A stretch of DNA of 64,000 nt, from positions 434,001-498,000 of the forward strand of contig MCFH01000003.1 of assembly GCA_002104945.1 (NCBI GenBank), read 5' to 3'. Shown one piece after another: positions 1 through 64,000 of the stretch (the first letter of the stretch is position 1; the number at the start of each line of letters is the position of its first letter). The position numbers and the translations under genes were made by a program. Under the pieces are notes generated by a model that saw nothing but the letters and a program-made list of their open reading frames with translations, was not told the origin of the DNA and did not search any database. This stretch comes from Piromyces finnis finn. Taxonomy: Eukaryota; Fungi; Neocallimastigomycota.

Positions 1-881
1 TTTTGCTGAAAGTATTTGGAATTTATTATGACTGAGAATAGATTCCTTTTCCTCAATACATTTTAATCTATTCCATTTCAGAATTTTCTTAGGAACATTA
101 AAGTCATTAGAAAAATCTTCCATAGGAATAATTTTACCATTAATAAGAAGTGGCTTATGGTCTGATACAGGATAAAAATTATTTATAAATGATCCTGAGT
201 GAATAAGATCTTTCATCTTCGAATTGATAAGAGCATGGTCAATGTCGGAAGATTGATCACCTCGAGTCCAAGAGATAGTAGACCCTCTAAGCGGAAGAAT
301 TTCCCAATCTCCTAATCCATTAGTTGATAACCAGTTGGATAATTTTACTTTAGACATATTAAAATCACCAACAAGAATCGATGGATGGGATGAATGAGTT
401 TGTAACCACAAGCGAACTTCTAACTTTGCATGATCAACATAGATGTTGTGATGACTATGAGGCATATAAACATTTCCAATCGAGCATTTGAATCTATTCC
501 AGAGACTAAAAGTATAAATAGAAATAATATACTTTCCAGAGAAGTTTTCAAGTGAGGCTTGACACGAATTGTGAAAACCTAAATATAAACCTCTCATTCC
601 AGGAACTGATTCATCAGCTTTCTTGAAAAAGTGTCTATAGTTTCGCAAAGTAACACGACAAGGATAATCTGTATTCGATCCAGAACCATTACCAGTTTCT
701 TGGAAACATAAAAATAATGGTTTGAAAATAGCTGTGAAATAGCTAATACTATCTCTCTTTTCATGATTCCACCCATTAGTGTTCCAACTAAGACAAAAAG
801 AAAAGTTATCAGGCTTGATGGATGAGGAAGAATCGTTGCTGTTATTATTATTATCAAGGTCATCATTATTAATGGATGATG
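1..881 (-). mobile_element. Non-LTR retrotransposon copy E0, internal fragment (APE endonuclease region), 5'-truncated at about 881 and continuing out of the window to the left
   Basis: Near-identical to E1 at about 4197-5076. Homology stops after ...aatggatgatg and is followed by gagggcaactgaaatgac and then the poly(T) of E1. Confidence 0.93.
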
Positions 882-895
882 AGGGCAACTGAAAT

Positions 896-899
<4 letters not shown>
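881..899. repeat. Left copy of a 19-bp target-site duplication (gagggcaactgaaatgact)
   Basis: Recurs with 1 mismatch at 26405-26423 (gagggaaactgaaatgact), directly after the 5' end of the last element of the array. The left copy directly precedes the E1 poly(T). Confidence 0.8.
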
Positions 900-934
<35 letters not shown>

Positions 935-3900
935 GGCATCAAATATTTTAAACTTTATTATTAATTTAATTAAAATTATAATACATGTAATAAAAAATTA
1001 AAAATAAATAAAAATAAAAAAAAATATGTTTAATAAACACAAATGAATAAAAATTGGGTATAATGTATTCTAGTAATTTTAATTAAAGTAAGAAAGCCAC
1101 TATCATACTAAAGTATAATAATTGTATTTGACTTCCAATGGGACACCGAGCCAAAGATCAAAATTTTGTCATGGAACAAAATTATGATCTCCATTGGTTG
1201 CGCTGGCCCTCCTGGCCTGTCTTACTGTTTCTTCAGCATTGACGCTCTTGGATGTTGCTTCAAACCTTTTGAACATTGACCATTGCTGGCCAATAGCAAA
1301 AGGCATGATTTTGGTTAGAAGTTCCGCGGTTACCGTCAAGAATGGTGTTCCTTCATTAGTACCAGATTGAATCTGACGCTTACAAAGTTCTTTCCATTCC
1401 CTTGAATTGTAATTAATATTGTTAAAACTTCTTCCCCCAAGAAGGAATTTAAATATTTTACTGCACACACTAGAATAATCATACACATTAATATTCACCG
1501 GATTATTAGAACTATTACTATCATTAACTAAATTACTATCTAAATTAGAATTATTATCTTCACTATTGCTATCATTATTAATATTATTATTTCTATTACT
1601 ACTATTGTTATTATTACTATTTCTATTATTACTATTACTACTATTGTTATTATTACTATTGTTATAATTATTATTGTTACTATTACTATTACTGTTATTG
1701 CTATCTCTACTGATATTATCAATTTCATTATTATTGATAGGACTATTGGAATTACGTTGACTGAAAAAATTTAATAGCTGGACTATGGAATCATAATGTT
1801 TAATACGGATATCTCTAAATGTTGGACAATCTAATAACCAATGTTTAATACTTTGATCTCCACACTTGCAACATGGACAGTAGTTAGGACAAACTGGATC
1901 AACAAATTTAGCAGCTTTGGCAACTCTAGCATCCAACTTATATCCGCTTCTTGCTTTCAATAGCCAGTAGAAGCCATAGGCAAACTCTGGGTACTCATAA
2001 CATAATTTAATAAAATCTTTAGTTTCAATAAATTTATTATCATCATAATATTGCGCTTTGATTGAATTCCCTTTGAGATCTTTCCAATAAAAGTTTTTAA
2101 CTGCTTTAACATCTCCATGCTTCTTTAGTTTTTTTTCAAGTGTCCTACTTGATTTGCACCACGTGTATTTTCTAAATTTAGGAATGTAATTGACAAGGTG
2201 TGAGATAATACAATTTGAGTTTTTCCATTTGTTAAAACATCTAACCTGAGCTAACGCACATTTGGCTGACAATGGAGGAATATTCAAATCTTTTGAGATA
2301 GAGTATAAAGATATAAACGATACGGCTTTATGAACTCCGGCAACCCATCGTATTCCTTTGTTAACATGCTTCTGAGCAATCCTAGACCTAGCTTTGTTGG
2401 ATCCAAGTAATGGTGCAAAGTATGAAACTCTGCTAATCACTTGAGAGTTAAGTACTAGTTTTTTGAAAGGAATAGGAATATTAGGATTTCTTAAGAATTT
2501 ACTGACTGAGAAAAGTCCTTTCAAAACCTTGTTATTAAGAACTTTAATTACTGGTTTAAGGGACAAATTCTTATCAAATGGAACACCAAGATAAGTATAA
2601 CAATCAGTAGTTGGAATGGGTTGTCCTGCTAAGTAAAATGTTGGATCTCTCTTGTTCTGATTTTCTATTGATTCAGGACGAATCACCATCGTTGAACATT
2701 TCTGGATACCAAATTCCATTTCATTATACAAGGCCCATTCATTAACTCTTCTAAGCATCTTTTTTAAGCATCCTCTTGTTGGAGCACAAATAACTATATC
2801 ATCTGCAAAAAGTCCACCACAGCATCGAGTGTCACCTAAACTAACTCCGAGATCTTCACACTCTTTAAATATATCATTAATAAAGAGATTAAAGAGAATA
2901 GGAGAAAGAGGGCAACCTTGACGGACTCCTTTCTTCACATCAAAAGATTTCGAGAATTGTCCATCTAATTTGACATTAGCCTTAGATGTTAAATATAAAT
3001 TTTTGATAAATTGTAAACTCTTACCTCGGATTCCTAAACAATCTAATTTATGGAGAATATTACCGATTGGGACTGAATCGTATGCTTTCCTGAGATCTAA
3101 AAAGGCCAAATATGTCTCTTTATTATCTAATTGACGTCTACGGCATATTTCTTGGATTGAAATGAAAAGACTGATACTTTCTTCCTTTTTTCGAAAACCA
3201 AATTGTTCAGGTCTAATGAAATTATTCTTTAGACCATATTCTGAGATTCTAGTGGTGACAATTTTGGAGATCAACTTAATACCATTATTGATAAGTGATA
3301 TACCTCGATAGTTATCACAATCTGTCAAATCTCCCTTCTTAGGAATAGAAACAATACTGGATTCATTCCATGAGTTGGGGAAATCTCCATCCCAAATACG
3401 GTTAAATAATTTAAGAATAAAATTTAAACCATGAGCGTCATTATCTGAAGTAGTATTACCAGAAGAATTATTACCTGTAGCATTATTAGAATCATTACTT
3501 GATGGAATTAATGCTTTGTAAAATTCAATTGGAATACCATCTGGACCTGATGCTTTATAATTTGGAGTAGAGAGGATAGCTGACTTGACTTCATCAATAC
3601 TAATATCTTGGTTGATATCCCACTCATCAAGCATAGGAAGTGAAAAACGTTTATTCATTGGTTCTTCATACCAATGCTCAAAATCAAGACTTACACCACT
3701 TGGGTCTGATGCAAGATTTTCGAAATGATCATGCCACACTTCTAGTTGTTCTTCCGTAGCAACAACTAATTCTCCATTTTTATTTTTAATTGGTTGAGCA
3801 ATAAAGAAAGAATCTTTTCCAATTTTTGCAGTTTTCTTGATCCATTTCCAGGCCTTCTTAGGATTATGACTCTTCATATACTCACATCCTGTTTTAATCC

Positions 3901-6466
3901 AATGAAGATATTCTTGTTTCCTAAATTCATTACATCTTTTGTGGATGTAATCAATGAGCTTACGGTAGATTTTAATTCTTTTAATAAATTCATCTATATC
4001 ATAAATTCTTTCTTTTTTAAATCTCTTATACAACTTCATTTTGATTTTTTGAAGATTAAAAATTTGTTGTGAAATATGAAATGAAGACTTTATAACATTA
4101 TTTGCTGAAGTAATACTGAGCTCGTCTGCAATTGAAAAAGCAGTTGAAGTAAACTCTTTGGAAAGTTCATCTGTTGAAACATTAGGATCGTTGAATTTTG
4201 CTGAAAGTATTTGGAATTTATTATGACTGAGAATAGATTCCTTTTCCTCAATACATTTTAATCTATTCCATTTCAGAATTTTCTTAGGAACATTAAAGTC
4301 ATTAGAAAAATCTTCCATAGGAATAATTTTACCATTAATAAGAAGTGGCTTATGGTCTGATACAGGATAAAAATTATTTATAAATGATCCTGAGTGAATA
4401 AGATCTTTCATCTTCGAATTGATAAGAGCATGGTCAATGTCGGAAGATTGATCACCTCGAGTCCAAGAGATAGTAGACCCTCTAAGCGGAAGAATTTCCC
4501 AATCTCCTAATCCATTAGTTGATAACCAGTTGGATAATTTTACTTTAGACATATTAAAATCACCAACAAGAATCGATGGATGGGATGAATGAGTTTGTAA
4601 CCACAAGCGAACTTCTAACTTTGCATGATCAACATAGATGTTGTGATGACTATGAGGCATATAAACATTTCCAATCGAGCATTTGAATCTATTCCAGAGA
4701 CTAAAAGTATAAATAGAAATAATATACTTTCCAGAGAAGTTTTCAAGTGAGGCTTGACACGAATTGTGAAAACCTAAATATAAACCTCTCATTCCAGGAA
4801 CTGATTCATCAGCTTTCTTGAAAAAGTGTCTATAGTTTCGCAAAGTAACACGACAAGGATAATCTGTATTCGATCCAGAACCATTACCAGTTTCTTGGAA
4901 ACATAAAAATAATGGTTTGAAAATAGCTGTGAAATAGCTAATACTATCTCTCTTTTCATGATTCCACCCATTAGTGTTCCAACTAAGACAAAAAGAAAAG
5001 TTATCAGGCTTGATGGATGAGGAAGAATCGTTGCTGTTATTATTATTATCAAGGTCATCATTATTAATGGATGATGCATCAGAGGAATAAGTAGAACTAT
5101 TACTAGATGGCTGTGAAACTGAAGAACTATCAACTATTGAACTGTTAGCAGAGTTGATAGAGCTATTAGAATTAATTGTTGAATGTTGAGATTGAAATTG
5201 TGTTTGCTGTAGATCTGGAATATTTTCATGATGGGAAACTTGTTGAAGATCTTGTTGAAGATCTTGTTGAAGATCGGATTGTTGATGAGATTGTTGAACT
5301 GATTGTTGAAATAATTGTTGAATAGAATGTTGATGTTTATTAGAAACTAAAATTTTACGTTTGAGAGTGGAAAAAGTGTATTTGTGATTCCTTCTACTAC
5401 GAGCTGAAAAGGAAATTGAGGTAACTGAAAGTTTCTTCTTTAACATGTGTAAGATTTTAATACAATCTTTTGATGAACCATGAACCTTGACTAAGAAAAA
5501 GTGATCATTGAAAGTCTGAAAATATTTAACACTAATAACTGAATTAAATTTATCTTCTAGAATAACCTCGAGTTTTTCCCATAGCATATTTACTGACCAT
5601 GATCGAATACCACGGATAAAGAAGGAGCGAATATCATCTAAGGGGATACCATAAGACCGGGTACCACGTCTGATATAATTCTTATCTTTAATATAAAGGA
5701 CTGACATGATAATAAATTCTAATTAAAAAATATTGAATATAAAATAAATACTAATAAAAATTACAAATATAACGTATATGGAAAAAATCTGTCTCTCTCT
5801 CTCTTCTTAAAAGTACTGGATAGTACAAAAATTGTTACGATGCTTTGTTTAAAGTTTCTTTTTTTTTGAATTCTAGTTGTAAATTTTCTTTAAAAATTCT
5901 AGTTTTGGTTTGTTGTTAGTAAATTCGATTCGCTTTTTGACACTAAAATTGTTTGACTTTACTTTTCATTAAATATTTAAATTGGTAAAAAATTTGAATC
6001 AAGAATGTCGACACCAGAAAGCTTGTGAATAGTATTTTTACATGATGTAGAGTGAATCAGTCTCTTACAAGAAACAATACAACAATAGCTACATGAATAT
6101 AAAAGTACAATGCAAATGCTAAAGTTGACTACATTGGATTCTTACAAGAGAAGAGTAGTACTACATGAATACATGAATAAAAGAAAAAATACAGCAACAA
6201 AATGTATTACTCTTCTAATTAAATACTATACAAACTTACCTGAAAAATCAAACATTCACTTATTCATCAAATACTTAAATTTGATGAATAAAATGTTTTT
6301 TAATCGCTCAGTACCATGAGCTTAGTCCTAATAATTTTCCCTTGAAGACTAACCAAGCATCCATTGCGCAATGCTTGGATTTAATTCTTTCTACTCTCTC
6401 AGTACCATGAGCATGAGTAGACCCCCTTGAGAAATTACATTTATTAAATAAATGAAGGCACATTCC
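899..6466 (-). mobile_element. Non-LTR retrotransposon copy E1, near full length with intact ORF; 5' end stops inside the first 124-bp repeat
   Basis: Poly(A) tail reads as poly(T) at 899-931, followed by the 3'UTR, ORF 1169-5707 and a 5'UTR to ...gaaggcacattcc (6466), where the E2 poly(T) begins. Confidence 0.96.
1169..5707 (-). CDS. LINE-type polyprotein, 1512 aa: N-terminal domain, Q/S/N-rich linker, APE endonuclease, reverse transcriptase, CCHC zinc knuckle, Asn-rich tract
   Basis: APE motifs SWNTNG, LCFQET, LVGDFN, SDIDHAL, VSDHKPL. RT motifs KASGPDGIP, NYRGISL, QFGFR, FLDLRKAYDSV, GVRQGCPLSPILFN, FADD, YTYLGV. Knuckle CPCCKCGDQSIKHWLLDC. Confidence 0.96.
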   Translation of the reverse strand: MSVLYIKDKNYIRRGTRSYGIPLDDIRSFFIRGIRSWSVNMLWEKLEVILEDKFNSVISVKYFQTFNDHFFLVKVHGSSKDCIKILHMLKKKLSVTSISFSARSRRNHKYTFSTLKRKILVSNKHQHSIQQLFQQSVQQSHQQSDLQQDLQQDLQQVSHHENIPDLQQTQFQSQHSTINSNSSINSANSSIVDSSSVSQPSSNSSTYSSDASSINNDDLDNNNNSNDSSSSIKPDNFSFCLSWNTNGWNHEKRDSISYFTAIFKPLFLCFQETGNGSGSNTDYPCRVTLRNYRHFFKKADESVPGMRGLYLGFHNSCQASLENFSGKYIISIYTFSLWNRFKCSIGNVYMPHSHHNIYVDHAKLEVRLWLQTHSSHPSILVGDFNMSKVKLSNWLSTNGLGDWEILPLRGSTISWTRGDQSSDIDHALINSKMKDLIHSGSFINNFYPVSDHKPLLINGKIIPMEDFSNDFNVPKKILKWNRLKCIEEKESILSHNKFQILSAKFNDPNVSTDELSKEFTSTAFSIADELSITSANNVIKSSFHISQQIFNLQKIKMKLYKRFKKERIYDIDEFIKRIKIYRKLIDYIHKRCNEFRKQEYLHWIKTGCEYMKSHNPKKAWKWIKKTAKIGKDSFFIAQPIKNKNGELVVATEEQLEVWHDHFENLASDPSGVSLDFEHWYEEPMNKRFSLPMLDEWDINQDISIDEVKSAILSTPNYKASGPDGIPIEFYKALIPSSNDSNNATGNNSSGNTTSDNDAHGLNFILKLFNRIWDGDFPNSWNESSIVSIPKKGDLTDCDNYRGISLINNGIKLISKIVTTRISEYGLKNNFIRPEQFGFRKKEESISLFISIQEICRRRQLDNKETYLAFLDLRKAYDSVPIGNILHKLDCLGIRGKSLQFIKNLYLTSKANVKLDGQFSKSFDVKKGVRQGCPLSPILFNLFINDIFKECEDLGVSLGDTRCCGGLFADDIVICAPTRGCLKKMLRRVNEWALYNEMEFGIQKCSTMVIRPESIENQNKRDPTFYLAGQPIPTTDCYTYLGVPFDKNLSLKPVIKVLNNKVLKGLFSVSKFLRNPNIPIPFKKLVLNSQVISRVSYFAPLLGSNKARSRIAQKHVNKGIRWVAGVHKAVSFISLYSISKDLNIPPLSAKCALAQVRCFNKWKNSNCIISHLVNYIPKFRKYTWCKSSRTLEKKLKKHGDVKAVKNFYWKDLKGNSIKAQYYDDNKFIETKDFIKLCYEYPEFAYGFYWLLKARSGYKLDARVAKAAKFVDPVCPNYCPCCKCGDQSIKHWLLDCPTFRDIRIKHYDSIVQLLNFFSQRNSNSPINNNEIDNISRDSNNSNSNSNNNNYNNSNNNNSSNSNNRNSNNNNSSNRNNNINNDSNSEDNNSNLDSNLVNDSNSSNNPVNINVYDYSSVCSKIFKFLLGGRSFNNINYNSREWKELCKRQIQSGTNEGTPFLTVTAELLTKIMPFAIGQQWSMFKRFEATSKSVNAEETVRQARRASATNGDHNFVP

Positions 6467-8218
6467 TTTTTTTTTTTTTTTTTTTTTTTTTTAACGGCAT
6501 CAAATATTTTAAACTTTATTATTAATTTAATTAAAATTATAATACATGTAATATAAAAATTAAAATAAAATAAAAATAAAAAAAAATATGTTTAAATAAA
6601 CACAAATGAATAAAAATTGGGTATAATGTATTCTAGTAATTTTAATTAAAGTAAGAAAGCCACTATCATACTAAAGTATAATAATTGTATTTGACTTCCA
6701 ATGGGACACCGAGCCAAAGATCAAAATTTTATCATGGGACAAAATTATGATCTCCATTGGTTGCGCTGGCCCTCCTGGCCTGTCTTACTGTTTCTTCAGC
6801 ATTGACGCTCTTGGATGTTGCTTCAAACCTTTTGAACATTGACCATTGCTGGCCAATAGCAAAAGGCATGATTTTGGTTAGAAGTTCCGCGGTTACCGTC
6901 AAGAATGGTGTTCCTTCGTTAGTACCAGATTGAATCTGACGCTTACAAAGTTCTTTCCATTCCCTTGAATTGTAATTAATATTGTTAAAACTTCTTCCCC
7001 CAAGAAGGAATTTAAATATTTTACTGCACACACTAGAATAATCATACACATTAATATTCACCGGATTATTAGAACTATTACTATCATTAACTAAATTACT
7101 ATCTAAATTAGAATTATTATCTTCACTATTGCTATCATTACTAATATTATTATTTCTATTACTACTATTGTTATTATTACTATTGTTACTATTACTATTG
7201 TTATTATTACTATTGTTACTATTACTATTAATAATATTACTATCTCTACTGATATTATCAATTTCATTATTATTGATAGGACTATTGGAATTACGTTGAC
7301 TGAAAAAATTTAATAGCTGGACTATGGAATCATAATGTTTAATACGGATATCTCTAAATGTTGGACAATCTAATAACCAATGTTTAATACTTTGATCTCC
7401 ACACTTGCAACATGGACAGTAGTTAGGACAAACTGGATCAACAAATTTGGCAGCTTTGGCAACTCTAGCATCCAACTTGTATCCGCTTCTTGCTTTCAAT
7501 AGCCAGTAGAAGCCATAGGCAAACTCTGGGTACTCATAACATAATTTAATAAAATCTTTAGTATCAATAAACTTATTATCATCATAATATTGCGCTTTGA
7601 TTGAATTCCCTTTGAGATCTTTCCAATAAAAGTTTTTAACTGCTTTAACATCTCCATGTTTCTTTAGTTTTTTATCAAGTGTCCTACTTGATTTGCACCA
7701 CGTGTATTTTCTAAATTTAGGAATGTAATTGACAAGGTGTGAGATAATACAATTTGAGTTTTTCCATTTGTTAAAACATCTAACCTGAGCTAATGCACAT
7801 TTGGCTGACAATGGAGGAATATTCAAATCTTTTGAGATAGAGTATAAAGATATAAACGATACAGCTTTATGAACTCCGGCAACCCATCGTATTCCTTTGT
7901 TAACATGCTTCTGTGCAATCCTAGACCTGGCTTTGTTGGATCCAAGTAATGGTGCAAAGTATGAAACTCTGCTAATCACTTGTGAGTTAAGTACTAGCTT
8001 TTTGAAGGGAATAGGAATATTAGGATTTCTTAAGAATTTACTGACTGAGAAAAGTCCTTTCAAAACCTTGTTATTAAGAGCTTTAATAACTGGTTTAAGG
8101 GACAGATTCTTATCAAATGGAACACCAAGATAAGTATAACAATCAGTAGTTGGAATGGGTTGTCCTGCTAAGTAAAATGTTGGATCTCTCTTGTTCTGAT
8201 TTTCTATTGATTCAGGAC

Positions 8219-8220
<2 letters not shown>
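6467..8220 (-). mobile_element. Copy E2, 3' part (5'-truncated element interrupted by E3)
   Basis: Poly(T) 6467-6492, 3'UTR and C-terminal ORF portion (6732-8063). Breaks at tgattcaggacga (8208-8220) and resumes at about 13885. Confidence 0.93.
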
Positions 8221-8252
<32 letters not shown>

Positions 8253-8489
8253 GGCATCAAATATTATAAACTTTATTATTAATTTAATTAAAATTATAAT
8301 ACATGTAATAAAAAATTAAAAAATAAAAATAAAAATAAAAAAAATATGTTTAAATAAACACAAATGAATAAAAATTGGGTATAATGTATTCTAGTAATTT
8401 TAATTAAAGTAAGAAAGCCACTATCATACTAAAGTATAATAATTGTATTTGACTTCCAATGGGACACCGAGCCAAAGACCAAAATTTTA

Positions 8490-11400
8490 TCATGGGACAA
8501 AATTATGATCTCCATTGGTTGCGCTGGCCCTCCTGGCCTGTCTTACTGTTTCTTCAGCATTGACGCTCTTGGATGTTGCTTCAAACCTTTTGAACATTGA
8601 CCATTGCTGGCCAATAGCAAAAGGCATGATTTTGGTTAGAAGTTCCGCGGTTACCGTCAAGAATGGTGTTCCTTCGTTAGTACCAGATTGAATCTGACGC
8701 TTACAAAGTTCTTTCCATTCCCTTGAATTGTAATTAATATTGTTAAAACTTCTTCCCCCAAGAAGGAATTTAAATATTTTACTGCACACACTAGAATAAT
8801 CATACACATTAATATTCATCGGATTATTAGAACTATTACTATTATTAACTAAATTACTATCTAAATTAGAATTATTATCTTCACTATTGCTATCATTACT
8901 AATATTATTATTTCTATTACTACTATTGTTATTATTACTATTGTTATTATTAATATTATTACTATTACTATTACTGTTATTGCTATCTCTGCTGATATTA
9001 ACATTTTCATTATTATTGATAGGACTATTGGAATTACGTTGACTGAAAAAATTTAATAGCTGGACTATAGAATCATAATGTTTAATACGGATATCTCTAA
9101 ATGTTGGACAATCTAATAACCAATGTTTAATACTTTGATCTCCACACTTGCAACATGGACAATAGTTAGGACAAACTGGATCAACAAATTTAGCAGCTTT
9201 GGCAACTCTAGCATCCAACTTGTATCCGCTTCTTGCTTTCAATAGCCAGTAGAAGCCATAGGCAAACTCTGGGTACTCATAACATAATTTAATAAAATCT
9301 TTAGTTTCAATAAATTTATTATCATCATAATATTGCGCTTTGATTGAATTCCCTTTGAGATCTTTCCAATAAAAGTTTTTAACTGCTTTAACATCTCCAT
9401 GTTTTTTTAATTTTTTATCAAGTGTCCTACTTGATTTGCACCACGTGTATTTTCTAAATTTAGGAATGTAATTGACAAGGTGTGAGATAATACAATTTGA
9501 GTTTTTCCATTTGTTAAAACATCTAACCTGAGCTAACGCACATTTGGCTGACAATGGAGGAATATTCAAATCTTTTGAGATAGAGTATAAAGATATAAAC
9601 GATACAGCTTTATGAACTCCGGCAACCCATCGTATTCCTTTGTTAACATGCTTCTGAGCAATCCTAGACCTAGCTTTGTTGGATCCAAGTAATGGTGCAA
9701 AGTATGAAACTCTGCTAATCACTTGAGAGTTAAGTACTAGTTTTTTGAAAGGAATAGGAATATTAGGATTTCTTAAGAATTTACTGACTGAGAAAAGCCC
9801 TTTCAAAACCTTGTTATTAAGAGCTTTAATTACTGGTTTAAGGGACAGATTCTTATCAAATGGAACACCAAGATAAGTATAACAATCAGTAGTTGGAATG
9901 GGTTGTCCTGCTAAGTAAAATGTTGGATCTCTCTTGTTCTGATTTTCTATTGATTCAGGACGAATCACCATCGTTGAACATTTCTGGATACCAAATTCCA
10001 TTTCATTATACAATGCCCATTCATTAACTCTTCTAAGCATCTTTTTTAAGCATCCTCTTGTTGGAGCACAAATAACTATATCATCTGCAAAAAGTCCACC
10101 ACAGCATCGAGTGTCACCTAAACTGACTCCTAGATCTTCGCACTCTCTAAATATATCATTAATAAAGAGATTAAAGAGAATAGGAGAAAGAGGGCAACCT
10201 TGACGGACTCCTTTCTTCACATCAAAAGATTTCGAGAATTGTCCATCTAATTTGACATTAGCCTTAGATGTTAAATATAAATTTTTGATGAATTGTAGAC
10301 TCTTACCTCGGATTCCTAAACAATCTAATTTATGGAGAATATTACCGATTGGGACTGAATCGTATGCTTTCCTGAGATCTAAAAAGGCCAAATATGTCTC
10401 TTTATTATCTAATTGACGTCTACGGCATATTTCTTGGATTGAAATGAAAAGACTAATACTTTCTTCCTTTTTTCGAAAACCAAATTGTTCAGGTCTAATG
10501 AAATTATTCTTTAGACCATATTCTGAGATTCTAGTGGTGACAATTTTGGAAATCAACTTAATACCATTATTGATAAGTGATATACCTCGATAGTTATCAC
10601 AATCTGTCAAATCTCCCTTCTTAGGAATAGAAACAATACTGGATTCATTCCAAGAGCTGGGGAAATCTCCATCCCAAATACGGTTGAATAATTTAAGAAT
10701 AAAATTTAAACCATGAGCATCATTATCTGAAGTAGTATTACTGGAAGAATTATTATCTGTAGCATTATTAGAATCATTACTTGATGGAACTAATGCTTTG
10801 TAAAATTCAATTGGAATACCATCCGGACCTGATGCTTTATAATTTGGAGTAGTGAGGATAGCTGACTTGACTTCATCAATACTAATATCTTGGTTGATAT
10901 CCCACTCATCAAGCATAGGAAGTGAAAAACGTTTATTCGTTGGTTCTTCATACCAATGCTCCAAATCAAGACTTACACCACTTGGGTCTGATGCAAGATT
11001 TTCGAAATGATCATGCCACACATCTAGTTGTTCTTCCGTAGCAACAACTAATTCTCCATTTTTATTTTTAATTGGTTGAGCAATAAAGAAAGAATCTTTT
11101 CCAATTTTTGCAGTTTTCTTGATCCATTTCCAGGCCTTCTTAGGATTATGACTCTTCATATACTCACATCCTGTTTTAATCCAATGAAGATATTCTTGCT
11201 TCCTAAATTCATTACATCTTTTGTGGATGTAATCAATGAGCTTACGGTAGATTTTAATTCTTTTAATAAATTCATCTATATCATAAATTCTTTCTTTTTT
11301 AAATCTCTTATACAACTTCATTTTGATTTTTTGAAGATTAAAAATTTGTTGTGAAATATGAAATGAAGACTTTATAACATTATTTGCTGAAGTAATACTG

Positions 11401-12989
11401 AGCTCGTCTGCAATTGAAAAAGCAGTTGAAGTAAACTCTTTGGAAAGTTCATCTGTAGAAACATTAGGATCGTTGAATTTTGCTGAAAGAATTTGGAATT
11501 TATTATGACTGATAATAGATTCCTTTTCCTCAATACATTTTAATCTATTCCATTTCAGAATTTTCTTAGGAACATTAAAGTCATTAGAAAAATCTTCCAT
11601 AGGAATAATTTTACCATTAATAAGAAGTGGCTTATGGTCTGATACAGGATAAAAATTATTTATAAATGATCCTGAGTGAATAAGATCTTTCATCTTCGAA
11701 TTGATAAGAGCATGGTCAATGTCGGAAGATTGATCACCTCGAGTCCAAGAGATAGTAGACCCTCTAAGCGGAAGAATTTCCCAATCTCCTAATCCATTAG
11801 TTGATAACCAGTTGGATAATTTTACTTTAGACATATTAAAATCACCAACAAGAATCGATGGATGGGATGAATGAGTTTGTAACCACAAGCGAACTTCTAA
11901 CTTTGCATGATCAACATAGATGTTGTGATGACTATGAGGCATATAAACATTACCAATCGAGCATTTGAATCTATTCCAGAGACTAAAAGTATAAATAGAA
12001 ATAATATACTTTCCAGAGAAGTTTTCAAGTGAGGCTTGACATGAATTGTGAAAACCTAAATATAAACCTCTCATTCCTGGAACTGATTCGTCAGCTTTCT
12101 TGAAAAAGTGTCTATAGTTTCGCAAAGTAACACGACAAGGATAATCTGTATTCGATCCAGAACCATTACCAGTTTCTTGGAAACATAAAAATAATGGTTT
12201 GAAAATAGCTGTGAAATAGCTAATACTATCTCTCTTTTCATGATTCCACCCATTGGTGTTCCAACTAAGACAAAAAGAAAAGTTATCAGGCTTGTTGGAT
12301 GAGGAAGAATCGTTGCTATTATTATTATTATCAAGGTCATCATTATTAATGGATGATGCATCAGAGGAATAAGTAGAACTATTACTAGATGGCTGTGAAA
12401 CTGAAGAACTATCAACTATTGAACTGTTATCAGAGTTGATAGAGCTATTAGAATTAATTGTTGAATGTTGAGATTGAAATTGTGTTTGCTGTAGATCTGG
12501 AATATTTTCATGATTGGAAACTTGTTGAAGATCTTGTTGAAGATCTTGTTGAAGATCGGATTGTTGATGAGATTGTTGAACTGATTGTTGAAATGATTGT
12601 TGAATAGAATGTTGATGTTTATTAGAAACTAAAATTTTACGTTTGAGAGTGGAAAAAGTGTATTTGTGATTCCTTCTACTACGAGCTGAAAAGGAAATTG
12701 AGGTAACTGAAAGTTTCTTCTTTAACATGTGTAAGATTTTAATACAATCTTTTGATGAACCATGAACCTTGACTAAGAAAAAGTGATCATTGAAAGTCTG
12801 AAAATATTTAACACTAATAACTGAATTAAATTTATCTTCTAGAATAACCTCGAGTTTTTCCCATAGCATATTTACTGACCATGATCGAATACCACGGATA
12901 AAGAAGGAGCGAATATCATCTAAGGGGATACCATAAGACCGGGTACCACGTCTGATATAATTCTTATCTTTAATATAAAGGACTGACAT
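8490..12989 (-). CDS. LINE-type APE-RT-CCHC polyprotein, 1499 aa, intact
   Basis: Same motifs as 1169-5707; uninterrupted ORF. Confidence 0.96.
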   Translation of the reverse strand: MSVLYIKDKNYIRRGTRSYGIPLDDIRSFFIRGIRSWSVNMLWEKLEVILEDKFNSVISVKYFQTFNDHFFLVKVHGSSKDCIKILHMLKKKLSVTSISFSARSRRNHKYTFSTLKRKILVSNKHQHSIQQSFQQSVQQSHQQSDLQQDLQQDLQQVSNHENIPDLQQTQFQSQHSTINSNSSINSDNSSIVDSSSVSQPSSNSSTYSSDASSINNDDLDNNNNSNDSSSSNKPDNFSFCLSWNTNGWNHEKRDSISYFTAIFKPLFLCFQETGNGSGSNTDYPCRVTLRNYRHFFKKADESVPGMRGLYLGFHNSCQASLENFSGKYIISIYTFSLWNRFKCSIGNVYMPHSHHNIYVDHAKLEVRLWLQTHSSHPSILVGDFNMSKVKLSNWLSTNGLGDWEILPLRGSTISWTRGDQSSDIDHALINSKMKDLIHSGSFINNFYPVSDHKPLLINGKIIPMEDFSNDFNVPKKILKWNRLKCIEEKESIISHNKFQILSAKFNDPNVSTDELSKEFTSTAFSIADELSITSANNVIKSSFHISQQIFNLQKIKMKLYKRFKKERIYDIDEFIKRIKIYRKLIDYIHKRCNEFRKQEYLHWIKTGCEYMKSHNPKKAWKWIKKTAKIGKDSFFIAQPIKNKNGELVVATEEQLDVWHDHFENLASDPSGVSLDLEHWYEEPTNKRFSLPMLDEWDINQDISIDEVKSAILTTPNYKASGPDGIPIEFYKALVPSSNDSNNATDNNSSSNTTSDNDAHGLNFILKLFNRIWDGDFPSSWNESSIVSIPKKGDLTDCDNYRGISLINNGIKLISKIVTTRISEYGLKNNFIRPEQFGFRKKEESISLFISIQEICRRRQLDNKETYLAFLDLRKAYDSVPIGNILHKLDCLGIRGKSLQFIKNLYLTSKANVKLDGQFSKSFDVKKGVRQGCPLSPILFNLFINDIFRECEDLGVSLGDTRCCGGLFADDIVICAPTRGCLKKMLRRVNEWALYNEMEFGIQKCSTMVIRPESIENQNKRDPTFYLAGQPIPTTDCYTYLGVPFDKNLSLKPVIKALNNKVLKGLFSVSKFLRNPNIPIPFKKLVLNSQVISRVSYFAPLLGSNKARSRIAQKHVNKGIRWVAGVHKAVSFISLYSISKDLNIPPLSAKCALAQVRCFNKWKNSNCIISHLVNYIPKFRKYTWCKSSRTLDKKLKKHGDVKAVKNFYWKDLKGNSIKAQYYDDNKFIETKDFIKLCYEYPEFAYGFYWLLKARSGYKLDARVAKAAKFVDPVCPNYCPCCKCGDQSIKHWLLDCPTFRDIRIKHYDSIVQLLNFFSQRNSNSPINNNENVNISRDSNNSNSNSNNINNNNSNNNNSSNRNNNISNDSNSEDNNSNLDSNLVNNSNSSNNPMNINVYDYSSVCSKIFKFLLGGRSFNNINYNSREWKELCKRQIQSGTNEGTPFLTVTAELLTKIMPFAIGQQWSMFKRFEATSKSVNAEETVRQARRASATNGDHNFVP

Positions 12990-13638
12990 GATAATTAATT
13001 CTAATTAAAAAATATTGAATATAAAATAAATACTAATAAAAATTATAAATATAACGTATATGGAAAAAATCTGTCTCTCTCTCTCTTCTTAAAAGTACTG
13101 GATAGTACAAAAATTGTTACGATACTTTGTTTAAAGTTTAAAGTTTCTTTTTTTGAATTCTAGTTGTTAACTTTTTTTAAAAATTCTAGTTTTGGTTTGT
13201 TGTTAGTAAATTCGATTCGCTTTTTGACACTAAACTTGTTTGACTTTACTTTTCATTAAATATTTAAATTGGTAAAAAATTTGAATCAAGAATGTCGACA
13301 CCAGAAAGCTTGTGAATAGTATTTTTACATGATGTAGAGTGAATCAGTCTCTTACAAGAAACAATACAACAATAGCTACATGAATATAAAAGTACAATGC
13401 AAATATTAAAGTTGACTACATTGGATTCTTACAAGAGAAGAGTAGTACTACAAGAATACATGAATAAAAGAAAAAATACAGCAACAAAATGTATTACTCT
13501 TCTAATTAAATACTATACAAACTTACCTGAATATCAAACATTCAACTTATTCATCAAATACTTAATTCGATGAATAAAATGTTTTTTAATCGCTCAGTAC
13601 CATGAGCTTAGTCCTAATAATTTTCCCTTGAAGACTAA

Positions 13639-13883
13639 CCAAGCATCCATTGCGCAATGCTTGGATTTAATTCTTTCTACTCTCTCAGTACCATGAGCAT
13701 GAGTAGACCCCCTTGAGAAACTACATTTATTAAATAAATGAAGGCACATTCCTAAGAGGGCACCAAGCATCCATTGCGCAATACTTGGATTTAATTCTTT
13801 CTACTCTCTCAGTACCATGAGCATGAGTAGACCCCCTTGAGAAACTACATTTATTAAATAAATGAAGGCACGTTCCCAAGAGG
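13639..13883 (-). repeat. Two tandem 124-bp units forming the 5' terminus of E3
   Basis: Units start ccaagcatccattgcgcaat at 13639 and 13763. The same pair is at 19436-19681 (E4) and 25213-26405 (E5, interrupted). A single unit is at 55250-55371 (E7) and a partial unit at 6353-6466 (E1). Confidence 0.9.
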
Positions 13884-13884
13884 A

Positions 13885-13984
13885 TGATTCAGACGAATCA
13901 CCATCGTTGAACATTTCTGATACCAAATTCCATTTCATTACAAGGCCATTCATTAACTCTTCTAAGCATCTTTTTTAAGCATCC
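13885..13984 (-). mobile_element. Remainder of E2 (RT-region sequence) distal to the E3 insertion; E2 is 5'-truncated here
   Basis: Continues the E2 sequence exactly from 8220 (atcaccatcgttgaacatttct...aagcatcc), with several single-base deletions. Confidence 0.85.
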
Positions 13985-14002
13985 TTATTTAAGGCACCAA
14001 CA

Positions 14003-17000
14003 TTTTTTTTTTTTTTTTTTTTTTTAACGGCATCAAATATTTTAAACTTTATTATTAATTTAATTAAAATTATAATACATGTAATATAAAAATTAAAATA
14101 AAATAAAAATAAAAAAAAATATGTTTAAATAAACACAAATGAATAAAAATTGGGTATAATGTATTCTAGTAATTTTAATTAAAGTAAGAAAGCCACTATC
14201 ATACTAAAGTATAATAATTGTATTTGACTTCCAATGGGACACCGAGCCAAAGATCAAAATTTTATCATGGGACAAAATTATGATCTCCATTGGTTGCGCT
14301 GGCCCTCCTGGCCTGTCTTACTGTTTCTTCAGCATTGACGCTCTTGGATGTTGCTTCAAACCTTTTGAACATTGACCATTGCTGGCCAATAGCAAAAGGC
14401 ATGATTTTGGTTAGAAGTTCCGCGGTTACCGTCAAGAATGGTGTTCCTTCGTTAGTACCAGATTGAATCTGACGCTTACAAAGTTCTTTCCATTCCCTTG
14501 AATTGTAATTAATATTGTTAAAACTTCTTCCCCCAAGAAGGAATTTAAATATTTTACTGCACACACTAGAATAATCATACACATTAATATTCACCGGATT
14601 ATTAGAACTATTACTATCATTAACTAAATTACTATCTAAATTAGAATTATTATCTTCACTATTGCTATCATTACTAATATTATTATTTCTATTACTACTA
14701 TTGTTATTATTACTATTGTTACTATTACTATTGTTATTATTACTATTGTTACTATTACTATTAATATTATTACTATCTCTACTGATATTATCAATTTCAT
14801 TATTATTGATAGGACTATTGGAATTACGTTGACTGAAAAAATTTAATAGCTGGACTATGGAATCATAATGTTTAATACGGATATCTCTAAATGTTGGACA
14901 ATCTAATAACCAATGTTTAATACTTTGATCTCCACACTTGCAACATGGACAGTAGTTAGGACAAACTGGATCAACAAATTTGGCAGCTTTGGCAACTCTA
15001 GCATCCAACTTGTATCCGCTTCTTGCTTTCAATAGCCAGTAGAAGCCATAGGCAAACTCTGGGTACTCATAACATAATTTAATAAAATCTTTAGTATCAA
15101 TAAACTTATTATCATCATAATATTGCGCTTTGATTGAATTCCCTTTGAGATCTTTCCAATAAAAGTTTTTAACTGCTTTAACATCTCCATGTTTCTTTAG
15201 TTTTTTATCAAGTGTCCTACTTGATTTGCACCACGTGTATTTTCTAAATTTAGGAATGTAATTGACAAGGTGTGAGATAATACAATTTGAGTTTTTCCAT
15301 TTGTTAAAACATCTAACCTGAGCTAATGCACATTTGGCTGACAATGGAGGAATATTCAAATCTTTTGAGATAGAGTATAAAGATATAAACGATACAGCTT
15401 TATGAACTCCGGCAACCCATCGTATTCCTTTGTTAACATGCTTCTGTGCAATCCTAGACCTGGCTTTGTTGGATCCAAGTAATGGTGCAAAGTATGAAAC
15501 TCTGCTAATCACTTGTGAGTTAAGTACTAGCTTTTTGAAGGGAATAGGAATATTAGGATTTCTTAAGAATTTACTGACTGAGAAAAGTCCTTTCAAAACC
15601 TTGTTATTAAGAGCTTTAATAACTGGTTTAAGGGACAGATTCTTATCAAATGGAACACCAAGATAAGTATAACAATCAGTAGTTGGAATGGGTTGTCCTG
15701 CTAAGTAAAATGTTGGATCTCTCTTGTTCTGATTTTCTATTGATTCAGGACGAATCACCATCGTTGAACATTTCTGGATACCAAATTCCATTTCATTATA
15801 CAAGGCCCATTCATTAACTCTTCTAAGCATCTTTTTTAAGCATCCTCTTGTTGGAGCACAAATAACTATATCATCTGCAAAAAGTCCACCACAGCATCGA
15901 GTGTCACCTAAACTGACTCCGAGATCTTCACACTCTTTAAATATATCATTAATAAAGAGATTAAAGAGAATAGGAGAAAGAGGGCATCCTTGACGGACTC
16001 CTTTCTTCACATCAAAAGATTTCGAGAATTGTCCATCTAATTTGACATTAGCCTTAGATGTTAAATATAAATTTTTGATGAATTGTAAACTCTTACCTCG
16101 GATTCCTAAACAATCTAATTTATGGAGAATATTACCGATTGGGACTGAATCGTATGCTTTCCTGAGATCTAAAAAGGCCAAATATGTCTCTTTATTATCT
16201 AATTGACGTCTACGGCATATTTCTTGGATTGAAATGAAAAGACTGATACTTTCTTCCTTTTTTCGAAAACCAAATTGTTCAGGTCTAATGAAATTATTCT
16301 TTAGACCATATTCTGAGATTCTAGTGGTGACAATTTTGGAAATCAACTTAATACCATTATTGATAAGTGATATACCTCGATAGTTATCACAATCTGTCAA
16401 ATCTCCCTTCTTAGGAATAGAAACAATACTGGATTCATTCCATGAGTTGGGGAAGTCTCCATCCCAAATACGGTTGTATAATTTAAGAATAAAATTTAAA
16501 CCATAAGCATCATTATCTGAAGTGGTATTACCGGAAGAATTATTATCTGTAGCATTATTAGAATCATTACTTGATGGAATTAATGCTTTGTAAAATTCAA
16601 TTGGAATACCATCCGGACCTGATGCTTTATAATTCGGAGTAGAGAGGATAGCTGACTTGACTTCATCAATACTAATATCTTGGTTGATATCCCATTCATC
16701 AAGCATAGGGAGTGAAAAACGTTTATTCGTTGGTTCTTCATACCAATGCTCCAAATCAAGACTTACGCCACTTGGATCTGATGCAAGATTTTCGAAATGA
16801 TCATGCCACACATCTAGTTGTTCTTCCGTAGCAACAACTAATTCTCCATTTTTATTTTTAATTGGTTGAGCAATAAAGAAAGAATCTTTTCCAATTTTTG
16901 CAGTTTTCTTGATCCATTTCCAGGCCTTCTTAGGATTATGACTCTTCATATACTCACATCCTGTTTTAATCCAATGAAGATATTCTTGTTTCCTAAATTC

Positions 17001-19681
17001 ATTACATCTTTTGTGGATGTAATCAATGAGCTTACGGTAGATTTTAATTCTTTTAATAAATTCATCTATATCATAAATTCTTTCTTTTTTAAATCTCTTA
17101 TACAACTTCATTTTGATTTTTTGGAGATTAAAAATTTGTTGTGAAATATGAAATGAAGACTTTATAACATTATTTGCTGAGGTAATACTGAGCTCGTCTG
17201 CAATTGAAAAAGCAGTTGAAGTAAATTCTTTGGAAAGATCATCTGTAGAAACATTAGGATCGTTGAATTTTGCTGAAAGTATTTGGAATTTATTATGACT
17301 GAGAATAGATTCCTTTTCCTCAATACATTTTAATCTATTCCATTTCAGAATTTTCTTAGGAACGTTAAAGTCATTAGAAAAATCTTCCATAGGAATAATT
17401 TTACCATTAATAAGAAGTGGCTTATGGTCTGATACAGGATAAAAATTATTTATAAATGATCCTGAGTGAATAAGATCTTTCATCTTCGAATTGATAAGAG
17501 CATGGTCAATGTCGGAAGATTGATCACCTCGAGTCCAAGAGATAGTAGACCCTCTAAGCGGAAGAATTTCCCAATCTCCTAATCCATTAGTTGATAACCA
17601 GTTGGATAATTTTACTTTAGACATATTAAAATCACCAACAAGAATCGATGGATGGGATGAATGAGTTTGTAACCACAAGCGAACTTCTAACTTTGCATGA
17701 TCAACATAGATGTTGTGATGACTATGAGGCATATAAACATTTCCAATCGAGCATTTGAATCTATTCCAGAGACTAAAAGTATAAATAGAAATAATATACT
17801 TTCCAGAGAAGTTTTCAAGTGAGGCTTGACACGAATTGTGAAAACCTAAATATAAACCTCTCATTCCCGGAACTGATTCGTCAGCTTTCTTGAAAAAGTG
17901 TCTATAGTTTCGCAAAGTAACACGACAAGGATAATCTGTATTCGATCCAGAACCATTACCAGTTTCTTGGAAACATAAGAATAATGGTTTGAAAATAGCT
18001 GTGAAATAGCTAATACTATCTCTCTTTTCATGATTCCACCCATTGGTGTTCCAACTAAGACAAAAAGAAAAGTTATCAGGCTTGTTGGATGAGGAAGAAT
18101 CGTTGCTATTATTATTATTATTAAAGTCATCGTTATTAATGGATGATGCATCAGAGGAATAAGTAGAACTATTACTAGATGGCTGTGAAACTGAAGAACT
18201 ATCAACTATTGAACTGTTATCAGAGTTGATAGAACTATTAGAATTAATTGTTGAATGTTGAGATTGAAATTGTGTTTGCTGTAGATCTGGAATATTTTCA
18301 TGATGGGAAACTTGTTGAAGATCCTGTTGAAGATCTGTTGAAGATCGGATTGTTGATGAGATTGTTGAACTGATTGTTGAACTGATTGTTGAAATGATTG
18401 TTGAATAGAATGTTGATGTTTATTAGAAACTAAAATTTTACGTTTGAGAGTGGAAAAAGTGTATTTGTGATTCCTTCTACTACGAGCTGAAAAGGAAATT
18501 GAGGTAACTGAAAGTTTCTTCTTTAACATGTGTAAGATTTTAATACAATCTTTTGATGAACCATGAACCTTGACTAAGAAAAAGTGATCATTGAAAGTTT
18601 GAAAATATTTAACACTAATAACTGAATTAAATTTATCTTCTAGAATAACCTCGAGTTTTTCCCATAGCATATTTACTGACCATGATCGAATACCACGGAT
18701 AAAGAAGGAGCGAATATCATCTAAGGGGATACCATAAGACCGGGTACCACGTCTGATATAATTCTTATCTTTAATATAAAGGACTGACATGATAATAAAT
18801 TCTAATTAAAAAATATTGAATATAAAATAAATACTAATAAAAATTACAAATATAACGTATATGGAAAAAAATCTGTCTCTCTCTCTCTTCTTAAAAGTAC
18901 TGGATAGTACAAAAATTGTTACGATGCTTTGTTTAAAGTTTCTTTTTTTTGAATTCTAGTTGTAAATTTTCTTTAAAAATTCTAGTTTTGGTTTGTTGTT
19001 AGTAAATTCGATTCGCTTTTTGACACTAAACTTGTTTGACTTTACTTTTCATTAAATATTTAAATTGGTAAAAAATTTGAATCAAGAATGTCGACACCAG
19101 AAAGCTTGTGAATAGTATTTTTACATGATGTAGAGTGAATCAGTCTCTTACAAGAAACAATACAACAATAGCTACATGAATATAAAAGTACAATGCAAAT
19201 GCTAAAGTTGACTACATTGGATTCTTACAAGAGAAGAGTAGTACTACATGAATACATGAATAAAAGAAAAAATACAGCAACAAAATGTATTACTCTTCTA
19301 ATTAAATACTATACAAACTTACCTGAAAAATCAAACATTCACTTATTCATCAAATACTTAAATTTGATGAATAAAATGTTTTTTAATCGCTCAGTACCAT
19401 GAGCTTAGTCCTAATAATTTTCCCTTGAAGACTAACCAAGCATCCATTGCGCAATGCTTGGATTTAATTCTTTCTACTCTCTCAGTACCATGAGCATGAG
19501 TAGACCCCCTTGAGAAATTACATTTATTAAATAAATGAAGGCACATTCCTAAGAGGGCACCAAGCATCCATTGCGCAATACTTGGATTTAATTCTTTCTA
19601 CTCTCTCAGTACCATGAGCATGAGTAGACCCCCTTGAGAAACTACATTTATTAAATAAATGAAGGCACGTTCCCAAGAGGG
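14003..19681 (-). mobile_element. Copy E4, full length, one frameshift in the QQDL-repeat linker
   Basis: Poly(T) 14003-14025. ORF split into 18206-18790 and 14265-17915 by a 1-nt loss near 18330-18345. 5' end ttcccaagaggg at 19681. Confidence 0.95.
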
Positions 19682-19733
19682 ATACATTATTAAATAATTA
19701 TTTAAATGGCACGTTCCCAAGAGGGTTAATTAT

Positions 19734-19735
<2 letters not shown>

Positions 19736-19819
<84 letters not shown>

Positions 19820-22800
19820 GGCATCAAATATTTTAAACTTTATTATTAATTTAATTAAAATTATAATACATGTAATAAAAATTAAAATAATAAAAATAAA
19901 AAAAATATGTTTAAATAAACACAAATGAATAAAAATTGGGTATAATGTATTCTAGTAATTTTAATTAAAGTAAGAAAGCCACTATCATACTAAAGTATAA
20001 TAATTGTATTTGACTTCCAATGGGACACCGAGCCAAAGATCAAAATTTTGTCATGGAACAAAATTATGATCTCCATTGGTTGCGCTGGCCCTCCTGGCCT
20101 GTCTTACTGTTTCTTCAGCATTGACGCTCTTGGATGTTGCTTCAAACCTTTTGAACATTGACCATTGCTGGCCAATAGCAAAAGGCATGATTTTGGTTAG
20201 AAGTTCCGCGGTTACCGTCAAGAATGGTGTCCTTCATTAGTACCAGATTGAATCTGACGCTTACAAAGTTCTTTCCATTCCCTTGAATTGTAATTGATAT
20301 TGTTAAAACTTCTTCCCCCAAGAAGGAATTTAAATATTTTACTGCACACACTAGAATAATCATACACATTAATATTCACCGGATTATTAGAACTATTACT
20401 ATCATTAACTAAATTACTATCTAAATTAGAATTATTATCTTCACTATTGCTATCATTACTAATATTATTATTTCTATTATTGTTATTATTACTATTGTTA
20501 CTATTACTATTGTTACTATTACTATTGTTATTACTACTATTGTTACTATTACTATTAATGTTATTACTATCTCTACTGATATTATCAATTTCATTATTAT
20601 TGATAGGACTATTGGAATTACGTTGACTGAAAAAATTTAATAGCTGGACTATGGAATCATAATGTTTAATACGGATATCTCTAAATGTTGGACAATCTAA
20701 TAACCAATGTTTAATACTTTGATCTCCACACTTGCAACATGGACAGTAGTTAGGACAAACTGGATCAACAAATTTGGCAGCTTTGGCAACTCTAGCATCC
20801 AACTTGTATCCGCTTCTTGCTTTCAATAGCCAGTAGAAGCCATAGGCAAACTCTGGGTACTCATAACATAATTTAATAAAATCTTTAGTTTCAATAAATT
20901 TATTATCATCATAATATTGCGCTTTGATTGAATTCCCTTTGAGATCTTTCCAATAAAAGTTTTTAACTGCTTTAACATCTCCATGTTTCTTTAATTTTTT
21001 ATCAAGTGTCCTACTTGATTTGCACCACGTGTATTTTCTAAATTTAGGAATGTAATTGACAAGGTGTGAGATAATACAATTTGAGTTTTTCCATTTGTTA
21101 AAACATCTAACCTGAGCTAACGCACATTTGGCTGACAATGGAGGAATATTCAAATCTTTTGAGATAGAGTATAAAGATATAAACGATACAGCTTTATGAA
21201 CTCCGGCAACCCATCGTATTCCTTTGTTAACATGCTTCTGAGCAATCCTAGACCTAGCTTTGTTGGATCCAAGTAATGGTGCAAAGTATGAAACTCTGCT
21301 AATCACTTGTGAGTTAAGTACTAGTTTTTTGAAAGGAATAGGAATATTAGGATTTCTTAAGAATTTACTGACTGAGAAAAGTCCTTTCAAAACCTTGTTA
21401 TTAAGAGCTTTAATTACTGGTTTAAGGGACAGATTCTTATCAAATGGAACACCAAGATAAGTATACAATCAGTAGTTGGAATGGGTTGTCCTGCTAAGTA
21501 AAATGTTGGATCTCTCTTGTTCTGATTTTCTATTGATTCAGGACGAATCACCATCGTTGAACATTTCTGGATACCAAATTCCATTTCATTATACAGGCCC
21601 ATTCATTAACTCTTCTAAGCATCTTTTTTAAGCATCCTCTTGTTGGAGCACAAATAACTATATCATCTGCAAAAAGTCCACCACAGCATCGAGTGTCACC
21701 TAAACTGACTCCTAGATCTTCGCACTCTCTAAATATATCATTAATAAAGAGATTAAAGAGAATAGGAGAAAGAGGGCAACCTTGACGGACTCCTTTCTTC
21801 ACATCAAAAGATTTCGAGAATTGTCCATCTAATTTGACATTAGCCTTAGATGTTAAATATAAATTTTTGATAAATTGTAAACTCTTACCTCGGATTCCTA
21901 AACAATCTAATTTATGGAGAATATTACCGATTGGGACTGAATCGTATGCTTTCCTGAGATCTAAAAAGGCCAAATATGTCTCTTTATTATCTAATTGACG
22001 TCTACGGCATATTTCTTGGATTGAAATGAAAAGACTGATACTTTCTTCCTTTTTTCGAAAACCAAATTGTTCAGGTCTAATGAAATTATTCTTTAGACCA
22101 TATTCTGAGATTCTAGTGGTGACAATTTTGGAAATCAACTTAATACCATTATTGATAAGTGATATACCTCGATAGTTATCACAATCTGTCAAATCTCCCT
22201 TCTTAGGAATAGAAACAATACTGGATTCATTCCATGAGTTGGGGAAATCTCCATCCCAAATACGGTTGAATAATTTAAGAATAAAATTTAAACCATGAGC
22301 ATCATTATCTGAAGTAGTATTACCAGAAGAATTATTATCTGTAGCATTATTAGAATCATTACTTGATGGAATTAATGCTTTGTAAAATTCAATTGGAATA
22401 CCATCCGGACCTGATGCTTTATAATTTGGAGTAGAGAGGATAGCTGACTTGACTTCATCAATACTAATATCTTGGTTGATATCCCACTCATCAAGCATAG
22501 GAAGTGAAAAACGTTTATTCGTTGGTTCTTCATACCAATGCTCCAAATCAAGACTTACACCACTTGGATCTGATGCAAGATTTTCGAAATGATCATGCCA
22601 CACATCTAGTTGTTCTTCCGTAGCAACAACTAATTCTCCATTTTTTTTTTAATTGGTTGAGCAATAAAGAAAGAATCTTTTCCAATTTTTGCAGTTTTTT
22701 GATCCATTTCCAGGCCTTCTTAGGATTATGACTCTTCATATACTCACATCCTGTTTTAATCCAATGAAGATATTCTTGCTTCCTAAATTCATTACATCTT

Positions 22801-25402
22801 TTGTGGATGTAATCAATGAGCTTACGGTAGATTTTAATTCTTTTAATAAATTCATCTATATCATAAATTCTTTCTTTTTTAAATCTCTTATACAACTTCA
22901 TTTTGATTTTTTGGAGATTAAAAATTTGTTGTGAAATATGAAATGAAGACTTTATAACATTATTTGCTGAGGTAATACTGAGCTCGTCTGCAATTGAAAA
23001 AGCAGTTGAAGTAAATTCTTTGGAAAGTTCATCTGTAGAAACATTAGGATCGTTGAATTTTGCTGAAAGTATTTGGAATTTATTATGACTGAGAATAGAT
23101 TCCTTTTCCTCATACATTTTAATCTATTCCATTTCAGAATTTTCTTAGGAACGTTAAAGTCATTAGAAAAATCTTCCATAGGAATAATTTTACCATTAAT
23201 AAGAAGTGGCTTATGGTCTGATACAGGATAAAAATTATTTATAAATGATCCTGAGTGAATAAGATCTTTCATCTTCGAATTGATAAGAGCATGGTCAATG
23301 TCGGAAGATTGATCACCTCGAGTCCAAGAGATAGTAGACCCTCTAAGCGGAAGAATTTCCCAATCTCCTAATCCATTAGTTGATAACCAGTTGGATAATT
23401 TTACTTTAGACATATTAAAATCACCAACAAGAATCGATGGATGGGATGAATGAGTTTGTAACCACAAGCGAACTTCTAACTTTGCATGATCAACATAGAT
23501 GTTGTGATGACTATGAGGCATATAAACATTTCCAATCGAGCATTTGAATCTATTCCAGAGACTAAAAGTATAAATAGAAATAATATACTTTCCAGAGAAG
23601 TTTTCAAGTGAGGCTTGACACGAATTGTGAAAACCTAAATATAAACCTCTCATTCCCGGAACTGATTCGTCAGCTTTCTTGAAAAAGTGTCTATAGTTTC
23701 GCAAAGTAACACGACAAGGATAATCTGTATTCGAACCAGAACCATTACCAGTTTCTTGGAAACATAAGAATAATGGTTTGAAAATAGCTGTGAAATAGCT
23801 AATACTATCCTCTTTTCATGATTCCACCCATTGGTGTTCCAACTAAGACAAAAAGAAAAGTTATCAGGCTTGTTGGATGAGGAAGAATCGTTGCTATTAT
23901 TATTATTATTAAAGTCATCGTTATTAATGGATGATGCATCAGAGGAATAAGTAGAACTATTACTAGATGGCTGTGAAACTGAAGAACTATCAACTATTGA
24001 ACTGTTATCAGAGTTGATAGAACTATTAGAATTAATTGTTGAATGTTGAGATTGAAATTGTGTTTGCTGTAGATCTGGAATATTTTCATGATGGGAAACT
24101 TGTTGAAGATCCTGTTGAAGATCTTGTTGAAGATCGGATTGTTGATGAGATTGTTGAACTGATTGTTGAAATGATTGTTGAATAGAATGTTGATGTTTAT
24201 TAGAAACTAAAATTTTACGTTTGAGAGTGGAAAAAGTGTATTTGTGATTCCTTCTACTACGAGCTGAAAAGGAAATTGAGGTAACTGAAAGTTTCTTCTT
24301 TAACATGTGTAAGATTTTAATACAATCTTTTGATGAACCATGAACCTTGACTAAGAAAAAGTGATCATTGAAAGTTTGAAAATATTTAACACTAATAACT
24401 GAATTAAATTTATCTTCTAGAATAACCTCGAGTTTTTCCCATAGCATATTTACTGACCATGATCGAATACCACGGATAAAGAAGGAGCGAATATCATCTA
24501 AGGGGATACCATAAGACCGGGTACCACGTCTGATATAATTCTTATCTTTAATATAAAGGACTGACATGATAATAAATTCTAATTAAAAAATATTGAATAT
24601 AAAATAAATACTAATAAAAATTACAAATATAACGTATATGGAAAAAAATCTGTCTCTCTCTCTCTTCTTAAAAGTACTGGATAGTACAAAAATTGTTACG
24701 ATGCTTTGTTTAAAGTTTCTTTTTTTTGAATTCTAGTTGTAAATTTTCTTTAAAAATTCTAGTTTTGGTTTGTTGTTAGTAAATTCGATTCGCTTTTTGA
24801 CACTAAACTTGTTTGACTTTACTTTTCATTAAATATTTAAATTGGTAAAAAATTTGAATCAAGAATGTCGACACCAGAAAGCTTGTGAATAGTATTTTTA
24901 CATGATGTAGAGTGAATCAGTCTCTTACAAGAAACAATACAACAATAGCTACATGAATATAAAAGTACAATGCAAATGCTAAAGTTGACTACATTGGATT
25001 CTTACAAGAGAAGAGTAGTACTACATGAATACATGAATAAAAGAAAAAATACAGCAACAAAATGTATTACTCTTCTAATTAAATACTATACAAACTTACC
25101 TGAAAAATCAAACATTCACTTATTCATCAAATACTTAAATTTGATGAATAAAATGTTTTTTAATCGCTCAGTACCATGAGCTTAGTCTTAATAATTTTCC
25201 CTTAAAGACTAACCAAGCATCCATTGCGCAATGCTTGGATTTAATTCTTTCTACTCTCTCAGTACCATGAGCATGAGTAGACCCCCTTGAGAAATTACAT
25301 TTATTAAATAAATGAAGGCACATTCCTAAGAGGGCACCAAGCATCCATTGCGCAATACTTGGATTTAATTCTTTCTACTCTCTCAGTACCATGAGCATGA
25401 GT

Positions 25403-25451
<49 letters not shown>

Positions 25452-26405
25452 GGCATCAAATATTTTAAACTTTATTATTAATTTAATTAAAATTATAATA
25501 CATGTAATAAAAAATTAAAAAATAAAAATAAAAATAAAAAAAAATATGTTTAAATAAACACAAATGAATAAAAATTGGGTATAATGTATTCTAGTAATTT
25601 TAATTAAAGTAAGAAAGCCACTATCATACTAAAGTATAATAATTGTATTTGATTTCCAATGGGACACCGAGCCAAAGATCAAAATTTTGTCATGGAACAA
25701 AATTATGATCTCCATTGGTTGCGCTGGCCCTCCTGGCCTGTCTTACTGTTTCTTCAGCATTGACGCTCTTGGATGTTGCTTCAAACCTTTTGAACATTGT
25801 CCATTGCTGGCCAATAGCAAAAGGCATGATTTTGGTTAGAAGTTCCGCGGTTACCGTCAAGAATGGTGTTCCTTCGTTAGTATCAGATTGAATCTGACGC
25901 TTACAAAGTTCTTTCCATTCCCTTGAATTGTAATTAATATTGTTAAAACTTCTTCCCCCAAGAAGGAATTTAAATATTTTACTGTACACACTAGAATAAT
26001 CATACACATTAATATTCACCGGATTATTAGAACTATTACTATCATTAACTAAATTACTATCTAAATTAGAATTATTATCTTCACTATTGCTATCATTACT
26101 AATATTATTATTTCTATTATTGTTATTATTACTATTGTTACTATTACTATTGTTACTATTACTATTGTTATTACTACTATTGTTACTATTACTATTAATG
26201 TTATTACTATCTCTACTGATATTATCAATTTCATTATTATTGATAGGACTATTGGAATTACGTTGACTGAAAAAATTTAATAGCTGAACTATGGAATCAT
26301 AATGTTTAATACGGATATCTCTAAATGTTGGACAATCTAAAGCATGAGTAGACCCCCTTGAGAAACTACATTTATTAAATAAATGAAGGCACGTTCCCAA
26401 GAGGG
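19736..26405 (-). mobile_element. Copy E5, full length with about 7 short deletions in the ORF; its 5' repeat is interrupted by E6
   Basis: 81-nt poly(T) 19736-19816, ORF fragments spanning about 20052-24567, 5'UTR to 25405, and terminal part at 26341-26405. Confidence 0.93.
25406..26340 (-). mobile_element. Copy E6, 0.93-kb 5'-truncated, nested in the outer 5' repeat of E5
   Basis: Poly(T) 25406-25448. Perfect 12-bp TSD agcatgagtaga at 25394-25405 and 26341-26352. Confidence 0.95.
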
Positions 26406-26423
26406 AGGGAAACTGAAATGACT
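26405..26423. repeat. Right copy of the 19-bp target-site duplication
   Basis: gagggaaactgaaatgact, followed by unique genomic DNA; matches 881-899. Confidence 0.8.
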
Positions 26424-26941
26424 ATCTTATAAACCGCCTTTATATTTACCTTCTTTTCTTTACTCTTTAAAAAAAAAAAAAATCTACAAAACCAAATTTA
26501 TATTTTAAAAATAATAAAAAATATAACCACTTTAGACAATACTAATTTTAATTTTTTTAAAAGAATAAAATATAAATGAAATATTAAAAAATTCAAACTA
26601 AAAAGGAATAATTTTTTAGATTTATTTTTTTTTAATTATATTTATTTTATTATTTATTTTTTTTAAAACTTTCTTTTTTTCCCTCTTCAAATAAAAATTT
26701 TTATTTATTATTATATGTATGTGTTTTTATTTATTGATATTTTTATGTTTTATTTATTCTCTTTTTATTTTTATGTTTTAATTGTTATTATTATTATGTG
26801 TTTTATTTTTATTAATTTTATTATATATATATATTTTTATAAAAAGTTAAAAAAAAATATTTTTCGGCTTTTTTTTCTTTTTTCTTCAAAATTACAAAAA
26901 AAAAAAAGAATATTATAAATTAGGAGTGGCTAATAAATAAT

Positions 26942-28915
26942 CTAGTTTTCAATCTTGATCTTAATACCGTTTTCCTTAGCTAAACCAACAACGTTAGCGA
27001 GTTGGACAACCTTCTTAGCGGCCTTGTCAAGATCGTCAATAGCGTATAAGGAGAGACCGGAGTTCTTGATAAGTTCTCTGGCTTCTTCGACCTTAGTACC
27101 TTGGAGACGGACAACAAGTGGGATTTCAAGACCGAGTTCCTTAACGGCTTGGATAACACCTTCAGCGACGATATCACATCTCATGATACCACCGAAAATG
27201 TTAACAAGGATAGCGGAAACAGCGCTATCGGAAGAAATGATCTTGAAGGCTTCCTTAACTTGCTTAGCAGTAGCAGAACCACCGACATCAAGGAAGTTAG
27301 CTGGAATACCACCGTTAAGCTTGATGATATCCATAGTAGCCATAGCAAGACCGGCACCGTTGACAAGACAACCAATGTTACCTTCCATACCGACGTAGTT
27401 AAGGTTCCACTTGGCAGCAGCAACTTCTCTTGGATCTTCTTGAGTGGTATCACGGAGGGAGAAGATACCCTTTTGCTTGTAGGAAGCGTTATCATCGAAA
27501 CCGAACTTAGCATCCATACAGACAACTTCACCGTTGTTGTTTTCAGCCATTGGGTTGATTTCAACCATAGTGGCATCCTTTTCAATGAAGATCTTGTAGA
27601 GCTTTAAGAAAGTGTCAGCAGCTTGTGGAACACACTTTTCAGTGAAACCCATCTTCTTAGCGGTATCAAGGGCAATTTCCTTAGTAAGACCAGTCTTAAT
27701 GCTGAATGGAACAGTGATGATAGCATCTGGGTTAGTCTTGGCAACTTCTTCAATTTCAACACCACCTTCAGAGGAAGCAACAAGAACTGGACCACGAGTG
27801 GCACGATCTAAGAGGATAGCGAAGTAGTATTCACGACGAGCGTATTGACGTTCGACAACGTAAACCTATTATTTAAAAAATTACATTTAAACATTTAGCA
27901 TTTAATTTTAAATTTAATTACTTTTTAAAAGCAATTAATACTTACAGCGTTACATTCTCTACCAGCAGCACCAGTTTGCTTGGTGATGAGCTTGTGACCT
28001 AACATCTTAGAGGCGTATTCCTTAACTTGTTCTGGACTATTTAATTTATAATTTATATAATTTTAGTTTGGGATTAATAAATAAATTATTTATAATTTAA
28101 ATGTTTAAAACTTACGTGTAGCAGAGCTTGACACCACCTTGGAGACCAGAATCGAAGTGACCCTTACCACGACCACCAGCAAGAACTTGGGCCTTGATAA
28201 CTAAATCTTCAGTGTTGAGCTTCTTGGCAGCTTGGAAAGCTTCTTCAGCGGTCTTGGCAACAATACCCTTTGGGGCGTTGACGTTGTATTCGTGAAGAAG
28301 GTTCATGGAGCAGTATTCATGAACAGAGAGGAAACGCTTTTGGGCGGTTTGGGCAATGGAAGCCTTTAAAATATTATTATATAAATATTTATAATTTAAT
28401 TTATTAAACTTATAAAGTACAATATCTATAAAATTACTTTTTTTCTTATTTTTAAAATATTCTATTTCTTTAATCTTTAAAATTTACTGTTTTTTTTTTT
28501 GTTTTTGTTTTCTTTTTTTTCTTTTTTTTTTACTAATTTAATCTCTAAATATTTTATTTCATAATTAAAAATATCCATAATTTTTTTCAAAAAAAATTAC
28601 TTATTATTATTTTTAATTAATAACAATTTTTTATATTCTTTATTTTAAATTTTCATATTTCTTTATACTTTCTCAATTCCATATTATTTTGTCTCATTTT
28701 TTTCATTTTCAATTTTAAAATACATTTTACTATTGATTATTATGAGTTTTATTATTTATTTCTTCTTTCATTTTTATTTTGCTTCTATATGTATTAATAT
28801 ACAAAATATAGAACAATATAAAAATTTAAAATTTTAAATTATTTTCTTTTTCTTTATTAATACTTACTAAAGCTGGGGCAGCCTTAGAAGTTGAACGAGT
28901 AACGTTAGCAATCAT
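26942..28915 (-). CDS. scsB: Hydrogenosomal succinyl-CoA synthetase beta subunit, 4 exons, about 436 aa
   Basis: Exons 28915-28868, 28363-28116, 28036-27946 and 27865-26942 with GT-AG introns total 1311 nt in frame. Presequence [27 protein letters not shown], then [54 protein letters not shown]. Confidence 0.96.
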
Positions 28916-31900
28916 TTTGTATTTAATTTATAAAAAATTAAAGATCTCTAAAATTATTTAATAATAATTAGAAAATTTTTGGAGTGAAAAAAAAAAGTAA
29001 AATTTATTCAAAATTTTCTTTTATTTGAAATTATTTTCCAAAATTGAATGGACAAATTAAAAATCGAGGTAGCGAATAAATCAAAAATTTTATACCATAT
29101 ATTACTATCTATTGGAATATATGTAAATAGAAATATATATTAAAAACATAATAAATTTTAATATATTATATTATATGTATAATACAAAAAACTTCTAATT
29201 AATTTCAATTTTATTCAATTTATTAAAAACATTAATATATGCAAATAACATTAATTATATATTTTAATATAATTAATATATAGTCAATAATAAATCTATA
29301 GCTAAAAATTTTATTATTTATTTATGATAATAAATTGAATAGAAAGTAATATCAATATCAAATCATTTTCTAAAAATAACTATTTATTACATCAATAGTA
29401 AAAAAAAAAATTTATTAATATATAGTATATTATTTTATTAAATTTATATATAATATTATATATATTAAAATACATTAGGATATTATTTTTTTATATTATT
29501 TAAAAGTTCATCCTATATATATTGAATAAATATATTATACATATAATATATAAAAAAATACATTAATCCTTTTTAACGAAAATGATTAATATATCATAAT
29601 AATAATTAGTATGAAATATAATATACAATATAATTTTATTAAATTGTTTTATATATTAATAATATATTATAATAAGAAAAAAAGAGAATATCTTTTTTCT
29701 TCCCTTAGATTCTAAATACTAAATGAAATCATAGATTTTTTTTTTATTATTAAAAATAATAAAATAATTATAATACTATGAATATACTGGTATTCATTTG
29801 ATAATAATAATTATAATAATTATAGAAAAAAGTGACATTCGTATAATTATTCTTTGCAAATATCATGAAAAATGATACAAAATGACATTCTAAAAAAAAA
29901 GTAATCTTTCAATCTTATTTAAAAAACTGCTTTATTTTAGTAAAAGAATAAATGCTATGGATTTGTCATAACGAATTATGAGCTTTTTTTATACTAGTAT
30001 ATTTTATCATATTATTGTTTTATTCCATAAGCTAGTTTAGTTATATATGCATTTTTAAATAAATTTCTCAACCAATTTTATACTCATGACTAATATAAAA
30101 TAATTATATTATTACTACTTCACCTAGAATTATTATTACTTTGGTGGTTATTTCCTGGTGAAATGTAATGTATAATACATAATCAAATAATGTTAAGATA
30201 TATTAATTAAATAAAAGATATCTACTATGGATGAGGGATTTTTTTGATTTGTAAAATTAATTATCCACTTACTTATTTTAATTTATATATTTGGTATATA
30301 TTAAAATATATTATGTAATATATTATATAATATATTAATTGAAAATATATATTAAATTTACTGGAATGTATTTATACATTAATCTAAAAAAAAAGTGTGA
30401 AGATGACTTATATAGTTCTTTTTTTTATAATACAATGATGTTAAAGTAATAAAAATTGCATAAATATGATATAGAATAAAAAAAAATATTACTGTATAAA
30501 TAAAAGAATATTTTTATTTAAACATTAGTTGTATCAAGCTTTGCCATTATTTCATCATTTAAACTGTTACTATATACTTTTCGTCATTAATAAATCATCT
30601 ACATAAATGTGTAAAATGATTACAATACATTATAATGTACATTGCATGTTACAAACATTTTTCAAATAAATTAAATAGGAATTGGAGAGAATTGCTTAAA
30701 TTTACGTATTATATAGATAATGTTTAGCTATTAGCAACACGCACAGCAAAATATTAATTATAGATCAGAATAATAATTAAATGAAAGGATTAGAACATGT
30801 ACTTGATGAACTATACATGAAAAAAACTAAAGAATAGGAATTAATATGATATATAAAATAATATGTTTTATTATATTAATTATATTGAAAAATAGTATTC
30901 TAATATATTATAATAATACATTGATCAATGAAAAAAAAATTTAACCAAAAAAATAATGTACAAGCAATTTTCATAATAAATTATATTCTATAAAATATTT
31001 TGAATTTTATTGGATGGAAAGTTGGATGAATTTTTATGAAAATTTAATTACGTATTGAAATATATTAATATATTACTATAAACTAATATATTTGAGTATG
31101 AAATTAAATTTATATATAGCGCAAAAAATAATATATTAATGTAGACTTTGATAGTACATAATATATTAAACTATTATTCTATTACTTATTAAATGGAAAT
31201 TTAATAGAACTTTTTATTTCATATGTATACAATCATATATATTATAAATTAATATTACCATAAAAATCATTTCAATAATAGTATATTAATACTATATATT
31301 ACATTATACATAAATATATTATAAATTCTACTTTATTGAACTATAAAAAATGTATGAATTTAATATTACTATTTTAGATAAATTAACCTTGTACTAAACT
31401 TATATATCAAAATACCATATATAAAAATTGAAAGTATAATATACTAATAATATATGTATAATAAATGATGATTAAATTACTTGCTTGCATTTGCTTGCTT
31501 ATTTATTTATTACCTGAATAATACATACAACCTACTACTAAATGTAATAAATATAATTGAATAGCACATTGATTATATTAATAATATATATAATCTTTAT
31601 TAAAATTTATATAATACACTGCTAAAAAAAAATAGTATTAAATTAAAAATTACGTCAGTAAAATAATACAATACATTAAAAATTTGTAGATAAAATGGTA
31701 ACTAGGAAAAGGAAAGGTTGTAAAAGGTTTATGGTGAATATGAGGGAAAGAAAATAAAATATAAATATTATACTCTTAAATTTTTATTAAATAAGGTATT
31801 AACGATAAATAATAAAAACCATAAAAATTAATGGTGTTGACCTATTATCTACACCCTTTTCTTAATAAAGTGGTTCTTTAAAAAAAAAAAAAAAAGTCAG

Positions 31901-33349
31901 ATCTAACAAATAATAAAATGAAAAAATAAAAAACAAAAATGAGCTATTAAATTTTTTATTAAAAATAAATATTTATTTAATTATTCATTTGTTCATTTAT
32001 TTATTTAATAAATTTATTTAATTAATTATAAATTCATTAATTTATTAAATATTGAAATGATAGAAATATGATCTAGGATGTATATATATTTTTGAATATA
32101 TTAATAATATATTATTAATATACAATTTTTATTTTTTTGTAATTCCGATTAAATCCGGAGTTTTCAAAGCCTTAATTTTTATTGGCTAATTTGCAAATAT
32201 TAATTCATGAATCTTCCATCCAAATAATTTTTTTTATGATAAAAAATGCTAAAAAATAATAAATTGTTGATTAAAAATTTATTTTTTTCACTTTTACATA
32301 AAAGGATAAACTTTTTTAAAGATAAATATTATTATATTGTTTTTGTACATTCAAATACATTATTTTATATATGTTGTATCTCATAAATAACGAATCAAAT
32401 GAAAGAAAAAAGTAATAATAACATCATCCATTTTTAAAAATTTGGAAATACATATAAAATCATCCATGGAATCACTCTTACATTAGTAAGCATAATGTAT
32501 CATAAAATGTACATTAATGTAAAAAGAGAATGAAGAAATTTTATGGTATTTTAATTATGTAATATAATAATAATGATAGTAGTAAAAACATTTATTATGA
32601 AATTAAACAATTACAAAAGTATATAAAAAGATGGTGTGTGTTGTATGGGTAAATTGAGGTTGTCATTTCAAATATAATAATCATTTGTTTTTTAAACCTT
32701 ATTGAAAATACCAAAATAGATATTTTTAACAAAAAAGAAAATAATATATAGATTCAAAAAATTGTAAAGATACTTTATAAATAAAATGTCATTAAATCAT
32801 AATTTAATTAAATATAATTACAGAAAAGAAAGAATAAAAATAATAGTAGTAATAATAATTTTAAAGGGTTATTTATCCAATTATCAAGATAAAAGTTTTT
32901 CAATTTATAGGTATATTATTTAAAATGTCATTATTGTTGTCATTATTATCATCATTTCCTTATTAAATTATAATAATTTGAAACTGTTATTTAATACATA
33001 TATATTTATTCTCTCCCAATCATAAAATTATTATCAATTATAAATGATAATATTTTTATTTTTCTTTATTTAAAATGTTTTAACGTTTGTTACTATTTAC
33101 AATAAGATAAAGGTTTGTTTTTTAAATATATGTATATGGGTGTGTTCTATATATAAGTTATTTTGGTTCAGATAATAGATAATATGAATAAAAAAATAGT
33201 ATCTTTAATAATTACTATAAAAATTCATTTGTGATAAACCATTATTTAAAATGATTTTACTTTTATTATTATTGTTGTTATTGATTTAGCATATTTTGCA
33301 TATGAGGAAAGAGAATTTATTATTTATCGTGATTTTCTCCTTTCTCGGT

Positions 33350-34372
33350 TTACTTTCCTGAAGAATTAAATTTAACATTAATGACATGTACATTTGTTTT
33401 AGGATCAGGTATTGCTTCTATGCTTCTAATACGAGCTGGAGGTACACCATTATCAACAATTAATTTATAAGTAGCATCTTCGAGTGCTTTCTTAAATTTT
33501 TCTGACTGTTTGTTAGCATTTTTACGAATATTACTGTTATAAAAAGCGACTAAATTACTACGACGGATACAACCATTGATAATAATATTGACTTTTGAAT
33601 CTTCATAAATTTCAAATAAATGATGTTTTCCTTTACAAGAAACGCTATTAACCGTTTTGTTTAAAACACATAAATTTTGGAATTCAGAAGCACCACCTTT
33701 TATTCTGGAGAGAGGGAAAATATGATCAATATGACAAACAAATGAACTATTCACGCTATTTCCCATGTACTGTTTAAAAACCATACAGCCTAATACATCC
33801 CAAACAGCATCCGGAAATTGAATTACACCACACTGACATTCAAATTCAACCTTTGGTGCATAATCCTTGACAGCTGTTTTTAGTTGATTATACCATTTAT
33901 CTTGATAGGAAGGACGAGGATTATCATATGTTTTAGTTCCTTTTAATAAATAATCATCGTTCATTTGACATATATCCTCATAACATTTTTGACGGAAATT
34001 GGAATCCACTAACCATTTTTCCATAAAATCTAAATTTCTAACTTGATTTGAAATTTCAATATACTTATAAAGTTGATAAATGGGGTGAGAAACAACATCA
34101 CCAAAATAAAAAAATGGAATTTTTTTAATGTCTTCTAAACGTTTCATAGTGGCATTGATATCAACAGTTTCTTTCTTTATTTTTTTTTTATATTTTTTTA
34201 ATTTTTTACTTTTTTTTATGGGACCAATGGTGGATAATAATTTATCAAACAAAATTTTAATTATATTCTTTTCTTTTTCTTCCTCTCTACCACCATCATT
34301 ACTGCCATACGCATTGGGTATATAAATTTCATATGATGGATTATTATTTACTTGATCTTTATTAACTTTCAT
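33350..34372 (-). CDS. Intronless 340-aa protein with an HNH (beta-beta-alpha-Me) endonuclease motif
   Basis: HIDHIFPLSRIKGGASEFQNLCVLNKTVN at about 33650-33735 matches the HNH signature (H-x-DH...P...GG...NL..L...N). The frame stays open about 29 codons upstream of the ATG, so the true start is uncertain. Confidence 0.75.
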   Translation of the reverse strand: MKVNKDQVNNNPSYEIYIPNAYGSNDGGREEEKEKNIIKILFDKLLSTIGPIKKSKKLKKYKKKIKKETVDINATMKRLEDIKKIPFFYFGDVVSHPIYQLYKYIEISNQVRNLDFMEKWLVDSNFRQKCYEDICQMNDDYLLKGTKTYDNPRPSYQDKWYNQLKTAVKDYAPKVEFECQCGVIQFPDAVWDVLGCMVFKQYMGNSVNSSFVCHIDHIFPLSRIKGGASEFQNLCVLNKTVNSVSCKGKHHLFEIYEDSKVNIIINGCIRRSNLVAFYNSNIRKNANKQSEKFKKALEDATYKLIVDNGVPPARIRSIEAIPDPKTNVHVINVKFNSSGK

Positions 34373-36103
34373 TTTATTTTTTGATCTTTTTGTTTTTCCT
34401 TTAAAGTCTTTTAATAAAAAAGTTTTTTCTTTTTGATTTCTTTCCTTCTCTTTTGACCTTTACGTAATAATAGATATGTTTTATGTTGAGATGGAATAAT
34501 AATTTAATATAAAATGTATTTATTGTATTTATTAAAATAACAGGTTTAATAAAAATAAAAATAATAAAAGAATAGAATAATAATAGTAATATATATGTTA
34601 GAAACGGATACTATATATTAAGTTTCAAAATTTTATAAATGTACTTTAAATTCTTTAAAAAAGTATAGCTTTCTTTTTCATTCCTATTTATATCTATATT
34701 TCTCATTAAAATATTGATATTTGTTTTAAACAATAAATTTTCAAATAGAATCTCACTACTACTACTTGAAAAGTTCTCACTTCTATCATTCCACTGAAAA
34801 AAAAGCATTGCTTACTTTTAAAATATATATAATAATGAAGGAAGAAAGAAAGAAAGAAAGAAAGAAGAAAAAAAAACTTTATATTATTATGTTAAGTATT
34901 GATTATCTAATTATTTATTTATTTACTAGTTAATAAATAAAACTATATCTTTTTTCTCTTTTTCATTCATAATTTATTATAACGTATTTATGGTTGAATA
35001 GTATTCCTTATAAATTATAATAAAATTAGTATTTATATTCTTGTTTGTTTGTTTTCTTTCTTTTTTTTTTTAACATTTATATTCCTTATTATAAACGTTT
35101 TCAACCTCTAATGTATAACTCAAAAAGGGAGAAATATAAAACCTTTTAATAACACAATATATATTTTTAATAAATACCTTTATATTATATTTTAATATTC
35201 TCTCTTCTTATCTATGATGTTTTGTTTTACTTGTTTTACGTTTAAAAGTGAAATAAATTTCTTTTAAATATATTTTTTTTTCTAAATACCATAATTTAAT
35301 GGATGTGTTTTTAGTATTTTCGTTTTAATTTGAATTGGTTAACAAAAGTGGTAATAGAGTTTTCTATACCAAATATAATAATAACGTGGTGTAAAAAGCT
35401 TTAAAAATTAAATTTTAATTATTTATTTTTTAAAAAAAAAATAGTTTATAACTGAATAGCCAATAAAATTATTTTCCATAATTAAATTATTTGACATGTA
35501 ATGATTAAATTTTTAATTTTTATTTAATTAATTATAAACTTATTCATTTACTTTTTATTTATTAATAATTATTTTAAATTTAAAAGGATTAAAATTTGAA
35601 TATTTTTTTTTTCTTTAATAAAAAAAATACTAAACTTTTAATAGTCGTTTATTATTAAATAAAAAAAAAAAAAAACGACCTTTTTATACCTTAAATATAT
35701 TGTTATTTAAAAGGAAAAAACTTGTAAAAAAAGTAAAAGAAAAGAAAATTTATATAATACATAAATGAGAATTCAATAGAATTAAATGTATTATACATAA
35801 ATAACAAATATAAAAAAAAAAAAAAAAAAAAACAATTAATTTATATTAAAAAAAATAATACTAATAATAAATAAAATATTCTAACAAGAAAGGAATATAT
35901 AAGCAAAGATAATTTAAAATTATATAATAATTTAATAAAAAATAAATATAATGTCAAGGTTTTTAAAAAATAAAAAGGTTATATTATTACTTTTTATTTT
36001 TTATTTTATACATAATACACTAATTCTATGTAAAGGTTTGTAATATTTTTTTTTAAAAAAAAAAAAAAAATTATTTATTTATTATTTATTATTTTCATAA
36101 TAT

Positions 36104-39045
36104 ATGTTAATTATTATTAAGTCTATTATCAACATTATCAGATTGCTTTACTTTATTATTTATTTATCAATTTTAAACATATATAATTTGTATAATTGTT
36201 TATGTATAATAATTAAAAAACTCTTAGAACCAAAAATTAATATACAAGAAGCAATTAACAATGCTATAAAGAAAGAAAGATTTTTCAGGGGAAAAAGAAA
36301 TGTAAATAATGATTCTTTTGGAAGCGTTAAAATAAATGATTATGAGGACGAATCATTCAATTCAAAATTTAATGGTTTTAAAAATTATAAATATCCAATT
36401 GGACCAGAAGAATATTCTGAAACAGATAATGTCCCAACAGAAGAAAAGTTAAAAGTTTATAGAGAAAGAGTCTATGAAATGTTTCACACCACTTATGATA
36501 GTTATGTTAAAAATGCTTATCCAGAGGACGAATTGAAACCAATTTCATGTACTGGTATGAATACATGGGGTAATTTTTCATTAACTTTAATTGATGCCTT
36601 AGATACTTTTGGTGTTATGAATGATGTTGAAGGATTTGAAAAGGCCTTAGAAAAAGTTAAAAAAATAGATTTTGATATTGATATAAATATATCTGTATTT
36701 GAAACTACTATTAGAGTTTTAGGTGGTTTACTCTCTTCCCATCTTATGGCTAAAAACTTTGGTGATAAAATTACATATCATGATGAATTATTGACTCTGG
36801 CCAATGATTTAGGTCAAAGATTATTACCTGCCTTTGATACACCTACAGGTATGCCTTTTGGTAGTATAAATTTAAAAAAAGGTGTACATCCAGAAGAAAC
36901 AACAGTAACATGTACCGCAACTATTGGTACGTGTAGTATAGAATTTACTTGGTTAAGTATTTTAACTGATAATCCTATCTATGAATTTGTTTGTCGTCGT
37001 GCTATTCATTCTTTATGGAGTCATCGTACAAATAAAGGTTTAATTGGTGCTCATATTGATGTTTTTCAAGGAACATGGACAGAAGCAGTACGCTTAAACT
37101 TTCTTCTTTATTAAATTTATATATTTATATATTATAAAACAAGATATTAAAAAAGAAAGTTATATAATTTATATTTATATTAATTTAAATAATGTTGTTT
37201 ATTTTATTAGTTTTATAAATATCCATATACACATATATATTAATTATTAATTATATTAATTATATTATAAAAATCTATTTCTACTTTTAAAAAATTATTT
37301 CTATAGGCTTTCTCAATATCCGGAGGTGTAGATAGTTTTTATGAATATTTATTAAAGGCATGGATAGGATTTTCTGATGAAAAAGAATACGGTGAAATGT
37401 TTTTAGAAGTAATTATTAAAGAAATAAAAAAATAAAATTATATATATATATTAGGGAGAGAGAAAAAAAAAGATAGTAAGGATAAAATATTTAAATTATT
37501 TTTTTTTATCTTCTTTAACATTTTTTAGATGTATGAATTAATTCATGAATATTTAAGAAGAGATGATGGATGGTATGTATTGTATTTTTTTTTTTTTTTT
37601 TTTACTGTTATTAAAATAAACATCAATTCTTTATAAAATATTTTATCAAAGTATAATGTATAGATAGATATAGTCATAATGTATTATATTTTTTGATGTT
37701 GATTTTATTATATAATAACATACTATTATATATAAATAGGCATATTTATGCAAATCCATATAATGGAAAACCTATGATAGATATTTTCCAATCATTAGGG
37801 GCTTATTGGCCAGGAGTAAAAATTTTAGCTGGTGAATTAATTGAAGTAAGAAAATATAAATAAAATAAAAATCTCATATAATTTTATTGATAAATAATGA
37901 GAAATAATAAAATAAAAAAAATTTTGCATTATTTTAATTTTTTTAAAATGTTATTATTATAATTTTTAATAACTCTATAGTCAAATGAAGAATTACATTT
38001 ATTAGCGGATTATTTAAAGAATAGATCATTCTTACCAGAACGTATGAGAGTTGATAATTTAAAATTAAAAGGATATGATTTTGTGTAAGTCTCTGACTTA
38101 AAACTAAATGCTCTAATTTTATTGACCATAAAAAAATTAATGATTTTCTTTATCTTAAACTTTTATTTCCTTAATTCTATTGATATTTCTTAAATTTTAG
38201 TAATTATCCTTTAAGACCGGAATTTGTTGAATCATTATCCGTGATGTATAAAGCAACAAGGGATCCAAAATTATTAAAAGTTGCCTTTAAACAAGTCGAT
38301 AGAATAAGAAAATGGTGTAAAACAACTTGTGGATATGCTAATGTCAAAAATGTTTTTACTGTTGAAATTGAAGATAAGGTAATAATAATTTCATTATATA
38401 ATTACCATATTAATAATTATTAAGTTTATATGAATAAATGAAAATTATGCTATATAAAAAAAGTTTAAATTTAAAAGTATAATTACTTGTTTAACCAATT
38501 ATTTAATTGATGGACTACTTAATTAACTAATTTATTATAATTATTATTATTATTAATCATTTACAAAGATGGAGTCTTTCTTTTTATCAGAAACTCTTAA
38601 ATATTTATACTTACTCTTTGATCCTGATAATGAATATAATAAAAATTATATTTTCTCAACAGAAGCCCATCCATTCCCAGTCGTAAAATCAAATAAATCA
38701 CAAGCTCATTTATACTACAGAAAAAAGACCAAGGAGATTAGAAGAGAACTTCGTAAAGCCAATAAAAATTACGATGCCAATCGTTATTTCATGATTACAA
38801 ATAAAAATAAAACATGTGAAATAGATCACTGGGAATGTTCCCCATTCTTTAGATATTACGCATCACCAAAACATAATTATAATGAAAGATATGATTATTA
38901 TAAAAATTATCTTTCTCCCAATTTTAAAAATCAACCTAATGGACGTGACCTTTTTGTTGATTTTAGAAAAGGTATTTGTTCCTACCAACATTGGGTTGAA
39001 GCTTCTATCATGGGATTAGAAACTGATCCCAGAATTTTTATTTAA
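36104..39045 (+). CDS. Glycoside hydrolase family 47 alpha-1,2-mannosidase (ER mannosidase/EDEM-like), 7 exons
   Basis: Exons at about 36104-37087, 37307-37408, 37529-37572, 37740-37845, 37981-38084, 38201-38378 and 38569-39045, with GT-AG boundaries in frame. Motifs [63 protein letters not shown]. The start codon is uncertain. Confidence 0.92.
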
Positions 39046-39071
39046 AATATCCAATAGTAAATTAAATAATT

Positions 39072-39119
<48 letters not shown>

Positions 39120-40577
39120 AAGAAAATAGCACTTTATATATAATCAATGTATTTTAATAATTTAATAAATAGGAATTAAATCTATTATAATACTTTAATA
39201 AAATAAAAATATCAATTAATATATATATCTATTATATATATTTGATATGAAATATAATAAACATTTTACGCATTGACCCTACGCAGCTATATTAATAGCT
39301 TTTTTTTTTTTTTTTTAGAAATGTATTTTTCAATAATTAGTTTTAATATAATTTTTGTTTTTTATTTTTTATTTTATTTAAAGTATAAAAGAATTAAACA
39401 AAATTATGATTGTTTTGTCTTTTTTTTTTTTTTACTTTAAAAATATATATTATTCTTATTTTTATATATATATATATTTTTTTTTACTTTATCGGTTAGA
39501 TTAAATTTTGTTTTTTTTTTTTTTTTTTATATTTTAGTTTTTATTTTTTTTATTTAGTAAGTTTTTATTTTACTTTTTAATGATTTATAGGTTTTATATA
39601 AATATTATTATTTTTTTTTTTTTACTAATTTAATGAATTTTTATTATCAATATCGTTATCTTTATTAAAAGCGTCACCATCTCATTATGTATATATATAT
39701 ATATTTCTTCTCCTTTTTATATAGTATTGTAATATACTCTAAAATAATAATAATAAATAAATCGTATTTTAAAAGTTTTTATTACTTAATTTATAAAAGG
39801 AAAAAGGAAAAAGGAAAAAAAAAATAAAGTGAAACATATATATATATTTAACTCGAATCTAATAATGTTTGTTTGTTTGTTTTTCTTTTGTTAGTCTTGT
39901 TTAGAGAATGAATCTTTTGAAATAATAAATAATAATAAAAAACAAAAATTCAAAAATTATTTATTTATATAATAACCAGATTCTGTTTTTTTTTTTTTTT
40001 TTTTTTTTGGCTATTTAAATTTAAATTTATTAGATTATTAAAATATATGTATATAGAAAGAAAGGAAGGAAAAATAATCATCATCATCATCATAAAATAA
40101 AAAAAAAATATACAATAAATTACAAAATAGGGAAGAAGATAAAAGGAAAAGGAAAAAAAAAAATTAATAACAATTAATATTATAAAAATTCTTAAAGTAC
40201 TGAAAAAAAAAATGTTAATAAATTAAAATTTTAGGAGAAGAAATTAATAGGAAGAAAAAAGAGGGAAATATATATATTCATATATTTTGTCACTTGTTTG
40301 TTTTGCTTTTTTCTTATCTATTATTATATATATATATAGATAGATTTTATTATTATATTATTTGTTTATTTATTAATTGATATGTCTGAGGGTGTTTTTT
40401 TTGTTTTTTTTTTTTTTGTTTGTTTGTTTGTTTGTTTTGTTTTTTGTTTTTTTTTTTTTTTTTGCATGTTTGTTTACTTGCTTTTTTAAAATGTATATAT
40501 AATAAATACATAACCAAGAAATGTTGATTATGTATTATTTTAATATATAATTATAGCATATTAATAAGTATCGGAAA

Positions 40578-42807
40578 TTAAAAATCCTATAATTAAAAAA
40601 AAAAAAAAAAAAAAAGATATAAAAATGTTAATATTATTATGATTGTTATAATTTATAATTTATAAATTATCAAATTTTAATCATGCTAAACAATCTTTCT
40701 CTTCCTATTCTTTATCATTTATAAAAAAAAAAAAAAAAAGGAGGGGAAAGGAATGTATAAATTTACAAAAAAAAAAAAAAAAAAAAATTAAAAATTACTT
40801 TAAAAACATCAGCATAAATATCTTCTTCCTTTTGTATATCATAAGGCTCATAATCCTCTGGATATTGATCGAAATAACTTGTGTCACCATTATATCTACA
40901 GCGGGGTATATAGGGTGGTATAATTAATTTATTCTCAACATGTTCCCAATTAACACCAGCAAACCATTTATGATTTTTAATATCGTCAACACCACCTTTT
41001 AAATTACCATAACGTTTAGAAAGGTCTGGTTGTAAAAGTTTACGAATTAAATCACAAGCTGTATGACTAATATGAGCTGGGAAACTATATTTACCTTCTA
41101 AAATTTGTTGATATAATTCGACATGATCTTCTTTATAGAAAGGAGGATAACCAGCAAGCATTTCATAAATAAGTACACCTAAAGCATACCAATCAACAGC
41201 TTGTGAATAAGGTTTAGATTGAATAATTTCAGGAGCTAAATAATCCGGTGTACCACATAAAGTATAAGTAACATCCGTAACATGTTTAGCAAATCCAAAA
41301 TCAATTAAACGAATATGACCAGTTTCATCTAATAATATATTTTCTGGCTTAAGATCACGATATATAATATTTTTAGAATGTAAATATTCAAAAACTACAA
41401 TGACTTCTGCTGCATAAAATTTAGCAATATCATTAGTAAAGTACTATTCATCATTTTTACAATTTTTAGTGCCATGTTTTTAAAATTTGGAAATAAATTT
41501 TCATATAATGATTTTTAAATATTATTTGAAAATAATTTTAAAAAAAAAAAAAAGGTATATTGCATTAATTAAAAATACTGCTGTCGTTGTTATTATTATT
41601 ATTATTATTAAATAAAAAAAAATACCTTTTGAGCTCTCAAGAAGGAAAATAACTCACCACCACAAGAGAAATCAGTTACAATATAAATATTAGAATTATC
41701 TTGAAATCCACAAAACATATTAATAATAAATGGATGATTAATTTCTTCAAGGATATGTTTTTCATTGAGAATATGTTCTACTTGTTTATACTGAATAATA
41801 TCTTCTTTTTTCATAACTTTTAATGCATAATATTCGCCATTTGCTTTTAAACGAGCTAAATGAACACGACCAAAGGATCCCATACCAATAGTTTGTAAAA
41901 TAATGAAATCATCTAATTCATATTGGAACTTTGGGAATTCTTCAACAATTGATGAATATGGGGAAGGTGGTTGAAGTGATGGTTGAGAAAGAGATTGCGG
42001 GAAAGAAAGACTTTCATCTAAAGAGGTTTGATTTAACTTTTCAGTAAGATTATCCATATCATTACTTTCTGTTTCATATTCTGATACTTTATCATTTACA
42101 TATTCTGAAACTTCTGCTTCAGTACTTTTTATAGTTGAAACATCAGAAACTTTCTTTTCATTTTTTCTCAAAATACTATTACGAAATTCTGCTCTACTCT
42201 GGCATCTTTGATGATCTTCATCTTTATCCTTTAAGTTTGCATCAATACTAACTCTCTTTCCGTCAATAAGAGTTTCATTGACAGCTGAAAATGAAATTTT
42301 CTTTTTAGTTTTTTCCTTTTTATTGGTTACTTTTCCATTCTTTTTATTCCATATTTTATTTGATGTTTTATTGATTTTAACATTTTCTTTATTTTCTTCC
42401 TCCTCTTCAATAATAAATGAGTTTGGATTTGGAATAAATTTCTATATTTATCATATATTAAAAATAAATCATATAAGACATTTATACCTTATATATATAA
42501 CAATAATATTTTTCTTTTTTTAATAAAGTGTATTTAAATATACCTTTGAAATACTAGTAGTTAAATTTTGTTTTGAAAAAGAAAATGGATTCTTTTTAAA
42601 AATTAATTTACTCTTGTACTTATCCGAAGATTTATTCTATATTAATTTGAAATAAACATTATGTATATTTATATATTCTATATTAATATGAAAAACCAAT
42701 TAATTTAAAACAAAATATAAAAATATATGATTAATTACATTTGAGATTTCACCACCGGAAGAAGAAGAAAATTTTGATTTTCCTTTTAATTTACTAATAA
42801 AATCCAT
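40578..42807 (-). CDS. cAMP-dependent protein kinase catalytic subunit (PKA/PRKX-like AGC kinase), 5 exons
   Basis: Exons 42807-42739, 42636-42544, 42441-41626, 41443-40799 and 40586-40578. Motifs GMGSFGRV, YALK, YRDLKPEN, DFGFAK, TYTLCGTPDYLAPE, VDWYALGV, C-terminal FKDF*. Confidence 0.92.
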
Positions 42808-43513
42808 TATTATAACAGTTTTCTTTCCGAATTATGTTTGTTAAATTAATCAAAATTAAAAAGTATGTAATATATAATTAACTTTTATAAAAAAAATATT
42901 AATAATCTTTTTTACTATTAAAAATAAATGAAATTACAAATATGCATAATAGATATAATATAATGTATATACCTTTTTTTAAAGTAGTTAATTTTTATGT
43001 ATTAAAGATTAAATAAAAATAATATATTTCAATATCAAATATTATGAGTATAAATTATCCCTTGCGGTAAAAATTATCTAAATACAATTTATTTAATCAC
43101 TTTTAATGTTTTAATTAAATATTATATTTAAATTTATCCTTTGATTATGACTATTATAATGAAATAAATGAATACAAGTATATATATATTGATTAAATGA
43201 ATATTATTCGAGGGAGTTTTCGTGTGTGTTTACAGTTATTTAATTAAAATATACAATTTTTTTTTCTTTTTTCTTTTTTGTATTTCTATTATATTTTCTT
43301 ACTCTTTTTTTTTTTTTATCGATACTTGTTTACAGTAATGTTTATATTGTAAAATACAACACTTTAACAAAATAATAAAATATATTTTATTATAATATTT
43401 ATAAAAGTGAAATGTACAAGTAAAAAGAAAAGAAAAAAATTCAATGAAAATTATAAAGTATACAAAAAAATATTAGATTAAAAATACTATCCTCTAAAAT
43501 TTAAAGGATTGTT

Positions 43514-43555
<42 letters not shown>

Positions 43556-46017
43556 AAAGAAAAAAGGGAAAAAAGAAAATATATATATTGTATACTAGTA
43601 TACTATATTCTAATTAAATCAATTTAGTTTATTGAATTTGTAATGAATATTATTTCATTAGTCATTCAACTTTTTCAATTATTTTTTTTTTCACCTATAT
43701 TTTTAATAAAATAAAATAATAAAAGAATAAACAACTACTTGAATAGTTATTATTCTTTTCTATTTTCTTTTATCAAAATAAATATATTGGTATTTTAAAA
43801 AAAAAAAAAAAGAAAAAAAGGGAAATTAGATATAATATATATAGAAATATATATATAAAAAGGTCTCTTTAACTTTCACTTTTTCTTTTTCTTTTTCTTT
43901 TTTTTTTCTTTAGTTTTAGTTTAGCGAGAAAAAGAAGAATAAAAAAAAAAAAGAAAGAAAGAAAAGTTGAACAAAAAAACTAATTTAGTTATAATATATT
44001 ATATTTGTATTGTAAAATATATTATGAATAATATTTCTAATATATATTTTTTATTTTGTTACTTATTCTTATTATATTATTACATTTAAATATGTCATTT
44101 ATTTCATTTATTAAAAATTTTAATTATTAATTTTTTAAATTTTAATATAAAGCACAAGAATATATAAATTTGGAAAATCATATTAATAAAATAAAAAAAA
44201 TTTCTATATAGATAATCTAACCTTTTTCGTTTTTAATTATTAATGAAAAAAGAAAAAAAGTCTTTCTAATAACAAGCAATATAATAGAAAAGTTTTATTT
44301 ATAAATTACACTTTTAAAGGAACATGATGGTATTCTTTACAAACATAACAATAAAACAAAACAACTAGTATTACGATTTCAAATAGTAAACTTTTCTTTT
44401 TTTAATTAATTTTAACTATAATAAATACATAATGTGGGTTAGATTGATACATAAATATTATCTATATTAATAATTATGTTTTTCTTTATACTAAAAGTTG
44501 TTAAGAAACAGTATATATATATCTAAAAATTAAATAGTTTTGGTTGTGTTACTTATATATGTTCTTTGAACTTTTACATCAAGATTTTATTCAATTGAAT
44601 TGAATAATTAATATTGTTCTTGGAGCATTTAAAAAAAAAAAAAAAAGGTACATTTCATAAATTAACTTTATAATATAGTTTATATAAATAAATAGTCTTC
44701 GTTATAAAAAGTTACATTACTTAAAAGATCATAATATACTTTACGCAACAAAATTTTTCTTTGAACAAAAATTAAGAAACAACTATAAACAAATATATCA
44801 ATAAAAAATATTTCTTTTGTCTCTTTTAGATTTTAAAAGTGAAAAATAGGTTTTTTTTTAAAAAATATGTCTTTGTACAACATTTTACCAAGATTTTTAT
44901 TTTATTTTTACTATAACTTTTTATTATATAAAAGATGCAAACTTGCATTGCTGTATTTTTTTTTTTTTCTTTAAATAACATTTTTATGAAAAAAAAGTTT
45001 ATTTTATATAGGTCATTTTAAAAAAAAAAAAGAACAATAAAGTCATTATTTAAACAACTTTTTTTTTTTAAATTTTAAATTAAAAATATTTCACTTTTTA
45101 TCTATTATATTCAAAAATAATATTAATTATTGTATTTTCCAAAAGTGCTTAAATATGAAAATAAGAGAAAAGAATTGCTATTTAAAAATAATGTAATCCT
45201 AGATATAATCCTAAATAATAAAATAATATTTTTGGTTTAAATACCACTTTTTATTATATTCTTTTTTATTAAATTTAATTATACCATAGATAATAACTTT
45301 ATATCATGAAAAGGGTTAAGGTTACAACAATTTTATTTATATAATTCAATTAATTATGAAATATAAATTTTTTTAATTAAATTTAAATTATAAACTATCC
45401 AATCAGATAAATTATAAATCATTCATTAAATTTTAAGAAAAATTTTAAATGAAAAAAAATATAAAAATAACGAATAATTCATTAGATTTAAGGATCATCA
45501 ATCCCTAACATTTCTGCAGATCGAGTAAATCTTTCGCCTTTTACTAAAGATTTCCGTGTAGAATTGTTATAATGTTGGGAATATATTAATTTTTGGAACT
45601 TTTCTTCTAAGAAAGAAGAAAAATTATAATGAAATTTAATTTGAAAATGCAAACAATAAAATAATTGATATATTAAATATTGATGATTTTAATATTTTTT
45701 ATATTTATTTGTAATAACATTAAAATGAATGAATTTTTGAATTTGATATTTTAAACTTTGGAAATGAAAAGTAATGATAACATTTAAATTTAAGTATGAA
45801 GAATATAAAAATTAAATATATAATCAAAATTTATGAGTTTATAGAATAATAAAAAAAAAACAATATATATAATAATTCTCGATTAACTAATTATTATAAT
45901 TATTTTTCTTTATTTAATAATATTGATAACAACAACATTATTACTATTAATTTATGTTTGTTTTTAATATTAAATTGGGATTTATTGAGGGTATAAAACA
46001 TATATATATTTAAAAGA

Positions 46018-47755
46018 TTAAGGTTTTTTTATCCAAGATTGCATTGGTATTACAGGTCTAAGCATATTTTGTTGATCATTTCTTGATGTAGAAGCCATAA
46101 TCACTTGAGGAGGATGTGCATTAATAATAGGAGGTCTAGTGACTTGAGGCAAAACAGGTCTAATAATTTGTTGTTCAGGAAGTGTTAAAAAGGTGTCATT
46201 ATTGTTATTATTAGTTGTACTATGACTTGAGTTTGATTGTTGCTGTTGATTTTGAGCGATAGTTGCTAATTGTGTTGCATTTGTAGGTGTAACATTACTA
46301 TTTAAATTAGTATTTGTAGAATTATTTTCATCCACATCATTTTCGATTAAGGAATAAGGTGGTAATTCATCAGCATTGGAATCTGTAGTATTATCACTAA
46401 CTATTCTAGGTGCACTATGGAATGAATTTCTTTGCGAATTGGAAGGTTCATTTGCTACAGATAGAGAAGGGGATGGTGCTCCAGTAGAAACTGGAGTAGT
46501 TACCAATAAATTAGATGTTGGTAAAACACTATTTGTTGGTGTTGGATAAGAATTTAATATGACAAGTTGAGGTGGTGGTGGCTGATAGACAACATAATTG
46601 CTAGGTATGGCATTAGAAATTATGTTATTACTCATAACATTATTATTAGGTACGGGTGTAGAAATCATATTATTATTCTTAGCAGTAGTATTATTGTTAG
46701 TCATTTTATTATTCATCATGTTAATATTATCAATTAGAGCTTTTCTATCCAACTCTTCTTTTAATTGTTTACGTTTATTTCTTCTTTCTGCTCTTTTATC
46801 TTCCTCCTTTACAATTTTTTTTATTGCTATTGTAATAAAAATGACTAAAACAATGAATAAAATAACAAAGACTATTATACCTATGATATAAAATTTGAGA
46901 ATTTCTTTTGGAAAATCTTCAAATGATCTTTTGTATTTATTATTAACATATTCTTTAAATTGTCCATTTTTTAGTGTAACATCATTTTTTGAATTGTTAG
47001 ATTCATTACTTTCATTATTTTCATTCCTATTTTTTTTTAAAAATTTATAATTAATTTATTTTAATATGCATTTTTTAATAAATTATATTGAATTAGTTTA
47101 AGAATAGTTATAGCTATAATAATAATGGTAATAACAATAGTAATAATATCAGTATATATTAGTAATGTCAATTTAGTAAAAAAAAACTTACCTATTTGTA
47201 TTGTTTGCATATTCAGGAATATTATATATTTCATTATTTTTTATTTCTAGGTTGCTTAATTCTCTATAAAATTAAATAATTTATATATTTGTTAATCACT
47301 CTTGTAAATATACAATCGATTTTTTATTTTTATTTTTCTTTTTTAAAAAAATTACTTTATTTCATTGTACTTTAGGTATTTCAACTTTTTAATTTCGTTT
47401 ATTGCTTTAGGAAAATTACTTTTATTAAAGTTATTATTGTTAAAATGTCTATATATATAGAAATAGTATATATTGAATAAGCATTTATATTTAAACATAA
47501 TAAAAAGTTATTATATATGTATATATATAAAACATACATTAAAGTTATATGGTTTTCATTATTGATTATTTCACAAGTAACATCTGAAAAGAAACAACAA
47601 TTTGTTATTTTTTTGTTTGTGTCAAAGCTTTGAAGATCACTGCCTAATATATGAAAAACATTTTCTAATATTTTACAATCATTTGACTTTACTATTATTT
47701 GATTGAGATATAATAGTATTAAAAATTTTAAACTTTTTTTAAATATAAACTTCAT
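46018..47755 (-). CDS. Predicted single-pass membrane protein, about 432 aa: signal peptide, Cys-containing cap with one LRR-like segment, TM helix, N/P/Q-rich cytoplasmic tail with a PPxY-type motif
   Basis: Exons 47755-47538, 47263-47192 and 47026-46018 join in frame (1299 nt) with GT-AG boundaries. TM segment FYIIGIIVFVILFIVLVIFITIAI followed by KK; ELPPYS in the tail. Confidence 0.75.
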
Positions 47756-48458
47756 AGCAATATATAAATATATTTTTTTTTATTATTCTATAACAATGAT
47801 GAAATTTAAATAATCATAGGTAATTTTAAAAAAATATTTTTTTATATTATTACTATTTTTTTTTTTTGGACTTTTCTCATTTAGGTAATAAAACCAAATA
47901 CCAAATTTATTATAAAATAAAGTTGAAAGTTGAAATGTTTATGAATCGAAAATTTATTTTTTAATTTAAATGCAATATATTTATATTGAAAAATGTTACA
48001 CTTATATATATATTTTTAATTAAAATTATTTGTAATATTCCCCTAAAAATCAAACCAAAAAACCAAAAAACAAAAACAAAAAAAAAAAAAGGGAAAGTCA
48101 AAACAACTACTACAACAACCACACCAAAAAAAAAATAGTTTATAATCGTTAAAAGAATTCATATTTTCATTAATAAAAGGTTAAAGGAATAAAAAAAATA
48201 ATTTTATAAAATAAAAAATATTTTTTTTTTTTCATTTTTTCAATAATATTTCCATATTTATAAACTTTATTTAAAGTGATCGTTGTAATTTTTTTTTTTT
48301 TTTTTATTTTGATATTTTTGACATTTATTTAATAAATTATAAATGTTGTACGAATTAGTGTTAAAAAATTTAAACCTTTCTTGCATTAGAATATATATAT
48401 ATATATTTTTTGGCCATAACCTACCTTTTTAAGCTATGTATAAATATAAATATAAAGT

Positions 48459-48467
48459 TATTTTATT

Positions 48468-48470
<3 letters not shown>
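48459..48470. repeat. TSD of the E7/E8 cluster (tattttattgtt)
   Basis: Same 12-mer at 55373-55384, just after the E7 5' end. It is AT-rich and overlaps the poly(T), so the boundaries are soft. Confidence 0.7.
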
Positions 48471-48505
<35 letters not shown>

Positions 48506-51500
48506 GGCATCAAATATTTTAAACTTTATTATTAATTTAATTAAAATTATAATACATGTAATAAAAAATTAAAAAATAAAAATAAAAATAAAAAAAATAT
48601 GTTTAAATAAACACAAATGAATAAAAATTGGGTATAATGTATTCTAGTAATTTTAATTAAAGTAAGAAAGCCACTATCATACTAAAGTATAATAATTGTA
48701 TTTGACTTCCAATGGGACACCGAGCCAAAGATCAAAATTTTGTCATGGAACAAAATTATGATCTCCATTGGTTGCGCTGGCCCTCCTGGCCTGTCTTACT
48801 GTTTCTTCAGCATTGACGCTCTTGGATGTTGCTTCAAACCTTTTGAACATTGACCATTGCTGGCCAATAGCAAAAGGCATGATTTTGGTTAGAAGTTCCG
48901 CGGTTACCGTCAAGAATGGTGTTCCTTCGTTAGTACCAGATTGAATCTGACGCTTACAAAGTTCTTTCCATTCCCTTGAATTGTAATTAATATTGTTAAA
49001 ACTTCTTCCCCCAAGAAGGAATTTAAATATTTTACTGCACACACTAGAATAATCATACACATTAATATTCACCGGATTATTAGAACTATTACTATCATTA
49101 ACTAAATTACTATCTAAATTAGAATTATTATCTTCACTATTGCTATCATTACTAGTATTATTATTTCTATAACTACTATTGTTATTATTACTATTTCTAT
49201 TATTACTATTGTTACTATTACTATTGTTACTATTACTATTGTAATTATTATTACTACTATTGTTACTATTACTATTAATGTTATTGCTATCTCTACTGAT
49301 ATTAACATTTTCATTATTATTGATAGGACTATTGGAATTACGTTGACTGAAAAAATTTAGTAGCTGGACTATGGAAACATAATATTTAATACGGATATCT
49401 CTAAATGTTGGACAATCTAATAACCAATGTTTAATACTTTGATCTCCACACTTGCAACATGGACAGTAGTTAGGACAAACTGGATCAACAAATTTAGCAG
49501 CTTTGGCAACTCTAGCATCTAACTTGTATCCGCTTCTTGCTTTCAATAGCCAGTAGAAGCCATAGGCAAACTCTGGGTATTCATAACATAATTTAATAAA
49601 ATCTTTAGTTTCACTAAATTTATTATCATCATAATATTGCGCTTTGATTGAATTCCCTTTGAGATCTTTCCAATAAAAGTTTTTAATTGCTTTAACATCT
49701 CCATGTTTCTTTAGTTTTTTATCAAGTGTCCTACTTGATTTGCACCACGTGTATTTTCTAAATTTAGGAATGTAATTGACAAGGTGTGAGATAATACAAT
49801 TTGAGTTTTTCCATTTGTTAAAACATCTAACCTGAGCTAACGCACATTTGGCTGACAATGGAGGAATATTCAAATCTTTTGAAATAGAGTATAAAGATAT
49901 AAACGATACAGCTTTATGAACTCCGGCAATCCATCGTATTCCTTTGTTAACATGCTTCTGTGCAATCCTAGACCTAGCTTTGTTGGATCCAAGTAATGGT
50001 GCAAAGTATGAAACTCTGCTAATCACTTGTGAGTTAAGTACTAGCTTTTTGAAAGGAATAGGAATATTAGGATTTCTTAAGAATTTACTGACTGAGAAAA
50101 GCCCTTTCAAAACCTTGTTATTAAGAGCTTTAATTACTGGTTTAAGGGACAAATTCTTATCAAATGGAACACCAAGATAAGTATAACAATCAGTAGTTGG
50201 AATGGGTTGTCCTGCTAAGTAAAATGTTGGATCTCTCTTGTTCTGATTTTCTATTGATTCAGGACGAATCACCATCGTTGAACATTTCTGGATACCAAAT
50301 TCCATTTCATTATACAATGCCCATTCATTAACTCTTCTAAGCATCTTTTTTAAGCATCCTCTTGTTGGAGCACAAATAACTATATCATCTGCAAAAAGTC
50401 CACCACAGCATCGAGTGTCACCTAAACTGACTCCTAGATCTTCGCACTCTTTAAATATATCATTAATAAAGAGATTAAAGAGAATAGGAGAAAGAGGGCA
50501 ACCTTGACGGACTCCTTTCTTCACATCAAAAGATTTCGAGAATTGTCCATCTAATTTGACATTAGCCTTAGATGTTAAATATAAATTTTTGATAAATTGT
50601 AAACTCTTACCTCGGATTCCTAAACAATCTAATTTATGGAGAATATTACCGATTGGGACTGAATCGTATGCTTTCCTGAGATCTAAAAAGGCCAAATATG
50701 TCTCTTTATTATCTAATTGACGTCTACGGCATATTTCTTGGATTGAAATGAAAAGACTGATACTTTCTTCCTTATTTCGAAAACCAAATTGTTCAGGTCT
50801 AATGAAATTATTCTTTAAACCATATTCTGAGATTCTAGTGGTGACAATTTTGGAAATCAACTTAATACCATTATTGATAAGTGATATACCTCGATAGTTA
50901 TCACAATCTGTCAAATCTCCCTTCTTAGGAATAGAAACAATACTGGATTCATTCCATGAGTTGGGGAAGTCTCCATCCCAAATACGGTTGAATAATTTAA
51001 GAATAAAATTTAAACCATGAGCATCATTATCTGAAGTGGTATTACCGGAAGAATTATTACCTGTAGCATTATTAGAATCATTACTTGATGGAATTAATGC
51101 TTTGTAAAATTCAATTGGAATACCATCCGGACCTGATGCTTTATAATTTGGAGTAGAGAGGATAGCTGACTTGACTTCATCAATACTAATATCTTGGTTG
51201 ATATCCCATTCATCAAGCATAGGAAGTGAAAAACGTTTATTCGTTGGTTCTTCATACCAATGCTCCAAATCAAGACTTACACCACTTGGATCTGATGCAA
51301 GGTTTTCGAAATGATCATGCCACACTTCAAGTTGTTCTTCTGTAGCAACAACTAATTCTCCATTTTTATTTTTAGTTGGTTGAGCAATAAAGAAAGAATC
51401 TTTTCCAATTTTTGCAGTTTTCTTGATCCATTTCCAGGCCTTCTTAGGATTATGACTCTTCATATACTCATATCCTGTTTTAATCCAATGAAGATATTCT

Positions 51501-53912
51501 TGCTTCCTAAATTCATTACATCTTTTGTGGATGTAATCAATGAGCTTACGGTAGATTTTAATTCTTTTAATAAATTCATCTATATCATAAATTCTTTCTT
51601 TTTTAAATCTCTTATACAACTTCATTTTGATTTTTTGAAGATTAAAAATTTATTGTGAAATATGAAATGAAGACTTTATAACATTATTAGCTGAGGTAAT
51701 ACTGAGCTCGTCTGCAATTGAAAAAGCAGTTGAAGTAAACTCTTTGGAAAGTTCATCTGTAGAAACATTAGGATCGTTGAATTTTGCTGAAAGAATTTGG
51801 AATTTATTATGACTGAGAATAGATTCTTTTTCCTCAATACATTTTAATCTATTCCATTTCAGAATTTTCTTAGGAACATTAAAGTCATTAGAAAAATCTT
51901 CCATAGGAATAATTTTACCATTAATAAGAAGTGGCTTATGGTCTGATACAGGATAAAAATTATTTATAAATGATCCTGAGTGAATAAGATCTTTCATCTT
52001 CGAATTGATAAGAGCATGGTCAATGTCGGAAGATTGATCACCTCGAGTCCAAGAGATAGTAGACCCTCTAAGCGGAAGAATTTCCCAATCTCCTAATCCA
52101 TTAGTTGATAACCAGTTGGATAATTTTACTTTAGACATATTAAAATCACCAACAAGAATCGATGGATGGGATGAATGAGTTTGTAACCACAAGCGAACTT
52201 CTAACTTTGCATGATCAACATAGATGTTGTGATGACTATGAGACATATAAACATTTCCAATCGAGCATTTGAATCTATTCCAGAGACTAAAAGTATAAAT
52301 AGAAATAATATACTTTCCAGAGAAGTTTTCAAGTGAGGCTTGACACGAATTGTGAAAACCTAAATATAAACCTCTCATTCCAGGAACTGATTCGTCAGCT
52401 TTCTTGAAAAAGTGTCTATAGTTTCGCAAAGTAACACGACAAGGATAATCTGTATTCGATCCAGAACCATTACCAGTTTCTTGGAAACATAAAAATAATG
52501 GTTTGAAAATAGCTGTGAAATAGCTAATACTATCTCTCTTTTCATGATTCCACCCATTGGTGTTCCAACTAAGACAAAAAGAAAAGTTATCAGGCTTGTT
52601 GGATGAGGAAGAATCGTTGCTATTATTATTATTATCAAGGTCATCATTATTAATGGATGATGCATCAGAGGAATAAGTAGAACTATTACTAGATGGCTGT
52701 GAAACTGAAGAACTATCAACTATTGAACTGTTATCAGAGTTGATAGAGCTATTAGAATTAATTGTTGAATGTTGAGATTGAAATTGTGTTTGCTGTAGAT
52801 CTGGAATATTTTCATGATGGGAAACTTGTTGAAGATCCTGTTGAAGATCTTGTTGAAGATCGGATTGTTGATGAGATTGTTGAACTGATTGTTGAAGTGA
52901 TTGTTGAATTGAAAGTTGATGTTTATTAGAAACTAAAATTTTACGTTTGAGTGTGGAAAAAGTGTATTTGTGATTCCTTCTACTACGAGCTGAAAAGGAA
53001 ATTGAGGTAACTGAAAGTTTCTTCTTTAACATGTGTAAGATTTTAATACAATCTTTTGATGAACCATGAACCTTGACTAAGAAAAAGTGATCATTGAAAG
53101 TCTGAAAATATTTAACACTAATAACTGAATTAAATTTATCTTCTAGAATAACCTCGAGTTTTTCCCATAGCATATTTACTGACCATGATCGAATACCACG
53201 GATAAAGAAGGAGCGAATATCATCTAAGGGGATACCATAAGACCGGGTACCACGTCTGATATAATTCTTATCTTTAATATAAAGGACTGACATGATAATA
53301 AATTCTAATTAAAAAATATTGAATATAAAATAAATACTAATAAAAATTATAAATATAACGTATATGGAAAAAAATCTGTCTCTCTCTCTCTTCTTAAAAG
53401 TACTGGATAGTACAAAAATTGTTACGATGCTTTGTTTAAAGTTTCTTTTTTTTTTTTTTTTTTGAATTCTAGTTGTTAACTTTTTTTAAAAATTCTAGTT
53501 TTGGTTTGTTGTTAGTAAATTCGAATCGCTTTTTGACACTAAACTTGTTTGACTTTACTTATCATTAAATATTTAAATTTGTAAAAATTTGAATCAAGAA
53601 TGTCGACACCAGAAAGCTTGTGAATAGTATTTTTACATGATGTAGAGTGAATCAGTCTCTTACAAGAAACAATACAACAATAGCTACATAAATATAAAAA
53701 TACAATGCAAATGCTAAAGTTGACTACATTGGATTCTTACAAGAGAAGAGTAGTACTACAAGAATACATGAATAAAAGAAAAAATACAGCAACAAAATGT
53801 ATTACTCTTCTAATTAAATACTATACAAACTTACCTGAGTATCAAACATTCAACTTATTCATCAAATACTTAAATTCGATGGATAAATGTTTTTTAATCG
53901 CTCAGTACCATG

Positions 53913-53952
<40 letters not shown>

Positions 53953-55371
53953 GGCATCAAATATTTTAACCTTTATTATTAATTTAATTAAAATTATAAT
54001 ACATGTAATATAAAAAATAAAAATAAAAATAAAAATAAAAAAAAAAATGTTTAAATAAACACAAATGAATAAAAATTGGGTATAATGTATTCTAGTAATT
54101 TTAATTAAAGTAAGAAAGCCACTATCATACTAAAGTATAATAATTGTATTTGACTTCCAATGGGACACCGAGCCAAAGATCAAAATTTTGTCATGGAACA
54201 AAATTATGATCTCCATTGGTTGCGCTGGCCCTCCTGGCCTGTCTTACTGTTTCTTCAGCATTGACGCTCTTGGATGTTGCTTCAAACCTTTTGAACATTG
54301 ACCATTGCTGGCCAATAGCAAAAGGCATGATTTTGGTTAGAAGTTCCGCGGTTACCGTCAAGAATGGTGTTCCTTCGTTAGTATCAGATTGAATCTGACG
54401 CTTACAAAGTTCTTTCCATTCCCTTGAATTGTAATTAATATTGTTAAAACTTCTTCCCCCAAGAAGGAATTTAAATATTTTACTGCACACACTAGAATAA
54501 TCATACACATTAATATTCACCGGATTATTAGAACTATTACTATCATTAACTAAATTACTATCTAAATTAGAATTATTATCTTCACTATTGCTATCATTAC
54601 TAATATTATTATTTCTATTATTGTTATTATTACTATTGTTACTATTACTATTGTTACTATTACTATTGTTATTACTACTATTGTTACTATTACTATTAAT
54701 GTTATTACTATCTCTACTGATATTATCAATTTCATTATTATTGATAGGACTATTGGAATTACGTTGACTGAAAAAATTTAATAGCTGGACTATAGAATCA
54801 TAATGTTTAATACGGATATCTCTAAATGTTGGACAATCTAATAACCAATGTTTAATACTTTGATCTCCACACTTGCAACATGGACAGTAGTTAGGACAAA
54901 CTGGATCAACAAATTTGGCAGCTTTGGCAACTCTAGCATCCAACTTGTATCCGCTTCTTGCTTTCAATAGCCAGTAGAAGCCATAGGCAAACTCTGGGTA
55001 CTCATAACATAATTTAATAAAATCTTTAGTTTCACTAAATTTATTATCATCATAATATTGCGCTTTGATTGAATTCCCTTTGAGATCTTTCCAATAAAAG
55101 TTTTTAATTGCTTTAACATCTCCATACTTCTTTAGTTTTTTTTCAAGTGTCCTACTTGATTTGCACCACGTGTATTTTCTCGGATTCCTAAACAATCTAA
55201 TTTATGAGTACCATGAGCTTAGTCCTAATAATTTTCCCTTAAAGACTAACCAAGCATCCATTGCGCAATACTTGGATTTAATTCTTCCTACTCTCTCAGT
55301 ACCATGAGCATGAGTAGACCCCCTTGAGAAACTACATTTATTAAATAAATGAAGGCACGTTCCCAAGAGGG
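48469..55371 (-). mobile_element. Copy E7, full length with one nonsense mutation and a single 5' repeat unit; 5'UTR interrupted by E8
   Basis: Poly(T) 48469-48502. ORF 48743-53293 is split by CAA>TAA at 51650-51652. 5'UTR runs to 53915 and resumes at 55207-55371. Confidence 0.95.
53916..55206 (-). mobile_element. Copy E8, 5'-truncated, nested in the E7 5'UTR, lacking 853 nt bounded by GT-AG splice sites
   Basis: Poly(T) 53916-53949. TSD agtaccatgagctt at 53904-53917 and 55207-55220. The junction at about 55178-55179 joins positions equivalent to E1 3025 and 2171. Confidence 0.93.
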
Positions 55372-56571
55372 ATATTTTATTGTTAACATAAATAAAAAGT
55401 TTTCTTTAAATGATATAAAATACATCAATTGCATTTGCATTTTTTTTAAAGAAATCAAAATTTTGAAGGGTTAAACCTTTTATGTTTATAAATCTTTAGC
55501 TACACCTCATGCTTTATGAGAGAAATGAAAAAATCTTTTTTTTTTTTTTAAAAATTTTATTTATATAATATTTTTATTTTTTTCTTTTTTATATATATTA
55601 AGTTAAAAGATCTATCTATATATATAATTATATCTTATTATTATTATTATTTTTTTAAAAGATGAATAAATTATTTATGATGATAATAAGGTATAAAAAA
55701 AAATAAAGAAAAAAAAGACTAATTATTAAAAACTAGAAAAATCTATCTATATAAAAAGGTAATATTATTTAATCATTGAATTAAATAGTTTTATAATTAT
55801 TACAATAAAAAATTAAAATGATCTATTAATTTTTTTTTTTTTGTGTTGATAAAGGAATATTTTAGTGGGTATAGGTGATGGTGGGTGGTGTAAATAAATC
55901 ACTATTTATATTTATTAATTTATCTTTTAAATTGCCCCTAGAAAAATAAATAAATATAAATATATATATTTATATACTATTTTAATGGTAATTATGGGTT
56001 ATAATAATGTTTTTTTCTTGTGGGATGATAATAATATTATTGGCTTATATATACATAAAAGATTGGTATATTTAAATTTATAGATATTGATTCTTTTAAT
56101 ATATAGTTGGAAAATAAAAAAAGACAGTATTTTTAAAGTATTAGAGTATGCATTAGTAATCTTTCGCTTTTCTTTTTCTTTTATATCCTTATTTTCCATA
56201 AAATATTATTTTTTCTCTCTCTTTTTTTAATATGTATTCGTCAAGAATATATATTTTGTTTATATTGTAGTATAGTGATGATTATTATTTTTTCCTTTTT
56301 TTTTTTTTTTTTGTTGACTTTTTTAAAGTGTATTATAAATTGTTGTGATTGAATTTTATAGTTTTGTATTACTTTTTTTGATATTACAAAAGAAATTTTT
56401 TTTTAATAATAGTGTTGTTAAAAATTTTATATTTTACTAAAGGATAGCTTTTTTTTTTTTTCTTCTCTATATTAAATCTATTTTTTTTCTATTTTTTTTT
56501 CTATTTTTTTTTCTATTTTTTTTTATGGGAATTGTAAAAGATATATTGTTAAAAAAAAAAAAAAATCAAAC

Positions 56572-59500
56572 TTAATCAAGGTTTTCCATAATATTCTTCA
56601 AATATTTGGAAGAATCCTTAATCATAAACCAGTGATTACCTCTCATCTTAATATGTTGGGTAAATTCACTGAATTCATCACTAACTTCCTTTTTCCATAA
56701 GGAAGTATTATTATCATCAATAATCTTGTCTTGTTTACCAGAGAACATTAATAATTTGGAACGAATCTTCATATCATTTTCATTAGTAATAGAATCGATC
56801 ATAGCATATTCATTCTTGATTACTGGTAAAAGGTATTCATTATCACCAGTAAATTCAACTTGACATTCAGTCTTTTCAAGGTAAGAAGCAATTTGTTCTG
56901 GTGAATATTTAGCCATAACTTCACCGTTAAATTCAATTGGTCGTTTAACCGATGGAGCTAAGGCTCTGGAAATAATCAAGGTGGAAATAATTGGAACATC
57001 CTTATCTTCATCTTCATAGATTTGAATTTGAAGAAGTGTCTTCCAAGCTAATAAGGCACCAAATCCATTACCAATAAAGTGAATGGCATTGCAATCCTTG
57101 AATTTTTCAGATTCATCAGATTTAATAATAGCTTTAGTAACATTCTTAACTAATAAATCCCAATCAGTAACAAGTGGCTCATCCTTTCTAACACCGTAAC
57201 CTGGAAGATTAACAGTGAAGAGTAAGGAATCTTCCATATCTTCAACATATTCAGCATAGTCAATTTCACCTTCATCAGCAGATGGGAAGAAAATAAAGAC
57301 ATTTAATGGATCTTCAATACCTTCACAACCTTCAACTGGAACAATCCATTGATTAACTTCATCATCAGAAATAAGCTTGGCAGCTTCTTCCTTTGCTTTT
57401 TGTTCTTCAATCTTCTTTGCATTCTTTTCTTCTTCAGAAATAACTGGAGTCTTAGCATCGGCTTCTTCTTTCTTTTCATTAACCATTTTACTCTTAACAT
57501 ATTCTACAAGACGGTAAAGGCAAATGTTTTGAGTGGAGAAAACAACTAATGGAATGTTGATACCAGTGGCAGTTCTCATAATAGTACGTAATTCCATCAT
57601 CATGATAGAGTCAATACCTAATTCAGTTAAAGATTGGTATGGATCAATTTCATCATTTTCACCGTATTGGAGAACATTCTTTAATTCATGTTCCATAATT
57701 TCATAGATATTATCTTCTGAAATTTCCTTCTTTGAATTGGATTCAGTAACTTTTTGGGTAGTGGTAGTATCTTCTCTAATGTAGTTTTGATCGTTGGCAG
57801 TCTTGAAATCAAGCTTTGGACGGTTGGCTGGACGAACTGAACGGTAGATTGGATCGCAAATGTTATGATCAAAAACATTTTCCCATTGGACGATTGGAGT
57901 ACCGAAAACAACTGGAGCAATATCACCTGGGTGACTAATTAAGTTGGAAACTAAATTAATACTGTTGTATTCGTTAAATTGGAAGGTATTATCTAAAATC
58001 TTTGAGGTAAGACCGGATGGCCATACAGCTAATTGTAAAGTGATAATATCCTTTCTTCCGTGACTACGGTAGTAGTGAGCAATTTTATTAACAAACATAT
58101 TGGCAACACAATAGTTAATTTGACCACGATTACCAAAGAAGGAAGTCATAGAAGAAAAGAGAAGAATAAATTCCAAGTTCATACCTTCAGTAATCTTAGC
58201 GATACAGTGAGAACCTTCAATCTTACTGTTAATTAATTTGGCGAAACGTTCATAGGATTGGTTGAAAATTAAACCATCATCATTAACACCAGCAGTGTGA
58301 ATAATACCAGTTAATTTACTACCACTAGCCTTAATACCACTAATAACCTCTTTCATTTCAGTTTGAGAACCAACATTAACAGTAATATAGGTAACCTTAA
58401 TAGCCTTATTAACTTCACGAATGGAGGATAATTTAGCAGCAACCTTTTCATCAGTTTCTGGTCTACGACCAGTAAGAACAAGACCCTTAAGGTTTGGTTG
58501 TTTCATAAGGAAACGAGAGATATCGTAACCAACACCACCAAGACCACCAGTAATTAAAATAGTACCAGTGTAGTTGTGTTCACTTTCACCAGCAAAGTTA
58601 ACAGCTGGTGATTTGAAATTCTTAATTCTTCCTTCATAACGCTTACCGTTCTTATCATAAATAACTTCGAATGAAACGTTGTAACGATCAACACTTGACA
58701 TAACTTCTGTGTATATACGTGAAGAAATGTCTTCCTTGGAAGCATTGCGATCATTATCTAAATCAAAGACACGAATATCCATATATTCTTTCCAGAAACT
58801 CTTTGAGATACCACTAACAATACCTTGTAAGAGATCAATTTCACCCTTCCAATAATCAGTAGCATTCTTAGTAACATAACAGAAAGATTTCTTACAATCG
58901 TAAACATCAATAATTTGAGTGAAATTTTGAATGAAGACTAAGTTATTTTCGTAGGTAGATCTTAAAATATCATTAAAAGCAGTGCTGCTTGGATCAATAG
59001 ATGAAGCTTCTTGAACTTCTAATCCCATAGCCATAAAGTTGACAACAGCAATAGTTTCTTCTTCCATACCAGATTCCTTAATACCTAATTCCTTAAGATT
59101 TTGTTGAATGAGTTCCTTTGAACATTCATCCTTAGTTGGCATATTGATTTTGACGTGGCGGAAATCGGAAACCTTACTCTTCATGTATTTTACAAATGTA
59201 TCAGCATAACCCTTGTTATCAGCAAGAATGTAAAAGAATGGTGTCTTGGTAATTTCTTTTGGTGGGGTTGGAATTTCCTTAAAGTCAATAGTGTAGAGTT
59301 CAAATTCTGGATCAGTTTCTTTAGTCTTCATCTTAACTCTACGAGTTTGGAAAGCACCGCAATATTGACAAATATTACCATCTAAATCGTAAACAGAAAA
59401 GGATGTGAAAGCTGCATTTGGTTCAGTTCCTTCCATGTGCTTGTGAATAACGTAACAGTCATCTGGAATTGGTTTGTACTTGATAAGATTTTCAAATGAA

Positions 59501-62500
59501 GATGGAAGGAATGGATCACCCATATTTTCTTTTTTAATAGCTACAAGGGTATCCTTACCAGCATCACTATGAAGAGCAGCATCAAAGAGGTAGACTTGAG
59601 AAAGTCCAGAGTTGATGTTATTAATAGTTCTATCCTTAGAGTCAAGTCTTGAAACTAAAACAGTAGAACCTTCGTCATTAGTACCAACAGCAAATTCCTT
59701 AACAGATGGGAAACCACCACCGTAAAGACTACTTTCACGAATACTATCGTAAAGAATATCAGATGAATGAGTGTTTTCTTTAGTCATAATCTTTTCAATT
59801 AAGGCCTTAACTTCATCTGGCTTTGGAAGAGTGTCAAAAAGATCAGCATTTTCACCTTCCTTTAAGAGAAGTGCAGAAGCATTTAACATATGATTTTCAA
59901 TACCACCGTCAACTTTAGCATAAACGGCAATACGATCACCCTTCTTCTTCATAAGGAAATCAACATTAGAATCAGCCTTAATATTTAATGGACTACGAAT
60001 TAACATTTCATCACAGATTTCAATAATATCATCTTCATAGTTATTGATAGCCTTCATAGCAGTGTAAATGAATTCAGTGTAGGCAGCAGCTGGAATACAA
60101 CCATAACCTGTGATAACATGGTTCTTGAATAAGTATTCAACGTATTGTGGTGTTAATGGAGCAGCGACAATAAGTTCGCTTTCGTTGTTACTGATAATAG
60201 TAACAGATTTGTAAAGATCCCAGTTGGCCTTGTTAGAACCACCATCAATTGGTTGAGCACATTGTTCAGCAGTTTCTAACCAGTAACGAGATCTTTGGAA
60301 TGGATAAAGTGGAAGATCATAGAGACTATGTGGAATAACCTTACCAGAAGTTGGGTCAATACGTTGATGGAAGACATTCCAATCAATGTTACCACCAATC
60401 ATATAGAATTTACAAAGTGCATTAAATAAGTATTGTTCACTGTTTTGATCAGCAACACTACTAGCAATGAAGGTTGGACCAGTACCACGAAGTGATTCGG
60501 TTTCACGAACGAAACGAGAGCTCATGTTAGTTAAGGTAGCGGCTGGACCAACTTCAATAACAGCTAATAACTTCTTTTCGGATTCAATCATGGATTTAAC
60601 ACCATCAACGAAACGAACAGCATTTCTAGCATGCTTACCCCAATAGTCTTCTTCAAGACGAGAGCCAACTGGTTTAATGTTACCATCGACATTAGAAATA
60701 AATTTAACCTTCAAGTCTTGTCTGAATTTGGAGTCATCCTTTCTTTCAATCCATTTATTTAATTCGCTAACAGCTGGATCCATTAATGGTGAATGGAAAG
60801 CATCAGTAACATTTAATTTTTTGGTCTTAATGTTCATTTGACTAAAGTATTCGGTGATATCGTCAACTTCATCTTCATAACCAGAGATAACAGTGTGAGT
60901 AACACCATTAATAGCAGCAACAGAAACTTCTTCATCATATCCAAATTCTTCAATTGCTTCCTTAATGACATCTTCCTTTTCAAATACACTAACCATAGTA
61001 CCTGGTTTTTCACCATATTCACCCATGCATCTAGCTCTTTCAATAATGAAATCAATAGCTAAATCAATATCCATAGCACCAGTAGAAGCAGCAGCAACAA
61101 TTTCCCCTAAACTGTGACCATTGACAATAGTTGGGTTAATACCCCATGATTTCCAAAGCATACACATAGCATATTCGTAAGCAAATAAAGCTGGCTGAGC
61201 AATTTGTGCCTTGTTTAAGTGATGACTTTGACTTGGATTGTAAAGAGCGTCAATAAGAGAAATACCGGTAGCCTTTTTAACAACAACATCACACTTGTTA
61301 AGAGCATCACGGAAAACTGGTTGAGTTCTGTATAATTCTAAACCAACACCTGATTTAATACTACCTTGACCGGTGAAAGACATACCAACTTCAGTTTTAT
61401 CTGAACGAGCATTCTTTTTATTTTGATTAACATATTCGTTTAATTCAGCAGCTAATTCAGCAGCATTTCTTCCAATAACAGCATATCTGTACTTCATATG
61501 TTGACGACAGACATTAGAAGTATAACAAATATCAGCAATTGGAGCATTACTATCAAGGGATTCTAAAAGCTCAATGTATTGCTTAGCAACAGCAATTAAA
61601 GCAGCATTGCTCTTACCACTGATTGTAAGAACATGGTAGGTATCATTAATTGGGTAAACTTCTTTGGTTTCTGGTTCAATGTATTCTTCCACAATAACAT
61701 CGCTGACACTACCAGAAAGACCGTATGAAGAAATTAAAGCAGTACGTTTCTTTCCTTCAGCTGGTTTCCATTCTTCCTTTTGAGTTGGAATGTGTAATGG
61801 AACAGAATCGAAATCAATTAAAGGACTTGGATTTTTGAAATGAAGATGAGGGGCAACAGTCTTGTTTTTCATAGCTAATAATACTTTAACAAGAGAAGCT
61901 AAACCACTAACTTCTTCAGTATGACCAATGTTAGTTTTAACACTAGCTAAAACTAATGGACGTTCCTTAGAGTGACTACCCTTAAAGACATTGTTGATAG
62001 CTTCTGCTTCAATACGATCACCTAATTTTGTACCTGTACCGTGACCTTCCATATAGTCAATGTCACTTGGATTAACACCAGCCTTTTTTAAAACTTGTTT
62101 ATGAATATTGGTTTGACCAATAACAGTTGGAGAACTCATAGAAGCTCTAGAACCACTTTGACCAACAGCAGCAGCATTAATTAAACCATAAATTTTGTTG
62201 TGATCACGAATAGCATCATCTTTTCTCTTTAAAATGATAGTGACACAACCTTCACCAGGAACATAACCATCAGCAGCTTCATCATAAGCAGCACATCTAC
62301 AGTTTCTTGAGACCATCTTTGCGACAGATAAAAGACTGAAACCGGAGCTCATGAATGGACAGTGAGCGGCATTAACAATAGCAAGATCAGTTTCACCAAG
62401 GTTTAAGTCCTTGACGGCATCATGAGTAGCAACTAAACCGGAAGAACAAGCAGTATCAACGGTGTGGGCAGCACCAAGTAAATTATACATGAAACTGATT

Positions 62501-63279
62501 CTACCAGGTAAAGAAGCAGCAGCACAACTATGCATACTCATACCATTAAGAACACTGAAGCCAGTATCAGAAGCAAGAATAGCATATCTATTCATTTCAT
62601 CGACTTGACCTGGAGCAGTGTATACACTAGTATTAGTTCCAGAAAGGACATCTGGATCAATACCTGCATCTTGGAAGGCTTCATAAGTAGTTTCTAAAAC
62701 CCAACGGAACTTTGGATCAAGAGCAGAGGCTTCATTTGGGTTCATGTTGAAGAACATTGGATCAAAGTCAGAAATTGGGGCAGCATCTGGGGTAGAATCA
62801 TAACGACCATAGTTGTAAATATAATGTTCTCCTGGCTTTAAGTTTTCTTCTTTAGACATGTAGTGGTGAAGGTGACGATTTGTACCAATTGGTGAGATAC
62901 AGAATCTACCATCAACTAAGCTATTCCAGTATTTGTCAACAGTATTTATACCTCCTGGAAGTCTTAACGCAATACCAACAACAGCAATTTGAACTTGATT
63001 TTGGTATTCTGGATTAACACTTGGTTTTTGAACCATTTGATTCATTGTCATTAAAAGTTGACTAAGAAGTTCTAATGAAGATTGTTGGAAAAATGGGCTT
63101 AAGTCAATAGAAGTGGTAGGGGCAATACCAACAACTTGACAAAGTTGATTTTGGAAATCAGAAAAATCTTGGGCTTTTAAACCTAAGCTAACAACAGTTT
63201 CATTAGAAGCTTGAATATCTTTTAATTCCTTAAGATTTGGAACAAAGTTTTGTAATTGATTATAAATTATGCTAATCAT
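56572..63279 (-). CDS. Intronless type I polyketide synthase, 2235 aa: (ACP-like)-KS-AT-DH-KR-ACP-TE-like
   Basis: KS DTACSS, HGTGT, NIGH. AT GHSLG and AFHS. DH HVITGYGCIP and DAALH. KR TGGLGGVG, HTAGVNDD and Y...N. ACP LGIDS. C-terminal alpha/beta-hydrolase-like region with GNGFG and GNHW. No ER motif recognised. Confidence 0.93.
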   Translation of the reverse strand: MISIIYNQLQNFVPNLKELKDIQASNETVVSLGLKAQDFSDFQNQLCQVVGIAPTTSIDLSPFFQQSSLELLSQLLMTMNQMVQKPSVNPEYQNQVQIAVVGIALRLPGGINTVDKYWNSLVDGRFCISPIGTNRHLHHYMSKEENLKPGEHYIYNYGRYDSTPDAAPISDFDPMFFNMNPNEASALDPKFRWVLETTYEAFQDAGIDPDVLSGTNTSVYTAPGQVDEMNRYAILASDTGFSVLNGMSMHSCAAASLPGRISFMYNLLGAAHTVDTACSSGLVATHDAVKDLNLGETDLAIVNAAHCPFMSSGFSLLSVAKMVSRNCRCAAYDEAADGYVPGEGCVTIILKRKDDAIRDHNKIYGLINAAAVGQSGSRASMSSPTVIGQTNIHKQVLKKAGVNPSDIDYMEGHGTGTKLGDRIEAEAINNVFKGSHSKERPLVLASVKTNIGHTEEVSGLASLVKVLLAMKNKTVAPHLHFKNPSPLIDFDSVPLHIPTQKEEWKPAEGKKRTALISSYGLSGSVSDVIVEEYIEPETKEVYPINDTYHVLTISGKSNAALIAVAKQYIELLESLDSNAPIADICYTSNVCRQHMKYRYAVIGRNAAELAAELNEYVNQNKKNARSDKTEVGMSFTGQGSIKSGVGLELYRTQPVFRDALNKCDVVVKKATGISLIDALYNPSQSHHLNKAQIAQPALFAYEYAMCMLWKSWGINPTIVNGHSLGEIVAAASTGAMDIDLAIDFIIERARCMGEYGEKPGTMVSVFEKEDVIKEAIEEFGYDEEVSVAAINGVTHTVISGYEDEVDDITEYFSQMNIKTKKLNVTDAFHSPLMDPAVSELNKWIERKDDSKFRQDLKVKFISNVDGNIKPVGSRLEEDYWGKHARNAVRFVDGVKSMIESEKKLLAVIEVGPAATLTNMSSRFVRETESLRGTGPTFIASSVADQNSEQYLFNALCKFYMIGGNIDWNVFHQRIDPTSGKVIPHSLYDLPLYPFQRSRYWLETAEQCAQPIDGGSNKANWDLYKSVTIISNNESELIVAAPLTPQYVEYLFKNHVITGYGCIPAAAYTEFIYTAMKAINNYEDDIIEICDEMLIRSPLNIKADSNVDFLMKKKGDRIAVYAKVDGGIENHMLNASALLLKEGENADLFDTLPKPDEVKALIEKIMTKENTHSSDILYDSIRESSLYGGGFPSVKEFAVGTNDEGSTVLVSRLDSKDRTINNINSGLSQVYLFDAALHSDAGKDTLVAIKKENMGDPFLPSSFENLIKYKPIPDDCYVIHKHMEGTEPNAAFTSFSVYDLDGNICQYCGAFQTRRVKMKTKETDPEFELYTIDFKEIPTPPKEITKTPFFYILADNKGYADTFVKYMKSKVSDFRHVKINMPTKDECSKELIQQNLKELGIKESGMEEETIAVVNFMAMGLEVQEASSIDPSSTAFNDILRSTYENNLVFIQNFTQIIDVYDCKKSFCYVTKNATDYWKGEIDLLQGIVSGISKSFWKEYMDIRVFDLDNDRNASKEDISSRIYTEVMSSVDRYNVSFEVIYDKNGKRYEGRIKNFKSPAVNFAGESEHNYTGTILITGGLGGVGYDISRFLMKQPNLKGLVLTGRRPETDEKVAAKLSSIREVNKAIKVTYITVNVGSQTEMKEVISGIKASGSKLTGIIHTAGVNDDGLIFNQSYERFAKLINSKIEGSHCIAKITEGMNLEFILLFSSMTSFFGNRGQINYCVANMFVNKIAHYYRSHGRKDIITLQLAVWPSGLTSKILDNTFQFNEYNSINLVSNLISHPGDIAPVVFGTPIVQWENVFDHNICDPIYRSVRPANRPKLDFKTANDQNYIREDTTTTQKVTESNSKKEISEDNIYEIMEHELKNVLQYGENDEIDPYQSLTELGIDSIMMMELRTIMRTATGINIPLVVFSTQNICLYRLVEYVKSKMVNEKKEEADAKTPVISEEEKNAKKIEEQKAKEEAAKLISDDEVNQWIVPVEGCEGIEDPLNVFIFFPSADEGEIDYAEYVEDMEDSLLFTVNLPGYGVRKDEPLVTDWDLLVKNVTKAIIKSDESEKFKDCNAIHFIGNGFGALLAWKTLLQIQIYEDEDKDVPIISTLIISRALAPSVKRPIEFNGEVMAKYSPEQIASYLEKTECQVEFTGDNEYLLPVIKNEYAMIDSITNENDMKIRSKLLMFSGKQDKIIDDNNTSLWKKEVSDEFSEFTQHIKMRGNHWFMIKDSSKYLKNIMENLD

Positions 63280-64000
63280 TTTTATTTTATTTAATTATAT
63301 AAAATAACGCTTTTAAAATATATAGCTTTTTAATTTAAAATCTTTATTTATTAATTAAAATGGTTAATTTAGTTAGAATAAATGTAGTTTTTAAATTATT
63401 TATTTAATTGTTATTCTTATTATTTATATTATAAAACTTACTTAAGTATATGTACGTTTATAATAGTTTTAAAATAATATCTTTTTCAATTTTAATAAAT
63501 ATTCTAATAAATATTAATAAATATTTATATATCTAGTCTTTTAAATTTTACTGTATTTTATTAAATTAGTTTTTTCCTTAATATTTACAATAAAAAAGGG
63601 ATAATGAACCTAGTAAAATATATAATATATATTAAAGAAAAGGAAAATTAATTAAAAACAGTTATATTATTATTCTATTATTATTATTCAATTTTTTTTC
63701 TCAATATCATGTTTTTATTATAAAATAATATATAAAAAAAGAAAAAATTTTTTTTTTTTTTTTTTTACAAATGAATAATATTATCAATTGTTATCTATAT
63801 TTTAATAATAACTTTTCTAAAAAACTTGACTTTTTTGATATTACTATTTTTATATTATTTCTATTCATTAATTATTAAAAAATAAATACTAATATCATAG
63901 TTTCTAACTTTTTTACTATAAAATATGAAAATAAAAAAGGTTGATAAAATATATTATTGTTTATCTATTTTTTTATCTATTTTCTTTAAATTCACTTTTT

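Follow-up and report, generated by a model that had tools for sequence, protein, structure and literature searches.

Probable retrocopies of spliced LINE RNA in an anaerobic gut fungus, a counterpart of the human L1 SpIREs

The RNA of a LINE can be spliced at cryptic GT-AG sites and then retrocopied, as has been described for human L1, where the resulting insertions are known as SpIREs (Larson et al. 2018, PMC5860796). In this system, one donor is joined to several acceptors (97/622, 97/790 and 97/976), and the spliced RNA itself has been demonstrated by RT-PCR in human cells. SpIREs amount to roughly 2% of full-length L1PA1-6 elements, are found in several subfamilies and are defective dead ends, some of which need protein supplied in trans (PMC5860796). 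For fungi, a literature search of incomplete coverage found no description of spliced LINE retrocopies. Here, four copies of a LINE family from the anaerobic gut fungus Piromyces finnis are described (E8, C151, C198 and C168), each of which lacks a segment that begins with the same GT and ends with AG. Judging by their sequences, these copies are most probably retrocopies of spliced element RNA.

The window analysed is a stretch of 64,000 nucleotides (C156:434001-498000) with a GC content of 27%, and its minus strand carries an array in which copies of one LINE family follow each other head to tail. Positions given below are those of the window unless stated otherwise, and all features lie on its minus strand. 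The array is repetitive to the point that positions 1-881 are identical to 4196-5076 (100%). Neighbouring host genes in the window are long uninterrupted ORFs, and host intron signals are not derivable from them. The genome searched for further copies comprises 56,455,805 bases in 232 contigs, the largest of which has 2,625,575 bases.

An intact copy, E1 (899-6467), serves as the reference. It ends in poly(A) and carries a single ORF of 1512 aa (1169-5707), in which an apurinic-type (APE) endonuclease domain (PF03372; 31.2 bits against a cut-off of 24.5 when the domain is scanned alone) lies upstream of a reverse transcriptase (RT) domain (PF00078, aa 788-1043, 123.6 bits), both in the same sense frame. 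A zf-RVT/CCHC match is weak. The best solved relative of the RT is human L1 ORF2p (PDB 8SXT, E = 1.3e-32), with R2 ranking behind. Members of the family have a poly(A) 3′ end and target-site duplications and are frequently truncated at the 5′ end. By these sequence features, the family is an L1-like, single-ORF, APE-type non-LTR retrotransposon, that is, a LINE. It is also a large family, since the exact 17-mer that spans the donor described below occurs 369 times in the genome.

In intact copies, the putative donor reads CCGAG/GTAAGAG (3019-3031), with the exon ending at 3025 and the intron starting at 3024. In E1, this corresponds to GGAATCCGAG/GTAAGAG at 3025/3024, and a candidate acceptor, CCTAAATTTAG/AAAATAC, is found at 2172/2171. 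Compared with E1 by BLAST, E8 lacks exactly the 853 nt in between (2172-3024, GTAAGAG...TTTAG), while the flanks are collinear and the ends of the gap have an ambiguity of 2 nt (AG). C151 and C198 lack the same segment. The RT core, with its QGCPLSP and FADD motifs, is encoded there, and the length of the segment (853 = 3 × 284 + 1) shifts the reading frame. An earlier note on this DNA had described a base-exact gap in E8 from a GT donor to an AG acceptor, with both RT motifs in the excised part and a length that is not divisible by 3. The alignment to E1 and the translation of its ORF bear this out. The early stop that the note expected after the join is also there, although not at about 16 codons: in the frame of the ORF, E8 reads ...HKLDCLGIR-ENTRGANQVGHLKKN-stop, which places it 15 codons after the join.

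E8 (53915-55206) is a LINE retrocopy with a truncated 5′ end and a poly(A) tail; it follows E1 from 3052 to 3025, resumes at 2171 and runs collinear from there to 899. Upstream of the join it has only 28 nt (55179-55206), which end in ...GGAATCCGAG at the donor position and match E1 3052-3025 and four other window copies at 28/28 positions. The join itself, GAG/AAAATAC (55178-55179), unites the end of the donor exon with the start of the exon at the far acceptor; in the sense of the element, it reads CATAAATTAGATTGTTTAGGAATCCGAG/AAAATACACG, with the junction between 55179 and 55178. The part downstream (53950-55178) holds the C-terminal region of the ORF with a CCHC motif, a tract rich in N and S, and the 3′ UTR, and it is 99% identical to the best-matching intact copies in the genome. 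A poly(A) tail of 35 A follows (53915-53949). The copy is bounded by a 14-nt target-site duplication, AAGCTCATGGTACT, at 55207-55220 (5′ copy) and 53903-53916 (3′ copy, whose first two A merge with the tail). The host sequence is a full-length copy, E7 (48470-55363), whose 5′ leader is interrupted by E8 and which is therefore found in two parts, 48470-53917 and 55207-55363. Four other window copies provide the empty site, on which the two flanks of E8 overlap by 14 nt (6310-6323, 13596-13609, 19393-19406 and 25170-25183). Thus, given its poly(A) tail, its target-site duplication and the empty sites, E8 represents an insertion of its own, which hit the 5′ leader of E7. Nevertheless, taken by itself, E8 is ambiguous, because a piece of 28 nt that follows an AG microhomology could also come from a terminal template jump.

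The identical 853-nt junction is found at two further loci, C151:115562 and C198:119682, which were retrieved by an exhaustive pattern search of the genome. This was a check named in the earlier note, and it returned independent copies, with different flanks and different 5′ ends. The three loci are on three contigs; all of their flanks differ, the join is base-exact in each, and each has private substitutions. As for their 5′ ends, E8 stops 28 nt upstream of the join, C151 is full length and C198 is truncated at E1 4943. The C151 copy has a complete 5′ leader and its own 13-nt target-site duplication, TATTGAATATCAT, and its ORF is broken elsewhere too; the C198 copy is without clean ends. Five looser matches to the junction, with 2-3 mismatches (C180, C213, C178, C209 and C228), proved to be unrelated DNA, and a metagenome scan with a degenerate pattern for both joins, that of the 853-nt gap and that of the 60-nt gap described next, returned 20 matches, none of them related to the element.

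A fourth copy, on C168, lacks 60 nt (2965-3024) in a gap that starts at the same nucleotide as the 853-nt one. The missing piece reads GTAAGAG...GGCTAATGTCAAATTAG and has a CTAAT (2979-2975) ahead of its terminal TTAG; its removal costs the RT 20 residues without a frameshift. The copy is very young and full length, with a long A tail and a 14-nt target-site duplication, TTAAAATATATCTT, and its ORF is broken elsewhere too. One donor is thereby joined to two acceptors. The branch consensus of fungal introns is CTRAY in general terms, which may not be those of this genome. CTAAT fits this consensus, and in the arrangement CTAAT-N9-AG the candidate branch A would lie 11 nt from the 3′ end. The 60-nt piece appears, therefore, to have the size and the signals of a small fungal intron. 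When the genome was searched for diverged versions of the 60-nt join, the C168 copy remained the only one.

The far acceptor is less typical. Its region, CACCTTGTCAATTACATTCCTAAATTTAG (2172-2200), has no CTRAY motif, nor was one found within 60 nt of the acceptor. Between the donor and the far AG, 57 nearer AG dinucleotides are skipped, and 853 nt is long for a fungal intron. The acceptor AG is kept in 39/39 sampled copies without the junction, and the sequence around it is unchanged in 36 of these 39. A genome search for other partner donors found no other upstream sequence joined to the far acceptor. For its part, the exon end TTAGGAATCCGAG occurs without a following GT, genome-wide, only in the deletion copies (three with the 853-nt gap and one with the 60-nt gap) and in five point mutants.

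How often a deletion would acquire such ends by chance may be estimated from E1, whose sense strand of 5,569 nt contains 276 GT and 348 AG. With these counts and three possible registers, a random deletion would run from GT to AG in roughly 1% of cases. The heptamer AGGTAAG is found only twice in the same 5,569 nt, once at the RT donor and once in the 5′ leader. Ordinary internal deletions in the sampled copies are of another kind: there are four (530, 946, 1324 and 449 nt), each a singleton, of which two have microhomologies of 4-5 nt (GCTC and TAGAT) and two have filler of 1-17 nt, while none of the four has GT-AG ends in any register. The earlier note had considered that the E8 join might be a chance template switch at an AG microhomology, to be recognized by random microhomology ends in the other deletions of the family and by the lack of further junction copies. 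The other deletions are indeed of that random kind, but the junction does recur.

Both removed segments are coding sequence. They lie within the intact 1512-aa ORF and align to the conserved RT of human L1 ORF2p; for instance, the 20 residues of the 60-nt piece, GKSLQFIKNLYLTSKANVKL, align to GMYLKIIRAIYDKPTANIIL of L1, and QGCPLSP, in the longer segment, is identical. Because both segments are conserved RT coding sequence, the splice sites would be cryptic sites inside an exon and not the ends of ancestral introns. A bona fide retained spliceosomal intron was also considered for these segments and was rejected, as neither of them is non-coding or dispensable.

The relationship between the copies was studied in a maximum likelihood tree built from the 1.23 kb downstream of the join. 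Its 42 copies comprise those of the window, the 29 sequences in the genome that match E8 best, and the remaining loci retrieved. The young clade in which E8 falls has a support of 100/99; C198 is placed with E1 and the window copy at 9453, and C151 with a copy on C2. Forcing E8, C151 and C198 into one clade costs 50.5 lnL and is rejected (AU p = 0.0026). A clade of C151 and C198 is not rejected, either with the 1.23 kb downstream (p = 0.08) or with 1.5 kb upstream (p = 0.36), a region whose conservation is too high to separate the origins of the two copies. Consequently, at least two origins are claimed for the junction and not three, as C151 and C198 may have a common one. On this phylogenetic evidence, the 853-nt junction arose repeatedly, in different sublineages and through at least two independent events.

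The sequence next to the join tells the same copies apart. When each alignment column is scored for its majority state among 34 young copies, E8 departs from it five times in the first 144 columns past the join, then not once over ~1,000 columns, and about five times in the 3′ UTR, which is rich in A and T. This junction-proximal haplotype is E1-like and mosaic, with an exact match in 0 genome copies, and 6-7 sites within 150 nt set it apart from C151 and C198. The mosaicism suggests that E8 came from a recombinant source, or that reverse transcription switched to the spliced RNA of a different sublineage; read from the sequence, it provides no link between E8 and the other junction copies. 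Gene conversion that carried the deletion into E8 was considered as well and was rejected, given the mere 28 nt upstream of the join and a haplotype unlike those of C151 and C198.

These results bear directly on the rival that survives best, though it is still an unlikely one, in which a single deletion, produced by whatever mechanism, spread as a non-autonomous subfamily from one deleted master. C151 is full length and could in principle be transcribed, and the clade of C151 and C198 that such a subfamily would form is compatible with the tree. However, the grouping of all three junction copies is the one that the AU test rejects. Furthermore, the closest sampled relatives of E8 (~98-99% identical) keep the 853-nt segment in 29/29 cases, and the site differences near the join separate E8 from both of the other copies. 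A deleted master would also leave unexplained the GT-AG ends and the 60-nt deletion that starts from the same donor. Even if C198 did descend from such a master, the founding event would still resemble splicing.

The further junction copies, their non-monophyly, the second acceptor, the rare heptamer and the dissimilarity to ordinary deletions thus favour splicing over chance deletion. The first three of these also lend support to the main proposal of the earlier note, namely that E8 is a retrocopy of a spliced RNA from which a cryptic GT-AG intron in the RT domain had been removed. In the mechanism proposed here, the host spliceosome would occasionally splice the sense RNA of the LINE at the cryptic donor GAG/GTAAGAG (E1 3025/3024), in the RT coding region, and would join it to one of two downstream AGs, the far one at 853 nt or the near one at 60 nt. 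Once spliced and polyadenylated, such RNAs would serve, now and again, as templates for target-primed reverse transcription. The products would be ordinary insertions, with poly(A), target-site duplications and variable 5′ truncation, minus exactly the spliced segment. An RNA that has lost the 853 nt is shifted out of frame and can no longer encode the RT core, so it would have to be copied by RT from unspliced elements. The mobilisation of E8 in trans, which the earlier note had put forward, follows logically from this. The resulting retrocopies would be dead ends. Removal by the spliceosome at the RNA level and the supply of RT in trans are what we infer from the genomic copies.

A second rival, quite improbable in our judgement, attributes the copies to recurrent template jumping by RT or to DNA slippage, in which the AG microhomology and a long-range RNA helix together mimic splicing. 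Such a helix can be drawn. The exon end GTTTAGGAAT (also given as GUUUAGGAAU; 3039-3030) has a complementarity of 10 bp to ATTCCTAAAT (also given as AUUCCUAAAU; 2185-2176), an arm that ends 4 nt short of the far acceptor. For this duplex, -17.6 kcal/mol is predicted, compared with a mean of -9.8 for other partners, and the helix stands out when the 941 nt are folded in isolation. It is also the case that microhomology deletions do occur in this LINE family, and that the mosaic of E8 just past the join points to template switching or recombination in its history. Nevertheless, the helix does not rescue this explanation, because a jump across its base removes both arms, yet the 5′ arm is retained in the junction copies. 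Nor is it the best partner of the donor segment, as about 7 of 139 bins of the element are equal or better; little weight is placed on the long-range helix for this reason, since it ranks only in the top ~5% of partners within the element. In addition, the microhomology at the join is 2 nt, shorter than the 4-5 nt of the jump-type deletions. Template jumping would leave unexplained the 60-nt deletion, with its identical start, its AG end and the CTAAT near that AG, as well as the fact that the shared start is one of the only two AGGTAAG sites. If the RNA is spliced, as is preferred here, the modelled complementarity might act by bringing the splice sites into juxtaposition.

A different question is whether such splicing would serve a purpose. 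The earlier note had suggested that it yields a truncated endonuclease/RNA-binding isoform or attenuates the element, and this suggestion finds no support. In its explicit form, regulated splicing would yield an isoform of ~910 aa with the N-terminal domain and the endonuclease, or would attenuate retrotransposition. At least 369 copies have retained the donor, and the spliced frame ends soon past the join, both of which would suit this idea. However, the donor and both segments are conserved RT coding sequence, so the conservation of the donor is explained by the protein. Moreover, spliced retrocopies are ~1% of the copies (4 of about 380 with the donor region) and are decayed, with the ORFs of C151 and C168 broken. 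Regulated splicing of this kind is thus held to be very unlikely. A broader form of the idea, also improbable, although not to the same degree, would have the donor in the RT domain work as a switch that is actually used, either for an RT-less protein or for attenuation based on decay, with the 10-bp complementarity tuning the choice of acceptor. If this were true, the attenuation would be imposed by the element itself or by its host, on a LINE that accounts for several percent of the genome. Finally, a collapsed or chimeric long-read assembly is almost certainly not the cause, even though near-identical copies are densely packed in the window, as the base-exact join occurs at three loci on three contigs with their own flanks and private substitutions, two of them with clean target-site duplications.

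RNA data bear on the donor to a limited extent. The joints 3025>2171 and 3025>2964 are absent from Logan contigs, which drop rare forms and in which the junction unitig of a 370-copy repeat is very short. A metatranscriptome contig corresponding to 2916-3109 spans the donor in unspliced form (X5, depth 2-9). Three further runs, X1-X3, whose kind is uncertain, have word depths of 10^3-10^4, which fit multi-copy genomic DNA.

The genomic copies mark a cryptic splice site that is probably active in vivo. They suggest that mammalian L1 is not alone in its conflict with the spliceosome, or in having its spliced RNA retrotransposed. Both would also occur in an anaerobic gut fungus that diverged early and whose genome is very rich in A and T. 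There the splice removes the catalytic core of the RT, and the copies would provide natural evidence that RT-less RNA is mobilised in trans by a gut-fungal LINE. In annotation, it would be wrong to set apart the ~1% of copies whose internal deletion is 'clean' as a non-autonomous family. Beyond annotation, the practical consequences are modest.

Among known systems, processed pseudogenes share with these copies the use of spliced, polyadenylated RNA that lacks a working RT and is copied in trans, and the resulting poly(A), target-site duplications and 5′ truncation. Their templates, however, are host mRNAs, whereas here a transcript of the LINE itself would be copied, and the 'intron' is a coding segment that ~99% of copies keep. 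Internally deleted, non-autonomous LINE derivatives are similar in that they have been retrotransposed without the RT region, but they form one lineage that descends from a deleted master, in contrast to the polyphyletic copies with splice-signal boundaries described here. The closest relationship is to human L1. Its ORF2p RT (8SXT, 8C8J and 8UW3) is the best solved relative of the RT of this element, with an identical QGCPLSP, although human L1 has ORF1 and ORF2 while the gut-fungal element has one 1512-aa ORF with an N-terminal domain, APE and RT. The parallel with spliced L1 retrocopies of mammals, already drawn in the earlier note, holds up, and the human SpIREs are its closest instance (PMC5860796). 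SpIREs lose the 5′ UTR, or the 5′ UTR and ORF1, while the only ORF of the gut-fungal element has its donor within the RT domain, and the 853-nt splice takes out the catalytic core. The hosts differ as well: in humans the spliced RNA has been shown, and in this early-diverging anaerobic fungus the phenomenon is seen in genomic copies. In both, nevertheless, normal insertion hallmarks, one donor with several acceptors, a spread over subfamilies, defective products and a share of ~1-2% of copies are found. By analogy, then, the gut-fungal copies are the fungal counterpart of the human L1 SpIREs, an instance of a phenomenon already known for human L1.

The donor that opens the 853 nt missing from E8, the retrocopy whose join is read as a splice junction, has lost its GT by point mutation in five copies of the family, where it reads GAG/AT.., GAG/GA.. 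or GAG/GG.. (slashes mark predicted splice sites). These copies lie at L024 ~3437 (C200:623424), in L026 (C1:2081528) and at C153:345270, C163:513732 and C177:114700, and they are otherwise unspliced wherever they can be read. The only other AGGTAAG of the element is found in the 5′ leader of E1, the intact reference copy, within a 341-nt stretch on the minus strand (5899-6239) with the layout CAG/GTAAGT ... TACTAAC ... CTAG/. Loss of this stretch was seen in none of the sampled copies that have a leader.

For internal deletions that do not resemble splicing, the null sample is small and consists of four singletons. Two of them show microhomology, namely a 530-nt deletion at L023 ~2521 (GCTC) and a 946-nt deletion at L026 ~4046-4050 (TAGAT), and two carry filler, which is 1 nt long in a 1324-nt deletion at L039 ~587-589 and a 17-nt inverted segment in a 449-nt deletion at L045 ~986-1004.

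In addition, the exon end ahead of the donor is complementary to the region of the far acceptor. GTTTAGGAAT (3030-3039) can form nine Watson-Crick pairs and one G-U pair with ATTCCTAAAT (2176-2185), which lies 4 nt ahead of that acceptor, and CGAGGT is also able to pair with ACCTTG (2198-2193). The duplex of the two 10-nt segments is predicted at -17.6 kcal/mol, which places it in about the top 5% among partners within the element; thus, this pairing is not unique.

About ten differences are private to E8, and five of these are clustered in the first ~150 nt after its join (55030-55178). There, minor, E1-like variants are combined into a mosaic haplotype, and the exact combination was found in no other copy in the genome. 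The source of E8 may have been a recombinant element, or a switch of template from one element RNA to another may have given rise to this copy.

In the C168 copy, which lacks 60 nt from the same donor, the initial ~115 nt of the element are present twice, in tandem, at the 5′ end (L027 8844-8967). The same arrangement is present in a contig assembled from sequencing run X2 (joint 6467>6352).

An uninterrupted 2235-aa ORF on the minus strand (56572-63279) adjoins the LINE array of the window. In 1-26340, the LINE copies are arranged head to tail, likewise on the minus strand. Copies at 14003-19550, 19784-25327 and 25416-26340 are separated by gaps of 90-250 nt. In the first four, E0 (1-881, 100% identical to 4196-5076), E1 (899-6467), E2 (6467-8220) and E3 (8221-13753), every 5′ end, full length or truncated, touches the poly(A) tail of the upstream copy, the pattern that a preference of new insertions for A/T tracts would produce.
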